From an uncultured Enterobacteriaceae bacterium (GTDB lineage Bacteria; Myxococcota_A; UBA9042), in the NCBI GenBank assembly GCA_964356325.1, contig CAYHHL010000008.1, forward strand, positions 342 through 56,193: DNA of 55,852 nucleotides, read 5' to 3'. The notes under the pieces are model-generated. The model saw only the letters and a list, made by a program, of their open reading frames with translations, was not told where the DNA came from and searched no databases. The position numbers were made by a program, and so were the translations under genes. Position 1 is the stretch's first letter; the number at the start of each line of letters is the position of its first letter. Shown one piece after another: positions 1 through 55,852 of this stretch.

Positions 1-1
1 C

Positions 2-3000
2 AGCGACGCCTGCGATCCGCTGAAGACCCAGCTCGACGGCAACGGCAAGCCCCTGTTCGGCTTTTGCGAGTACACCAGCCTGGCCAATGGCGCGACCTGC
101 ACCGACGGCAACGCCTGCACCACCCTGGACGCCTGCGCGGACGGCGCCTGCAAGGGCAAGGACTACCAGGTCACCGGCCAGTGCGACGACAAAAACGATT
201 GCACCAACGACAGTTGCCAGCCGGGCGGCGGTTGCGTGCACACGCCCAAGGACGGCCAGTTCTGCAACGACGGCGACGTCTGCACCAACATCGACAAGTG
301 CAGCAACAGCGTGTGCAAGGGCGTGGCCAAGGACTGCAAGGATTCCAATGCTTGCACCACGGACAAGTGCGACGCTGCGAGCGGCAGTTGCAGCCACGCC
401 GAGTTCAAGGGCCCGTGCGACGACGGCGACGCCTGCACCCAGAATGACGTGTGCGAGGGCGGTGTTTGCGACGGGTCCAAGATCAACTGCGACGATCTCA
501 ATCCCTGCACCAACGACATCTGCGACACCCAGAAGGGCTGCCTGCACGTCAAGGCGAGCGGCGGAACGCCTTGCGATGACGGACTTTCGTGCACCACCGA
601 CATGAACGGCAAGCCCGGCGGCGACTACTGCGACAACGGCGCTTGCGTCCCGCTCAAGGACGAGTGCAAGGCCTGCAAAGGCGACACCGAGTGCAAGGGC
701 GAGGACGACAACGACTTCTGCACCGGCATCGTCAAGTGCATCACCGGCCACCCGACCAAGCCCTTGGTTTGCGCGGTGGACGTCAAGACCGTGGTCAAGT
801 GCGACGCCAGCAAGGACGGCGAATGCGCGAAGAACACGTGCAATCCCGACAGCGGCTCGTGCAGCGTCCTGCTCAAGAACGAGGGCGCGCCGTGCTCGGG
901 TGGCGACAAGTGCGTGGACAACGCGACCTGCACGGCTAGCGGCACCTGCGTCGGCGTGGTCACCGTCTGCGACGACAAGAACCCGTGCACCGACGATTCC
1001 TGCGACAAGCTGAAGGGTTGCGTCTACAAGGCCAAGCTGGACGCGACCTCGTGCGACGACAAGAACGTGTGCACGCCGACCAGCGTTTGCCAGGTCGGCC
1101 AGTGCGTAGGCTCGGAGAACACGTGCTTTTGCAACAACGACGACCAGTGCAAGGAGTTTGATGACGGCGATGCCTGCAACGGACTGGTGAAGTGCCTGGC
1201 CGATCCCAAGGGCGGCGCGCAAAAGCTGTGCCAGCAGGCCGCCAACTCGGCGGTGACCTGCCCGGCCTTGGACAACAAGCCTTGTCAGGCCAACGCTTGC
1301 GACGCGAAGGACGGCAAATGCGTCGCGGTGCCCAAGAACAATGGCACCGCCTGCAACGACCAGAACGCCTGCACGGTCGGCGAGACCTGCTCCTCGGGCA
1401 CTTGCGCGTCCAACAAGCAAATCGACTGCGGTGACGCCAACTTGTGTACGGTGGACGTGTGCGACAAGGTGTTCGGTTGCGCCAATGCACCCACCGCCAA
1501 GGGCGGCCTGTGCGACGACGGCGACGCGTGCACCAAGGTCGACAACTGCGACGAGAACGGCAATTGCGTCGGCACCAAGCTCAGTTGCGACGACGGCAAC
1601 GCTTGCACGATCGATCTGTGCGACAAGACCGTGGGCTGCAAGTCCTTGATCGAAGACGGTTCGGTATGCGACGACGGCGATCCGTGCTCGCTCAAGGACG
1701 CCTGCAAGGACGGCAAGTGCGCGGGCGAGGCGTTGAACTGCGACGACAAGAACAGTTGCACCGTGGACGCATGCGACGGCAAGGGCGGCTGCAAGAACGT
1801 GCTGATCGAGGGCAAAGACTGCACCGACGGCGATAACTGCACAGTGGCGGACACTTGCGTCGCGGGCCAGTGCGTCGGCAAGGTCAAGAGCTGCGATGAC
1901 AACAACCCGTGCACCGAGGACGCCTGCATCAAGGGGTCGTGCGTCATCACCCCGTCGGTGAACAAGGCCTGCGACGACGGCAACGCCTGCACCTACCAGG
2001 ACATCTGCGACCTGAAAGGCACCTGCGCCGGCAAGGTCTTGGACTGCACCACCAACTCCGTGTGCCTGGTGAACCTGTCGTGCTCGCCGGTCACGGGCTG
2101 CACCAACGTCACCAACGACGGCAAGCCCTGCAGCGACAATGACTCTTGCACCCTCAGCGACACGTGCGCGGGCGGCGGTTGCCAGGGCGTGAAGCTGAAT
2201 TGCGACGACAAGGACGTGTGCACCGCGGACAAGTGCGATCCCAAGATCGGCTGCCAGGTCAGCCAGAACCTGTGCGACGACCTCAATCCGTGCACGATCG
2301 ACACCTGCGACAAGACCGCCGGCTGCAAGCACGAAGTGGTCGAGGGCGCGGCATGCGACGACGGCGACAAGTGCCACGAGAAGGGCCAGTGCTCGGGCGG
2401 CAAGTGCCAGACCCAGAACGTCAAGTGCGACGACAAGAACGGTTGCACGCTGGATGGCTGCGACGCCAAGACCGGTTGCGTCTTCCTGGCCGGCGACGAC
2501 ACCGTGGTGACGTGCGACGACAACAACCCTTGCACCAAGGATACTTGCAGCGCGGGCGAGTGCACGGCCTCGGACACCGTTTGCGACGACGGCAATCCCT
2601 GCACGGTCGATGCCTGCGACAAACTCAAGGGTTGCGTGGTCACCGACGCCAAGGAAGGCGCGAGTTGCGACGATGGCGAAAGCTGCACGAAGAACACGGT
2701 TTGCCAGGGCGGCTTCTGCTCGGGCGGCTCGAACTCGTGCGCGAACTGCGCGGCGGACAAGGACTGCGACGTCTACGACGCGACCGGCAACAACAAGTGC
2801 GACAACTCGTACGCCTGCAAGTTCAGCACGGTGCTGGCCAAGAAGGTCTGCGTGTTCTTGCCCGATCCGGTCACGTGCGACACCTCGACCGACACGGAAT
2901 GCACCAAGAATTCGTGCGCCCTGGCGACCGGCAAGTGCCAGGCCACTGAAGTGCTGAACGGCACCCAGTGCGAGGACGGCAAGGGTTGCACGGTCAGCGA

Positions 3001-6000
3001 CACCTGCACGGGCGGCAAGTGCCTGGCGGGTCAGCCCAACGACTGCAAGGGCGTCAAGGACTCGTGCAACGACGCGAAATGCGTGGAGGATGCCACGAGC
3101 AAGGACGGCTTTGCCTGCGTGGCGTTGCCCAAGATCGACTTGACCGTGTGCGATGCCGACGGCAGCGGCTGTACGGCCAACGACGCCTGTTCACAGGGTA
3201 AATGCATCAAGGGCACGCCGGTCGACTGCACCGGCGTGGCCAAGGTGTGCGAAGTGGCGACCTGCAAGTCCACCGGCGCCACCAGCTTCTCGTGCGCGGT
3301 GGCCATGGCCGTGGACAATACCCCGTGCGAAGACGGACAGTTGTGTACGGACGGCGACTTCTGCAAGGGCGGCAAGTGCACCGCCGGCACCAAGCCTCAC
3401 GATTGCTCCAGCGTGGCAGGCATTTGCGCGACAGGCTTCTGCGACAAGGCGGGCAACGCCGGGACCGGTGCGTGCGTGCCTCAAGCCCAAAATGAAGGCA
3501 AGACCTGCGACGCGGACGGCAACGGTTGCACCACTTCGGACAAGTGCATCGGCGGCACCTGCGTACCGGGCCTGCCACCGGATTGCGACGCCCAGTCGAG
3601 CAGTTGCACGACCGGCGCGTGCAAGTCCAACGACGCGGGCACCTACCAGTGCATCGGCGCGCCCAAGGCCGAGAAGCTGCCGTGCGAGGCGGACAACGAC
3701 GGCTGCACGATCGGTGACTCGTGTTCGAGCGGCAAGTGCGCCGCGGGCATCAAGAAGGACTGTTCGAGCATCACCAGCAAGGACGGCTGCCAGGTCGGCA
3801 CCTGCAAGTCCTTGGGATCCTCGCAGAACACCTGCGTGATCGCGCCTGCCCCGACGGGCCAGACCTGCGACTCGGATGGCAACGGCTGCACCAAGGGCGA
3901 CACCTGCAACAAGGACGGCGCGTGCATTCCGGGCGCGGCGGTGGACTGCCTCGCGTTTGGTGGATCGTGTTCGACCGGCGTGTGCAGTTCGACCGGTGCC
4001 AGCACCTTCACGTGCAGCGGCACGGCCAAGCCCGACGGCGCCGCTTGTGACGGCGACTTGAACGGCTGCACCGTGGCCGACAAGTGCAAGACCGGCAAGT
4101 GCGTCCCGGGCCCGGCGCCCGACTGCAGCGCCAAGGCCGGCACCAACGTCTGCCTCGTGGGCAAGTGCTTGAACAGTGGTTCTGACAAGTTCCAGTGCGA
4201 CGCCTTCCCGGTCACCGACAACACGCCGTGCGACAAGGACGGCAGCGGTTGCACCGTGGACGACAGTTGCCAGTTGGGCTTCTGCACCGCGGGCGACTTG
4301 CAGACGTGCTCTGCATTCGCAGGCTTGTGCGGTGACGTGAAGTGCGATTCGACCGGCACCAACGCGTACAAGTGCACGGTCACGCCCAAGGAAAGCTTCC
4401 CGGCGCTCGATCCGCCGGTCGCTTGCACCACGACGGACACGCCGCCCAAGTGCGACCTGGGCTACACCTGCGTGCTGCAGAATGCGACGACCAAGGCGGG
4501 CGTTTGCGCCCCGAAGGCGACTGTCTACTGCGATGACAAGGACTTGTGCACGCTGAACGACGTGTGCGTCAGTGGCAAGTGCAAGGCCGGCATCCAGAAG
4601 GACTGCGACGACAAGGACCCGTGCACGCTGGACGCCTGCAAGTTGGGCAAGTGCTCCAACACCGTGATCGCGGGCTGCGTGTCTTGCGTCAATGAGGTAT
4701 TCGACCCATCGTCGTCCAGCAACTGGCTGGCGTTGTCTGACGACCCGACGTACGTCTCGTGGGCTGACTCGGACAAGAACCCGTTCGCCGGCAATGGCCA
4801 CATTCGCGCGACTTGGAAGGGACCGCCGGCCGTCGCGCCGAAAGTGCCCGGAGTCAGTGCGACCTACAAGTATCGGCGCATGTACGTCGAATCGAGCTTG
4901 ACCGCGCAGATGGACTTCAACCTGGCGATGACGGTGGCGACACAGGAGTGCGGATACGACGACTTCAGCGTGTGGATCAACGGGGTCAAGGTGCTCGAGC
5001 GGTGCGCCTCCACGGACTCGACCAAGTTGTTGCCGGGCAGCAAGTACGAACACGTCGTGGTCGACCTCGCGCCGTACGCCGGTTCGCACATCGACTTCGA
5101 ACTGCGCGCGATGGCGGGTATCGACCCGACTTCGAGCGGAACCATCGATGTCGACAGCGTGCGCGTCACTGGTGCCTGCGGACCTGGCTGTCTGGGCGTG
5201 AACTTCGAGCCGATCGAGGGCGCCGTCGATAACAGCGGTCAGCCGATTCTGGAAGTGCTGCCGCAAACGGCGCTGGTGTCCTCGTCGACGAGCAGCTACA
5301 TGGCTTGGAACTCAATTGTTACAGGTGGTCACACGCTCGTTGGCTTGATGCAGGCAAAGTACAAGGGGGCTCCTCCGGGCGGCGTGGCGCAGACGGCGAG
5401 TCTGACCATCAAGTCGGTGCGGCCCATCCCCGGTGACAAGCTGTGGTTTGCCGTGAAGTCGACGGGCGTTGCGGACACGGGGTGCACGGGCGACGATCTG
5501 GTTGTGACGTTGGGCGGCAAGGAGATCTACAAGCGCTGCGACGACACGAACAACTGGAAGACCGAGTCCGTGGACCTCGCAGCCTATGCCAGCCAGACGG
5601 TGGACCTCGTGTTCACGGTGACTTCGGGCAAGACCGGCACGAGCGGCGGTACGTTCGAAATCGACGACGTCGCGATTGCGGGTAATTGTACCTACGCTTG
5701 CTTCCACGAGGCATTCGACTCGATGTCCGAGTGGACCACGACCGCGAGCAACCCGCCGAATTTCAAAGCTTGGACTTCGATCGCCGCCAATCCGGCGCCG
5801 CCCGTCAGCCCACCCAAGGTCGCGTTTGCCGGCTTTGACAAGGCGGCGACTCCAGGCCTCGTGCCTCAGTCCATCGTGTCGGCGCACTCGAAGAAGTTCA
5901 CGCGGATTTCTGTGCTCGGCGCGACCTACAGCTACAACATCAACGTCTTCGCGGCGACAGATACCTGCAAGACTGGCGGACTCATGCTATTCCGCGCGTC

Positions 6001-6238
6001 GACCTCGGCCGCCGTGCCGGCAACCAAGCCAGCGGACTTTCAGAAGGACGTCGACGGAAACGTCACCTTCGCGACGGCGTGCGTCTCGACGTCAGGTTGG
6101 AGCGGCGGCCCGTACGTGAACGACCTGGACAAGCGACTGTTGGGCAGCAGGTTCAGGATGAGCATGCACATGCTCGTGGCCGACAAGGCCACCGCTGCCA
6201 AGGTGTTCGTCGACGACTTGACGATCATGTGTAAGTAA
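2..6238 (+). CDS. Giant cysteine-rich repeat surface/extracellular protein, 5'-truncated (CDDxNxCTxDxC repeats, Dictyostelium-type CTDC-like, plus three C-terminal beta-sandwich modules)
   Basis: Frame is open from nt 2 (SDACDPLKT...) and continuous with the 2000-aa ORF to TAA at 6238. It contains dozens of CDDGNxCTxDxC-type repeats. The last ~500 aa form three modules ending in IDVDSVRV / IDDVAI / VDDLTI. Confidence 0.9.
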   Translation, partial: SDACDPLKTQLDGNGKPLFGFCEYTSLANGATCTDGNACTTLDACADGACKGKDYQVTGQCDDKNDCTNDSCQPGGGCVHTPKDGQFCNDGDVCTNIDKCSNSVCKGVAKDCKDSNACTTDKCDAASGSCSHAEFKGPCDDGDACTQNDVCEGGVCDGSKINCDDLNPCTNDICDTQKGCLHVKASGGTPCDDGLSCTTDMNGKPGGDYCDNGACVPLKDECKACKGDTECKGEDDNDFCTGIVKCITGHPTKPLVCAVDVKTVVKCDASKDGECAKNTCNPDSGSCSVLLKNEGAPCSGGDKCVDNATCTASGTCVGVVTVCDDKNPCTDDSCDKLKGCVYKAKLDATSCDDKNVCTPTSVCQVGQCVGSENTCFCNNDDQCKEFDDGDACNGLVKCLADPKGGAQKLCQQAANSAVTCPALDNKPCQANACDAKDGKCVAVPKNNGTACNDQNACTVGETCSSGTCASNKQIDCGDANLCTVDVCDKVFGCANAPTAKGGLCDDGDACTKVDNCDENGNCVGTKLSCDDGNACTIDLCDKTVGCKSLIEDGSVCDDGDPCSLKDACKDGKCAGEALNCDDKNSCTVDACDGKGGCKNVLIEGKDCTDGDNCTVADTCVAGQCVGKVKSCDDNNPCTEDACIKGSCVITPSVNKACDDGNACTYQDICDLKGTCAGKVLDCTTNSVCLVNLSCSPVTGCTNVTNDGKPCSDNDSCTLSDTCAGGGCQGVKLNCDDKDVCTADKCDPKIGCQVSQNLCDDLNPCTIDTCDKTAGCKHEVVEGAACDDGDKCHEKGQCSGGKCQTQNVKCDDKNGCTLDGCDAKTGCVFLAGDDTVVTCDDNNPCTKDTCSAGECTASDTVCDDGNPCTVDACDKLKGCVVTDAKEGASCDDGESCTKNTVCQGGFCSGGSNSCANCAADKDCDVYDATGNNKCDNSYACKFSTVLAKKVCVFLPDPVTCDTSTDTECTKNSCALATGKCQATEVLNGTQCEDGKGCTVSDTCTGGKCLAGQPNDCKGVKDSCNDAKCVEDATSKDGFACVALPKIDLTVCDADGSGCTANDACSQGKCIKGTPVDCTGVAKVCEVATCKSTGATSFSCAVAMAVDNTPCEDGQLCTDGDFCKGGKCTAGTKPHDCSSVAGICATGFCDKAGNAGTGACVPQAQNEGKTCDADGNGCTTSDKCIGGTCVPGLPPDCDAQSSSCTTGACKSNDAGTYQCIGAPKAEKLPCEADNDGCTIGDSCSSGKCAAGIKKDCSSITSKDGCQVGTCKSLGSSQNTCVIAPAPTGQTCDSDGNGCTKGDTCNKDGACIPGAAVDCLAFGGSCSTGVCSSTGASTFTCSGTAKPDGAACDGDLNGCTVADKCKTGKCVPGPAPDCSAKAGTNVCLVGKCLNSGSDKFQCDAFPVTDNTPCDKDGSGCTVDDSCQLGFCTAGDLQTCSAFAGLCGDVKCDSTGTNAYKCTVTPKESFPALDPPVACTTTDTPPKCDLGYTCVLQNATTKAGVCAPKATVYCDDKDLCTLNDVCVSGKCKAGIQKDCDDKDPCTLDACKLGKCSNTVIAGCVSCVNEVFDPSSSSNWLALSDDPTYVSWADSDKNPFAGNGHIRATWKGPPAVAPKVPGVSATYKYRRMYVESSLTAQMDFNLAMTVATQECGYDDFSVWINGVKVLERCASTDSTKLLPGSKYEHVVVDLAPYAGSHIDFELRAMAGIDPTSSGTIDVDSVRVTGACGPGCLGVNFEPIEGAVDNSGQPILEVLPQTALVSSSTSSYMAWNSIVTGGHTLVGLMQAKYKGAPPGGVAQTASLTIKSVRPIPGDKLWFAVKSTGVADTGCTGDDLVVTLGGKEIYKRCDDTNNWKTESVDLAAYASQTVDLVFTVTSGKTGTSGGTFEIDDVAIAGNCTYACFHEAFDSMSEWTTTASNPPNFKAWTSIAANPAPPVSPPKVAFAGFDKAATPGLVPQSIVSAHSKKFTRISVLGATYSYNINVFAATDTCKTGGLMLFRASTSAAVPATKPADFQKDVDGNVTFATACVSTSGWSGGPYVNDLDKRLLGSRFRMSMHMLVADKATAAKVFVDDLTIMCK

Positions 6239-6283
6239 GCGTGGTTGCCTGCGAGCAGGCGCTCCGGGATGGGCGGTCTAGGC

Positions 6284-7243
6284 TCAGACCGGCGGGGCAA
6301 CCCGCGTCGTTTCCCAACCTTGCGGCAAGGGCCAGGGTTCCATGATGCCCGCGGCCGTCCAGAAGTCCGGCGGTGGTGGCTGCACGATGCGTTGCACCTT
6401 GCCAGTGCCCGGATCGCGGACCTGCAACTGAGCGGCATGCAAGCCGATGCGCTGCGGCGGCGTCGATTGCGGCACGTCCCCGTACTGCAGATCGCCCGCG
6501 ATGGCGCCAGTACTCCACGCAAGGTGGACGCGGACTTGATGCGAGCGCCCGGTCTCGAGTTCGACCAGCACCAGGGCGAGGCCTGCTTCGGCATCGAACA
6601 GCAGTGGCAGTAAGTGGGTCACTGCCGGCACGCCCGTTGGTCCGATCGCCATGAAACCAGGACGGATCTCGACCAGGGGCTCACGGATCGTCTGGGCCTG
6701 CACCGGCAGCGTGGTGCGAACGAGGGCGAGGTAACGGCGGTGCGCGGTATGTTCGCGAAACTGACCGGCGAGGTCGCTCGTCGCCTCCGGGTCCAGGCCG
6801 AAAATCACGAGACCCGAGACGTCGCGATCCAGTCGGTGCACGTCGCCAGGTCGGGTGCCTTGCGCCACGTCGGTGCGCGTCGACCACCAGCGCTGAACGC
6901 GAAGATTCAGGGCATCGCCACCGCGGGGAGGCGGCTGCGTCGGCAGGCCCGCGGGCTTGTCCACAACCAGGATACGTGTTGATTCAAAGACTACCGTGAC
7001 ACCGCCGCCGCCAACCCCGGTTCGGTCCGGCGCGGGAGGCAGCACGTGGATCGATTGGCCCGCACGCACGCGAGTACCCGGGGCCCGCTCCCGCTTCTTG
7101 TCGACGTAAACGGACCCCGCCGCCACTACGTGCTGCGACCGACTGCGCGGCCAGGTCGTCGCCGTGGAAATGACCACGTCCAGCCGCGCGCCGTCCTGCG
7201 CTGGCGTCACGACCAGACGGTGTTCCTCGTCGACGTTGGCCAC
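6284..7243 (-). CDS. RluA/RluD-family RNA pseudouridine synthase with N-terminal S4 domain
   Basis: Motifs present: VVDKPAGL, catalytic HRLDRDVSG, LETGRSHQVRVHL, IAGDLQYG, LHAAQL. S4-like N-terminus (RLDVVI...SRSQ). Confidence 0.9.
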   Translation of the reverse strand: MANVDEEHRLVVTPAQDGARLDVVISTATTWPRSRSQHVVAAGSVYVDKKRERAPGTRVRAGQSIHVLPPAPDRTGVGGGGVTVVFESTRILVVDKPAGLPTQPPPRGGDALNLRVQRWWSTRTDVAQGTRPGDVHRLDRDVSGLVIFGLDPEATSDLAGQFREHTAHRRYLALVRTTLPVQAQTIREPLVEIRPGFMAIGPTGVPAVTHLLPLLFDAEAGLALVLVELETGRSHQVRVHLAWSTGAIAGDLQYGDVPQSTPPQRIGLHAAQLQVRDPGTGKVQRIVQPPPPDFWTAAGIMEPWPLPQGWETTRVAPPV

Positions 7244-7258
7244 GGTGCCTCCTGAGGC

Positions 7259-7372
7259 GATCAGTAAAAATCTGATTTTTGCTGATCATACTCTGTTGTT
7301 TGCTGGGTCGCCGAGCGCGCAGATGCGGTCGCGCCGGCTCCTTCAGAGGTCGTTTTGCGTATTTTACTGATC
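7259..7372. repeat. AT-rich palindrome plus a third half-site (possible operator or MITE-like ends)
   Basis: GATCAGTAAAAATC-T-GATTTTTGCTGATC at 7259-7287 (13/14 inverted match), and TTTTACTGATC at 7362-7372. Confidence 0.5.
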
Positions 7373-7466
7373 CCGTGAATTCGGGGCAGTGTTCCGCAAG
7401 CGCAACGCACTGCGACGCCAAACGGACGGCCGCTCCCCATTGCGGGTTGCCGTGCGGTTGCCACAA

Positions 7467-8819
7467 TTACTTGCTTTGCACCGGCACCTGCAGTTCGACC
7501 GTGAACTCGTCGGTCTTGGGGTCGGGACGGTCAAAGTAACGGATCGCAGGACGCCCCGTGCCCTTCACCGCGGCCAGGAACTTCTGCAACTCCGCCCGCA
7601 ACTGGCTTTTCGGCACGCGCATCACTTGGCTGGCTATGGCGGGCTCAGCGGGAATCACGGTCAGACGCTGGCGCAACGCTTCGTTGGCCGACCCGGCGGA
7701 AGGCGGCACAGCGAGCCAGAGTTCGACCCCCTGATCCAGCGCGGGCGGACTGCCGAACACTTCGTACAGTTCCGTTTGCTCCCATTGCTCCCACGAAAAC
7801 AGGTTGTCCACCGAGGCGGTCGGATTTTCGGCCGAGTACGTACCGGCCTCGATGCGCACGACCACGAGAGGTGGACGCGCCACCACTTGGATGGGCAACA
7901 ACTTCGTGAACGCGGGCGGCTTCATCCGCGAGGGCTCGATCGATGGCTTGACGCTCGTCACCCGGTCCGCGAACGTGGCGATCGGCGTCTCGGCCATGTC
8001 GTCGTCGTACAGGCTGATCCGGCGCATCGTCGGAATCTGCGCATGACCAATGGTTTGCCTCTCAGAGAGCGCAACGTTGACATTGTGCGCCGAGAGCCGC
8101 ATCACTCGCCCGGATTGAGGATCGATGAACAGCGTGGATTCACCCAGATTCGGCGCCAAGTAGAGCAGCGTGTTCGTCAGTTGCCCGTCCATCTGCGCAC
8201 CGCCGGCCAACTTCATTTGCCAAGGCGGACCCTGCAGCGGGAGCAGTGCCGTGGCGACGTGTGCCAGGCCGGTCGCGACCAGGATTGCGCGCTCGCGACG
8301 CTCGCAGGGCAGGACGATTTGCCCCTTTTTCAGCCAGCACGTGCCGTCGACCAGGCCTTGCTGTTCGCCGGTTTGCTTGTTCATGATCACGACGTTACCG
8401 TGTTCGTCACACAGCGCCTCAAGCGCCGCGCTGCCCTGCGAACCCACCCGGAACAACTCGTACGTCGCACGCCGGAAGTTGTCGAGCCCGCGCACGCCGC
8501 CCGCCTTGTCGATCGAGAGTTGGAGCACGCGCGGACCATCGGCCACCGACCGCGCGTAGACCGCCATGCCCTCGGGAACTGGTGCCCCCGCCGCAGTCGG
8601 CGCTTCCGGCGCGTCGATCGGGGCCGGGAGCACAACGTGAATCGGCTGTGGTTTTAGCGGATTGACGGATGGTGCAGTCGGTGGTTCAACGGGTGCTTGG
8701 GCTTGCGGAGTCGGCGGGGGTGGCGCGATCGGCCGAGGATCTTGCCCCGACCGCCACAGAACGGCCGCCACGACGCCTAGCGCCGCGATGAGGGCCAGCG
8801 CAATCCTGGGGTTCTTCAT
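7467..8819 (-). CDS. Membrane-anchored/exported protein with C-terminal GyrI-like small-molecule-binding domain
   Basis: N-terminal hydrophobic segment MKNPRIALALIAALGVVAAVLW and a Pro-rich linker. The C-terminus RPAIRYFDRPDPKTDEFTVELQVPV resembles GyrI-like domain ends. Start chosen at ATG 8819. Confidence 0.55.
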   Translation of the reverse strand: MKNPRIALALIAALGVVAAVLWRSGQDPRPIAPPPPTPQAQAPVEPPTAPSVNPLKPQPIHVVLPAPIDAPEAPTAAGAPVPEGMAVYARSVADGPRVLQLSIDKAGGVRGLDNFRRATYELFRVGSQGSAALEALCDEHGNVVIMNKQTGEQQGLVDGTCWLKKGQIVLPCERRERAILVATGLAHVATALLPLQGPPWQMKLAGGAQMDGQLTNTLLYLAPNLGESTLFIDPQSGRVMRLSAHNVNVALSERQTIGHAQIPTMRRISLYDDDMAETPIATFADRVTSVKPSIEPSRMKPPAFTKLLPIQVVARPPLVVVRIEAGTYSAENPTASVDNLFSWEQWEQTELYEVFGSPPALDQGVELWLAVPPSAGSANEALRQRLTVIPAEPAIASQVMRVPKSQLRAELQKFLAAVKGTGRPAIRYFDRPDPKTDEFTVELQVPVQSK

Positions 8820-9003
8820 GTCCGGTTCCTCGAGCACGTGGACGCCGAAAGGACGTCGGGCGCGCGAAGATGATGGCTGGAGCTCGACGCCAGTGCAAGG
8901 ATTCGACCGCCTGAAGCGAGGATTCGATCGGCGATCGCGTGGCGGTGAGCAGCTGATATTCGCTTGACGCACTGTGGCGCGAGGCGGTCTAATTCCGCGG
9001 CGC

Positions 9004-10023
9004 ATGAGGCTTGACGTGCCGCAATGGATACTCCGGCTGGTACTGGTGGCCGCGATGGCCATCGTAGGCTTTGCCGCGTCCAGACTTGCGGTGCCCGCCC
9101 GGCTGCCCTCGGCGGTGCCAATCACGGTCGCGCGGACTTTGTCGGCCCAAGCCCAGGTCGTGGCCGAAGTCGAGGCGGCTTTTGCACGCAGCCCCGGGCA
9201 GGCGATCATTCATCTCGGCTACGGCGACGGTTCTCTGGCGGTGCATCTGGCCGACGTGGCCCGCGGCGAGCGGTTCGACGTCATCGTCCTGTCGGATGTC
9301 CTGGATTCGCTCCTGGATCCGATGCCGCTGCTGCGCGCCGTGGGGGCCGCGCTGGTGCCAGGAACGGGTCGGCTGGTCCTGGTGCAGCCGCGTCTCGAAG
9401 AACGGTTCGTCGCTGGTGATTTCGATGCCGCCTTCGGCAGCGCGTGGCAGGAGGGCGCCACATCTGCTTCCCCAACAACGGCGCTGCAGGCTTTGCGCGC
9501 CGCGGTTTGGCAGCGCCTGCGCCCGACGACCCGGGCCGTTCTTGCTGCCGCACTTGCCGCTGACCTGCCAAACGACGTGCGTGACGCCCTCGCCGCCGAC
9601 TTCAACGTGATGCTGGACGATCGCAGCCTGGTCCCGGCGATCAACACGGCGCTCGGCGCGAGCGGCAGCGGCGTGGCCCAGGCGCTAACCCGTTGCCTGT
9701 CCTTGGCAGACACCACGGTGCTGCAGTGGTTGGTGTTGAACTTCGACGACCAAGGGATCTTCGAGCCCAGTGGACCGCTGCTGTCGCCGGTGGCGCAGGC
9801 CGCGTTGCACACGGTCAATGCGCTTTCTCTCGCGCCGTTGTTCAGGCCCGAAGGTCGCATGCAGGCGGGCGTTGCCGCGGCGGGGCTATTCCTGTCTGAA
9901 GCTGGGCTGGTCCGCCGTTTGCTGCGGGCCGGCTATCGACGCGTCGCCAGCCCGATCGAACCGGTGCAGGCCCTCGTGCTGGTCTTCGTGCGGGACGCGC
10001 AAGCCGGAGCCCGCCCTTGGTGA
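9004..10023 (+). CDS. Degenerate class I SAM-dependent methyltransferase-like protein (paralog of the downstream gene)
   Basis: N-terminal TM segment. Altered motif I (IIHLGYGDGSLA), then FDVIVLSDVL and LVPGTGRLVLVQ. Shares a helical insertion with 10020..11210. Stop overlaps the next start (GTGA). Confidence 0.6.
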   Translation: MRLDVPQWILRLVLVAAMAIVGFAASRLAVPARLPSAVPITVARTLSAQAQVVAEVEAAFARSPGQAIIHLGYGDGSLAVHLADVARGERFDVIVLSDVLDSLLDPMPLLRAVGAALVPGTGRLVLVQPRLEERFVAGDFDAAFGSAWQEGATSASPTTALQALRAAVWQRLRPTTRAVLAAALAADLPNDVRDALAADFNVMLDDRSLVPAINTALGASGSGVAQALTRCLSLADTTVLQWLVLNFDDQGIFEPSGPLLSPVAQAALHTVNALSLAPLFRPEGRMQAGVAAAGLFLSEAGLVRRLLRAGYRRVASPIEPVQALVLVFVRDAQAGARPW

Positions 10024-11210
10024 AGAATCCCTTCGTTCTCGCGGTCATCGGCTTGGTGGTCGGCGCGGTCGTCGGTCTCGCCACCAACGTCGTGCGCAGG
10101 ACACCGTCGCCGCTGCCGGTTCGGATGAAGGCGACCGATGGCACGCAACGGCCCACGCGGCACCCGGGGTTGCCCGCCTCGCTGACGGAAGAGGAGCACG
10201 CGCGGTCGCTGCCTGCCAAGCTCGAAGCGCTGCACCATCCGGTGCGCCAGAGCCAGTTGCCGCCCGAGGCGATCCTGGCTGAGTTGCGCCTGCGGCCCGG
10301 CATGACCGTCGTCGACATCGGCGCGGGCGGTGGCCAACTCAGCTTCCCTATGGCGCGTGCCGTGACCCCGACCGGGCGGGTCTACGCCACCGACGTCGAC
10401 GACCGCATCGTGCCGTTGCTGCAGGCGCGCGCAAAGCGGGAAGGCGTCGCCACCTTGACGCCGGTGCTCGTCGGGCCCGACTTTGACGCCTTCTACCGCG
10501 ACAAGCAGTTCGACCTGGCAGTCATGTGTAGCAGTTTTGAGTATTTACGCTCGCCAAGCGACTTCTTCCGCCAGTTGCGGCCGACGATTCGCGCCGGCAC
10601 GGGCCGCGTCGCCATTCTGCAGGCTCGGACCGTGGCGACTTACTTCGCCAGTGATTTTGGGGAGACACTGCGCAGCGAGGCCTTGCTCGCCGAGGGCGTT
10701 GACTCGCCGTTGGGGCGCCGCGTTCGGGCAGAAAACCTCGAGCGCCATGCCAGGCGCGTGCCCGGTGCGCCGGTCCAGCCCGGCGTCGCCGCCGCGCTCG
10801 CCGAGGATTTCAATCGCCTGCTCGACGACCCGCGCCTGCTGACCGAACTCGCTGCGTTCGCCACCGTGAAGAATCCCCGCGGCCGCGGGCTGTTTGTCGA
10901 ACAGGGATTCGACGATGTAACGGTGGTCCGTTGGATTCTCCACAACTTCGACCGGATTGGGCTGTGGGACGAGCCGAAGGCCGAACTGGCGCCCCATGAG
11001 CGCAATGCGTTGCGCACGGTCAACTGGATTGCGCTGCTGCCATACTTCAGCGAGACATTGCCACGCGAATTTTTTGCCCGCGGCATCTATCTGAGTCCAA
11101 AAGGTATTACTCGTCGACTCGAGGCGGAGGGGTATCGCTTCGTACGCTCGGTCCCGATCCTGCAAGCGCACGACTTCCTGATTTTTGAAGCCGATCCGCG
11201 CCCACGCTGA
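10020..11210 (+). CDS. Class I SAM-dependent methyltransferase with N-terminal membrane anchor and large helical insertion
   Basis: LRPGMTVVDIGAGGG (motif I), GRVYATDVD (motif II), FDLAVM, GTGRVAIL, and C-terminal HDFLIF strand. Confidence 0.8.
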   Translation: MKNPFVLAVIGLVVGAVVGLATNVVRRTPSPLPVRMKATDGTQRPTRHPGLPASLTEEEHARSLPAKLEALHHPVRQSQLPPEAILAELRLRPGMTVVDIGAGGGQLSFPMARAVTPTGRVYATDVDDRIVPLLQARAKREGVATLTPVLVGPDFDAFYRDKQFDLAVMCSSFEYLRSPSDFFRQLRPTIRAGTGRVAILQARTVATYFASDFGETLRSEALLAEGVDSPLGRRVRAENLERHARRVPGAPVQPGVAAALAEDFNRLLDDPRLLTELAAFATVKNPRGRGLFVEQGFDDVTVVRWILHNFDRIGLWDEPKAELAPHERNALRTVNWIALLPYFSETLPREFFARGIYLSPKGITRRLEAEGYRFVRSVPILQAHDFLIFEADPRPR

Positions 11211-12594
11211 GGCCGCCAGCAGGCCGCAACAGATCTTGACCGGCCCTGAGGTCGCGGCGCAGCGTGGCGTTGCGCGGTTCGGACAGGCAGCGCTGGACCT
11301 CGGACGTATAGAAGATGCCTTCGCCAACCAGGCGCGGCTTGCCGTCATTCCATGCCAGCCAGCCGCGGTCGGTCAGGGCTTCCCACCAGGGTGCGAAATC
11401 TCGGGCCAGATCGCGGCCGAATTCCGCGGCATAGGCGCTGGAATCCAGGTACGGGCAACCCTCCAGACCCTTGAGCACGTAAATGAGCTGCAGGTCAATG
11501 GGCGCAAACGGGAACATCGCGTCGGCGCAACTGCCGCCTGCGACGATACGGGCGTGGTAGGAGTCCCGGCCGATGATGTTCTTGAACGTGTGGCCTGGGT
11601 TGGACGGCGTGCCGGAAAGCAGCGAATTGGCGCCGTAGCCGATGCCGACGCGGTCGTTGTGCAGGATGTCACGATACATTTCGAGGAATTGGACCGGCGC
11701 CAAGTCTGACCTGCAGTAGTCGGTGTAGCCATCGGCGCGGTAGCCGAGGTCGAGCATCGTCTCACGACCAGCCATGAAAGCGTCGCGAGTGACCTCGGTG
11801 CGGGGCAACTCATGCTTCCTGCGCGCGAATTCCGAGTCGCCGCCCAGCGTCAAAGGATGGTTGACGATGCCCGAGACGCCCCACTCGTGCAAAGTGCGGA
11901 TGTCGTCAACCACGTCCTGCGGGGTCTGTTCGAACCAGCCGGTAATGAGGTCGACCGAGCATTGAATCCCCCGTGCGCGGCAGAACTCGACGGTGCGCTG
12001 GATGTGCTCGCTGCGCTGGGTGCGGCCGCTGTACTTGATGAGGTGCGCCTTGAGGGTCTGGGCGCCGACGCTGATGCGGGTGACGCCCACCTCGGCGAGC
12101 GCTTCCAGGCGGCCCGGCGTGAACAGACCTGGCGTGCCCTCGAAGGTCGTTTCGCAGGCGGCTGGGATATCAAACGCGTCGTGCAGGCGGACGAACACCT
12201 CGCGGATGCTGGCCTCGTTGAGGATGTTCGGGGTCCCGCCGCCGAAATACAGCGTGCGCAGGGTCCGCCGCCCGAGCTGTGCCGCAACACAGTGCAATTC
12301 CGCATACAGGTCCGCGAGATAGGCCTCCACGTGCTGGTAAGAGTGGTAGTCCTCGCGCGCGAACAGGCAGAAGCCGCACGCCTCGGGGTCGGTCGGCGGA
12401 CAGAAAGGGATGTGCAGGTACAGGTTCAGCGGGCGCTGGACGTCGACGGGCGCAAGGAGCTCCGTCAGGGACGTTCGCCCCGGTCGCCAGAAGCGCGGCG
12501 ACGGGTGGCCGTACTGGATCTTGGTCCCGGGCTCGCGGCCGATATGTTCGTCCAAGTAGGCTGCCACGCTCGCAGAGGTCTGGGGAAGGAGCAT
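11107..12594 (-). CDS. HemN-like (class C RSMT / coproporphyrinogen oxidase family) radical SAM protein with atypical CX7CX2C motif
   Basis: LYLHIPFCPPTDPEACGFC, LYFGGGTP, GVTRISVGAQT, SVDLITGWFEQT and GIGYGANS are HemN-family motifs. Confidence 0.85.
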   Translation of the reverse strand: MLLPQTSASVAAYLDEHIGREPGTKIQYGHPSPRFWRPGRTSLTELLAPVDVQRPLNLYLHIPFCPPTDPEACGFCLFAREDYHSYQHVEAYLADLYAELHCVAAQLGRRTLRTLYFGGGTPNILNEASIREVFVRLHDAFDIPAACETTFEGTPGLFTPGRLEALAEVGVTRISVGAQTLKAHLIKYSGRTQRSEHIQRTVEFCRARGIQCSVDLITGWFEQTPQDVVDDIRTLHEWGVSGIVNHPLTLGGDSEFARRKHELPRTEVTRDAFMAGRETMLDLGYRADGYTDYCRSDLAPVQFLEMYRDILHNDRVGIGYGANSLLSGTPSNPGHTFKNIIGRDSYHARIVAGGSCADAMFPFAPIDLQLIYVLKGLEGCPYLDSSAYAAEFGRDLARDFAPWWEALTDRGWLAWNDGKPRLVGEGIFYTSEVQRCLSEPRNATLRRDLRAGQDLLRPAGGLSVGADRLQKSGSRALAGSGPSVRSDTPPPRVDE

Positions 12595-12734
12595 CGGAGT
12601 CCTCGCGCGAAGGCAGTGTCAGGCCGGTCATCGTATCCGATCGGCGCCGCGGTAGCCACAATGTTGGGTGATCGCGTACCTGCGTGCAATCGACTGCTTG
12701 TCCGGCTGCCCAGGCTGTCCTAGGATGAAGCGGC

Positions 12735-13421
12735 ATGATCCGACGTTGGCTCACCGTGCTCCTGCTCCTGCTCCTGGTCGTCGCTGTCGCGCAACCCTGC
12801 GAGGCGATGGACGCGCCCGCCGGCCCCGACACCGTCCAGCGCGTCCTCCAACCCCAGGTGGCGAAGCGCCTGGAGGCGGCGTTCGAGCGCGCGGCCCCCT
12901 CGTTTCGGTTGGACAGCGCCCGCATCGCCGCGGATCGGGTGCAAGTCCGTGTCTGTGCAGGCGATATCTGCCATGATCTGGTTCTCTCCGACGGTCGCGC
13001 GTGTACTGCGCCGCCTACGGGAGCATGGTGCGCAACCTGGCAAGGTGCTGCGCCTGCAACGGCCGATGCGTTGTTGAGCGCGCTGGCGGCCGACGCCGAC
13101 GCCGAGGTGTGGCACGTCATCGCTGCACGTCCGCGACAACCACCGATCGTCGTGGCGCCGCCGCCGGCAAACCAGCCAGTTCCGCTGGGTGCTGCCCAGC
13201 CGAAACGAGATCCTGCCGATGGCCGAGCCGACACGGCAAGCGCCGCCGCGGTGGCGTTGCGTCCCGTGCTGAGCGGCGATGCGGCCGTTGATCCAGGCAC
13301 TGATGCCGAGCGGGCCGCAACGGCGCGACTGCTGGTGATAGCTCTGCTCGTGGCAGGGGCTGCGCTGGCGGCCTTGCTGCGACTGCGCAGGCCCGCGCTG
13401 GGTGCCGGGGCGCAGCGATGA
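12735..13421 (+). CDS. Hypothetical exported protein with C-terminal TM anchor
   Basis: Signal peptide MIRRWLTVLLLLLLVVAVA, and C-terminal LLVIALLVAGAALAALLRLRR. ATGA overlap with the next gene. Confidence 0.6.
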   Translation: MIRRWLTVLLLLLLVVAVAQPCEAMDAPAGPDTVQRVLQPQVAKRLEAAFERAAPSFRLDSARIAADRVQVRVCAGDICHDLVLSDGRACTAPPTGAWCATWQGAAPATADALLSALAADADAEVWHVIAARPRQPPIVVAPPPANQPVPLGAAQPKRDPADGRADTASAAAVALRPVLSGDAAVDPGTDAERAATARLLVIALLVAGAALAALLRLRRPALGAGAQR

Positions 13422-15535
13422 GACCCGTCTGCCGTCCCAGGGACGTCGGCAAGCCCCGAGTGTGCGGGATTCGGTTCCTGACGCTCGCCATCGCGCTGAC
13501 CTTGGCAGGTTGTTCGACGCAACCTGTCGGCGCCAAGCCCGATGCCCTCGACACTGGCGCCACCAAGCCCGATGCTCTCGACACTGGCGCCACCAAGCCC
13601 GATGCTCTCGACACTGCCGCCGCGGAGTTCCTCGATGCAGACCAGGGTTCGGGCGCGGCGGACAGTGACGTCGCCGCAGCCCCGCTGGACGTTTCTGCCG
13701 AGGTGACCGACGTGTCCGGCCCGACTGTCGACACGGACGGGCCGGCGCTTGCCGACGCGGCTGTAGCCACTGTGGTCGATGCCAGCGAAGGGAGCGATGC
13801 CGACAGCTTGGCCGATAGTCTCGACGTCGTGGATGCCGCGGGCACCGAGCCTGAGGTGGGCGATGCCGACGCCAGCGGCGACACCGCGACGGGCGACGAC
13901 GGCGGCGGCGTCGAATTGCCACCGGTGGCGCCCATCGATCCGACGACCCTGCCGCCGGCCGCCTTCACCGACGTCACGCTCGCCTACGGGATCGACCCTG
14001 GCAAGGCGCACAGCATCTGTGTGGCGGCCGCGGACCTCGACGGCAATGGCAGCGAAGACCTGGTCATGGTCGAACGCACGATGGGAAAAGCGAAAATCCA
14101 TGCCGTACTGCTCGGTGGCGCCAAGCCCGCGCACGTCTTGACACCATTCGACACGACGCTTCTGCTGCCGACGACCGGGTGTACGCTGGTCGACATGGAC
14201 AGTGACGGCACGCCTGACCTGCTCGTCGGTGGTCAGTCCGGCGCAGCACTGTACATGGGCGATGGCAAGGGCGGATTCGTCGACCAGAGTGCCAAGTGGT
14301 TGCCATTCATCATGGATTTCGAGTCATGGTCGCTGGCCCCGGTCGACCTCGATGGCGATGGAGATCTCGACCTGTTCATCGGCGCCGGCTCTCCATCGTT
14401 CGACGCCTCCAATCCGGGGCCGGGACCAGCGTGCGGCTCGGATGACTGCGGCTACAAAGGCACTGACTTCGTTTGCGCGCTGGTGACCAAGCTGCCCAAC
14501 GTCGGCCCTCTGCAAGATCGCGTGCTCATTCAGGGTGCCAAGCTGCCACTCGAGGATCAGACTCCATCGTGGAACGTGCCGCCAGCCGGCGTGCTCTCTG
14601 CGGGCCTGCCGGTCGACATCGACCTCGATGGCCTGATGGACGTCCTGGTCAGCGATGACTTCGGTGCGCACCGGCTTCTGCACAACGTGGGCGGTAGCTT
14701 CGAGGCCCACAGCGAAGACATTGGCTTCTACCCCTACGCGCACGGAATGGGCTGGGGCATGGGCGACTTCAACGGTGACGGCTTGGCCGACTTGATGCTC
14801 GCCGACGTCGGACCGTCGCCCTTGTACCTGCAAACCAAGGCGGGCCCGGGACTGCCGGTTTCGTTCGTCGACATGGGCGGCGCGCTCGGCGTGTGGGGAC
14901 CAGTCTGGAGCGCAAGTATCTGGTCGCCCATGGTGGCCGACTTCGATCTCGATGGAAACGAGGACATCATGGTGGGCGGCGCCTTGAACACCCTGCCCGC
15001 CGACCTGGCCAAGGTCACCATGGGCTGCTCCAAGAACGGCAGTGAACCCTATGCTGGCCATCCCAACATCGACCTGATTTTCTTGTCGGAGGGTGGCAAG
15101 GGCTTCAAGGCACAGCAGTTTCCCACCGGCCCGACCTCGCACTTCATGGCCATTGCCCAGGCCGTGGTCGACATCGACGGCGACGGTGATCTCGACGTGC
15201 TGCAGTCGCGCCCGAGCCTGAACCTGACCTCGCGCATCCGCCTATGGCGCAACGATTTGCCCAAGAAAGGCAATGGGTTCCGCGTGCTGGTCAAAGGCAA
15301 GAAGGGCAACCTCGATGCACTCGGGGCCGTCGTCACCGCCAAGATTGGCGGGCAACTGCGCACGCGGTGGTTGACAGGCACCGGCGGTTTTGGTGGAAAC
15401 CGCAGCCGGATCGCAGAGTTCGGATTGGGTCCAGCGACCAAGGCCACCGACGTCACGGTTTCGTGGCCCGATGGCAAGAAGACCTTGGTGGGCGAGGTGA
15501 TGGGCGGGGCGAGCAAATCGGTGACGTGGCCGTAG
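13418..15535 (+). CDS. CRTAC1 / ASPIC-UnbV family FG-GAP repeat lipoprotein (paralog 1)
   Basis: Lipobox LAGC, acidic linker, repeated DxDGDGDLD / GDFNGDG FG-GAP motifs, and C-terminal RLWRND...DALGA...FGLG...VSWPDG ASPIC/UnbV signature. Confidence 0.85.
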   Translation: MRPVCRPRDVGKPRVCGIRFLTLAIALTLAGCSTQPVGAKPDALDTGATKPDALDTGATKPDALDTAAAEFLDADQGSGAADSDVAAAPLDVSAEVTDVSGPTVDTDGPALADAAVATVVDASEGSDADSLADSLDVVDAAGTEPEVGDADASGDTATGDDGGGVELPPVAPIDPTTLPPAAFTDVTLAYGIDPGKAHSICVAAADLDGNGSEDLVMVERTMGKAKIHAVLLGGAKPAHVLTPFDTTLLLPTTGCTLVDMDSDGTPDLLVGGQSGAALYMGDGKGGFVDQSAKWLPFIMDFESWSLAPVDLDGDGDLDLFIGAGSPSFDASNPGPGPACGSDDCGYKGTDFVCALVTKLPNVGPLQDRVLIQGAKLPLEDQTPSWNVPPAGVLSAGLPVDIDLDGLMDVLVSDDFGAHRLLHNVGGSFEAHSEDIGFYPYAHGMGWGMGDFNGDGLADLMLADVGPSPLYLQTKAGPGLPVSFVDMGGALGVWGPVWSASIWSPMVADFDLDGNEDIMVGGALNTLPADLAKVTMGCSKNGSEPYAGHPNIDLIFLSEGGKGFKAQQFPTGPTSHFMAIAQAVVDIDGDGDLDVLQSRPSLNLTSRIRLWRNDLPKKGNGFRVLVKGKKGNLDALGAVVTAKIGGQLRTRWLTGTGGFGGNRSRIAEFGLGPATKATDVTVSWPDGKKTLVGEVMGGASKSVTWP
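13531..13620 (+). repeat. 30-bp tandem repeat x3 (TKPDALDTGA) in the linker of CRTAC1 paralog 1
   Basis: caccaagcccgatgctctcgacactggcgc repeated three times with 1-2 substitutions. Confidence 0.9.
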
Positions 15536-15557
15536 CCGTCCGCTTTGATTCTCGATC

Positions 15558-15604
15558 TCTGCCTGTATCCGCCTGTATCTATCTGAATCTGCCTGAATCT
15601 GCCT
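15558..15604. repeat. 10-bp tandem repeat (GCCTGWATCT) between convergent genes
   Basis: gcctgtatcc / gcctgtatct / atctgaatct / gcctgaatct / gcct. Confidence 0.75.
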
Positions 15605-17831
15605 ACTTCCAGACTGCGAACTTGGTGACGCCCGACACTACGTCGCCCAAGACCGTCGTGGTGCCATCGGGCCACACCACCGTCACGTCGGTCGCCTTGT
15701 CGCTGCTGCCCAGGCCGAAGTGCGCGAAGCGGCTTGGTGTTCCGCCCCAACCGCCGGTGCCGTTGAGCCAGCGAGTGCGCACCTGTCCGCCAATCTTGGC
15801 CTTGACCATGGTGCCCAGGGCGTCTTGGTTCTTGCCCTTGCCCTTGACCACGACTTGGATGCTTTTACCCTTCTTGACCAAGTCGTTGCGCAGAATACGT
15901 ATCCGCGAGATCGGCATCATCGTCGGGCCCGGGCGCGTTTGCACTACGTCCAAGTCGCCGTCGTCGTCGAGATCGATGAACCGCTGGTCGAGCAGCACGA
16001 CGTGGGAGTACTGCCCCGCAGGCATCGCCGAGGTCGTCATCGCCTTGCCCGCACCATGCAGGAACAGCACGTCGATGCTGGTCTCGCCGGCAAACGGGTT
16101 CACGCCCGGCTGGGCCCGGCTCTCGTTGCAAACAGTAGAGAAATCAGCGGCCTTCTCCGGCGAGAAGTTGACCGAGATGCCGAGTTGCAGATCGTCCAGG
16201 CCGTCATGGTCGAAGTCCGCGACCAGGGGCGCCCACTCGCTGGCTCCCCACGTCGGCCACCAGACCCCCAATTCGCCACCTTTGTCGATGAATTGCACCG
16301 GTTTTCCAGGCTTGGCCTTGGTCTGAATGTACATCGGCGTCGGCCCCGATTCCGCCAGGACGACATCGAACAGGCCATCGCCGTTGAAGTCGCCGATCCC
16401 CCAGCCCATCGCGCCGGCATAGCTGTGGAAGCCAATGTCGGTGTCGTAAGAGGTGAAGCTGCCGCCGTCATTGTGTAAAACGCGGTGGCCGCCCATGTCG
16501 TCGCCGACCAACATGTCCATCTTGCCGTCGCCGTCGACGTCGATGGCTTGGCTGACCGTCTGCGTGCCGCCCGGGGGCACCTTCCACGCCTTGGTCTGGT
16601 CGCTCAGCGGCAACTGGTTGCCCTGGATGAGCACCCGATCCTGCAACTGCGGCGTCAACTTCAACGGCGGGTCGACGGTACAGACCAGATCGCAACAGGT
16701 GAACTCGCACTGCAGGCTGGTGCAAGGCGGCGGGTCCATCCCAGCACCGACGAAGATGTCGAGATCGCCGTCGCCATCGAGATCGACCGGAGACACGCTA
16801 AATGCCGCAAAATCACTTACGTAAGGCATCCATGTTGCCGTGTCGTCGACGAAACCGCCGGCGCCGTCGCCGAGATAGACTCCCGCGCCCGAGTAGCCAC
16901 CGAACAGGAGATCTGGCTTGGCGTCGCCGTCCATATCCACGGCAGTACAGGCGAAGTTCGGTTGCATGACGGTGGTATCGAATTCCGAGAAGACGTGGGT
17001 AGGCGGGCCGGCGCCGAGCAGCACCGCGTGGATCTTGGCCTTGGTGCCGTTGCGTTCGACCACCACGAAGTCCTGACGGCCATTGCTGTCGAAGTCGGCG
17101 ACGGCGACACAGGCCTCGTGGTTCTTGGCCGGATCGATGCCCAGGGAAGTCGTGATGTCGGCGAAAGCAGCCAGCGGCAGGGTCGCCGGATTCACGGGCT
17201 TGCCGGTCACGGCGTCGGCAGTCGCATCGGGGGCCTGGATATCGGCAGGCGCGGCGACGTCGATGGCGTCCGGTTCCGCGGCAATATCGGTAACGTCGGC
17301 AGAGGCGGTCCCTACTTCGGCCGTGTCGAGATCGGCTGCGGCAACATCGGCAACATCGGCAACATCGGCAACATCGGCAACGTCGGCACCGGCGGTCCCG
17401 ACGTCGTCAACATCCGCTGCGTCGAGTTCGGCACTGTCCGCAACGACGGCGATGTCGGCCACGGTGGCCTGCGCGTCGGTAGTGTCCGGCACGTCCGCGC
17501 CGAGCTCGAAGCTGTCGCCCAACTCGTCCAACATGGACAGGTCCGCATCGCCGAGGCCGTCGGACGGGGCTGGTGCGCCATCTGCCACTGGTGGCGCCGC
17601 GTCGGCCAAGCTCGCGGTATTGTCAGCAGTCGCGTCGCTGACGTCTGCGGGCGCACTACCGTCGGGGACTTGCGTCGTTGTGCCGAGGGGCGCCACGACG
17701 GTATCGGAGTCGCCGGCCTGGCTGCCGGTGCATGCAGCGAGGCCGCACGCTGTCGTGGCCAGCGCCAGGATCCAACCGCGGAAACCGGCGGCATAGCAGC
17801 AAGACTTCAACGACGGAATTGTTGTTGCCAT
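15603..17831 (-). CDS. CRTAC1 / ASPIC-UnbV family FG-GAP repeat lipoprotein (paralog 2)
   Basis: GGAGA RBS before ATG 17831, lipobox LAAC, (ADV)n linker, FG-GAP repeats, and RILRND...HFGLG...VVWPDG. Confidence 0.85.
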   Translation of the reverse strand: MATTIPSLKSCCYAAGFRGWILALATTACGLAACTGSQAGDSDTVVAPLGTTTQVPDGSAPADVSDATADNTASLADAAPPVADGAPAPSDGLGDADLSMLDELGDSFELGADVPDTTDAQATVADIAVVADSAELDAADVDDVGTAGADVADVADVADVADVAAADLDTAEVGTASADVTDIAAEPDAIDVAAPADIQAPDATADAVTGKPVNPATLPLAAFADITTSLGIDPAKNHEACVAVADFDSNGRQDFVVVERNGTKAKIHAVLLGAGPPTHVFSEFDTTVMQPNFACTAVDMDGDAKPDLLFGGYSGAGVYLGDGAGGFVDDTATWMPYVSDFAAFSVSPVDLDGDGDLDIFVGAGMDPPPCTSLQCEFTCCDLVCTVDPPLKLTPQLQDRVLIQGNQLPLSDQTKAWKVPPGGTQTVSQAIDVDGDGKMDMLVGDDMGGHRVLHNDGGSFTSYDTDIGFHSYAGAMGWGIGDFNGDGLFDVVLAESGPTPMYIQTKAKPGKPVQFIDKGGELGVWWPTWGASEWAPLVADFDHDGLDDLQLGISVNFSPEKAADFSTVCNESRAQPGVNPFAGETSIDVLFLHGAGKAMTTSAMPAGQYSHVVLLDQRFIDLDDDGDLDVVQTRPGPTMMPISRIRILRNDLVKKGKSIQVVVKGKGKNQDALGTMVKAKIGGQVRTRWLNGTGGWGGTPSRFAHFGLGSSDKATDVTVVWPDGTTTVLGDVVSGVTKFAVWK

Positions 17832-17862
17832 TGATTTCTCCGTCATCAAGCGCCGATCTGGG

Positions 17863-19962
17863 TCACGGCCAAGCCACTGCCTTCGTCTCGCCGGCGCCCA
17901 CGTCGCCCACCTTGGTCTTGGCGCCATTGGGCCAGGTGATGGTCACGTCGGTCGCCTTGTCGGCGGTGCCAAGGCCAAAATGCGCGACGCGGCTTCGGGT
18001 TCCGCCAGTGCCACCCGTGCCGTTGAGCCAGCGCGTGCGCAAATGGCCGTCGATCTTGGCCGATACCACGGTGCCCAGGGCGTCGAGGTTACCCTTCTTG
18101 CCGGTGACTTTGACCAGGCAGCTCTTGCCCTTGTTGGGCACGTCGTTGCGCACGATGCGCACCATCGACGTCATGTTGACGTTGGGGCGGGTCTGCACGA
18201 GGTCGAGGTCGCCGTCGCCGTCCAGGTCGAGGACGCCCTGGGTCACCATTGCGAAATGCGAATACGGGCCGCTGGGAAACTGGTGCGCGGTAAAGGTCGA
18301 ACTGCTGCCGTTCGACAAGAACAGGACGTCCGGGTTGGGGTGGCCAGCATACGGCTTCTTCGGCGTACCCGTGCAACCGGCAGCGACTTTGGGGAATTCA
18401 GCCAGCGTGGTCGCAATCGAAATGCCGAGCATGATGTCGTCACGGCCATCCTGGTCGAAGTCGGCCACCAGCGGCGACCAACTGCTTGCGGCCCATGTCG
18501 GTCCCCAGACTCCACGCGCGCCGCCGTCGTCGATGAAACCGACTGGTTTACCTGAACTTGCCTTGACCTGCAGGTACAGCGGATTCGGCCCGGCGTCGGC
18601 CATGACCAGATCCGCCAGGCCGTCGCCGTTGAAGTCGCCGATGCCCCACCCCATGCCGTGGCCATAGGCGTGAAAGCCGATGTCTTCGCTGTGGGCCTCG
18701 AAGCTGCCGCCCAGGTTGCGCAGCAGGCGGTGGGCCCCGAAGTCGTCGCCCACCAGGACGTCCATCTTGCCGTCGGCGTCCACGTCCGCCGGCATGGCGT
18801 TGGACCAGATGCCGCCGGCGGGAACCTTCCAGGCCGTCGTGTCGTCGGTCATCGGCAGCTTGGCGCCTTGGATGAGAACGCGGTCCTGCAGTTCTTGCGG
18901 CGACTCTGGAAACGGCATCGCCATGGTGCAGATGAAGTCGGTGTCGTCATAATCGCAAGTCAGCGATCCGCAAGCAGGTCCGCCACCGTCGGGCGTGACC
19001 GGGGTGACACCGGCGCCCACGAAGATGTCGAGGTCGCCATCGCCGTCGAGATCGACCGGAGCCAGCGTCAATGTTGCGAAATCCATGATGAAGGGTAGCC
19101 ATTTGGCGCTCTGGTCGACGAACCCGCCCTTGCCGTCGCCCATGTAGAGCGCAGCGCCAGCGTGGCCACCGACCAGCAGGTCGAGTTTGCCGTCGCTGTC
19201 CATGTCGACCAGCGAGCACCCCGTCGTCGGCAAGAGCAGCGAGGTGTCGAACGGCGTGAACACGTGCTGGACCTTTGCGCCGCCGAGCAACACGGTGTGA
19301 ATCGTCGCCTTGGTCGTGTCCAGCTCGATGACGAGGAAGTCGTCCTGGGTGTTGCCGTCGATGTCGCCGATGCCGACGCAAGCACCGTGAATCTTCATGG
19401 GGTTGATAGCGAAGGCGGCAGTCACGTCGGTGAAAGGTGCGATCGGCAACGAGGTCGGATCCTGCGGGCCGATCTTCGGCGGCGCCGCGTCGACTTCGGC
19501 TGCCTTGCCTGAATCCTGGTCGCCAGCGTCGACTGCCACGGAGTCGGTATCGGCCGCAGCCTCGCTCGTCGTTTCCATGATATCGGGTACGTCGACAGCG
19601 TCTGCTGCATCCGACGACGCCACGTCGGCGCCGCCACCATCCGTATCGGCTTCTGAGGACTCAGCGGCATCCTCTTGAGCGTCTTCTTGCGAGATGTCAG
19701 GTAGTTCGCTCGCCAAGGCAGCGTCCAGTTCGTTCGTGTCCAGGTCACCCGCGTCCAAGTCGCTCGGGTCCAGATCACTCGCACCCAGGCCGGCGGCGTC
19801 CGCTTGCCCAGCCGTATCGACCGCGGCAACACCTTTTACCTCTAGCTCGGCAACGTCGGCCGTGGACAGCGCGCGGGCGCCCATCGCCGGTTCTGCCGCT
19901 GTCGAACACCCGGCGGCTTGGACCGCCGCGATCACGAGAGAGAGGCGCCAGCTTCGCGTCAC
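17863..19962 (-). CDS. CRTAC1 / ASPIC-UnbV family FG-GAP repeat lipoprotein (paralog 3)
   Basis: Lipobox AAGC, FG-GAP repeats, and RIVRND...HFGLG...ITWPNG. Long stretches are identical to paralog 1 (e.g. GAALYMGDGKGGFVDQSAKWLPFIMDF). GTG start inferred. Confidence 0.85.
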   Translation of the reverse strand: MTRSWRLSLVIAAVQAAGCSTAAEPAMGARALSTADVAELEVKGVAAVDTAGQADAAGLGASDLDPSDLDAGDLDTNELDAALASELPDISQEDAQEDAAESSEADTDGGGADVASSDAADAVDVPDIMETTSEAAADTDSVAVDAGDQDSGKAAEVDAAPPKIGPQDPTSLPIAPFTDVTAAFAINPMKIHGACVGIGDIDGNTQDDFLVIELDTTKATIHTVLLGGAKVQHVFTPFDTSLLLPTTGCSLVDMDSDGKLDLLVGGHAGAALYMGDGKGGFVDQSAKWLPFIMDFATLTLAPVDLDGDGDLDIFVGAGVTPVTPDGGGPACGSLTCDYDDTDFICTMAMPFPESPQELQDRVLIQGAKLPMTDDTTAWKVPAGGIWSNAMPADVDADGKMDVLVGDDFGAHRLLRNLGGSFEAHSEDIGFHAYGHGMGWGIGDFNGDGLADLVMADAGPNPLYLQVKASSGKPVGFIDDGGARGVWGPTWAASSWSPLVADFDQDGRDDIMLGISIATTLAEFPKVAAGCTGTPKKPYAGHPNPDVLFLSNGSSSTFTAHQFPSGPYSHFAMVTQGVLDLDGDGDLDLVQTRPNVNMTSMVRIVRNDVPNKGKSCLVKVTGKKGNLDALGTVVSAKIDGHLRTRWLNGTGGTGGTRSRVAHFGLGTADKATDVTITWPNGAKTKVGDVGAGETKAVAWP

Positions 19963-20150
19963 GACAGTTCCTGAGCCGGAGCGCAGTGGTTGGGTACACC
20001 CGGGCGGCCATCCGATGCTAGCAGGCGCCGCGGGGGAGCGACAGGGCGGATTTCCGCGCCAGGGTTGCAACACGGCCAGTGACATTTTCGGCAGCGTTGG
20101 CTATCTTGGTCAAGGAGTTCGCGCCAGCGTCGGCGCCCGGGGAGCGCGCG

Positions 20151-20957
20151 ATGGCCTGCGGATACCCATTGCCGGTACAAAGACCACGGTTGGACGCGGT
20201 GCCGCGGTGGCTGGTGGCTGCGGTCGCGTGCGTGTTGTGCGCGGCATGCCACGTTCCGGCGGTCGACGCGCAAAAGGCCGACGCATGTCCATGCCAAGCG
20301 GCCGAGGCGGTCGTGTCGCCACCCTCGGATGTCAGCGCGCTCGGGGCCAGCGCCGACGCCACGCCGATCGCCGACTCGTCGGGAATCTGCCCTGGACCCG
20401 AGAAACCGGGCCCCGACACCTTTGTCGGCGACGTGCCGATGCCGGCGGGCGCGCCGTGCGACAGCGGCGCGCCTGCGTTCTTCAAGGGCACGCCGCCACC
20501 AGCAAAATCATTGCCTATCGAACTCGGACGCGTCGATAATACAGGCAAATTCATCCCTTACGAGGATGGCGGCTGGATCGCGATGGAGCATGGTGTCCAA
20601 GGTGGAATGCACGTGTGGGTCGCGGCGCGGGTCACGCTGCCCGGCAAGACCGACCCGAAGCTGAAGATCCAGACCGAGACGCTGTTGACCAGCGGTTGCA
20701 GCCAAGCCGGGTACAGCCCGTCCCCTGTCGTTTATGCCTCTTCGCAGCCGGACGGGACGTATGTAGTCGGGAGCGCAAGCTCGCCCGGAATCCAGGTTTT
20801 CGTCGGGACCGGAACGGATGGCTCGGCGGCAAAATTCTGCAACAAATGGTATGATGTGCACGTGGCGTGCCGACTCATGCTGGCGACCGGCGGGTTCGGC
20901 CCCTGGGGCACGGCCAGCGTGCGCATGCGCAGCTACGACATGAAGAACGTGCAGTAG
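20151..20957 (+). CDS. Hypothetical lipoprotein (myxobacterial 'GxQGGxHxW' type)
   Basis: Hydrophobic segment ending CAAC, and motif EHGVQGGMHVWVAAR. Start uncertain. Confidence 0.6.
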   Translation: MACGYPLPVQRPRLDAVPRWLVAAVACVLCAACHVPAVDAQKADACPCQAAEAVVSPPSDVSALGASADATPIADSSGICPGPEKPGPDTFVGDVPMPAGAPCDSGAPAFFKGTPPPAKSLPIELGRVDNTGKFIPYEDGGWIAMEHGVQGGMHVWVAARVTLPGKTDPKLKIQTETLLTSGCSQAGYSPSPVVYASSQPDGTYVVGSASSPGIQVFVGTGTDGSAAKFCNKWYDVHVACRLMLATGGFGPWGTASVRMRSYDMKNVQ

Positions 20958-21013
20958 CCGACGCTTTGACCTTCCAAGCGGCGGGCTTGTCTGGGCCGGC
21001 CCCCAGCGGCTGC

Positions 21014-21886
21014 TCAGGCCGTGAACAGCAAGGCGATGCCGCCGACCGCGAGCAGGGTCCCGACGATCGCCGGCACCGTCACCGCCTCACCGAGAAAGAT
21101 CGCCGCCAACGGCAGCACGAACAACGGCTCGGTCGCGTGAACACTGGCAGCGACGGAGAGGTCGACGTACTTGAGCGACGCGTGCAGGGCCCAAAACCCG
21201 CCCAAGGTGATGACAGCCACAGCGACGAGCAAGCGGGCCAGCAGGCGCGGCCGAAGACAGGCTGCCACCTCGGCGATCAGGCTTCGGCGCGCGACGCCGA
21301 CGGCAATCAGGCCAGCAGTGCCGAAGCCCACGCGCACGACCGTGGCATCGAGAGCCGCCACCGTTTCCAGTCCCTTCTTTGCCACCACGGTGCCCAAGGC
21401 CATTGTCACGACCGCGGCCAGACCGAACAGGATTCCACGCCGCCTCGTGCCGTCGCTCCGCGCTGTTTGGGCCAAGAGTACTGTCGCCACCCCGGCGATG
21501 ACGAGCGCAATGCCGTACCATGCCTGACGATTCGGCGACTCGCCCAGAAGTGCGACGGCGAGCAGCACGGTCAGGGCCGGCGCCAGCATGGACAGCACGA
21601 CGACCGCGTGGGCGCCGAGGTCTCGCAGCGCCGCGAAGAAGAACGTATCGCCCAGCGTGATGCCCAACACGCCGCTCGCGCCCAGGATCCACAGTTCCGA
21701 CGGGCTGACCGAAACCGAACCCGACACCAGGACGACGCCGGCAAGCAGCACAAGGCCTAGCGCAGAACTCATGAGATTAAGAGCAAAAGCAGAGATATCG
21801 CCGCCGAGTTGCTTATACAACGTCGAGCCGATGGCCCAGGACAGGGCTGACAGCAGCGCCAGGCTGATGCCGATAGTCGTGTCCAT
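21014..21886 (-). CDS. DMT/EamA family transporter
   Basis: About 10 TM helices in two repeats. Motifs GISLALLSALSWA, GITLGDTFFFAAL, LLGE, TEPLFVLPLAAIFLGE. Confidence 0.9.
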   Translation of the reverse strand: MDTTIGISLALLSALSWAIGSTLYKQLGGDISAFALNLMSSALGLVLLAGVVLVSGSVSVSPSELWILGASGVLGITLGDTFFFAALRDLGAHAVVVLSMLAPALTVLLAVALLGESPNRQAWYGIALVIAGVATVLLAQTARSDGTRRRGILFGLAAVVTMALGTVVAKKGLETVAALDATVVRVGFGTAGLIAVGVARRSLIAEVAACLRPRLLARLLVAVAVITLGGFWALHASLKYVDLSVAASVHATEPLFVLPLAAIFLGEAVTVPAIVGTLLAVGGIALLFTA

Positions 21887-22065
21887 CGTCGTGTGCCTCC
21901 TGACCCGGATCCGCCCGACCCACGTGGTCACGGCGGCTCGCAGACTAGCGCAATCGCGGCGGTCTGGGGGAGGATGCAGGCGAACTCCTACCGCAGCCAG
22001 GTCGTTGCGGGCATAGTGTAGAACTCGGCGTTCGGGCTGGCCCCGATGTGCCGCGCGGGAAGCCA

Positions 22066-22809
22066 ATGACGAGTGCCAGAATCTGCAAACTGGGGTTGCC
22101 CAGCACCGCGGCGATCGGGCTGGGCGCCTTGCTGCCGGTGCTGTTGCTCGGCTTCTGGCCCAACTACTTCGCCAAGTTCGGTTCGCAGCGGGCAGGACTG
22201 CACATCCACGCCGCCATCATGTTCCTCTGGGTGGGCCTGATGATCGCGCAAGCGTGGCTGGTGGGCAGCCGGCGCCTGACACTGCACCGGATGTTGGGCA
22301 AGCTTTCGATCGTGCTCGCGTTATTGCTGGTCTGGACCGCGCTTGCCGTCGTCCAGGACTCTCTGCGGCCGGCCGGCGGGCGGGTGACCGGGCCTCATAG
22401 GCAGTTGCTGGTCTTGCCCCTTGGCGGCTTGGTCTTGTTCGTGACGGGGTATGTCTTCGCGCTCGTCTTTCGCCGCGACCGAGCGCTGCACCGCCGCTAT
22501 GTGGTGCTGACCGGTCTTGGCCTTGCCGGTGCTGGCATCAACCGTCTGTTCTTGTTCTATATTCCTGGGTTTTCCGATCCCGGATGGGCCGGTCACGGCA
22601 GTCTGCTGACCATGGAATTGCTGACGCTTGTGCTGGTCGCCAACGACGCCGGCCAGGGCAAGGTGCGGGCGCCGTTTGTCGTCGCACTCGGACTGTTCGG
22701 CCTGAACCATCTGTTCTACGCCGTGGCAGCGGAATCGACGTCGTGGCAGGCGGTTACCGAAGCATTTGCGGCGATGCCGTCGCTTGCGCCCTGGGGGCCG
22801 CCTCGCTAG
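22066..22809 (+). CDS. Hypothetical integral membrane protein with conserved His residues
   Basis: GFWPNYF, HIHAAIMFLW, LHRMLG, HRRY, and about 7 hydrophobic segments. Confidence 0.7.
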   Translation: MTSARICKLGLPSTAAIGLGALLPVLLLGFWPNYFAKFGSQRAGLHIHAAIMFLWVGLMIAQAWLVGSRRLTLHRMLGKLSIVLALLLVWTALAVVQDSLRPAGGRVTGPHRQLLVLPLGGLVLFVTGYVFALVFRRDRALHRRYVVLTGLGLAGAGINRLFLFYIPGFSDPGWAGHGSLLTMELLTLVLVANDAGQGKVRAPFVVALGLFGLNHLFYAVAAESTSWQAVTEAFAAMPSLAPWGPPR

Positions 22810-22942
22810 GCTAGGACGTTCGGCCCCGAGTCGGGATTGCCTCTGCGCACATGCCCACTTCGTAGACATCGCCACGAAGGTGGCGTATCGTTCTCGGGCA
22901 CGTTGTGTGCTTGAAAAGACGACGCGCACAGGGCAGAACCCT

Positions 22943-23749
22943 TTGGTCTCCAGATTCGCCATCGAGCCCGACGTTCCTCGCGATCCGCTCGCCGCAGCCG
23001 AAAGCGCGTCCTGGGCGACCCGCCGGTGCGCAGCCGTGGCCGGCCTCGCTTTGGATCCGCGCGCCCGGGCGTTGTTGGATTCGTTGCAGGGCCTGGACGA
23101 ACTGCTCGATGGCCTGGAACGCGACGCTGCCAATCCCGATGCGCTGTTGGACGCCGACGCCGATTGGCCCGAGACCGACGCCGAGGCGATCGAGCTGTCT
23201 GACGACGAGGTGATGGACGTCGAGCCGGTGGACGTCGCCGAAGCGTTCGTTCAGGCCGGCACGCGCGACCGCCACCAGTTCGCCTCGGCCGACACGATCG
23301 TGCTGTCCGGGCCCGACATCAAGCGCAAGATCCGCCACAAGCAATCGATCATGCCCTCGTACGTGGCCCAGGTGCTGTACGAGGACATCGGCGCGCTGTT
23401 CGAGATCGGCGACCGCGAAGGGGCGTTGATCTCGCTGGAACGCCTGCTGACGATCGCGCCGATCACGCCCTCGGTCATGGCCTTCCTCGACCACAACGAG
23501 GCGCGGCTGCTCGAGTATTACGAAAGCACGCTCGGGCCCTGGACGCGTTCGGTGCGCCTGAAGCCGACGGCTGAGCAGGCAATGCCGGGCGGCTACTTCC
23601 AGATCGAGAAGATGGCGACGATCGTGGCGTTGTTGGACGGTCGGCCGGTCTCCGAAGTGCTCGCGGCTTCCGGGCTGCGGCCGATCGAAGCCTGTGCGGT
23701 GCTCTCGCAACTCGCGCGTTCGGCCAGCCTGGACCTGGGCGACGTCTGA
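22943..23749 (+). CDS. Hypothetical protein (acidic N-terminus, TPR-like helix pair, C-terminal winged-helix-like myxobacterial domain)
   Basis: Acidic region, GDREGALISLERLL, and C-terminal LLDGRPVSEVLAASGLRPIEACAVLSQL. Start uncertain. Confidence 0.6.
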   Translation: MVSRFAIEPDVPRDPLAAAESASWATRRCAAVAGLALDPRARALLDSLQGLDELLDGLERDAANPDALLDADADWPETDAEAIELSDDEVMDVEPVDVAEAFVQAGTRDRHQFASADTIVLSGPDIKRKIRHKQSIMPSYVAQVLYEDIGALFEIGDREGALISLERLLTIAPITPSVMAFLDHNEARLLEYYESTLGPWTRSVRLKPTAEQAMPGGYFQIEKMATIVALLDGRPVSEVLAASGLRPIEACAVLSQLARSASLDLGDV

Positions 23750-23830
23750 ACGACGATCGCAGTGAACCTCATGCAATCGCTACGGTAGCTTGTGTCGCGC
23801 GCGCGGCCGGCGCCGGGATCGGAGCTCGCG

Positions 23831-25522
23831 ATGGACATTGGCAAGCCCGCGGATGGCAAGCGCACGGAACTCGAGGTGGCGCGCGCGGCGTGGCTGGGGC
23901 GGGTGCTGCAACCGGCGCTGAGGAAGCCGTTGCGGCGCGAGACGTTCCGACGCTCGACCGGCGACGAGCTCGAGGCCCTGTATGGACCGCGGCCGACTGA
24001 TGGCGACGCGGACTACCTGCGCGACATCGGCTTTCCGGGCCAGTACCCGTTCACCCGCGGCGTGCAGGCGACGATGTACCGCGGCAGGCTGTGGACCATG
24101 CGTCAATACGCGGGGTTCGGGACGGCGGCCGAGAGCAATGCGCGCTACCGGTACCTGCTCGATCGCGGCCAGACCGGGCTTTCGGTGGCGTTCGATCTGC
24201 CCACCCAGATGGGCTTCGATCCGGACGATGCGATGGCGGGCGGTGAGGTCGGCAAAGTCGGCGTTTCTATTGCGAGTTTGGAGGACATGGCGATCCTGAC
24301 CGACGGCATCCCCCTGGACCGGGTCAGCGTCTCGATGACGATCAACGCCACGGCCTCGACGTTGCTGGCCTATTTGATCGCAGTGGCCGAGCAGCGCGGC
24401 ATCGACCCCAAGCAGCTGCAGGGCACGGTGCAGAACGATATCCTGAAGGAATACATGGCGCGCGGCACGTACATCTACCCGCCGCGGCCCTCGATGCGCG
24501 TCATCACCGACCTGTTCAGCTACTGCGCGGACAACGTCCCGAAGTGGAACACGATCTCGGTCAGCGGCTACCACGTGCGCGAGGCAGGTTGCGACGCGGC
24601 GCAGGAGATCGCCTTCACGCTGGCCGACGGCATCGCCTACGTGCAGGCGGCCATCGACGCGGGCTTGGACGTCGACGACTTCGCCGGGCGCGTCGCGTTC
24701 TTCTTCAACGGCCACAACAACTTCTTGGAAGAGGTCAGCAAGTTCCGGGCGGCGCGGCGGATGTGGGCGCGGATCATGCGCGAGCGCTTCGGGGCCAAGA
24801 AGGAAGACAGCTGGAAGATGCGTTTCCACACGCAAACAGGCGGTTCCACGCTGACGGCGCAGCAGCCGGACAACAACATCGTGCGCGTGACGGTGCAGGC
24901 GCTAGCGGCGGTGCTCGGTGGCACGCAATCGCTGCACACCAACTCCAGGGACGAAGCGCTGGGCTTGCCGACCGAGGCCGCGGCGCAGATCGCCTTGAGG
25001 ACACAGCAGATCCTGGCTTTCGAATCGGGCGTGGGCGACGTGGTCGATCCGCTGGCCGGCAGCTACGTCATCGAGCAATGGACCGACGCGCTGGAGGCCA
25101 AGGCCCTGGACTACATCAAGCGCATCGACGAGTACGGCGGCATGGTGGCGGCCATCGAAAAGGGCTATCCGCAGCGGGAGATCCAGGACAGCGCCTACCG
25201 GTTCCAGCAAGCGGTGGAAAAGGCCGAGCAGGTGGTCGTCGGCGTGAACCAGTTTCGCCAGGAGAACGAGCCGCTGATCAAGGTGTTGCGCGTCGATCCG
25301 GCGGTGGAGCAGGCCCAGGTCGAGCGCGTGCAGGCGGTGCGGGCCAAGCGCGATGCGGCGGCGCATGCCCAGGCGATGCAGGGCCTGACCGACGCGGCCA
25401 GCCACGGCACCAACGTGATGCCGCACATCGTCGGCGCGGTCAACGCCCTGGCGACGACGGGGGAGATCAGCCACGCGCTGCGCAAGGTGTTCGGCGTGCA
25501 CGAGGAAGTCTTGGTGATTTGA
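23831..25522 (+). CDS. mcmA: Methylmalonyl-CoA mutase, stand-alone catalytic (large) subunit
   Basis: [66 protein letters not shown]. No DxHxxG B12-binding domain. Tyr in RQYAG and Arg in ARGTY match MCM-type specificity. Confidence 0.95.
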
Positions 25523-25528
25523 GCGGTT

Positions 25529-26461
25529 CTACGCCGCTTCGATCGCGCCTGGCTTGTCGCGATCCCAGCCCAGCCGCTCGCGCAAGAACTTCGTGGTCCG
25601 CAAGTGGATCAGCTCTGGGAACTCGAGCGGCGTGTAGTGCGTGCCCGAGGGAATCACCAGGAGTTCCGCGCCCGGGATTTTTGCCGCCATTTCACGGCTT
25701 TGGCTGATGGGCGTGAACAGGTCGCGATCGCCGGTGATGATGAGCGTCGGCACCTGGACGTGCGGCAACATCGCCTGGGCACAGTGATCGCCCAGGCTGT
25801 TCAGCGTCGCCATGTAGCGCGGCATGTGCAACCCCGCGACTTCAGAGGCGAGCTTGAGGAACATGTCCTCAGCCAGCGAATCCGAGACCAGGCCGAGCGT
25901 CTTCAGCACCCTCAGGGCGATGCGCGTCTTGACGACCTTCTGTGCATAGGGCTGGAAGCGTTCGGAAAGATGCGCCAGTGGTTCGATCGCCCGCATGATG
26001 GCCGGCAGCATCGGCACGAGCGGCGACTTGCCCAGCACCGGGCCGAACGCGGTGGCAAAGACCCGTCCGTACGTGCCGTTGACCAGCACCATGCCGAGCA
26101 CGCGTGCGGTGTGGTGGCGGTAGAACTCGAAGCAGACCTGTACGCCCATCGACCAGCCGACGCAGATGGCCTTGTCGACGCCGAAGTGGTCCATGACCAC
26201 GCGCATGTCCTCGGCCTGCGTGCTGACCGTGTAGTCCGTGCCGCCGCCGGCCGTCGCGCCCGACTTGTAGAGTCCGCGATAATCCCATGAAATAATGCGA
26301 TGTTGTGTACCGAAGTAGTCGATGAAGTAACGCCAGGCGTCGATGTTGCCGCCCAGGCCGTTGGCAAGGATGAACACCGGACCGGGGCCGCCACCGCATT
26401 CGAATGCCGCGAGATCAGTGCCGTCTCGGGCTATGACGCGGCTTTCGTGGATTTCGATCAT
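25529..26461 (-). CDS. Alpha/beta-fold hydrolase
   Basis: ANGLGG oxyanion region, WDYRG, nucleophile elbow GWSMG, GDRDLFTP, and catalytic GTHY. Confidence 0.9.
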   Translation of the reverse strand: MIEIHESRVIARDGTDLAAFECGGGPGPVFILANGLGGNIDAWRYFIDYFGTQHRIISWDYRGLYKSGATAGGGTDYTVSTQAEDMRVVMDHFGVDKAICVGWSMGVQVCFEFYRHHTARVLGMVLVNGTYGRVFATAFGPVLGKSPLVPMLPAIMRAIEPLAHLSERFQPYAQKVVKTRIALRVLKTLGLVSDSLAEDMFLKLASEVAGLHMPRYMATLNSLGDHCAQAMLPHVQVPTLIITGDRDLFTPISQSREMAAKIPGAELLVIPSGTHYTPLEFPELIHLRTTKFLRERLGWDRDKPGAIEAA

Positions 26462-26649
26462 GGCCGACTCCGGGGCAAGAACGCGCGCCCAGACGGATCG
26501 GCAGCGCGCGGGGAGTGTGCGCGATCGTGGATGCGCCTGCAAACAGCCCGCTTCCCACCTGCCTTGGAGCGCTCCATAATCCGCCGCGCCCTGGCTCGCC
26601 ATTTCCGCTCTCGCGTGCCCTCGTCCAAGTCGTTCCAGGGTGGAGCTTC

Positions 26650-27771
26650 ATGCCGTTCGACCTCGACCGCGCCGCCCAATCGATTCGCTTGCGCCACCGC
26701 GACACGATGGGTTTTCGCCAGACCCTGCTGGACCACCTGTTCGCGGCGGGCTGTCCGGTGCGTGAGCAGGCGGTGGCGCTCGAGTTCGGCGATGCGGTCT
26801 GCGTGCGCACGAGCGGGCCTGCCGCGCCCAACGATCAGCCGCCCTTGGTGATTGTCGCCGTGGATCTGGACCCGCCGGCGCCGGGGACGGACTGGCCGGC
26901 GCCCTTGCGCTCGCTCGGTGGACCAGCGGTGGCGGTGGCGTGGCTGGCGGCGTTGCGCGCGTTGCTGGCCTTGCACGGGCAGCGGCCTTGGCAGGCGATT
27001 CTGGTGCGCGGTCCAGCACTTGGCTTGCACGACTACCTGGCGAGCCTGCGCGACGGCCTGCCCTCGACCGCTGAACTCGTGCAACTGGTGCCAGGCGCGG
27101 TGGGCACGAGCGCCGCGGACTTGGACCTGGCGCGGTTGGAACTGCTGCGGGCGCGCAACATCTGGCGGCTGCCGGCATGCGACCACAGCTACGTGCTCGA
27201 CGCGGACTTGCCATTCGGTGAAGCATTGCCGCGACTTCGCTCGCTTCTGCGCGAAACGCCCGGGCTGAACTGGACGTTGCACGGGCTGCAAGTAGGCGGC
27301 GTCAAGCTACAGGCCGTGTTGCGGACCTCGCAGGCGTTGGACGGGCAAGGCGGCCTGACCCTGCGCGAAGTGCATGGCGAGCAACGGTTGATGTTCCCGG
27401 TGAACGACGCGTTGACGGCGCTGCAACAGATTGCGCCGCACCTGCCCGCCGGCCTGGGCGAGTCGTTGCTGGCGCCGCCCTGGGCCCAAGGCCTGCCGGA
27501 CGGTCTGCTGGTGCACGCGCTGGTGCCACCGGTCGCCGATGATGTGGAACTGCCGGATCGCTCAGGGGCCATGACCCTGCAATGGCACATCGAGCCCGTG
27601 GCCCGCGCGGTGGGCAACGAAGTGCGGTTGGCGGTGGCGGACGCAGAGGCGGTAGGACCGGTGCCAGTTGGGCTGACGAATCGCCAGGTCTGGCGGCTGC
27701 CGGCGCTGGAATCGGACCAGGAGCTGGGCGGATTGGTCCGCGCGCTGCAGTCGCGTCTCGCCGGCCTGTAG
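26650..27771 (+). CDS. Hypothetical protein, possibly a degenerate M20/ArgE-like fold
   Basis: LVIVAVDLDPPAPG, SLGGPAVAVAWLAALRAL and AILVRGPALG line up in order with M20 motifs but lack the metal ligands. Confidence 0.45.
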   Translation: MPFDLDRAAQSIRLRHRDTMGFRQTLLDHLFAAGCPVREQAVALEFGDAVCVRTSGPAAPNDQPPLVIVAVDLDPPAPGTDWPAPLRSLGGPAVAVAWLAALRALLALHGQRPWQAILVRGPALGLHDYLASLRDGLPSTAELVQLVPGAVGTSAADLDLARLELLRARNIWRLPACDHSYVLDADLPFGEALPRLRSLLRETPGLNWTLHGLQVGGVKLQAVLRTSQALDGQGGLTLREVHGEQRLMFPVNDALTALQQIAPHLPAGLGESLLAPPWAQGLPDGLLVHALVPPVADDVELPDRSGAMTLQWHIEPVARAVGNEVRLAVADAEAVGPVPVGLTNRQVWRLPALESDQELGGLVRALQSRLAGL

Positions 27772-27774
27772 TCC

Positions 27775-30700
27775 CTACGGCGCGACGGCCACGCGCGGTT
27801 GCTCGACGTAACGTATCGATACCATAGGTCGAAACGCCGGAACGCCGAAGCCGGGCCACAGGCCGAACGTCGACCCTGCGCTCAGGTAGAAGTCCGAGCC
27901 CAGTTCCAGGTTGAGCGCCAGACCCGCCTCCAACCGCTCGTTCGGGCCGTGCTGCAGCGGCGAGGTCAGGGGCGTCTCGTACGTCAGGCTCGCGTCCAGC
28001 CACCAGCCTTCAGGCCGCCACCAGTGCTTCCAATTGCCGCGCACTACCGAGGGGTTGAGGCTGCCCGCCGCGCCCAACCGCAGCGCCGGTCCGTCGGTCA
28101 CGTTGAACGCCTGCTGCTCGGCTTGGATGCGCACGCCGGCGTTCATCGCCACCCGCCACGGCCCGAACTGGGCGGAAGTCATCGCGGTCGGCGTCACCGT
28201 CGCGCCCGGCCGACCGGTGTAGTCGTCGGGCGATCCGGTCGGTAGCGTCAACGGCAGCATCGCCGCAACACCCCAACCTCCCGCGCGATCGGGCATCAGC
28301 ACCCACTTGGCCGCCAGCATCAAGTCGCCCACGGCGGTATTGCGGATGGGGCCCGACATCGGCCCGTACAGCGAAGGTCGCGAGCCGGTCTGGTAGAGCG
28401 CCAGCGGCAAGTACGCACCCAGAGTCAGGTTTCGCCAAACGCGCCACGCCGCGCCCAGATCCGCTTGCAGCCGGCCGTCGACGAGTGGCCGCACCACCGC
28501 GAGATCCGTGCCCACCACCAGCGGTCGGTACGCATACTGCGTTTGCACGGCGAAGGTCGGCGTCCCGAGTTCGATCTGCCGCGCTGCCTCGACGCCCAGC
28601 ATGCCCTGACCGTCCAGGTTCATGCGCATCCCGGTCACGTCCGGCGGCGTCAGTGCGAAGCCCAGCGCGGGCAACACCAGCATCGGCAGCACAAAAAAGA
28701 CCTTGAACATCGAAAACTTGCGCCGGCGCCCCAGCAACAGACCCACCGCGATCGCCAAAAGCCCCAGCACGCCTGGATCACGCCCCGAGGTCCCGCACGA
28801 AAGCGGCGTGGTGCCACGGATCTTCGCGCCCGGCTCCAGCACCTCCAAGTCGTCGCTCGGATCCAGAGGATTGGTCCCGGTTTGCAGCACTTCCACGTCG
28901 TCGGACAGCCCGCCGCCGTCCGTGTCCGCCAAACGCCAGTCCGTGTGCCACTTGTGCACCTCGTCCCCGTCCGCAAGCGTGTCGTCGTCGCTGTCCGTGT
29001 CGCGGTAGTCAGGCATCGTGTCGCCGTCGCTGTCCACGGGCACTTGCGGCACGATCGGCGCGTCGGGCAGCAAGCCAGCCTCGTCCTTGTCCGGCACCGT
29101 GTCGCCGTCGCTGTCCGTGTCCACCGCGTCGATCTGGCCGTCCGCGTCCGTGTCCAATGGGTGCGACAGATCGCCCAGTTCGGTCGGATCGCTCAGCCCA
29201 TCGCCGTCGGTGTCCGCGCTGTTCGGATTGGTCCCGAGTTTGATTTCCAGCGCGTTGGGCAGCGTGTCGTCGTCCAGATCGCCATTGATCGTGCCATCGT
29301 CGCCTTGCACCAGCGGATCCGTCTCGCCGACGTCGACACGCCCGTCGTGGCTGTAATCTTCCACGCCGTCGAGCATGCCGCCCCGATCGGTGTCCGCGAC
29401 CAAGGCAAACGTCGTGGTCGCAGGGTCCTTGTCCGCCCTGAATACGCCGGCTTTGGCATCGGTCGCATCGGGAAATGCCAGCGCCTCGCCAGTCAGCCCG
29501 CGTTCGGTGCCGTCGAACAACTGGTCGTCGTCGCTGTCCTCGTCCACCACACTCGCCAGTCCGTCACCGTCCTGATCGAACGCGAAGTCGTTCTCCTGAC
29601 CGTCCGCCACGCCGTCGTCATCGGTGTCGGCGTCCAGCTTCTGACTACCCAAGTGTGATTCTTCCCGATCGTTCAGGCCGTCGCCATCGCTGTCCGGCTC
29701 GGTCGAGACGCTGTCGGGCGCAAACGGATCGCTTTCGCCAGCGTCCACGTTGCCGTCGTGGTTGGCGTCCTCCCAGCCGTCGCGCTGCCCGTCGCCGTCG
29801 CTGTCCCGGCTGCGCGCGTACGTCCGGCTCAGCGGTTGCTGATCTGGCCGCAAGTTCGTCTCGGCATTCTTGATGTTGCCCAAAACCGGCTTGGTCGCGC
29901 CCAGTTCGGTGCCGTCACCCACGCCGTCATTGTCGCTGTCCGGGTCCAACGCGCCCGCCAGGCCGTCGCCGTCGCCATCGAACGCCGCGTCGGGCTCCAA
30001 GCCGTCGGCGATGCCGTCGTCGTCGCTGTCGGGATCCTTGGCATTGCTGCCCGCGCGATCCTCCTCGGTGTCGGCCAAGCCATCGCCGTCGCCGTCGACC
30101 ACCGCCGTCTGGCTCTCGGCACTGCGCGGATCGCCCTCACCTGCGTCGAACCTGCCATTGCCATTGACATCTTCCAGGCCATCGCGCTGTCCGTCGCCGT
30201 CCGAGTCCGCCACCAAGGGCGAAGTCGTCGTGACGGGTTCCAAGTCCGGCCAGAAGTTGCGCACCGCCAGCCTGGTCGCCGCGGTCGCCTGGCCTGCGCC
30301 GCGCTCCAATCCGTCGGGCAGACCATCGCCGTCGCTGTCCGGATCTGCAGCATTCACTGCACCATCGCGATCGGCGTCATGGCTCAGGTTCCACTCGGCG
30401 CCATCGGGTACGCCGTCGTCGTCGCTGTCGGCATCCTTGGCATCGGTTTGCAGGAACGCTTCCTCGGCATCGGGCAGGCCATCGCCATCGGCATCGGCCA
30501 GTGCAGGCCCCGCGGTGCCCTGGGTCGCGTCGGTCTCGCCCGCTTCCATCTTACCGTCATGATTCGGATCTTCGGCCCCATCTCGCCGCCCGTCGCCATC
30601 GCTGTCGCTGTTGTTCGGGTTGGACTTGCTCAGGTTGTCGGCGTCGGCGATGAAAGCCCGCGCCGCCAGGTCCGTGTCCGCGTCCAGCGTCGACAAGGTC

Positions 30701-33690
30701 CGGCCCAGTTCGGTGCCGTCGAACACGCCGTCGTTGTCGCTGTCCGGATCCAGCGCGTTGATCAGGCCGTCGCCATCGCCATCGGTGCTCAACTCGTCGC
30801 CGTCCAACACCGCGTCGTCGTCCGAATCGCGATCCAGCGGCTTGGTGCGCAGCTTCACTTCGAGACCGTCGCCCAGCCCGTCGCCGTCCGTGTCCGCCTT
30901 GACACGATCAGTGCCGAGCTTCAGTTCCTGGGCATCCGCCAAGCCGTCGCCGTCACTGTCCAAAGCCCGGTAGTCCGCTACACCGTCGCCGTTGCTGTCC
31001 GCGGGCTTGCTCGCCCAGTCCGCGTCGCCGGCCTCTTGCGCGTCGCTCCAGTCGTCGCCGTCGCTGTCGGTGTCCAACGCGTCGATGGTGCCGTCGCCGT
31101 CGGTATCAATCGCCTTGCCTTCCAATAACTTGCTGGCGTTGGTCTCGTCGCCATCCGAGATGGTGTCGCCGTCGCTGTCGGCATTCTTGGGATCGGTGCC
31201 CAGCGCCACCTCGACGCCGTTCTTGACCCCGTCGCCGTCGCCGTCGCCCGCCGCATCATCGCTCGGATCCAGCGGATTGCTCGCGTCGAACAGCACTTCC
31301 TGGCCATCCGCCGTGCCGCCCGCGTCGCTGTCCTTCAAGTTCGGGTCGGTCTCGCCGGCGCTCACCTTGCCGTCGTGGTTCTTATCCTCGGTGCTGTCGA
31401 ACAGGCCATCGCCGTCCGAGTCCTTTGCTAGCGGATTCGTGACACTTTTTGGATCGGCATCGCCCGCCTTGCCCAGTTCCAGGCCGTCGCCCAGGCCGTC
31501 GCCATCGCTGTCCGCCAGGCCGGGGTTGGTTTCGCTCGCCTGCACCTTGCCATCGTGGTTGGCGTCTTCGCTGCCGTCGCCCAAGCCGTCGCCGTCCGAG
31601 TCCAGCGCCACCGGGTTGGTCGTCGTCTTGGGTTCGGCGTCACCCTTGCCACCGGTCTCCAGCCCGTCCTGCAAGCCATCGGCATCACTGTCGATACTGA
31701 GCGGGTTGGTGCCGTGGAAATTCACCTCCAGCCCGTCGGTCAGCCCATCGCCGTCCGAATCGGCGTTGGCCGGGTCGGTCTCGCCAGCGGCCTTGTCCCA
31801 CTTGCCGTCATGGTTTTTGTCCTCCGCGCCGTCCGCCAGGCCATCGCCGTCGCTGTCGGCCTTCTTCGGATTGGGCTCGCCCGGGTCGGTGGTCCCGCTC
31901 TTGTTCTTGTCCTCGACGCCGTCGGGCACCTTGTCGCCGTCGGTATCCACCGCGTTCGGATCGCTGCCCGCGAACGGCGCCGCGCCCAAGTACTTGCCCA
32001 GCCACTCGATCTTGTCCGAAAGCCCGTCGCCGTCGCTGTCTTGCGCGCGCGGGTTGGTCCGGTTGGCGACGATCTTGCCGTCCTTGTCGACCTTGCTGAC
32101 CTTGTACTCCTCCAGGTTGCTCAGCCCGTCGCCGTCGTTGTCGAGCTTGCCGTCGGTCGGATCCAAGGGCTTGAGCGCCGCACCCTGGCCGGTTCCCTTC
32201 GAGTAGCTCACCTCCCACGCGTCATCCAGCCCGTCGCCGTCCGTGTCGGCCTTGCCCGGATCGGTCTCGCCCAGCAGCGGGTCCCACGCGCCGTTGTGGT
32301 TCTTGTCTTCCACGCCGTCCAACAGCGTGTCGCCATCGGTGTCGAACGCGAACGGATCGGTCAGCGTCGTCGGGTCCGTGTCCGACAGGTACGGCGGCGA
32401 CTGCGTGGCCAGCGGTTGCTTGGCGGAAACCTGCGGCTTGGTGAAGCCCTGCTCTTGGCCATCGCCCAACCCGTCGGCGTCGGTATCGAAGCGCACTGGC
32501 GACGTACCTCCCTGGACATGCTCGGGATTACCATCGACGCTGACGCCGCCTTCCTTGCCGTCCAGGATGCCGTCGTCGTCGGTATCGGCATCGTTCGGGT
32601 CGGTTTTCATGTGGTCGGCGAGCGGAAACACTTCCTGCGCGTCGCTCAGCCCATCGCCATCGCCGTCTGTGTCCTTCACCAAGGTCTTGCTGCTCTTGAG
32701 CTCGAAGTTGTCCGACAGCCCGTCATCGTCCTTGTCCTTGCCCTTGTCGTCGGCCGCTTCGTTCGGGTTGCTCGCGTCGAACACCTCCACCGGGTCCAGC
32801 ACGCCGCCGCCGTCGGTATCGGCCTTGAGCGCGTTGGTCTTGTATTTCAACACTTCGTCGGCGTCGGTCAGCGAGTCCCAGTCCGTGTCGGGCAGCAGCG
32901 GATCGGTCTTCCAGCTCAGGACTTCGTCGCCGTCGTTCAAGCCGTCGCCGTCCGTATCGGGCAGAAGTGGATTGGTCTTGTCCGCGATCTCCGCGCCGTC
33001 CTTCAAGCCATCGCCGTCGGTGTCCGGCTTGGCGGGGTCGGTCTTGTATTTCTTGACCTCGTCGCCATCGTTCAGCCCGTCGCCGTCGCTGTCCGTCGCC
33101 AGGCGGTCGGTCTTGTAGACGTTGGTCTCCTGCCAATCGGGCAGGCCGTCCTGGTCCGAGTCCTGCATATCGTCGTCGGGCTTGGTCGGATCCGTATGAT
33201 CGACCAGCACTTCCACGCCGTCATCGGAAAAGCCGTTGTCCGTGTCGACCTGCAGCGGGTTGGATTTGGTGACCTGCAGTTCGACGTTGTCCGGCAGTTG
33301 GTCGCCGTCGGTGTCCTTCAACGCCGGGTTGGTCTTGTACTTGTTGACCTCGTCGCCGTCGGGCAGGAAGTCGCCGTCGGTGTCGGCCTTGGTCGGATCG
33401 GTCGCGGCGATCCCGGGCTTGGGCTTCAGCTCCTGGCTGTCCGAAAGTGCGTCGCCGTCGGTGTCGGCCTTGCTAGGATCGGTCCCGGCCTGGAACTCCT
33501 GAAGATTGCTCAATCCCTCGCCGTCCGGATCACCCGCCGCGGTCTGCTTGAGGTTGCCGAAGTACGCGCCTTCCCAGGCGTCATCGAGACCGTCGAGGTC
33601 GCCGTCGCTCGCCTGGCCGGCCACGCTGAACAGCACCCCGGCGAGCAGGAAGAGGGTCGTGACACGGCGACGGCGCTGGGGCATGTGCAT
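27775..33690 (-). CDS. Giant Ca2+-binding DxDxDG (bacterial TSP3-like) repeat surface protein with internal MYXO-CTERM-like tag and C-terminal outer-membrane beta-barrel
   Basis: N-terminal signal peptide, then dozens of TDPxxxDTDGDGLxDGxE repeats. These are followed by SCGTSGRDPGVLGLLAIAVGLLLGRRRK, a second hydrophobic segment, and amphipathic strands (YAYRPLV, GDLMLAAKW, LTLPTG, PAFRPMVSIRY). Confidence 0.85.
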   Translation of the reverse strand: MHMPQRRRRVTTLFLLAGVLFSVAGQASDGDLDGLDDAWEGAYFGNLKQTAAGDPDGEGLSNLQEFQAGTDPSKADTDGDALSDSQELKPKPGIAATDPTKADTDGDFLPDGDEVNKYKTNPALKDTDGDQLPDNVELQVTKSNPLQVDTDNGFSDDGVEVLVDHTDPTKPDDDMQDSDQDGLPDWQETNVYKTDRLATDSDGDGLNDGDEVKKYKTDPAKPDTDGDGLKDGAEIADKTNPLLPDTDGDGLNDGDEVLSWKTDPLLPDTDWDSLTDADEVLKYKTNALKADTDGGGVLDPVEVFDASNPNEAADDKGKDKDDDGLSDNFELKSSKTLVKDTDGDGDGLSDAQEVFPLADHMKTDPNDADTDDDGILDGKEGGVSVDGNPEHVQGGTSPVRFDTDADGLGDGQEQGFTKPQVSAKQPLATQSPPYLSDTDPTTLTDPFAFDTDGDTLLDGVEDKNHNGAWDPLLGETDPGKADTDGDGLDDAWEVSYSKGTGQGAALKPLDPTDGKLDNDGDGLSNLEEYKVSKVDKDGKIVANRTNPRAQDSDGDGLSDKIEWLGKYLGAAPFAGSDPNAVDTDGDKVPDGVEDKNKSGTTDPGEPNPKKADSDGDGLADGAEDKNHDGKWDKAAGETDPANADSDGDGLTDGLEVNFHGTNPLSIDSDADGLQDGLETGGKGDAEPKTTTNPVALDSDGDGLGDGSEDANHDGKVQASETNPGLADSDGDGLGDGLELGKAGDADPKSVTNPLAKDSDGDGLFDSTEDKNHDGKVSAGETDPNLKDSDAGGTADGQEVLFDASNPLDPSDDAAGDGDGDGVKNGVEVALGTDPKNADSDGDTISDGDETNASKLLEGKAIDTDGDGTIDALDTDSDGDDWSDAQEAGDADWASKPADSNGDGVADYRALDSDGDGLADAQELKLGTDRVKADTDGDGLGDGLEVKLRTKPLDRDSDDDAVLDGDELSTDGDGDGLINALDPDSDNDGVFDGTELGRTLSTLDADTDLAARAFIADADNLSKSNPNNSDSDGDGRRDGAEDPNHDGKMEAGETDATQGTAGPALADADGDGLPDAEEAFLQTDAKDADSDDDGVPDGAEWNLSHDADRDGAVNAADPDSDGDGLPDGLERGAGQATAATRLAVRNFWPDLEPVTTTSPLVADSDGDGQRDGLEDVNGNGRFDAGEGDPRSAESQTAVVDGDGDGLADTEEDRAGSNAKDPDSDDDGIADGLEPDAAFDGDGDGLAGALDPDSDNDGVGDGTELGATKPVLGNIKNAETNLRPDQQPLSRTYARSRDSDGDGQRDGWEDANHDGNVDAGESDPFAPDSVSTEPDSDGDGLNDREESHLGSQKLDADTDDDGVADGQENDFAFDQDGDGLASVVDEDSDDDQLFDGTERGLTGEALAFPDATDAKAGVFRADKDPATTTFALVADTDRGGMLDGVEDYSHDGRVDVGETDPLVQGDDGTINGDLDDDTLPNALEIKLGTNPNSADTDGDGLSDPTELGDLSHPLDTDADGQIDAVDTDSDGDTVPDKDEAGLLPDAPIVPQVPVDSDGDTMPDYRDTDSDDDTLADGDEVHKWHTDWRLADTDGGGLSDDVEVLQTGTNPLDPSDDLEVLEPGAKIRGTTPLSCGTSGRDPGVLGLLAIAVGLLLGRRRKFSMFKVFFVLPMLVLPALGFALTPPDVTGMRMNLDGQGMLGVEAARQIELGTPTFAVQTQYAYRPLVVGTDLAVVRPLVDGRLQADLGAAWRVWRNLTLGAYLPLALYQTGSRPSLYGPMSGPIRNTAVGDLMLAAKWVLMPDRAGGWGVAAMLPLTLPTGSPDDYTGRPGATVTPTAMTSAQFGPWRVAMNAGVRIQAEQQAFNVTDGPALRLGAAGSLNPSVVRGNWKHWWRPEGWWLDASLTYETPLTSPLQHGPNERLEAGLALNLELGSDFYLSAGSTFGLWPGFGVPAFRPMVSIRYVEQPRVAVAP

Positions 33691-33756
33691 TCGGCGGGTT
33701 CCTCGGAGGTGGCTGCGGAGCGCGAGCTTACACCACGCGGCGGTTTCGCCCAAAAA

Positions 33757-33991
33757 GCCGGAACCGGAGCCGGAACCGGAGCCGGGGCCGTGGCCGGAAC
33801 CGGAACCGCGGCCGGAGCCGGGAACCGGTAGGTGGAACTGGTACCTACGCCCGAACCCGAACCCGTTTTCGAGGGCTGAGAAGCGGATAGCTTCGATTCC
33901 TCGAAAACGGGCGGGTCATAGAGCGACAACGGAGCGTCAGACCCGCCCTGGCCCGAACCCGAACCCGGCCCGGGCCCGGAGCCGGAACCGC
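33757..33991. repeat. Intergenic hexamer tracts (CCGGAA/CCGGAG/CCCGAA) interleaved with hairpins
   Basis: Hexamer runs at ~33757-33828, 33850-33865 and 33951-33991. Inverted repeats CCCGTTTTCGAGG/CCTCGAAAACGGG (33862-33911) and GGGCGGGTC/GACCCGCCC (33909-33948). Confidence 0.75.
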
Positions 33992-34052
33992 CTTGACCCT
34001 CCCGCCCCGCACCCTCGACACTCACGCCCCATCCGTTTCGCGAGGCCCCCGC

Positions 34053-35708
34053 GTGCATACCGTCGAGCTCCGCCTGCCCGTGCGCGCCGCCCTGCCGCCG
34101 CAAGGTCATGATCCCGCGGTGCTCGCCGCCGCTGCGGGCGTGCTGTCCCTGCCCGTCGCGCAGCTCGCCGCCGTGGTGATTCGCAAGCGTTCTACGGACC
34201 TGCGCAAACGCCGCGAGCCGTCCTGGGTGTTGCGCTGCGACGTGTTCCTGCGCGACGAAGCGCTGCCTGATCAGGGGGTTCCGCCGCTCCTGCGCCGGTT
34301 CCAGCTCGCCAGGCCGGCGCGCGATCTGCACCCGATCATCGTGGGCATGGGGCCAGCCGGGCTGTTCGCGGCGATCGTCTTTGCCGAAGCGGGAGTGAAG
34401 TGCACGATCGTCGATCGCGGCGCGGCGGTCGAGGAACGTAACCTGCACGTGCGCGATTTGCGGGTCAAAGGCGAACTGAACGCCGAATCCAACCTCTGCT
34501 TCGGTGAGGGCGGCGCGGGCACCTATTCGGACGGCAAGCTATACACCCGCAGCAAGAATCCCCTGGTACGCGACGTCTACGAACGCTTCGTGGCCATGGG
34601 GGCCTCGCCCGACATCCTGGTGCAGGCGCATCCGCATATCGGTACCAACCGGCTGATTCCGATGACCAAAGTCTTACGGGTGGCGCTGCAGGAGGCAGGC
34701 CACGACCTGCGTTTCGGCGCCAAGATGACGAACTTGCTGATCCAGCCGGGCGAACCGCCGCGCGTGACCGGCGTAGTGCTCGAAGACGGCACCGAACTGA
34801 CCGGCGGGCCAGTGATTCTCGCGACCGGGCATTCCGCGCGCGACACCTACCGCATGCTGGCGAGCCGCGGCGTGGCGTTGCAGCGCAAGGACTTCTCGAT
34901 CGGCGCCCGGGTGGAGCATCCGCAAGCCCTGGTCGACGAGGTGCAACTTGGCGAACTGGCAGGCAATCCCGCGCTGGGACCGGCCGAGTACTTCCTCGCC
35001 CAGACGGTGTGGCAGCCGGGTGAGACCCAGCGCGGCGTCTACTCCTTTTGCATGTGTCCGGGCGGCTTCGTGTTGCCGTCGCCGACCAGCCTGGAGCGCC
35101 TCAACGTCAACGGCATGTCCAACGCCAACCGCGGCAGTGGCCTGGCCAATGCCGCGTTGGTGGCGCAACTCTCTGGGCACGAGTTCTACCTGGAGCAGCC
35201 GGGCGACCTGGACGACGACCCCGACTTCGGCATGCACGTGGCAGGCGGCGCGCTGCTCGGGCTGGCGGTGCAGGATCGGCTGGAACGCGCGTGCTATCAG
35301 GCAGGTGGCGGTCACTACCACGCGCCGGCGCAGCGGTTGGTCGACTTTGCGCAAGGCCAGGATTCGGCGGATCTGCCCGAGAAGTACAGCTATCGCCCGG
35401 GGTTGGTGACCGGACGCATCGATCGACTGCTGCCCTCGCGCCTCGTCAAGGCCTTGCAGCAGGGCGCGCGCCAGGTGGATCGCCAGCAGATGCGCGGCTA
35501 TCTGAGTCAGGAGGCGTTGATCGTCGGCGTGGAGACGACCACTTCCAGTCCGGTGCGGGTGCCGCGCGGCGAGGATCGCCAGTCGGTGAGCCACCTTGGG
35601 CTGTATCCGTGCGCGGAAGGGGCAGGCTACGCGGGCGGCATCGTGTCCAGCGCGATCGAGGGGATGGAGGCGGCGCGGGCGATCTTGGGGGCGGCGGGTT
35701 TGTTGTAA
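34053..35708 (+). CDS. NAD(P)/FAD-dependent oxidoreductase (uncharacterised FAD-dependent dehydrogenase family)
   Basis: IVGMGPAGLFAA, FGEGGAGTYSDGKLYTR, HPHIGTN, LATGHSARD, YSFCMCPGG, GAGYAGGIVSSA. Confidence 0.9.
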   Translation: MHTVELRLPVRAALPPQGHDPAVLAAAAGVLSLPVAQLAAVVIRKRSTDLRKRREPSWVLRCDVFLRDEALPDQGVPPLLRRFQLARPARDLHPIIVGMGPAGLFAAIVFAEAGVKCTIVDRGAAVEERNLHVRDLRVKGELNAESNLCFGEGGAGTYSDGKLYTRSKNPLVRDVYERFVAMGASPDILVQAHPHIGTNRLIPMTKVLRVALQEAGHDLRFGAKMTNLLIQPGEPPRVTGVVLEDGTELTGGPVILATGHSARDTYRMLASRGVALQRKDFSIGARVEHPQALVDEVQLGELAGNPALGPAEYFLAQTVWQPGETQRGVYSFCMCPGGFVLPSPTSLERLNVNGMSNANRGSGLANAALVAQLSGHEFYLEQPGDLDDDPDFGMHVAGGALLGLAVQDRLERACYQAGGGHYHAPAQRLVDFAQGQDSADLPEKYSYRPGLVTGRIDRLLPSRLVKALQQGARQVDRQQMRGYLSQEALIVGVETTTSSPVRVPRGEDRQSVSHLGLYPCAEGAGYAGGIVSSAIEGMEAARAILGAAGLL

Positions 35709-35715
35709 AGCAGGC

Positions 35716-36144
35716 CTACCGTGTGGTGCCGCTATCCGCCAACGGGTTCTCCACGCGCACGCCGCGGAACCGACTGCCCGGCTGCAGATCTTCGGTCCAC
35801 AGTGCGTCGCAACCTGCCGCGATCGCCGCCGAAATCACCAGCGCGTCCCAGAACGAGATCCGATGCAGACGCTGCAGATCGATGGCTTCGAGCAGTAGAG
35901 GCACGGTGACCTGGACCACCTCCAAGGTCGCGAACAGCTCCACGTGGCGCCGTGCCACCGCGGCGTCCATGGCGTGCTTGCGCGTGACCACGCTGTAGAA
36001 TTCCTGCAGTACCTGGGTCGACAGCACCGCGGAACGGGTCGTCAGCGCGTCGGCCACGATCTGCCGGGCTCGCTCACCACGCGGACCGGCCGCCAGATCG
36101 ACTGCATATACCAAGACATTCGTGTCGAGAAACGGCCGACTCAC
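35716..36144 (-). CDS. vapC: PIN-domain toxin (VapC-like)
   Basis: FLDTNVLVYA, STQVLQEF, SFWDALVISAA and LWTEDLQ supply the four PIN acidic residues. Confidence 0.9.
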   Translation of the reverse strand: MSRPFLDTNVLVYAVDLAAGPRGERARQIVADALTTRSAVLSTQVLQEFYSVVTRKHAMDAAVARRHVELFATLEVVQVTVPLLLEAIDLQRLHRISFWDALVISAAIAAGCDALWTEDLQPGSRFRGVRVENPLADSGTTR

Positions 36145-36371
36145 GAGCGTCCCGCGTCATAGGCGTCGCCACGGCGGAACGGCTCACCGCTGCGGATGCC
36201 AGCGTTTGCAGCCAGTTCCAGGAATTCGGCCGCCACGTCGCCCCCCGCGTGCGTGCCGGCAAGTCGCTCGATCTGTTCGCGCATCCAGTCGTTCAGGCTG
36301 CGGCCTTGCTTTTGGGCGGCCAAGCGTGCGCGCCGGATGACCTCGTCGTCTGCCGTCAACGTCAGGTTCAT
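36141..36371 (-). CDS. vapB: Ribbon-helix-helix antitoxin (VapB-like)
   Basis: 76 aa, MNLTLTADDEVIRRARLAAQKQGRSLNDWMREQIERLA. 4-nt overlap with the toxin start. Confidence 0.8.
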   Translation of the reverse strand: MNLTLTADDEVIRRARLAAQKQGRSLNDWMREQIERLAGTHAGGDVAAEFLELAANAGIRSGEPFRRGDAYDAGRS

Positions 36372-36510
36372 GTTCTGCTCCGTGCGGGCACAGGTCCCGT
36401 GCACACAGCATGCGTGGTGTTTCCGTGCGCCACAAGTCGAAGAAGCGCTGGCAGCGAGATGGCCGTCTTCATGCCGGCAGCCTGACCCGGTCATACCAAC
36501 GCCGCCACAT

Positions 36511-37812
36511 CTACCCACGCCGCCGTTCCCGCACCTTGCTAGGGTCGATCGCCAGCAATTCCGGGCGCTTCTCCTGCAAGTACGCCAGGTAGGCCTCCGC
36601 CTCCAGCCGCGGCTCCACGTGCTCGGCCTCGACTTCAGCCTCCAGCCAGCGCTGCACCTCGCCCAGCCACGGCCCCGGCTGCAGACCCGTCGCCTGCATG
36701 ATCACGTGCCCCAACCCCTTGGGCAGCGGCGCGATCTTGGCGTCCTCGGCGGCGATGCGGGGAATACGCGTGTTCAATTCCTCCGCCAGCGATCGCACTT
36801 CGGCGATACGCCACGCCCGCTTGGTGGTGAAGTCGCTTTGTGAGAACGACAGCACGTCCTGCAGGTGCTCGCCCATGTCGCGGATCAGCCTGCGCACCGC
36901 GCTGTCGGTCCAGTTGGTCGCATAGACGTTGGCGCGTGCGTGGTTGGCGATGATGTACACCACCCGATCGCGCAGCTCGGCGTCCATGTGGAAGCGGCCG
37001 GCGACGCCCTCCATCAGGCTCGCGCCCATCTCCTCGTGGCGGAAGAAGTGGACCTTGCCCTGCTTGTTCACCGACCGCGTCCACACCTTGCCGGTGTCGT
37101 GCATCAGCGCCGCCCAGCGCACCGCCAGTACGTGCGGGCACTTCTCGACGACCTGCAGCGTGTGGTCCCAGATGTCCTTGTGGTGCACCGGGCAAGACTT
37201 GTGGAAATCGACCATCGCCACGACTTCGGGCACCATCAGCTGCAGAACTCCGCAATCGTGCAGGAATTGTAGACCCACGCCGGCCTTCTCGCCCAGCAGC
37301 ACCTCGCCAAACCGCTCGCACCAGATCGTCCGGTCCAGTTGCAGGACGTTGCCCGCGTCGCGCCAAGCCGTCCGCACCGCTTCGGTCGTCGGCTGCAGGC
37401 CCGATCGCGCCGCCCAAACGGCCAGATCGAGCACGTGTCGGGCATCGCCGCGCAGGAAGGCGCGCACATCCTCGCGCAATCGCAGGCGACCTTCCTCGGC
37501 ATCGGCCAGCCCGCCCAGGGGATCGTGCGCTTGGCCCTCGGCATCGATCGCGACGGCAAACGCTCGCACCGGTTCCGCTGCCAGCACGGCCTGCAGCGCG
37601 GCCGCGAACGGCACTTCGGAATCAAGCCATTGGATCAACACACGTTCTGGAGCATCCACGAGCACGCGATCGTCGCGCCGCCGCGCCGCCACCTGCAGAG
37701 GACCGTGCGCGGGCAAGGGCAGGCCGCGCAACAGCGATAGGGCGGCGGCACCGGTCACCGCGGCTTCGACGCCCTGCTGGCGCAATTCGAGCAGGAAGCT
37801 TTGCAAACTCAT
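36511..37812 (-). CDS. CCA-adding enzyme/poly(A) polymerase-like scaffold with degenerate nucleotidyltransferase head and intact HD domain
   Basis: DPLGGLADAEEGRLRL retained. HD domain HHKDIWDHT...ALMHDTGK...FFRHEEMGA intact. The GGxxRD/DxD and RRD motifs are not recognisable. Confidence 0.75.
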   Translation of the reverse strand: MSLQSFLLELRQQGVEAAVTGAAALSLLRGLPLPAHGPLQVAARRRDDRVLVDAPERVLIQWLDSEVPFAAALQAVLAAEPVRAFAVAIDAEGQAHDPLGGLADAEEGRLRLREDVRAFLRGDARHVLDLAVWAARSGLQPTTEAVRTAWRDAGNVLQLDRTIWCERFGEVLLGEKAGVGLQFLHDCGVLQLMVPEVVAMVDFHKSCPVHHKDIWDHTLQVVEKCPHVLAVRWAALMHDTGKVWTRSVNKQGKVHFFRHEEMGASLMEGVAGRFHMDAELRDRVVYIIANHARANVYATNWTDSAVRRLIRDMGEHLQDVLSFSQSDFTTKRAWRIAEVRSLAEELNTRIPRIAAEDAKIAPLPKGLGHVIMQATGLQPGPWLGEVQRWLEAEVEAEHVEPRLEAEAYLAYLQEKRPELLAIDPSKVRERRRG

Positions 37813-37950
37813 ATCCTGTGGGTGCGACACCGTCGTGCTCGTGCGCGGACGGGGCGTCTCCGCGGGTCGCGGTGTAGCGACCGCCCGCCTGCAGGTCAAG
37901 GCCGCAATGCGTGGGCGAGGCGACAGCGGCGTGTGACAGCAAGGCTTCGT

Positions 37951-37979
37951 TTGACACCGTACGGCCTGGGTGGTACTAG
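37951..37979 (+). promoter_or_regulatory. Putative sigma70-type promoter for the HxS peptide gene
   Basis: Perfect TTGACA, 17-nt spacer, then TGG-TACTAG (extended -10-like, weak -10). Confidence 0.4.
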
Positions 37980-38034
37980 CTGTAACGGGGATCTGCGTTA
38001 CTGCATGCCACTGACCCCCGGATGCAGAACGAGC

Positions 38035-38177
38035 CCCGGATACGACGTGCTCAGTTGAAGACGACCGGGCATCGGCCTAGGCGACAGTGCTCGGTGGATG
38101 ACAACAGGGCACGGCCGAAACGGCAGGCCAACGGGGTTCGACGTCGGTCGGACTTGAACGATTGAGCGTGTTCCGGG
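38035..38177 (+). ncRNA. Putative structured RNA / 5' leader (rod with branched apex), family unassigned
   Basis: Nested pairings: CCCGG/CCGGG; GACGUGCUCAGUUG(38044-57)/CGAUUGAGCGUGUU(38159-72); CGACCG/CGGUCG; GGCCU/AGGCC enclosing two hairpins. Confidence 0.4.
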
Positions 38178-38201
38178 ACGAATTGCCTCGATGGGGAAAC
38201 G

Positions 38202-38513
38202 ATGAAGAAAACGCTTCCGAAGTTGAAGAAGAACCCCGCGGACTTCCTTTCGGCCGAAGAGGGCGCGATCAGCGAGAAGCAGGAGGAGCGCGTCTCGACC
38301 TTCCTGACTCTTTCTGGCGCGGACGGCAGCGTGTTGCCTGGCGACCTGAACCTCTCCGCGGAGCACTGCAGCCACGGCTCGCACGGTTCGCACGGTTCGC
38401 ACGGTAGCCACGGTTCACACGGTAGCCACGGCTCGCACGGCAGTCACGGTTCGCACGGTAGCCACGGCTCGCACGGCAGCCACGGCTCGCACGGCTCGCA
38501 CGGCTCCTGGTAG
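38202..38513 (+). CDS. hxsA: His-Xaa-Ser repeat peptide (HxsA-like putative RiPP precursor): leader + HCS(HGS)15W
   Basis: GGGG RBS. Leader MKKTLPKLKKNPADFLSAEEGAIS, then 16 HxS triplets with shuffled synonymous codons. Confidence 0.8.
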   Translation: MKKTLPKLKKNPADFLSAEEGAISEKQEERVSTFLTLSGADGSVLPGDLNLSAEHCSHGSHGSHGSHGSHGSHGSHGSHGSHGSHGSHGSHGSHGSHGSHGSW

Positions 38514-38666
38514 TCGCGCGGCGGCGAGGCCCTGGCTTGCGGTGGAGTGCGCTTGGGCGCCTTCCTGCAGTGCGGCGATCCGCCTGAAATTCGCCAGCAT
38601 GCCCGGCTGATCCGAACCCCGCGGTCCGTCCAGCTTCGCCTCGCGCGCGGCCAAATTCAGCTGCGA

Positions 38667-39209
38667 TCAGCCCAATGGCCCCGGAGCCAGCTTGGCGCGC
38701 AGTCTGGCCAGCAGCCGCTGGTGTGCCCGGTGCAACTGGTCTTCGCTCCAGCGATCGCCGCCAGCCGCCAACTCCCGCATCGACCGGTCGCCCGCATAAA
38801 CGCCTTGCAACACGATGCGTTCGGCGCTCGACAGGTGCGGCGCCACAGACTCGATCGCGCGACCGATGTCCAGGCGGGTCGAAATCGAACCCACCGCGAC
38901 GTCGGCCTCCGACTTGCACTCCCGCAGGGCTTGCCGCGCCTTGTGCAACCGCGTTTCCCTGCGCAAGGCATCCAGCGCCCGCCCTTGCATCCGCGCGAAA
39001 GCAAAGGTGGTCAGCGGCCCGCGGCCATCCTCGTGGCGGCGCTGGCTCTCGCACAGACCGAGCAACGCCTCCGCCGCCAGTTCGCGACCGTCTGTTGCTC
39101 CGGAGCGATGCCGACCGCCGATCGCGCAGGCCAGTCGCAGCGCAGGGTTGGTGATCGCCATGTTCGGCAGCGCTCGGTCGTCCTGCTGCGGTTGGGTCAT
39201 CATCTTCAT
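38667..39209 (-). CDS. Minimal sigma-70 family factor (FliA/WhiG-like regions 2 and 4 only)
   Basis: AGGAG RBS. ELAAEALLGLCES...LTTFAFARMQGRALDALRR (region 2) and LSSAERIVLQGVY...SMRELA...HQRLLARLR (region 4). Confidence 0.7.
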   Translation of the reverse strand: MKMMTQPQQDDRALPNMAITNPALRLACAIGGRHRSGATDGRELAAEALLGLCESQRRHEDGRGPLTTFAFARMQGRALDALRRETRLHKARQALRECKSEADVAVGSISTRLDIGRAIESVAPHLSSAERIVLQGVYAGDRSMRELAAGGDRWSEDQLHRAHQRLLARLRAKLAPGPLG

Positions 39210-39427
39210 GCGGGGCTCCTGGTTTGCGGGTGGCACCATCTGGCGGGCGGTCCCAGGCTGATGCAAGCTGGCGTCCAGGTCGGCAACTTGTGACGATTCA
39301 GGATTGACCACGGCGGCTTGAGTCGCAAACCGTCAGGCGCGACATCACAGCGGTTCGAGGCCTCGCGGCCCCAGGTCCAGCCGCCCCAGCCCGCGGAGAC
39401 CACGCGGCTTCGGTGTGCGTCAAATCG

Positions 39428-39455
39428 TTGACGTCAGCGCGACCGGGATTATTGT
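39428..39455 (+). promoter_or_regulatory. Putative sigma70 promoter for the L,D-transpeptidase gene
   Basis: TTGACG-N16-TATTGT, about 50 nt upstream of ATG 39507. Confidence 0.45.
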
Positions 39456-39506
39456 CACTTGCCAGCGGGCCCCGATGCCGCCGACCGTACGCCCGAGGAA
39501 ACGACC

Positions 39507-41480
39507 ATGACGATCGCGAACAAAGCTCTGCAGTGGCGCAATCTTGCCTTGGTAATGGGTCTCGCGGCGACCTTGCCGGCGTGCCACAGCCAGACCGAGA
39601 AGCCCAAGCCAGAGGAGGCAGAGGAAGCGCCCGCGATTCCGGCGGTTCCGGTCCAGCCAGCCGCGGCTCCGGTGCGCGTGCCGACGCTCAGCGAGATCGC
39701 GCTGCGGGTGACGACCGACCTCAAGAACAATGCCGACGCCGAAGTCGCCGGGCTCGCCAAGGCCGTGAAGGCGGCCGGGCCCGACGCCAAGGTCTTGAAG
39801 GTGTTGTACAATCACGCGGAATTGCGGTTCTTCGACGGCCAGGGCAACCTGAACGAGGACGGCATTGCGGTGCATGCGCTGTTGGCCGACCTGGAACGCC
39901 AAGGCATCGACAAGACAGGGTATCGCTTCGACAAGCTCGACGCCTCGACCCAGCGCATCACCGAGACCTTCGCCAAGGAACGCGCGACGTTGCAGGCCAT
40001 GGCCGCGCATCCCCGCGCCCAACTGGTCGCCATCGCCGCGGTGAAGTGGCTGCATGCAGGCGAAGGCGGCGAAATCGCGCTGGTCCAGGCGGGTGGCGAC
40101 AAGCTCGCGCCGGCCTCGCTGGTGGCGCTGGAGCAGGCGTTGCCGCCCCTGACCCAGGCGGTGCAGGACGCGCGCCTGGCGGTTTGGCAGGCCGATGTCG
40201 AACTGGCCCGGGCAGTCCTGCGTTATCTCGTGGACATGCAACTGGCCTACCCCGCGCACCCGATCAAGTACACGCCGCCCGCGGCGATCCGCAAGCTGAC
40301 CGAGACGCAAGCGGACAAGCTGGTCGCCCAGCTCTCGCTTTCGCGTGGCAAGGCAGCGGAAGTGATGAGGAAGGCCTGGCCGACCCACCCGCAGTACGAA
40401 TTGCTGCTCGGTGCCGAGGACGAGTACCGCAAGCTGGCGGCGGCGGGCGGTTGGCAGCCCTTGCCCAAGTTCGCGAGCAAGGTCGTGAAGAAGGGCGACA
40501 CTGGCCCGTTCGTGGTGGCGCTGCGCAATCGCTTGCATGCAGAGGGATTCGACACAGGGGTTGGCGAGGGTTTCGACGAAGCGCTGGCCGAGGCGGTGGC
40601 AACGTTCCAGGCCCGGCATCAGCTCGACTCCGATGGGGTGGTGACCAAGACGACGGCGGCCGAACTGGACGTGCCGGCCGAACAGCGCGTCAAGCAGATC
40701 CAGCTCGCCCTGCAACGGTTGCGCGAGTCCGAGGGGCGCGATCCGGGCGAGGACTACATCTGGGTCAACATCGCATTCCAGAGACTGTGGGCGGTGTTCG
40801 ATGGCAAGCTGGTCGAGACGCACAAGACGGTGGTGGGCAACAACGACACCGACACCGACCAGGTGACCGCGCTCAAGGGCAAGATCAACCGCACGAAAAT
40901 GTTCAGCTTCAAGATGACGCGGGTCATCCTGGCGCCGCGCTGGTATCCCACGCAGCGGGTCATCGAGCTGGAGATCGGCAAGCACCTGGCGACGGAGCCG
41001 GACTACCTGGAAAGGCACGACTATGTGCGCGAGATGCAGCCCGACGGCACCGAGGTCTACTACCAGCGTGCCGGCAAGGAGAACTTGCTCGGCGACGTGA
41101 AGTTCCAAGGTCCGAACAAGTACAACATCTACCTGCACGACACCAACGCGCGGGCATTGTTCGGTAAACCGCGTCGCACCTTCAGTCACGGCTGCATTCG
41201 CGTGCAAGATCCGCTGACGCTGGCCGAACTGGTGCTCGGGCGCGACAAGGGCATGAGTGCCGGACAGATCCGCGAGGCGATCAAGGAGAAGGAGGAGAAG
41301 ATCATCCAGCTCAAGACGCCGTTCTGGGTCCATGTCGACTACGTGACGGCGGCGGTCGACGACGAGGGCCACACGATCTTCGGCGCGGACGTATACGGTT
41401 ATGATCAAGCCTTTTACGACGGCCTGCTTCCCGTAGAGGAGGCGAAGGAGTACAAGGCGGCCTCGGTCAAGGGGCTGTAA
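39507..41480 (+). CDS. L,D-transpeptidase (YcbB/LdtD-like) lipoprotein with peptidoglycan-binding domain
   Basis: Lipobox LPAC, PG-binding motif AVATFQARHQLDSDGVV, WVNI, VVG, LGDVKF, IYLHDT, and catalytic FSHGCIRV. Confidence 0.9.
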   Translation: MTIANKALQWRNLALVMGLAATLPACHSQTEKPKPEEAEEAPAIPAVPVQPAAAPVRVPTLSEIALRVTTDLKNNADAEVAGLAKAVKAAGPDAKVLKVLYNHAELRFFDGQGNLNEDGIAVHALLADLERQGIDKTGYRFDKLDASTQRITETFAKERATLQAMAAHPRAQLVAIAAVKWLHAGEGGEIALVQAGGDKLAPASLVALEQALPPLTQAVQDARLAVWQADVELARAVLRYLVDMQLAYPAHPIKYTPPAAIRKLTETQADKLVAQLSLSRGKAAEVMRKAWPTHPQYELLLGAEDEYRKLAAAGGWQPLPKFASKVVKKGDTGPFVVALRNRLHAEGFDTGVGEGFDEALAEAVATFQARHQLDSDGVVTKTTAAELDVPAEQRVKQIQLALQRLRESEGRDPGEDYIWVNIAFQRLWAVFDGKLVETHKTVVGNNDTDTDQVTALKGKINRTKMFSFKMTRVILAPRWYPTQRVIELEIGKHLATEPDYLERHDYVREMQPDGTEVYYQRAGKENLLGDVKFQGPNKYNIYLHDTNARALFGKPRRTFSHGCIRVQDPLTLAELVLGRDKGMSAGQIREAIKEKEEKIIQLKTPFWVHVDYVTAAVDDEGHTIFGADVYGYDQAFYDGLLPVEEAKEYKAASVKGL

Positions 41481-41524
41481 CGGCCCTCGCTCTCGGACAC
41501 CGCGCCGGGACAGGAACGGGGCAC

Positions 41525-41812
41525 TTGTTGTCAGACGGCCACGAGCGGCAAGCCAGCGTTGCACCAAGTGAATCGCCGGCCGCTGGCTCCGTCGGCAAAG
41601 CCGCGAAGGCAACGCTTTCGGGACCGCCGCCATTGCGAGTGGAGATCCACATCCTGGACGATGGTCGAGTGGTGTTCGGGGACCTGCCGCCGGAACTGGC
41701 TGAAGTTGCGCAGATTTTGGCGGGAGAACTGCCGCTGTTGCCGCGCGAACCGGGCGGGCTGCTGACCGGCCTCGTGAACGCCGAAGGAACTGTCCAGTGG
41801 GGTGCAGGGTGA
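41525..41812 (+). CDS. Small hypothetical protein translationally coupled to the kinase
   Basis: TGATG stop/start overlap at 41810-41814. Globular-looking core VEIHILDDGRVVFGDLPPELAEVAQIL. Start uncertain. Confidence 0.5.
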   Translation: MLSDGHERQASVAPSESPAAGSVGKAAKATLSGPPPLRVEIHILDDGRVVFGDLPPELAEVAQILAGELPLLPREPGGLLTGLVNAEGTVQWGAG

Positions 41813-43713
41813 TGCGTCTGTGTCCGAAGTGCGGCAAACGGTCCGAGGAAGCGCGCTGCCCCGATGACGGCACCGCAACGCTCGTGCTCGCCGCCAATCC
41901 CGACAGCCGCTTGCCGTTGGGCACCGAGGTCAACGGCCGCTACCGCATCCGCGAGATGATCGGCCAGGGCGGCTTCGGCGCCGTGTACCGCGCGACCAGC
42001 ATTGCCACCGAACAGGACATGGCGATCAAGCTGTTGGCGGTCACCCTGGATGGTGACGACAGCGACATGATCCAGCGCTTCTTCGCCGAAGCCCAGATCA
42101 CCGCCTCGCTCAAGCATCCCAATACCATCCGCGTGTTCGACTTCGGCCAGACCGAGGGCGGCGCGCTGTACATCGCCATGGAGCTGCTTTCGGGCCAACC
42201 GCTGAACGAGATGTTGCGCGATCGGACCCGCGAAGGTCGCGTCATGACGGAGGAAGAGGCGATCAACATCGGCGTGCAGACCCTGCGCAGCCTGGCCGAA
42301 GCGCACCTCGCCAACCTGGTGCACCGCGATCTGAAGCCGCACAACCTGTTCTTGCACGACGTCGAGGGCGACGATCCGGTCGTCAAGGTGCTGGACTTCG
42401 GCATTGCCAAGAAGCTCGGCTCCAACCTGACCGGCACGGGCAAGGCGTTCGGCACGCCCTCGTACATGAGCCCGGAGCAGGCGCAGAACAAGGCGATCGA
42501 TCGGCGCAGTGACCTGTATTCATTAGGTTGCGTGCTGTTCCAGTTGGTCGCGGGCAAGCCGCCCTTCGATGGCGAGAACCCGCTGTCAGTGCTGCTGAGC
42601 CACGTGACGGATGCGCCGCCGGACCTGCGCATGGTCGCGGGAACGCCGGTGAGCGAGCCGTTCGTGCGGGTCATCGAGCGGGCTTTGTCCAAGGATCCCA
42701 ACGGTCGATTCGCGACTGCGATCGAAATGCGCCAAGCCCTGGAAGCATGCCGCGGCGCCGAACGGACCGAGCACCTGCGCGCGCCGTCGATGTCGCACTT
42801 GCCGATGGCGTCGTCGCTCGATAGCGCCGACGAAAGGACCTCAGCCTACGCTACGCCCGGCAGTGCCGAAGATCGGACGGCGGCCTATGCCGTACCGGGC
42901 GTCCCTGCGTTCGCGGCCGGTTTGACTCCGCGCGCCGTGACGGCCAACCCCTCGACCTTTACTCCGAATCCAGCGGCGGCGGCGAACGGCAATACGTTCG
43001 AGGCAATGGGCGCGGGCAGCCATCCGACGTTTGGCTTCTTCTCCAAGGCGGTCGAAGCGCCCGAAACATTGGCGCCGGCGCTCGCGCAACCCGACGAGCC
43101 GGACCTGCCGCGGCCGCGCAAGGCCAACAAGGTCGCGATCGTCCTGGTCGCGGTCGCGCTAATCGCGGTGGCGATCGTGGCGGCGGCGACATTCGGTGGC
43201 AACGAAGGCGAAGGCAACCGCGTCACGACCGACCCGACCAAGGCAGCGCAACTGGCCGGAGTGCCTGGACAACCCGCGGCAGCCGGCCAACCCGTCGCCC
43301 CGGCCGCAACCCAGGCAGCCAATCCCGTGCCTGCAGGCGCAGTCGCGGGCGGAGCGGTGGCGGCCGCGGATCCCGCCGCTGGGGCGCAAGTGAGCGCGGT
43401 GAAGCTGGTTTCCGAGCCACTGGGCGCGTCGGTGGCGATCGGCGGCAAGGTCGTCGGCGTGACTCCGCTGGACGTGCAAGTGGTGGGCGCCGATCGGGTG
43501 ACCGCGCGCCTGAGCCTGAACGCCTACAGCGACCTGGACGTCGAGGTCGGGCGCGCCGACGGTCCGGTCAAGACTGTGCAATTGCGGGCGATCACACCGG
43601 TTCCGGGCAATCCCGTGGTCAAGAAGGCGGTCAAGTCCGGCAAGTCGGCCAGCCAGGGTCATTCGGGCGGCGAGAAGACCAAGACCAAGAGCGCGCTGGA
43701 AGAACGGCTGTAG
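41812..43713 (+). CDS. Hanks-type Ser/Thr protein kinase (N-terminal Zn-ribbon-like, TM helix, C-terminal PEGA-like domain)
   Basis: CPKC..CPDDG, IGQGGFGAVY, AIK, HRDLKPHN, DFG, GTPSYMSPEQ, TM VAIVLVAVALIAVAIVAAA, and SEPLGASVAIGGKVVGVTPL. Confidence 0.95.
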   Translation: MRLCPKCGKRSEEARCPDDGTATLVLAANPDSRLPLGTEVNGRYRIREMIGQGGFGAVYRATSIATEQDMAIKLLAVTLDGDDSDMIQRFFAEAQITASLKHPNTIRVFDFGQTEGGALYIAMELLSGQPLNEMLRDRTREGRVMTEEEAINIGVQTLRSLAEAHLANLVHRDLKPHNLFLHDVEGDDPVVKVLDFGIAKKLGSNLTGTGKAFGTPSYMSPEQAQNKAIDRRSDLYSLGCVLFQLVAGKPPFDGENPLSVLLSHVTDAPPDLRMVAGTPVSEPFVRVIERALSKDPNGRFATAIEMRQALEACRGAERTEHLRAPSMSHLPMASSLDSADERTSAYATPGSAEDRTAAYAVPGVPAFAAGLTPRAVTANPSTFTPNPAAAANGNTFEAMGAGSHPTFGFFSKAVEAPETLAPALAQPDEPDLPRPRKANKVAIVLVAVALIAVAIVAAATFGGNEGEGNRVTTDPTKAAQLAGVPGQPAAAGQPVAPAATQAANPVPAGAVAGGAVAAADPAAGAQVSAVKLVSEPLGASVAIGGKVVGVTPLDVQVVGADRVTARLSLNAYSDLDVEVGRADGPVKTVQLRAITPVPGNPVVKKAVKSGKSASQGHSGGEKTKTKSALEERL

Positions 43714-43738
43714 ATCGTCAGAGAGCTTGTGCACAGGC

Positions 43739-45418
43739 TCAGAGATCGGGCCGACCGCGCAGACGCACCAGACAATGCCGCGCCGTACACGCGATGGTCT
43801 GGCCCATGGACATGAAGCGCCGGTCGACCGGATGCTCGGGATTCTTCGGCAACAGCGCAAAACGACTGGCATAGGCGGAACCGTACGCGGTGTGGGCCAA
43901 TTCCGGGTGCAAGACCTTGAGTGCCGAGCCGACGACGTGACCGCCCGGCCGAGCCGGCAAGATGACCGTCGAATCGCGATGCTTGACGAGCAGTTCGACG
44001 TCGTCTGGGCCCAGCGCGGCGGGCAGCAGCGCTTCGATGGGCGGCAGCAGTCCGGGCAGGCGGGCCAGGGCGTTGCGGCGGTCGTCAGGTGCCACCGTCA
44101 CATCGGCCGCCAACGCCAGCAAAGCCGCGAGTCCCAGCGCCACCGCAGCCACCCGCGCCATCCGGCCTTCGCGCTGCAGCGCACCGCGGCCGAGATCCCA
44201 ACCTTCCGCCACGACCGCGACTGTCAAGACCGGCGCGACCACCGCGAGCCCGTCGAGCCAGCCCGGCACCGGCAGCCCGACCACGGCGAGCACGAGCAGC
44301 CAAAGCCAGGCCAGCGCGTGAGGCAGGGCGACCGGATGCGAGGGCTCGCGCCGCCAGCGGGTCAGGCCCCGAATCGCCAGCAACAACAGCGGGAACGGCA
44401 GCTGCCCCAGCCACGCCGCCAGCGGGCCGAGCACCGGCAGCGAGGCGAGACCTCCTGGCAGCAGCCGAGCCGTCGGTGCCCGCAGCAGGTTCAGATCCTG
44501 GGTCCACAGCGTCTTGAGACCGCCCACCGGCAGCAGTTTCATCGCCAGCCCCACGCCGAGCAGCAGCCCCGCGAGCCAGGGCAGCCACGCGCTTCGGGCA
44601 TGGGGACCCTGGCGCGGATCTTCAAGTATTTCTAAGGGCGGCGGCGCGGGCAGCAGCAGGATCGCCACCGCCAGCACGGGCAATGCGGCCAGACCGACCG
44701 GATGCCCGAGCGTGAGCAACACCACGCCCGCGGCAAGCCACACGGCCGAACGGCGCGGCGCGACCTGCAAGCCCAGACCCGCGAGCAGGAAACAGCCCGA
44801 GGCCAACGCGAGCAGCGACTCGGCCGAGAGCACGAGGACCGACGCGCGACTCGCGGGCCACACGAGCAGCACAGCCAGCGTCGTCAGCGCGCCCCAGGGA
44901 CCGATCAGGCGATGCGCCGCGCGCGCCACCGTGTACAGAAGTGTCGAGGCTACCAGGAGTTGAAGGACAGCCACAGCAGCCAACGGCGCCAGACCGGCGG
45001 TGACCATGCGCCGCAGCAGCAGGCCGATCGCGCCATCCTCGAGGATCGTGCCGGACTTGCCGATGGCCTCGATCCAGCCCGCACCCGTCGCCGAAATCGC
45101 CACGCCGGGGCGCAGCAGCAGCGCGGCAAGACCGATGCACCCGGCCAGGGCCAGCAGCGGCGCGACGACCCGCAGGGCGCGCAGCCGACGCATGGGCGTG
45201 GGCAACGCCACGGTGTCCGCCTCGGCGAGGTCCGCTCCCTCATCGGGCAGATCCGCAGTCTGGTCGGGCAGATCCGCAGTCGGGTCGGCCAAGTCTGCAA
45301 CCGGCTGGACCGCCTCGGCCTCGTCGGCGGGCACGGCAGCGGTGGCGGGAGGTGGGCTGGCGGGCGGGACTTCCCAGGGCACGAATTCGCCGGTCTCGAG
45401 GCGCGGTCGATCGCTCAC
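43739..45418 (-). CDS. Polytopic membrane protein, possibly GT-C/ArnT-like fold (divergent)
   Basis: About 11-12 hydrophobic segments. GALTTLAVLLVWP...SAESLLA resembles the PMT/ArnT layout. GTGA overlap with the upstream gene. Confidence 0.55.
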   Translation of the reverse strand: MSDRPRLETGEFVPWEVPPASPPPATAAVPADEAEAVQPVADLADPTADLPDQTADLPDEGADLAEADTVALPTPMRRLRALRVVAPLLALAGCIGLAALLLRPGVAISATGAGWIEAIGKSGTILEDGAIGLLLRRMVTAGLAPLAAVAVLQLLVASTLLYTVARAAHRLIGPWGALTTLAVLLVWPASRASVLVLSAESLLALASGCFLLAGLGLQVAPRRSAVWLAAGVVLLTLGHPVGLAALPVLAVAILLLPAPPPLEILEDPRQGPHARSAWLPWLAGLLLGVGLAMKLLPVGGLKTLWTQDLNLLRAPTARLLPGGLASLPVLGPLAAWLGQLPFPLLLLAIRGLTRWRREPSHPVALPHALAWLWLLVLAVVGLPVPGWLDGLAVVAPVLTVAVVAEGWDLGRGALQREGRMARVAAVALGLAALLALAADVTVAPDDRRNALARLPGLLPPIEALLPAALGPDDVELLVKHRDSTVILPARPGGHVVGSALKVLHPELAHTAYGSAYASRFALLPKNPEHPVDRRFMSMGQTIACTARHCLVRLRGRPDL

Positions 45419-46104
45419 GGCGCCTCCGGGGTGCGGCGGGCAGGCGTGGCGGCACGGGGTGCATCGCGCGCGCCGGTCATCAGCAGATCCACGCAAGCCA
45501 GGCGCCAGGCGTGATCGCTCGCGGTCAGTTCCAACCGGAGTTCGCCGCGAGCCGGTCCAGGAGGCACTTCCGCTTCGAGATGCCCAGGTTCGCGCGATTC
45601 GGCCGTCGTCATCGTGCCCAACGGATGGTCACCAGCGAAGACCTGGACGCGCACTTCCGCTCCCGGACCGACATCTTCCATCAGTGAGACGCGGCCTTCG
45701 ACGTGGTCGCCGAGCGCGAGGTCGGGCCAGCGCAAGAGCGTCGTCGAACCGCCTGGCAAGGGATGCAACCAGGTGCAGCGAACCGCCTTGCCCGCAACGA
45801 AACCCGCGTAAGGACCGATGAAAGCGTAGGCGTCGTCGGCGCAACTGAACAGCCGGTCGCCCGGGTGCCACACGCAAGCCCGTTCCGGTTGCCCCGGCGT
45901 GCGCACCGATGCGCGTGCCTTGCTTAGCGCCGCATCGAGGCGAAAGCCGCGCGCGGGCTCGGGTTGGACTGGCTTGGATCGGCCAAGCGCGACGGCTGCG
46001 ACGGCGTAGGCGAGCAGCAAGACGGCCAGCAGACCGACGCGCGTTCGCCGGGGCACGAACTCGCGGGAGCGGATCACAGCGTCGTCGAGTCGCACGTAGG
46101 CCAT
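45415..46104 (-). CDS. Hypothetical membrane-anchored protein with periplasmic beta-sandwich (RCxWxHP motif)
   Basis: N-terminal TM, RCTWLHP, and HAWRLACVD. Coupled to the downstream membrane gene. Confidence 0.6.
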   Translation of the reverse strand: MAYVRLDDAVIRSREFVPRRTRVGLLAVLLLAYAVAAVALGRSKPVQPEPARGFRLDAALSKARASVRTPGQPERACVWHPGDRLFSCADDAYAFIGPYAGFVAGKAVRCTWLHPLPGGSTTLLRWPDLALGDHVEGRVSLMEDVGPGAEVRVQVFAGDHPLGTMTTAESREPGHLEAEVPPGPARGELRLELTASDHAWRLACVDLLMTGARDAPRAATPARRTPEAP

Positions 46105-46140
46105 TGCTTCGCCATGCCGGTGGGACCCGGAGAATTCATC

Positions 46141-46168
46141 TTGACGCCGCGGCCTGCAACTGTAAACT
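46141..46168 (+). promoter_or_regulatory. Putative sigma70 promoter upstream of rne
   Basis: TTGACG-N16-TAAACT in the divergent intergenic region. Confidence 0.45.
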
Positions 46169-46675
46169 GTCGCGGCCCAGTGGTGGCGCAACCTTGCCGT
46201 CAGTGGTGCTTGCGCGATGACACGCGCGCGCCGCAAACACGACGAACCCGCGATTGCACCACGCCAGCACCGTAGCCGACCCAATGACGGGTCGCCGGCT
46301 GCCGGGGCGCTTCGGGACACGCTGCGTCCGGTCGTTCACCAGAACGTTGCCGCGACAAGCACGACTCCCGAAACGGCACGGACGCAAGGCCCGCCCTTGA
46401 CACGGGATCAGGCCGCCAGTTGCACGTAGGACGCTGCCCTTGACGAGCGCGGCCGAAACCCTGACTCCTCGCCCCGCGACCTGGCTTCGGCCGGTGGCGC
46501 GCGGATGCCTCGAGGAACCCTTGCGGAGCGACATGCCTGTGCATGCCGTGACTTCGCAACGTGGTCAGGACCGGCACGAGTCGAGATTGCCCCGCCCGCC
46601 GCTGGAAGCTGCACAGGCTAAGAGCACGCCCCGGAACGCGATCCCTAGTGGAATCGTGAATGGTCACCGTTGGCT

Positions 46676-46886
46676 CCAGGACGATCGGGCAACCCCCGCT
46701 CCCTGGCACCGCCGATTCCGCCGGTCCGGCATGTTGCACGCCCTCGCCCCGTCCCTGCCAGCAGAACCGCGACTCGGGTTTCGGCTCGGAGGGATGGCCA
46801 TGGGCTGAACGGCTGCGCAAGCACTCGTTCCGGGAAGCAATTCCCTAGCCCGCGGGTCACCTTTCCCAGATCGCCCGATCGCCTGG
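46676..46886 (+). promoter_or_regulatory. Structured rne 5' leader (long-range stem)
   Basis: CCAGG-A-CGATCGGGC (46676-46690) is complementary to GCCCGATCG-CCTGG (46873-46886). Confidence 0.45.
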
Positions 46887-46929
46887 TGTGGCGTGCTCGC
46901 TTCGTGCCAGCGCGCCTGAAGGGTGCAAT

Positions 46930-49900
46930 ATGACCAAGCGAATGCTGATCAGCGTCGACCGCGATGAATCGCGAGCAGCGGTGGTCGAGGACGGCCAACT
47001 CGTCCACCTCGAAATCGAGCCTGTCAACCGCAATACCTGCAAAGGCAACATCTATCGCGCCGTCGTCGCGCGCGTCGAGCAGTCGCTGCAGTCGGCGTTC
47101 GTCGACTTCGGCAATGAAAAGCAAGGCTTCATGCCGGTGGGCGAGATCCACCCGAAGCTGCGCGGTGGCAACCACGACCGGCGCGCGCCGATCCAGGACA
47201 TCCTCAGGGCCAAGACCGAGATCCTGGTCCAGGTGGTGCGCGACGAGATCGGCCAGAAAGGCGCGACGCTTTCGACCTTCGTGTCGTTGCCCGGTCGCTA
47301 CCTGGTGCTGATTCCCGAAAGCGAGAAGACTGGCGTGTCGCGCAAGCTCTCGGAAGAAGCCCGCGATCGCATCAAGGCGCTGACCGAGAAGATGCAGATT
47401 CCGGAAGGTTTCGGCCTGATCGTGCGCACCGCCGGCGAGACGGCCACGGAGCGGGAACTCGAGAAGGACCTGCTGTACCTCTCGCGGCAATGGGCGCATA
47501 TCACCAAGCGTTTCGAGGAGTCCAAGGGCCCGACGCTGCTCTACGCCGAACGCTCGCTGCCGGTGCGGTTCGTGCGCGACTACTTCACCCGCGACATCGA
47601 CGAAGTGGTGATCGACGACGATGCGACGCTGCACGAAGTCGGTGAGTTTCTTCAGGTCCTGATGCCCCGCGGCCTCGCGGCCATGCACCGCTACGTCGGC
47701 GACGTGCCGCTGTTCGCTCGCTATGGCGTCGAGGGCAAGGTCGAGGACGTGTTCTCGCGCCAGGTCTTCATGCAGGGCGGCGGCTCGATCGTGATCGACC
47801 AGACAGAAGCGCTGGTGTCGATCGACGTCAACTCCGGCCGGCAGAAGGAAAAGGACATCGAGGAGACGGCGCGCGCGACCAACATCGAAGCGGCCCAGGA
47901 GATTGCCCGGCAGATGATCCTGCGCGACATGGGCGGGCTCATCGTCATCGACTTCATCGACATGCGCGAGAAGAAGTACGTCCGCGAGGTCGAGCAGGCG
48001 CTCAAGGACGCGTTCAAGAACGACAAGGCGCGCACGAAGATTGCCCACATCAGCGAGTTCGGCCTGCTGGAAATGTCCCGACAGCGCATCAAGAGCTCCG
48101 TGAACAAAGGGGCTTTCGACTCGTGTCCGCACTGCAGTGGCACGGGTCGGATTCGCGCGATGGAATCGGTGGGCATGGCGATCCTGCGCCGCATCTATGA
48201 ACTCGTGGCGCAAAAGAAGGTGCGCTACGTCATCGCGATGATTCCTCCGCAGGCGGCGCGCTACCTGCTGAATTCACGGCGGGCTGAACTGGCGGCGATC
48301 GAAAAGCAGTACCACATGACCATCGAGGTCGTGCCCGTGGACGGCATGCCCGCGACCCAGGTGGTGATGGAGCATCTGGAGGAGATTCCGGAGGAAAGCG
48401 GCACGGAGCGCTCGGACAAGCACAAGCTGCTGCGGGTCACCCAGGAACTGGACCTCGTGCGCAACCAGTTGATCCGTCGCGAGGAAGCGCGCATCCAGCT
48501 CGACGCGGCGGTGTCCAAGCGCGGAGCCAAGGTCGACTATGCGGAGATCTATCGGGAAGTTCGCGAGATGACGCCGACGGCTTCGACGCCCGAGGAAGAA
48601 CCGCGCGCGCCCCGCCAGCGTCAGCGCGGTCAAGGCCACGGCGCGGGCGGCCCCGCTCAGGCGGAAGGTGCTGTTTCCGCGCGGGTTGCGAGTCCCGTGG
48701 TGCCCGCGCACCCGGTGGTCGAGCCGGAATGGGAAGATCTGCCGCAGCAGCGAGGCTTCTGGCATTCGATCAAGAGCCTGTTTGGCATGGCGCCCGAGCC
48801 CCAGCCGGTGCAGGTGACGCGTCCTCCAGTGCAGGCGCCCCTGGCCGCCCTGCCGTCGACGGCACAGGCGACTGCCGCGCAAGCCACGGCAGCCAAGGTG
48901 AATCTCGCGCCGGCACAGCCCCAGGGTGGCGCCAGCGGTGCTCAGTCCGAGCCGCCGCGGGGTGATCGGCGCGACCGCCACGACCGGCACGAGCGCCGCG
49001 AGCGCCGCGATTCGAACGAGCCGCGCGACGGTCAGCACGCTCGGGACGGTCAGGCGCCGCGCGAAGGCCGAGAGCCCCGCGACGGTCGGCGCCGTCCGGA
49101 AGGCGCACCGCAGCAGATGGAACGGGGCGAGCAGGCCACTGGGCGCAGCGAGCAGGCGCCGCGGGGTGAGCGCGACCAGGCGGCCCGTGGCGAGCCGTCG
49201 CGTGGTGAGTTGGCGCCGAAGGAAGCGACGGACAAGCACCTGATCGCAGGGGCCACTGAGGGTACGGCAGAAGAAAGCGCGGAAGCCGCGGGTCGTCGGC
49301 GGCGTCGGCGTCGGCGTCGTGGCGGTGCGCGGGGTGCGGACGACGTGCAGGGTCTGGCCGGCGACGATCTGGCGGCGGACGGCACGGACAGCGAAGGCGA
49401 CGACGGCGAGCAGACAGCGGAGGACGGCGCGCCCGCCCAGGCCGCGGCGGAACCGCGCGACGAGACTCGGCGCGCCAGACCGGCGCGCGGTGGTCGCGGT
49501 GAAGACTCAGGCAGGTCACGGCCCGTCGAAGCGGCGGGCGATGCTCAGATCGGTGAAGTCGCGGCGGAAGCTCCGGGCGCCGAGGCCCAGGCTGGCGAAG
49601 CCGTCGGCGCGGAAACGGCCGAAAGCGATGCCGATGCCCACAGGCGGCGCCGTCGTCGCGGTGGTCGTGCCGACCGCTCGCCGGAGTCCACGGTCGACCT
49701 GGCGACTGGTGTGGCCCACGAGGCGTCAGCCGCGGAAACCATGGCTTCTGAGGCCCCGGTTTCTGAGGCCCCGGTCTCCGAGGTGATGGCCTCCGAGGCG
49801 ACGGCTTCTGAGGCGACGTCGGCGCCGGCCCAGGCCGAGGGCGGTCATGCCGAACCTGTGGCCGTCGAGGCCGTCCAAGTGGTGGCGCAGCCGGCCGTCG

Positions 49901-50082
49901 AGGCGGTCGAGGTTGCGGTGGATGCGCAATCGCTGGTCCAGGCCGAAATCGAACGCCTGAAGTCCGAACAGGAACCCGAGGCGGTGCAACCTGCCGCCGA
50001 CACGGAAGCGGCCGCGCCTGCCGATGCCGCGCGACCGGCTGCGACCAAGCGATTCGTCGTGGATCTGCGCACCGGCCGATAG
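46930..50082 (+). CDS. rne: Ribonuclease E (Rne/Rng family) with long disordered C-terminal scaffold
   Basis: KGNIYRAVVARVEQSLQSAFVDFG (S1), LPGRYLVL, IDVNSG, GGLIVIDFIDM, Zn-link CPHCSGTG, membrane-targeting helix GFWHSIKSLFG, and Arg-rich tracts. Confidence 0.95.
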   Translation: MTKRMLISVDRDESRAAVVEDGQLVHLEIEPVNRNTCKGNIYRAVVARVEQSLQSAFVDFGNEKQGFMPVGEIHPKLRGGNHDRRAPIQDILRAKTEILVQVVRDEIGQKGATLSTFVSLPGRYLVLIPESEKTGVSRKLSEEARDRIKALTEKMQIPEGFGLIVRTAGETATERELEKDLLYLSRQWAHITKRFEESKGPTLLYAERSLPVRFVRDYFTRDIDEVVIDDDATLHEVGEFLQVLMPRGLAAMHRYVGDVPLFARYGVEGKVEDVFSRQVFMQGGGSIVIDQTEALVSIDVNSGRQKEKDIEETARATNIEAAQEIARQMILRDMGGLIVIDFIDMREKKYVREVEQALKDAFKNDKARTKIAHISEFGLLEMSRQRIKSSVNKGAFDSCPHCSGTGRIRAMESVGMAILRRIYELVAQKKVRYVIAMIPPQAARYLLNSRRAELAAIEKQYHMTIEVVPVDGMPATQVVMEHLEEIPEESGTERSDKHKLLRVTQELDLVRNQLIRREEARIQLDAAVSKRGAKVDYAEIYREVREMTPTASTPEEEPRAPRQRQRGQGHGAGGPAQAEGAVSARVASPVVPAHPVVEPEWEDLPQQRGFWHSIKSLFGMAPEPQPVQVTRPPVQAPLAALPSTAQATAAQATAAKVNLAPAQPQGGASGAQSEPPRGDRRDRHDRHERRERRDSNEPRDGQHARDGQAPREGREPRDGRRRPEGAPQQMERGEQATGRSEQAPRGERDQAARGEPSRGELAPKEATDKHLIAGATEGTAEESAEAAGRRRRRRRRRGGARGADDVQGLAGDDLAADGTDSEGDDGEQTAEDGAPAQAAAEPRDETRRARPARGGRGEDSGRSRPVEAAGDAQIGEVAAEAPGAEAQAGEAVGAETAESDADAHRRRRRRGGRADRSPESTVDLATGVAHEASAAETMASEAPVSEAPVSEVMASEATASEATSAPAQAEGGHAEPVAVEAVQVVAQPAVEAVEVAVDAQSLVQAEIERLKSEQEPEAVQPAADTEAAAPADAARPAATKRFVVDLRTGR

Positions 50083-50107
50083 TTGTGCCGGGCATTCGAG
50101 GGCTGGC

Positions 50108-51514
50108 ATGACGCGGGCGTTGGATGCCGACACGGGCAAGGAACGGCAGGCGCCCCACGTCGTGCCGGGAGCGATCGTCCTGGTCGTGGACGACGATGCG
50201 TCCAACCTTGCGAGCGTACAGAAGATCCTCCAGCGCGAAGGTCTGCAGGTCACGGCCGTGGGCGAGGGCCGTGAGGCGCTGGCGGTGCTGCGGCGCGAGC
50301 GCGTTGCCGTGTTGGTGACCGACCTGATGATGCCGGGCGTCGACGGCATGGAACTCCTGCGTGCGGCCCGCCTCACCAGTCCTGGAACGGCGGTCGTGCT
50401 GATGACCGCCTACGGTACGGTCGAAACCGCGGTCGCCGCGATGAAGGAAGGCGCGTACGACTTCGTGACCAAGCCCCTGCGCCGGGCGGACGTGGTGCGG
50501 GCGGTGTTGCGCGGTTTCGATCGGGCGTCGCTGCAATTCGAGAACGACAGTCTTCGTGCGGAGTTGGAGAAGGCCGGTCGCAGCCGGGACCTCATCGGCA
50601 CGAGTCCGCCCATCCGGCGCGCGGTCGGTCTGCTCGAACAGGTGGCGCCGGCGCGGACCACGGTGCTGCTGCAAGGCGAAAGCGGCACCGGCAAGGAAGT
50701 CTTCGCGCGGGCCTTGCATCGGCTGTCGGGGCGGCGCGGGCCGTTCGTGGCGGTCAACTGCGCGGCAATTCCTGATAATCTATTGGAAAGCGAGTTGTTC
50801 GGCCATGAGAAGGGTGCGTTTACCGGAGCAGTGGCGCGCACCGAGGGGCGTTTCCAGCAGGCCGACGGTGGCACGCTGCTGCTGGACGAAATCGCTGACA
50901 TGCCCCTGGGATTGCAGGCCAAGTTGCTGCGGGTGCTGCAGGAAAGCGAAGTCCAGCGCGTCGGCGCGGGCCAGTCCCAACGCGTCGACGTGCGGGTGGT
51001 GGCCGCGACCAACCGCGACCTCGAGACCGAGGTGCAGCAGCAGCGCTTCCGCGCCGACCTGTACTACCGCTTGAACGTCATTGCGATCGAGTTGCCGCCC
51101 TTGCGCACCCGAGGCGAGGACATTCCCGGGCTGGCCCAGCATTTCCTGCGCAAGTTCGCGGCTATGAACAGCAAGTCGCTGGCGGCGATCACGGCCGACG
51201 CGATGGAACGGCTGCAGGCGTGGACCTGGCCAGGCAATGTGCGCGAACTTGAAAACGTGATGGAACGCGCGGTGGTGTTGGCCCGCGGTGACGCAATCGG
51301 CGTGGCGGATCTGCCGGAGCGCATCGTCGCGGCCGAAGGAACGAGTCACGTGCTGACGATTCCGGTGGGAACGCCGCTGGAGGAAATCGAAAGGCTGGCG
51401 ATCACCGAGACGCTGAAGCTGACCGGCGGGGACAAGAGGCGGGCGGCCATGCTGTTGGGCATTGCGGTGCGGACGATCTACCGCCGGTTGGACGAAGTCG
51501 CGGCGCGACCCTGA
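50108..51514 (+). CDS. Sigma-54-dependent response regulator (NtrC/AtoC family: REC-AAA+-HTH)
   Basis: VVDDD, TDLMMPG, GESGTGKE, ESELFGHEKGAFTGA, LLDEI, WPGNVRELEN, and a Fis-type HTH. Confidence 0.95.
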   Translation: MTRALDADTGKERQAPHVVPGAIVLVVDDDASNLASVQKILQREGLQVTAVGEGREALAVLRRERVAVLVTDLMMPGVDGMELLRAARLTSPGTAVVLMTAYGTVETAVAAMKEGAYDFVTKPLRRADVVRAVLRGFDRASLQFENDSLRAELEKAGRSRDLIGTSPPIRRAVGLLEQVAPARTTVLLQGESGTGKEVFARALHRLSGRRGPFVAVNCAAIPDNLLESELFGHEKGAFTGAVARTEGRFQQADGGTLLLDEIADMPLGLQAKLLRVLQESEVQRVGAGQSQRVDVRVVAATNRDLETEVQQQRFRADLYYRLNVIAIELPPLRTRGEDIPGLAQHFLRKFAAMNSKSLAAITADAMERLQAWTWPGNVRELENVMERAVVLARGDAIGVADLPERIVAAEGTSHVLTIPVGTPLEEIERLAITETLKLTGGDKRRAAMLLGIAVRTIYRRLDEVAARP

Positions 51515-51523
51515 AGGACCCCC

Positions 51524-53071
51524 ATGCGCGCGACTCCCAGAACTACCGAACTACCCGTCGCCCAAGATGTCTGGGACTGGACCGACGCCTTGTCGCGGCC
51601 ACAGCCGATGCCGCGCTTGCCCGGCAGGAACCGCACCACCGAGAGCACGCTGCAAGCGCTCGGCGAGGCGATGGCGGCGGGGCGAGCGTCCCAGGTGATC
51701 GCGGAAGTGCTGGATTGGCAAGGGCGTGGCGAGCGGACTGACGTCTTGGTGCGCTGGCTCGCGGGTTGGATCGGCCAGCGCGAAGGCGGTCTGGCGGACG
51801 CGACGTTTCGCGCCTTGGCGGACCTGACCCGCGCGGCGACGGATTTCGAGCCCCAGCGCGCGGGGTTGCCCTTGGCGCTGGCCGCGGTGCTGGCGTCGGA
51901 GTCGCTGGGCGGACGGCGGCTGCTTGCAGGGGCGCAAGTTAGTTCAATTCCTGCTGAATTCTCGATGCTTCACGACGCTGTGGCGCAACGGCAGGCCATC
52001 GGCGCTGAAGCGATCGTCGCGCGGGCGGTGCAGGATGGCGTGCCGCCGGCCGAGATCGAGCGATGGCTGCTGCGGCTGGCCTGCGCGTTCCCGGGTGATG
52101 CCGGCGTGGCGGCGCGAACGGCGCTCGCGTTCACGGATCTGCGTGCAGCGGCTGGGGAAGCTGGCCTCTTGGAGTTGTACCCGCGCCTGGCCCGGGCGTT
52201 GGCCGAACGGCCCGAACGCCAGGCGGTGACCCAGGCCCACGCCGATCGCATGGCGCCGCTACAGGCCAAGCTGGCCGACATCGCGGCGGCGGCGGATCCG
52301 GACAAGGCGCGCTTCTTCCAGGAGGCCAAGTTTCGCCCGCATCTGCTGGATGGCAAAGGTGATACCGCGTGGCGTGCGTGCGTGAAGGCCCTGGAGTTCG
52401 GCGTGCCGCGCGAACTGCTCGCCGGATCGCTGGCCCTGGCCGCGGCCGAGCGCGTGCTTCGGTTCGATCCCCGTCACGACGCGGACGATTCGGTCCTCGA
52501 AGGCTGGCCCGACGCGCTGCAACTGCTCGGGCTGTCTGCGACCGTGCGGCAACTGGCGGCGCTGGTGCCCGAACCTGAGTGGGCGGCGCTGTTCCTCTAT
52601 GCAGTGGCGGCGATCCACGCGGCGGCCGCGTTGGATGCCCCGGAAAAGCTGCGATTCGTGTTGCCCGAGCCGGAAGCCCTGCACCAGACCTGGGATCACG
52701 GCCCGGAAATCGCCAAGATCGTGGCACATCTCCAGGCAGGACGGGCGGAGCGGGCGATCGCGATCGTGCGCGCCTATTTCCTCATGGTGCTGCCGGACCA
52801 GCCACTTTGCCGGCAACTGCTCGAAGCGTCGATGGCCGATCTGCAAGGTCCGGCGTGGGCACAAGCGCAGGCAATTGCTGGGATGTCTGCAGCCGTTGCC
52901 GCCTTCCAGGCCTTGGGCGCGCATCCGCAGCGGGAACTGCCTTTGTGCGCGGCGACGCGTGTGCTGGCGAACTGGCGACAAGCGCGGACGAGTTGGCGGT
53001 TGGCCATGGGCGCCCTGGATGGTCGGGCGACCGGCATGCAGCCTCGCGCCTTGGTCGGTCCCGGCCTGTAG
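51524..53071 (+). CDS. Hypothetical all-helical protein
   Basis: 515-aa Ala/Leu-rich ORF directly after the regulator, with motif AAAERVLRFDPRHDADDSVLEGW. Confidence 0.6.
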   Translation: MRATPRTTELPVAQDVWDWTDALSRPQPMPRLPGRNRTTESTLQALGEAMAAGRASQVIAEVLDWQGRGERTDVLVRWLAGWIGQREGGLADATFRALADLTRAATDFEPQRAGLPLALAAVLASESLGGRRLLAGAQVSSIPAEFSMLHDAVAQRQAIGAEAIVARAVQDGVPPAEIERWLLRLACAFPGDAGVAARTALAFTDLRAAAGEAGLLELYPRLARALAERPERQAVTQAHADRMAPLQAKLADIAAAADPDKARFFQEAKFRPHLLDGKGDTAWRACVKALEFGVPRELLAGSLALAAAERVLRFDPRHDADDSVLEGWPDALQLLGLSATVRQLAALVPEPEWAALFLYAVAAIHAAAALDAPEKLRFVLPEPEALHQTWDHGPEIAKIVAHLQAGRAERAIAIVRAYFLMVLPDQPLCRQLLEASMADLQGPAWAQAQAIAGMSAAVAAFQALGAHPQRELPLCAATRVLANWRQARTSWRLAMGALDGRATGMQPRALVGPGL

Positions 53072-53125
53072 GTGCGTTGCTGGGGGCCTGCCGGCGAGCG
53101 TTCGGCGTGACGGCCACACATCAGC

Positions 53126-53153
53126 TTGACGTCTGCAGCCGACTTCCTATACT
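53126..53153 (+). promoter_or_regulatory. Putative sigma70 promoter
   Basis: TTGACG-N16-TATACT, about 50 nt upstream of ATG 53205. Confidence 0.6.
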
Positions 53154-53204
53154 CCCGCGCCCTTCCGGGAAACGGAAGCCGAATCCACCACTACGAGGCT
53201 GCAG

Positions 53205-55232
53205 ATGATCAAGAATCGATTCCTGGGCGCTTGTGCGACCGCCGCCCTTTGTGGCGCCCTCGTCGCTCCCGCTGGCTGCAAGAAGAAGGAAGAAGCCAAG
53301 CCCGAGGCGGCTGCGGCCGCTGTCGACAAGGCGGCTGCGGTCGCGGGTGACGCGGTCAAGGCTGTCGCCGCGGCGATTCCGCTCCTGCCCGACGTCGAGC
53401 TTCAGGCTGGCGACAAGATCGTGGGTTGGATGACCCTGCAGTCGCTGGATGGCCTGTTCAACGCAGCGGACGCGATCGGCGGCAAGCTCGGCCTGACGCC
53501 CCCGGGTGCCTCGACCAAGCAGCAGGTGATGGCGCAACTGACGGCGGCTTCAGCTGATACGTTCTCGGGCCTGGAGTGGCTCGACACCAGCAAGGCCGTG
53601 CACGTGACGTTCCAGGACGACGGCGCGACGCCGCCCGCAGCGCCGGTTCCCGGTGGCGCGGTGGCAGCCCCGGCGACCGATCCGACCACGGGCATCGTGC
53701 TCGTGCTGCACGCGACCGACAAGGCCAAGGCGTTGGCCGCGATGACGTCGGCCAAGAAGGGCGCGGAGGCCGAAGGCCACGAGGCCAAGATCGAGAAGGC
53801 CGGCAAGACCTTGTACGTCGACTTCGTGAACAACGCCGTGGTCGTCACCATGACCAAGGATCGCTTCACCAAGGTCAAGGGCTTCATCGAGCGCCTCGAG
53901 AAGGTCGCCGCGCCGTCGCTCGTCTACCTCGGCATCTCGGTCGAGGATCTGGCCATCACGCGCGCCACCGAGTTGGACGCTTTCCTCAAGCAGTTCGAGG
54001 CCATGGGCGCTGCGATGCCGGCCAACCCGGCGATGCCGAACCAGGCCGCGATGATGGCCGGCTACAGCAAGATGTTGCGCAGTTGGACCAATGACTTGCG
54101 TCGTGTCGAGGTGCTGATCGGCGCCGATGTGACCAACACGCGCTTCGAAGTGCGCCTGACCGCCAAGGACGGCACCAAGCTCGGCAAGCAGTTGAGCGCC
54201 GGCAAGGGCCGCACGCCCAAGGACATCGCCAACCTCTTGCCCGCCAACAGCTACTTGACGTTTGCTGCTTCCGTGGACCCCGCCGCCTCGCTCGAGGGCA
54301 TCGACGACTCCCTGATCATGGTCAAGGACATGCTCAAGCTCGACCAGGCTGCCTACGACGCCTTCGCCGCGGACGTGAAGTCGGCGACCAAGCTGCAAGA
54401 CGGCAACAGCGCGATGGCTGTGTACCCCGACGGCGCCGCGGCCCTGGGCATGCTGGTCGTCGCGGGCACCACCGACGGCGAGGCGGCCATGAAGCTGACC
54501 AAGCGTCTGGTGGCCAACCTGTTGCTCAAGGTGATCGCCGATCAGGAGGCCGAGAAGCTCAAGGCCAACCCGAAGGCCGAGCCCGAGCCCGTGATGGTGG
54601 TCGTCAAGCAGGCGCTGACCGAGCAGAAGGTCACGCCGTTGCTGGGCTTCTTTGGTCCGATCGCCGCGAGCAAGGGCATCACGATCACCGCCAACACCAG
54701 CAAGGACGCCGACGCGACCTGCGACGTGCTCGATGTCACGGTGGACTGGAGCAAGATGGGCGGCGGCGAAGATGCGAAGAAGGGCGAGGCCATCCTCGGT
54801 ACCAAGACCGCCGCGAGCTTGTGCACCGCCAAGACCAAGCTGGCCATGGCGTTCGGCCCCGGCGCGCTGGAAATCGGCAAGAAGGCCGTGCAGGGCAAGG
54901 CCGCCGGTCTCGCGGATTCTCCGGTCTACAAGGCGGCGACCGCGGCGGATCAGAACGCTTCGTGGGTCATGTACTTCAACCCCGGCACGGCGCTGGCGGC
55001 GTTCAAGAACGTCGGCCCGGTGCCGCAACTGCCCGGCGATCGCGCCGCGGTGCTCGCCTGCCAGAACCGCGCGCACTCGTTCGGTTGCCAGGTCGAAGTG
55101 CCGGTCGAACTGATCGCTTCGGTCAAGAACATCGCGAGCGGTGGCGCGGCAGGTGGTGGTGCTCCCGGTGGCATGGCGCCTCCGCCGCCGCCGGCTGGCG
55201 TCGGTGGCCCCGCTCCGACCGTCACGAAGTAG
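53205..55232 (+). CDS. Large hypothetical lipoprotein
   Basis: Signal peptide ending PAGC-KKKEE, strong GC3 codon bias, and a Pro/Gly-rich tail. Confidence 0.8.
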   Translation: MIKNRFLGACATAALCGALVAPAGCKKKEEAKPEAAAAAVDKAAAVAGDAVKAVAAAIPLLPDVELQAGDKIVGWMTLQSLDGLFNAADAIGGKLGLTPPGASTKQQVMAQLTAASADTFSGLEWLDTSKAVHVTFQDDGATPPAAPVPGGAVAAPATDPTTGIVLVLHATDKAKALAAMTSAKKGAEAEGHEAKIEKAGKTLYVDFVNNAVVVTMTKDRFTKVKGFIERLEKVAAPSLVYLGISVEDLAITRATELDAFLKQFEAMGAAMPANPAMPNQAAMMAGYSKMLRSWTNDLRRVEVLIGADVTNTRFEVRLTAKDGTKLGKQLSAGKGRTPKDIANLLPANSYLTFAASVDPAASLEGIDDSLIMVKDMLKLDQAAYDAFAADVKSATKLQDGNSAMAVYPDGAAALGMLVVAGTTDGEAAMKLTKRLVANLLLKVIADQEAEKLKANPKAEPEPVMVVVKQALTEQKVTPLLGFFGPIAASKGITITANTSKDADATCDVLDVTVDWSKMGGGEDAKKGEAILGTKTAASLCTAKTKLAMAFGPGALEIGKKAVQGKAAGLADSPVYKAATAADQNASWVMYFNPGTALAAFKNVGPVPQLPGDRAAVLACQNRAHSFGCQVEVPVELIASVKNIASGGAAGGGAPGGMAPPPPPAGVGGPAPTVTK

Positions 55233-55457
55233 GCAACGGCCAGTGAGAATCCTGAAAACGCGCATCGATCCCAGGGTCGGTGCGCGTTTTCAGTTTTTGC
55301 CCGTCGCCAACCGCGCGCGGCAAGCAGCCAGGCAGGGCGCGCTGGCCTCGGTCCCGTTCACGCCGTGCCAGAAGCCGTGATTGCGCCCTTTTGCGCACTG
55401 ACGGAACCGGGTACTCTGGTCGGCCGACCCCGAGCGGTCGCGTCGGCGAGGCCTCTG

Positions 55458-55852
55458 ATGCATCGGTCGTTTCCTCGTTGGATTGCCTTGTTGGCGTGCG
55501 CGGCCTGTTCGGCCCAACCCGCGAGCGAAGCGACGCTCGCCCCGGATGTCGCGACTGCCGCCGATGTCGCGCAAGGGGACGTCGCCACCCAGGTCGATAC
55601 GGCGCCCGAACTCGACACCGCCGCCGCGGCCGAAGTCTCAGAGCCCGACTTGATCGCCCCTGACATCGGTTCCGGTGCGACGGACGCCGAAGTGGTGGCC
55701 GACGTAGAGCCTGACACTGCGGTTGCCGACGATGTGGCCGTCGACGCCGGCGTCGACAGCGGCCCCGACGCGAAAACCTGCAAGCCCGGGGCGCAGATGT
55801 GCCAGGGCGCGCTGCTAGCCACCTGCGCGCCCAAGGGCGACGGCTACACGGT
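55458..55852 (+). CDS. Lipoprotein, 3'-truncated (acidic linker, start of Cys-rich repeat)
   Basis: MHRSFPRWIALLACAAC lipobox, D/A/V-rich linker, and CKPGAQMCQGALLATC. Runs off the window. Confidence 0.7.
   Translation, partial: MHRSFPRWIALLACAACSAQPASEATLAPDVATAADVAQGDVATQVDTAPELDTAAAAEVSEPDLIAPDIGSGATDAEVVADVEPDTAVADDVAVDAGVDSGPDAKTCKPGAQMCQGALLATCAPKGDGYT

Follow-up and report, generated by a model that had tools for sequence, protein, structure and literature searches.

The window, by which we mean the whole stretch of 55,852 nucleotides that was analysed, belongs to contig C8 of a 6.62-Mb assembly (464 contigs, 66% G+C) and contains the small ORF hxsA4, whose features are collected in Table 1. 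The translation of this ORF bears out the first-pass annotation, which had described a 54-aa leader followed by HCS(HGS)15W. The core uses CAC for each of its 16 His residues, GGC (8 codons) and GGT (7 codons) for Gly, and, for Ser, five different codons taken from both codon boxes (TCG 8, AGC 5, TCA 1, AGT 1, and TCC 1). Tandem Repeats Finder describes the DNA repeat as imperfect, with 74% matches at period 9 and 82% matches at period 18. The mixed codons and these figures establish that the repeat is perfect as protein and imperfect as DNA, in agreement with the earlier statement that it is held at the protein level and is not a DNA microsatellite. When all six frames of the assembly (6,618,183 bases) were searched for runs of at least three HxS motifs, the core of hxsA4 was the sole run obtained. 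Since no second ORF with HxS repeats was found there, hxsA4 is the only visible HxS substrate in the assembly.

Table 1. Positions of hxsA4 and of the associated features, numbered along the window
Feature	Position	Strand	Basis
Promoter-like site: TTGACA (37951-37956), 17-nt spacer ending TGG, TACTAG (37974-37979)	37951-37979	+	From sequence
Extent of RNA-library contigs covering hxsA4	37993-38827	Not given by contigs	Metatranscriptomes
5' untranslated region, ~210 nt	37993-38201	+	RNA contig starts to ATG
Shine-Dalgarno-like GGGGA, 4 nt before ATG	38193-38197	+	From sequence
hxsA4 ORF, 103 aa	38202-38513	+	ATG start; leader, core, and TAG
Leader, 54 aa, with conserved block LPxLKK..ADFLS.EE..IS.KQ...VSTFL	38202-38363	+	Alignment of 22 copies, dN/dS
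Core, HCS + (HGS)15 + W	38364-38510	+	16 H-x-S motifs
TAG stop codon	38511-38513	+	From sequence

Alignment of 22 HxsA4 copies revealed that P6, L16, E20, A53, H55, C56, S57, H58, and S60 are invariant and that F15, Q27, and L35 are almost invariant. Comparison of the leader with those of 11 relatives yielded dN/dS values of 0.05 to 0.40 at dS values of 0.69 to 1.44. The hxsA4 gene is real and is under purifying selection. Among the fetched loci, which come partly from the same genomes and from which three with a masked repeat region were left out, the core starts with HCSH[GA]S and ends with HGSW in 53 of 53 unmasked copies. These 53 copies contain 16 HxS units in 35 cases, 12 in 6, 15 in 5, 18 in 5, 17 in 1, and 23 in 1; a divergent copy with 58 units terminates in HGQW. 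As judged from the aligned copies, the repeat number and the end residues of HxsA4 are tightly constrained. Of note, three genera include one assembly with 12 HGS units versus 16 in congeners (L038, L039, and L041 versus L042 and L049-L051), and the 12-unit copies may represent a 36-nt assembly collapse rather than true variation.

The NCBIfam profile NF038313 (HxsA4; cut-off of 55 bits) matches the ORF with 92.6 bits, over positions 2 to 93 of its 93 positions (E value of 2.1e-26), and recovers hxsA4 with 88.6 bits in a six-frame search of the genome. The ORF remains under the cut-offs of both HxsA3 (40.1 bits versus 65) and HxsA2 (19.8 bits versus 48), and the canonical HxsA model, TIGR03979 (cut-off of 121.65 bits), is absent among its matches at E values up to 10; the matches of TIGR03979 in the same genome (E values of 6e-7 or weaker) correspond to peptidoglycan-binding domains of other proteins. 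Pfam returned for the ORF a match to Collagen alone (34 bits for a gathering score of 27.2), which is compositional since Gly occupies each third residue, and no peptidoglycan-binding domain or signal peptide was detected in the ORF. On the strength of the profile match, we assign the ORF as a full-length member of the HxsA4 family, that is, as a catalogued and unstudied peptide. The family itself exists as an annotation model only, and a literature search found no publication naming HxsA4, HxsC4, or HGSHGS. The term "orphan" used in the first-pass annotation is not supported if it is meant to designate an unknown or isolated peptide, given the full-length match to NF038313 and the presence of HxsA4 in 51 of the 61 genomes sampled in the class to which the window belongs. 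By their record titles, related contigs that carry hxsA4 belong to metagenome-assembled genomes (MAGs) of uncultured Myxococcales or Myxococcota. Five MAG records with a Myxococcota-type hxsA4 locus (L072, L075, L079, L083, and L084) bear the name Klebsiella pneumoniae or that of an uncultured Enterobacteriaceae, and these labels look wrong for the contigs in question.

Upstream of hxsA4, the hexamers TTGACA and TACTAG read as a -35 box and an extended -10 box, respectively. Among 30 distinct upstream regions from relatives, 16 contain the pattern TTGACA-N14-TG-N-TA at 174 to 269 nt before the ATG, for a chance expectation of 0.015 per 270 nt. A promoter and terminator consensus scan returned neither promoters nor terminators, and it passed over TACTAG because its rule demands that the second hexamer end in T. 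The first RNA contig starts 14 bases after the end of TACTAG. In three lake metatranscriptome samples of one study, hxsA4 is covered with 0 mismatches by a single 835-nt contig (run X1, 37993-38827), by two contigs (run X2, 38001-38489 and 38466-38804), and by one contig (run X3, 38006-38790), and a run from a second study (X4) covers 38375-38551, again with 0 mismatches; these RNA contigs give neither strand nor level, and carried-over DNA is possible. Within the window, no RNA cover beyond 37993-38827 was seen in the four runs. By their common ends, the contigs fit a discrete, monocistronic unit of about 0.8 kb, in line with the earlier proposal that the peptide forms its own transcription unit, which is bounded in the same way in three samples. 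Evidence of transcription, which had been named as a check on the reality of the gene, is thus at hand from RNA libraries of four runs and two studies.

The RNA contigs extend 120 to 160 nt into the 3' end of a convergent sigma-70-like gene (38667-39239, minus strand), to the end of which they would be antisense if they derive from plus-strand transcripts. The 5' untranslated region had no match in Rfam at E values up to 10 and is not alignable among relatives, except at one locus over the 46 nt nearest the promoter; a riboswitch was rejected on the basis of the missing Rfam match and of this lack of sequence conservation. GGGGA or GGGGC is positioned at an equal distance from the ATG in most relatives.

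The sole radical SAM gene of the window (11110-12594, minus strand, 495 aa), absent from the first-pass annotation, has STM4012-family, HemW, and HemZ-like proteins as its best families, all under cut-off (150.7 of 380), and was rejected as a peptide maturase for being HemN/HemW-like. Immediately past the HD-domain gene next to hxsA4 lies a gene for a PIN-domain protein of 142 aa, which shares 4 nt with the ORF upstream of it (87 aa, no family match; 35716-36404, minus strand), and the two resemble a toxin-antitoxin module of the VapBC type. Three regions of the window (2-6238, 13460-19884, and 27775-33690) encode very large repeat proteins, one of 2078 aa with Dicty_CTDC repeats and one of 1971 aa with bacterial TSP3 repeats, as well as three paralogous FG-GAP/ASPIC proteins of 673 to 735 aa.

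Profile searches for HxsB, HxsC, HxsD, HxsD_rel, and HxsC4 came back empty for the 56-kb window, as had been noted before, and also for the whole of contig C8. Elsewhere in the genome, two HxsB proteins exceed the cut-off of 370 bits, one encoded on contig C13 (510 bits) and one on contig C29 (508 bits), where the gene adjoins another radical-SAM-like gene. The HxsB gene of contig C13 belongs to a cluster carried on one strand and composed of three HxsC-like radical SAM genes, an HxsD-like gene (41.2 bits, just short of the cut-off of 50), HxsD_rel (68.6 bits, cut-off of 41), HxsB, which is of the SPASM class of radical SAM enzymes, and then two unannotated genes. The best named families of the three radical SAM genes are HxsC/HxsC4, with 39 to 99 bits, all under cut-off. 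No protein of the genome reaches the cut-off of HxsC (105.6 bits at best versus 267.9) or that of HxsC4 (NF038332; 146.8 bits at best versus 500, at C29:33783-34463). As read from these profile matches, the genome has each of the four types of Hxs component, the precursor being on a separate contig. An absence of HxsB/C-like enzymes from the genome, which the first-pass annotation had named as an argument against a RiPP, is the opposite of what we observed, with two HxsB proteins over cut-off and HxsC-like and HxsD-like proteins outside contig C8.

The AF2 model of HxsD_rel (pLDDT of 89.9) displays a beta-alpha-beta-beta-alpha succession; Foldseek found no match to it in the PDB at an E value of 0.001 or better, and the best Z score obtained with VIA-align, 7.9, is within background. 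The modelled fold of HxsD_rel is a common alpha/beta arrangement. The HxsD-like protein had no match among PDB sequences at E values up to 1. The two genes that follow HxsB on contig C13 (L023 12411-13870; C13 48410-49869) are paralogous and encode proteins of 247 and 206 aa without a family match, both of which end in an aromatic-rich stretch (...YSW and ...YNW). They also occur after the cluster in three relatives from the same family as the window, hereafter f1 (L096, L102, and L103), and might correspond to outer-membrane proteins tied to the Hxs system.

To describe the distribution of these genes, 201 evenly drawn Myxococcota genomes were cross-tabulated by hand, with E-value thresholds of 1e-12 or better for HxsA4 and 1e-60 or better for HxsB. 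HxsA4 was found in 66 of the 201 genomes, 64 of which also have HxsB and 63 HxsD_rel, and HxsB was found in 12 of the 135 genomes without HxsA4; these co-occurrence counts, which overstate the support given the shared descent of genomes within a lineage, and the adjacency counts that follow describe a pattern and are not a statistic. Four of the 12 genomes are f1 assemblies with fragmentary HxsA4 matches, located at contig ends or in split frames. Of the 32 genomes outside the class of the window that have both genes, 20 carry hxsA4 downstream of hxsB at a distance of at most 500 nt, and the gene order at these linked loci is usually HxsD_rel-HxsB-HxsA4. Inside the class, hxsA4 is directly downstream of HxsB in 3 of 32 genomes of the same sample (G037, G043, and G045), and the separate class sample of 61 genomes gave adjacency in 6 of the 50 genomes with both. 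Within f1, the two genes are neither adjacent nor on the same contig in any of 31 genomes. In the one-contig genome G071, hxsA4 is 3.1 Mb away from HxsD_rel-HxsB. Two genomes (G046 and G041) have hxsA4 at the head of a multi-radical-SAM cluster and HxsB elsewhere, and the cluster of G046 holds a true HxsC4 (545 bits). As precursor and maturase genes usually lie together in the rest of the phylum, their linkage is customary for the system and is not a criterion of the HMM family. The orphan state of hxsA4 is itself a lineage-wide habit and no anomaly.

In f1, hxsA4 is located between a divergent gene for an HD-domain, CCA-transferase-like protein and the convergent sigma-70-like gene. Searches with tblastn identified the HD/CCA-like gene at 14 of 16 f1 loci and the sigma-70-like gene at 12 of 16, and found neither gene at any of 10 non-f1 hxsA4 loci. 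In genome G020, the whole frame is that of the window, with a FAD protein, HD, hxsA4, sigma, an L,D-transpeptidase, and a Ser/Thr kinase. The cluster found on contig C13 is similarly stable, as a run of rSAM1-3, D-like, D_rel, and HxsB recurs in six f1 relatives, with lgt and lspA as frequent neighbors, and the precursor is never there. With its stable address and a stable maturase cluster, hxsA4 looks like a gene that was relocated long ago and has been inherited vertically since, and unlike a mobile cassette.

In a maximum-likelihood tree of 20 HxsB sequences, rooted at its midpoint, the C13-type HxsBs (with D genes) and the C29-type HxsBs (without D genes) form sister clades (support of 95/92), and the precursor-adjacent HxsBs of other families are placed outside these two clades. 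Its position makes the C13 HxsB the successor of the ancestral gene that adjoined the precursor. Genus g5 (G020) has a cluster of rSAM1-3, D-like, and D_rel that lacks HxsB (L103, contig C9), its sole HxsB is of the C29 type (L104, contig C7), and hxsA4 is kept at its usual address. Since the cluster lost HxsB while hxsA4 was kept, the C13-type HxsB is dispensable in g5 or replaced by its paralogue. The C29-type HxsB has apparently taken over in this genus, and we suggest that either paralogue may serve HxsA4 as a candidate maturase.

Based on these results, we propose that the ORF is hxsA4 and that radical SAM enzymes of the Hxs type, encoded elsewhere, probably act in trans to modify the precursor that it specifies. 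According to this proposal, hxsA4 would give a transcript by itself, driven by a strong sigma-70-type promoter of its own, and its product would be modified post-translationally by enzymes for which the C13 cluster is the main candidate locus, the C29 HxsB paralogue adding to the C13 copy or replacing it. The 54-aa leader could dock the peptide on HxsB and/or on HxsD-type proteins, after which either the H-x-S units or the invariant HCS that opens the core could be the target of radical chemistry. The likeliest first step of the reaction would be the abstraction of hydrogen from a side-chain carbon, and its likeliest outcome His-to-Ser or Cys-based cross-links. Both HxsB proteins score 39 to 63 bits against the cyclophane synthase families XyeB, GrrM, YhhB, and AmcB, the cut-offs of which range from 310 to 450; since HxsB falls outside these families, the poly-crosslinked product envisaged by the first-pass annotation is still to be regarded as hypothetical.

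The first-pass annotation had offered two readings of the peptide, a trans-matured RiPP and an unmodified metal binder. In the second, a His-rich peptide would bind or buffer Ni, Zn, Cu, or Co through its 16 imidazoles, and the Hxs enzymes would serve another substrate. Such a peptide would match the extremely His-rich composition and would explain why no Hxs enzyme gene lies within 56 kb, why hxsA4 and HxsB are linked in 0 of 31 f1 genomes, and why g5 keeps the peptide after the loss of the C13-type HxsB; however, it would leave unexplained that HxsB accompanies HxsA4 in 64 of 66 carriers and that 23 genomes in the phylum sample have hxsA4 immediately after HxsB. Moreover, the genome has no other HxS-repeat substrate on which the enzymes might act, and a selected 54-aa leader with an invariant junction, A-x-HCSH, would be superfluous for a simple metal sponge. 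We consider the unmodified peptide improbable, and we favor maturation in trans given the HxsB genes found elsewhere in the genome and the position of HxsA4 directly after HxsB in relatives.

If HxsA4 is indeed matured in trans, its role also deserves comment. No signal peptide was detected, the surroundings of the hxsA4 locus and of the C13 locus showed no gene for a protease or an exporter, the neighbors are housekeeping genes, and the distribution is near universal and syntenic. For these reasons, we lean weakly toward a role that is cell-own and vertically inherited, for instance the binding of metal or of a polyanion by a rigid poly-imidazole, over a mobile defence cassette. A more far-reaching version, which we advance tentatively and hold to be unlikely as a whole, discards both defence and secretion as an antibiotic and casts HxsA4 as a housekeeping peptide of fixed length, with 16 units in at least 10 f1 genera, that is vertically inherited and strongly transcribed and from which two or three scattered radical SAM loci would make a rigid poly-imidazole cofactor, of ribosomal origin, that binds metal or polyanions. 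If this version is true, the precursor gene is now a separately regulated member of a regulon.

Defence is the role suggested by E. coli HxsA, an HXS-type antiphage effector that is matured by HxsB/C/D, exported, and blocks phage DNA entry in the periplasm. The genome contains the same enzyme families (HxsB over cut-off, HxsD-like and HxsC-like proteins), and the E. coli system requires radical SAM maturation of an HxS-repeat protein (PMC13128918). Nevertheless, an antiphage effector of this type has little probability here, because the ORF lacks a TIGR03979 match, a peptidoglycan-binding domain, and a signal peptide, and because near-universal presence in the class and fixed synteny in f1 fit vertical inheritance better than a defence island. 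Housekeeping genes are neighbors at both loci (lgt, lspA, uppS, and cdsA, according to our reading of the sequence, and the CCA-like gene), and PADLOC returned only generic viperin-core matches, to radical SAM domains alone. Finally, a structural peptide of the collagen type, (Gly-X-Y)n, or a DNA microsatellite without coding function that is read as an ORF by chance, may come to mind in view of the Pfam Collagen score (34 bits versus 27.2) and of periods 9 and 18 in Tandem Repeats Finder, but is highly improbable since the leader, the start codon, the Shine-Dalgarno site, HCS, and the final Trp are kept across genera at dS values of 0.7 to 1.4, the DNA repeat is imperfect whereas the protein repeat is perfect, and the Collagen match arises from Gly spacing alone.

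The new elements of this study are the family-wide separation of hxsA4 from the enzymes, the second HxsB paralogue with its apparent take-over in g5, the conserved promoter with RNA support, and the conservation of 16 units. As the substrate gene stands permanently apart from the enzymes in the freshwater Myxococcota family f1, genome mining based on gene clusters would miss either half of the system. The 16-unit substrate also constitutes a convenient handle on HxsB chemistry.

His-Xaa-Ser systems were predicted bioinformatically long ago. The "type 4" system of NCBIfam, HxsA4/HxsC4/HxsD_rel (NF038313, NF038332, and NF038315), is annotation only; our peptide shares with it a full HMM match, the same leader, and the HCSH...HGSW core, and the genome has an HxsD_rel over cut-off adjoining HxsB. 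The differences are that hxsA4 stands alone here, off every maturase contig, and that HxsC4 is under cut-off. The HXS antiphage system HxsD-HxsB-HxsC-HxsA has been described by Li et al. (Nat Commun 2026, PMC13128918), who report 99.6% D-B-C-A operons and 99.7% occurrence in Pseudomonadota. According to the same article, radical SAM maturation of the HxS-repeat protein is needed in E. coli, with each repeat required, and HxsA undergoes a +8-Da change on SHRSS of which the chemistry is unsolved (PMC13128918). The block of phage DNA entry is, as of 2026, the first function for His-Xaa-Ser systems. Like canonical HXS (TIGR03979 with TIGR03976-8), the system studied here has an HxsB that matches at the equivalog level (510 bits), HxsD-like and HxsC-like partners, and an H-x-S substrate. 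Unlike canonical HxsA, HxsA4 is a protein of 103 aa that lacks a peptidoglycan-binding domain, bears no charge in its 16 HGS units, has an invariant Cys, and ends with Trp; and unlike the canonical operon, hxsA4 is unlinked, HxsC is under cut-off, and the system belongs to Myxococcota, where it is near universal in the class.

A chemical precedent for H-G-S is provided by the triceptide synthases HaaB, HtkB, and YhhB, which connect C2 of His1 to the C-beta of residue 3 in the H-x-x motifs HAA, HTK, and HNR (PMC11499958). As in triceptides, H occupies position 1 of a three-residue unit in the 16 H-x-S units of HxsA4. HxsB itself is unlike the triceptide synthases (62.7 bits versus 445 for YhhB, 39.2 versus 450 for XyeB, and 50.7 versus 425 for AmcB). 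The nearest solved structures, obtained by comparing the HxsB profile with PDB sequences, are 5wgg (E value of 7e-33) and anSME (4k36, E value of 5e-20). The radical SAM/SPASM protein of 5wgg/5why is the thioether-forming SCIFF maturase CteB, and anSME is an anaerobic sulfatase-maturating enzyme. These distant relatives act on Cys-rich peptides or on a sulfatase Ser/Cys, unlike the His-x-Ser arrays of HxsA4, and they have in common with the activity that we propose for HxsB an attack on a side-chain carbon of a peptide.
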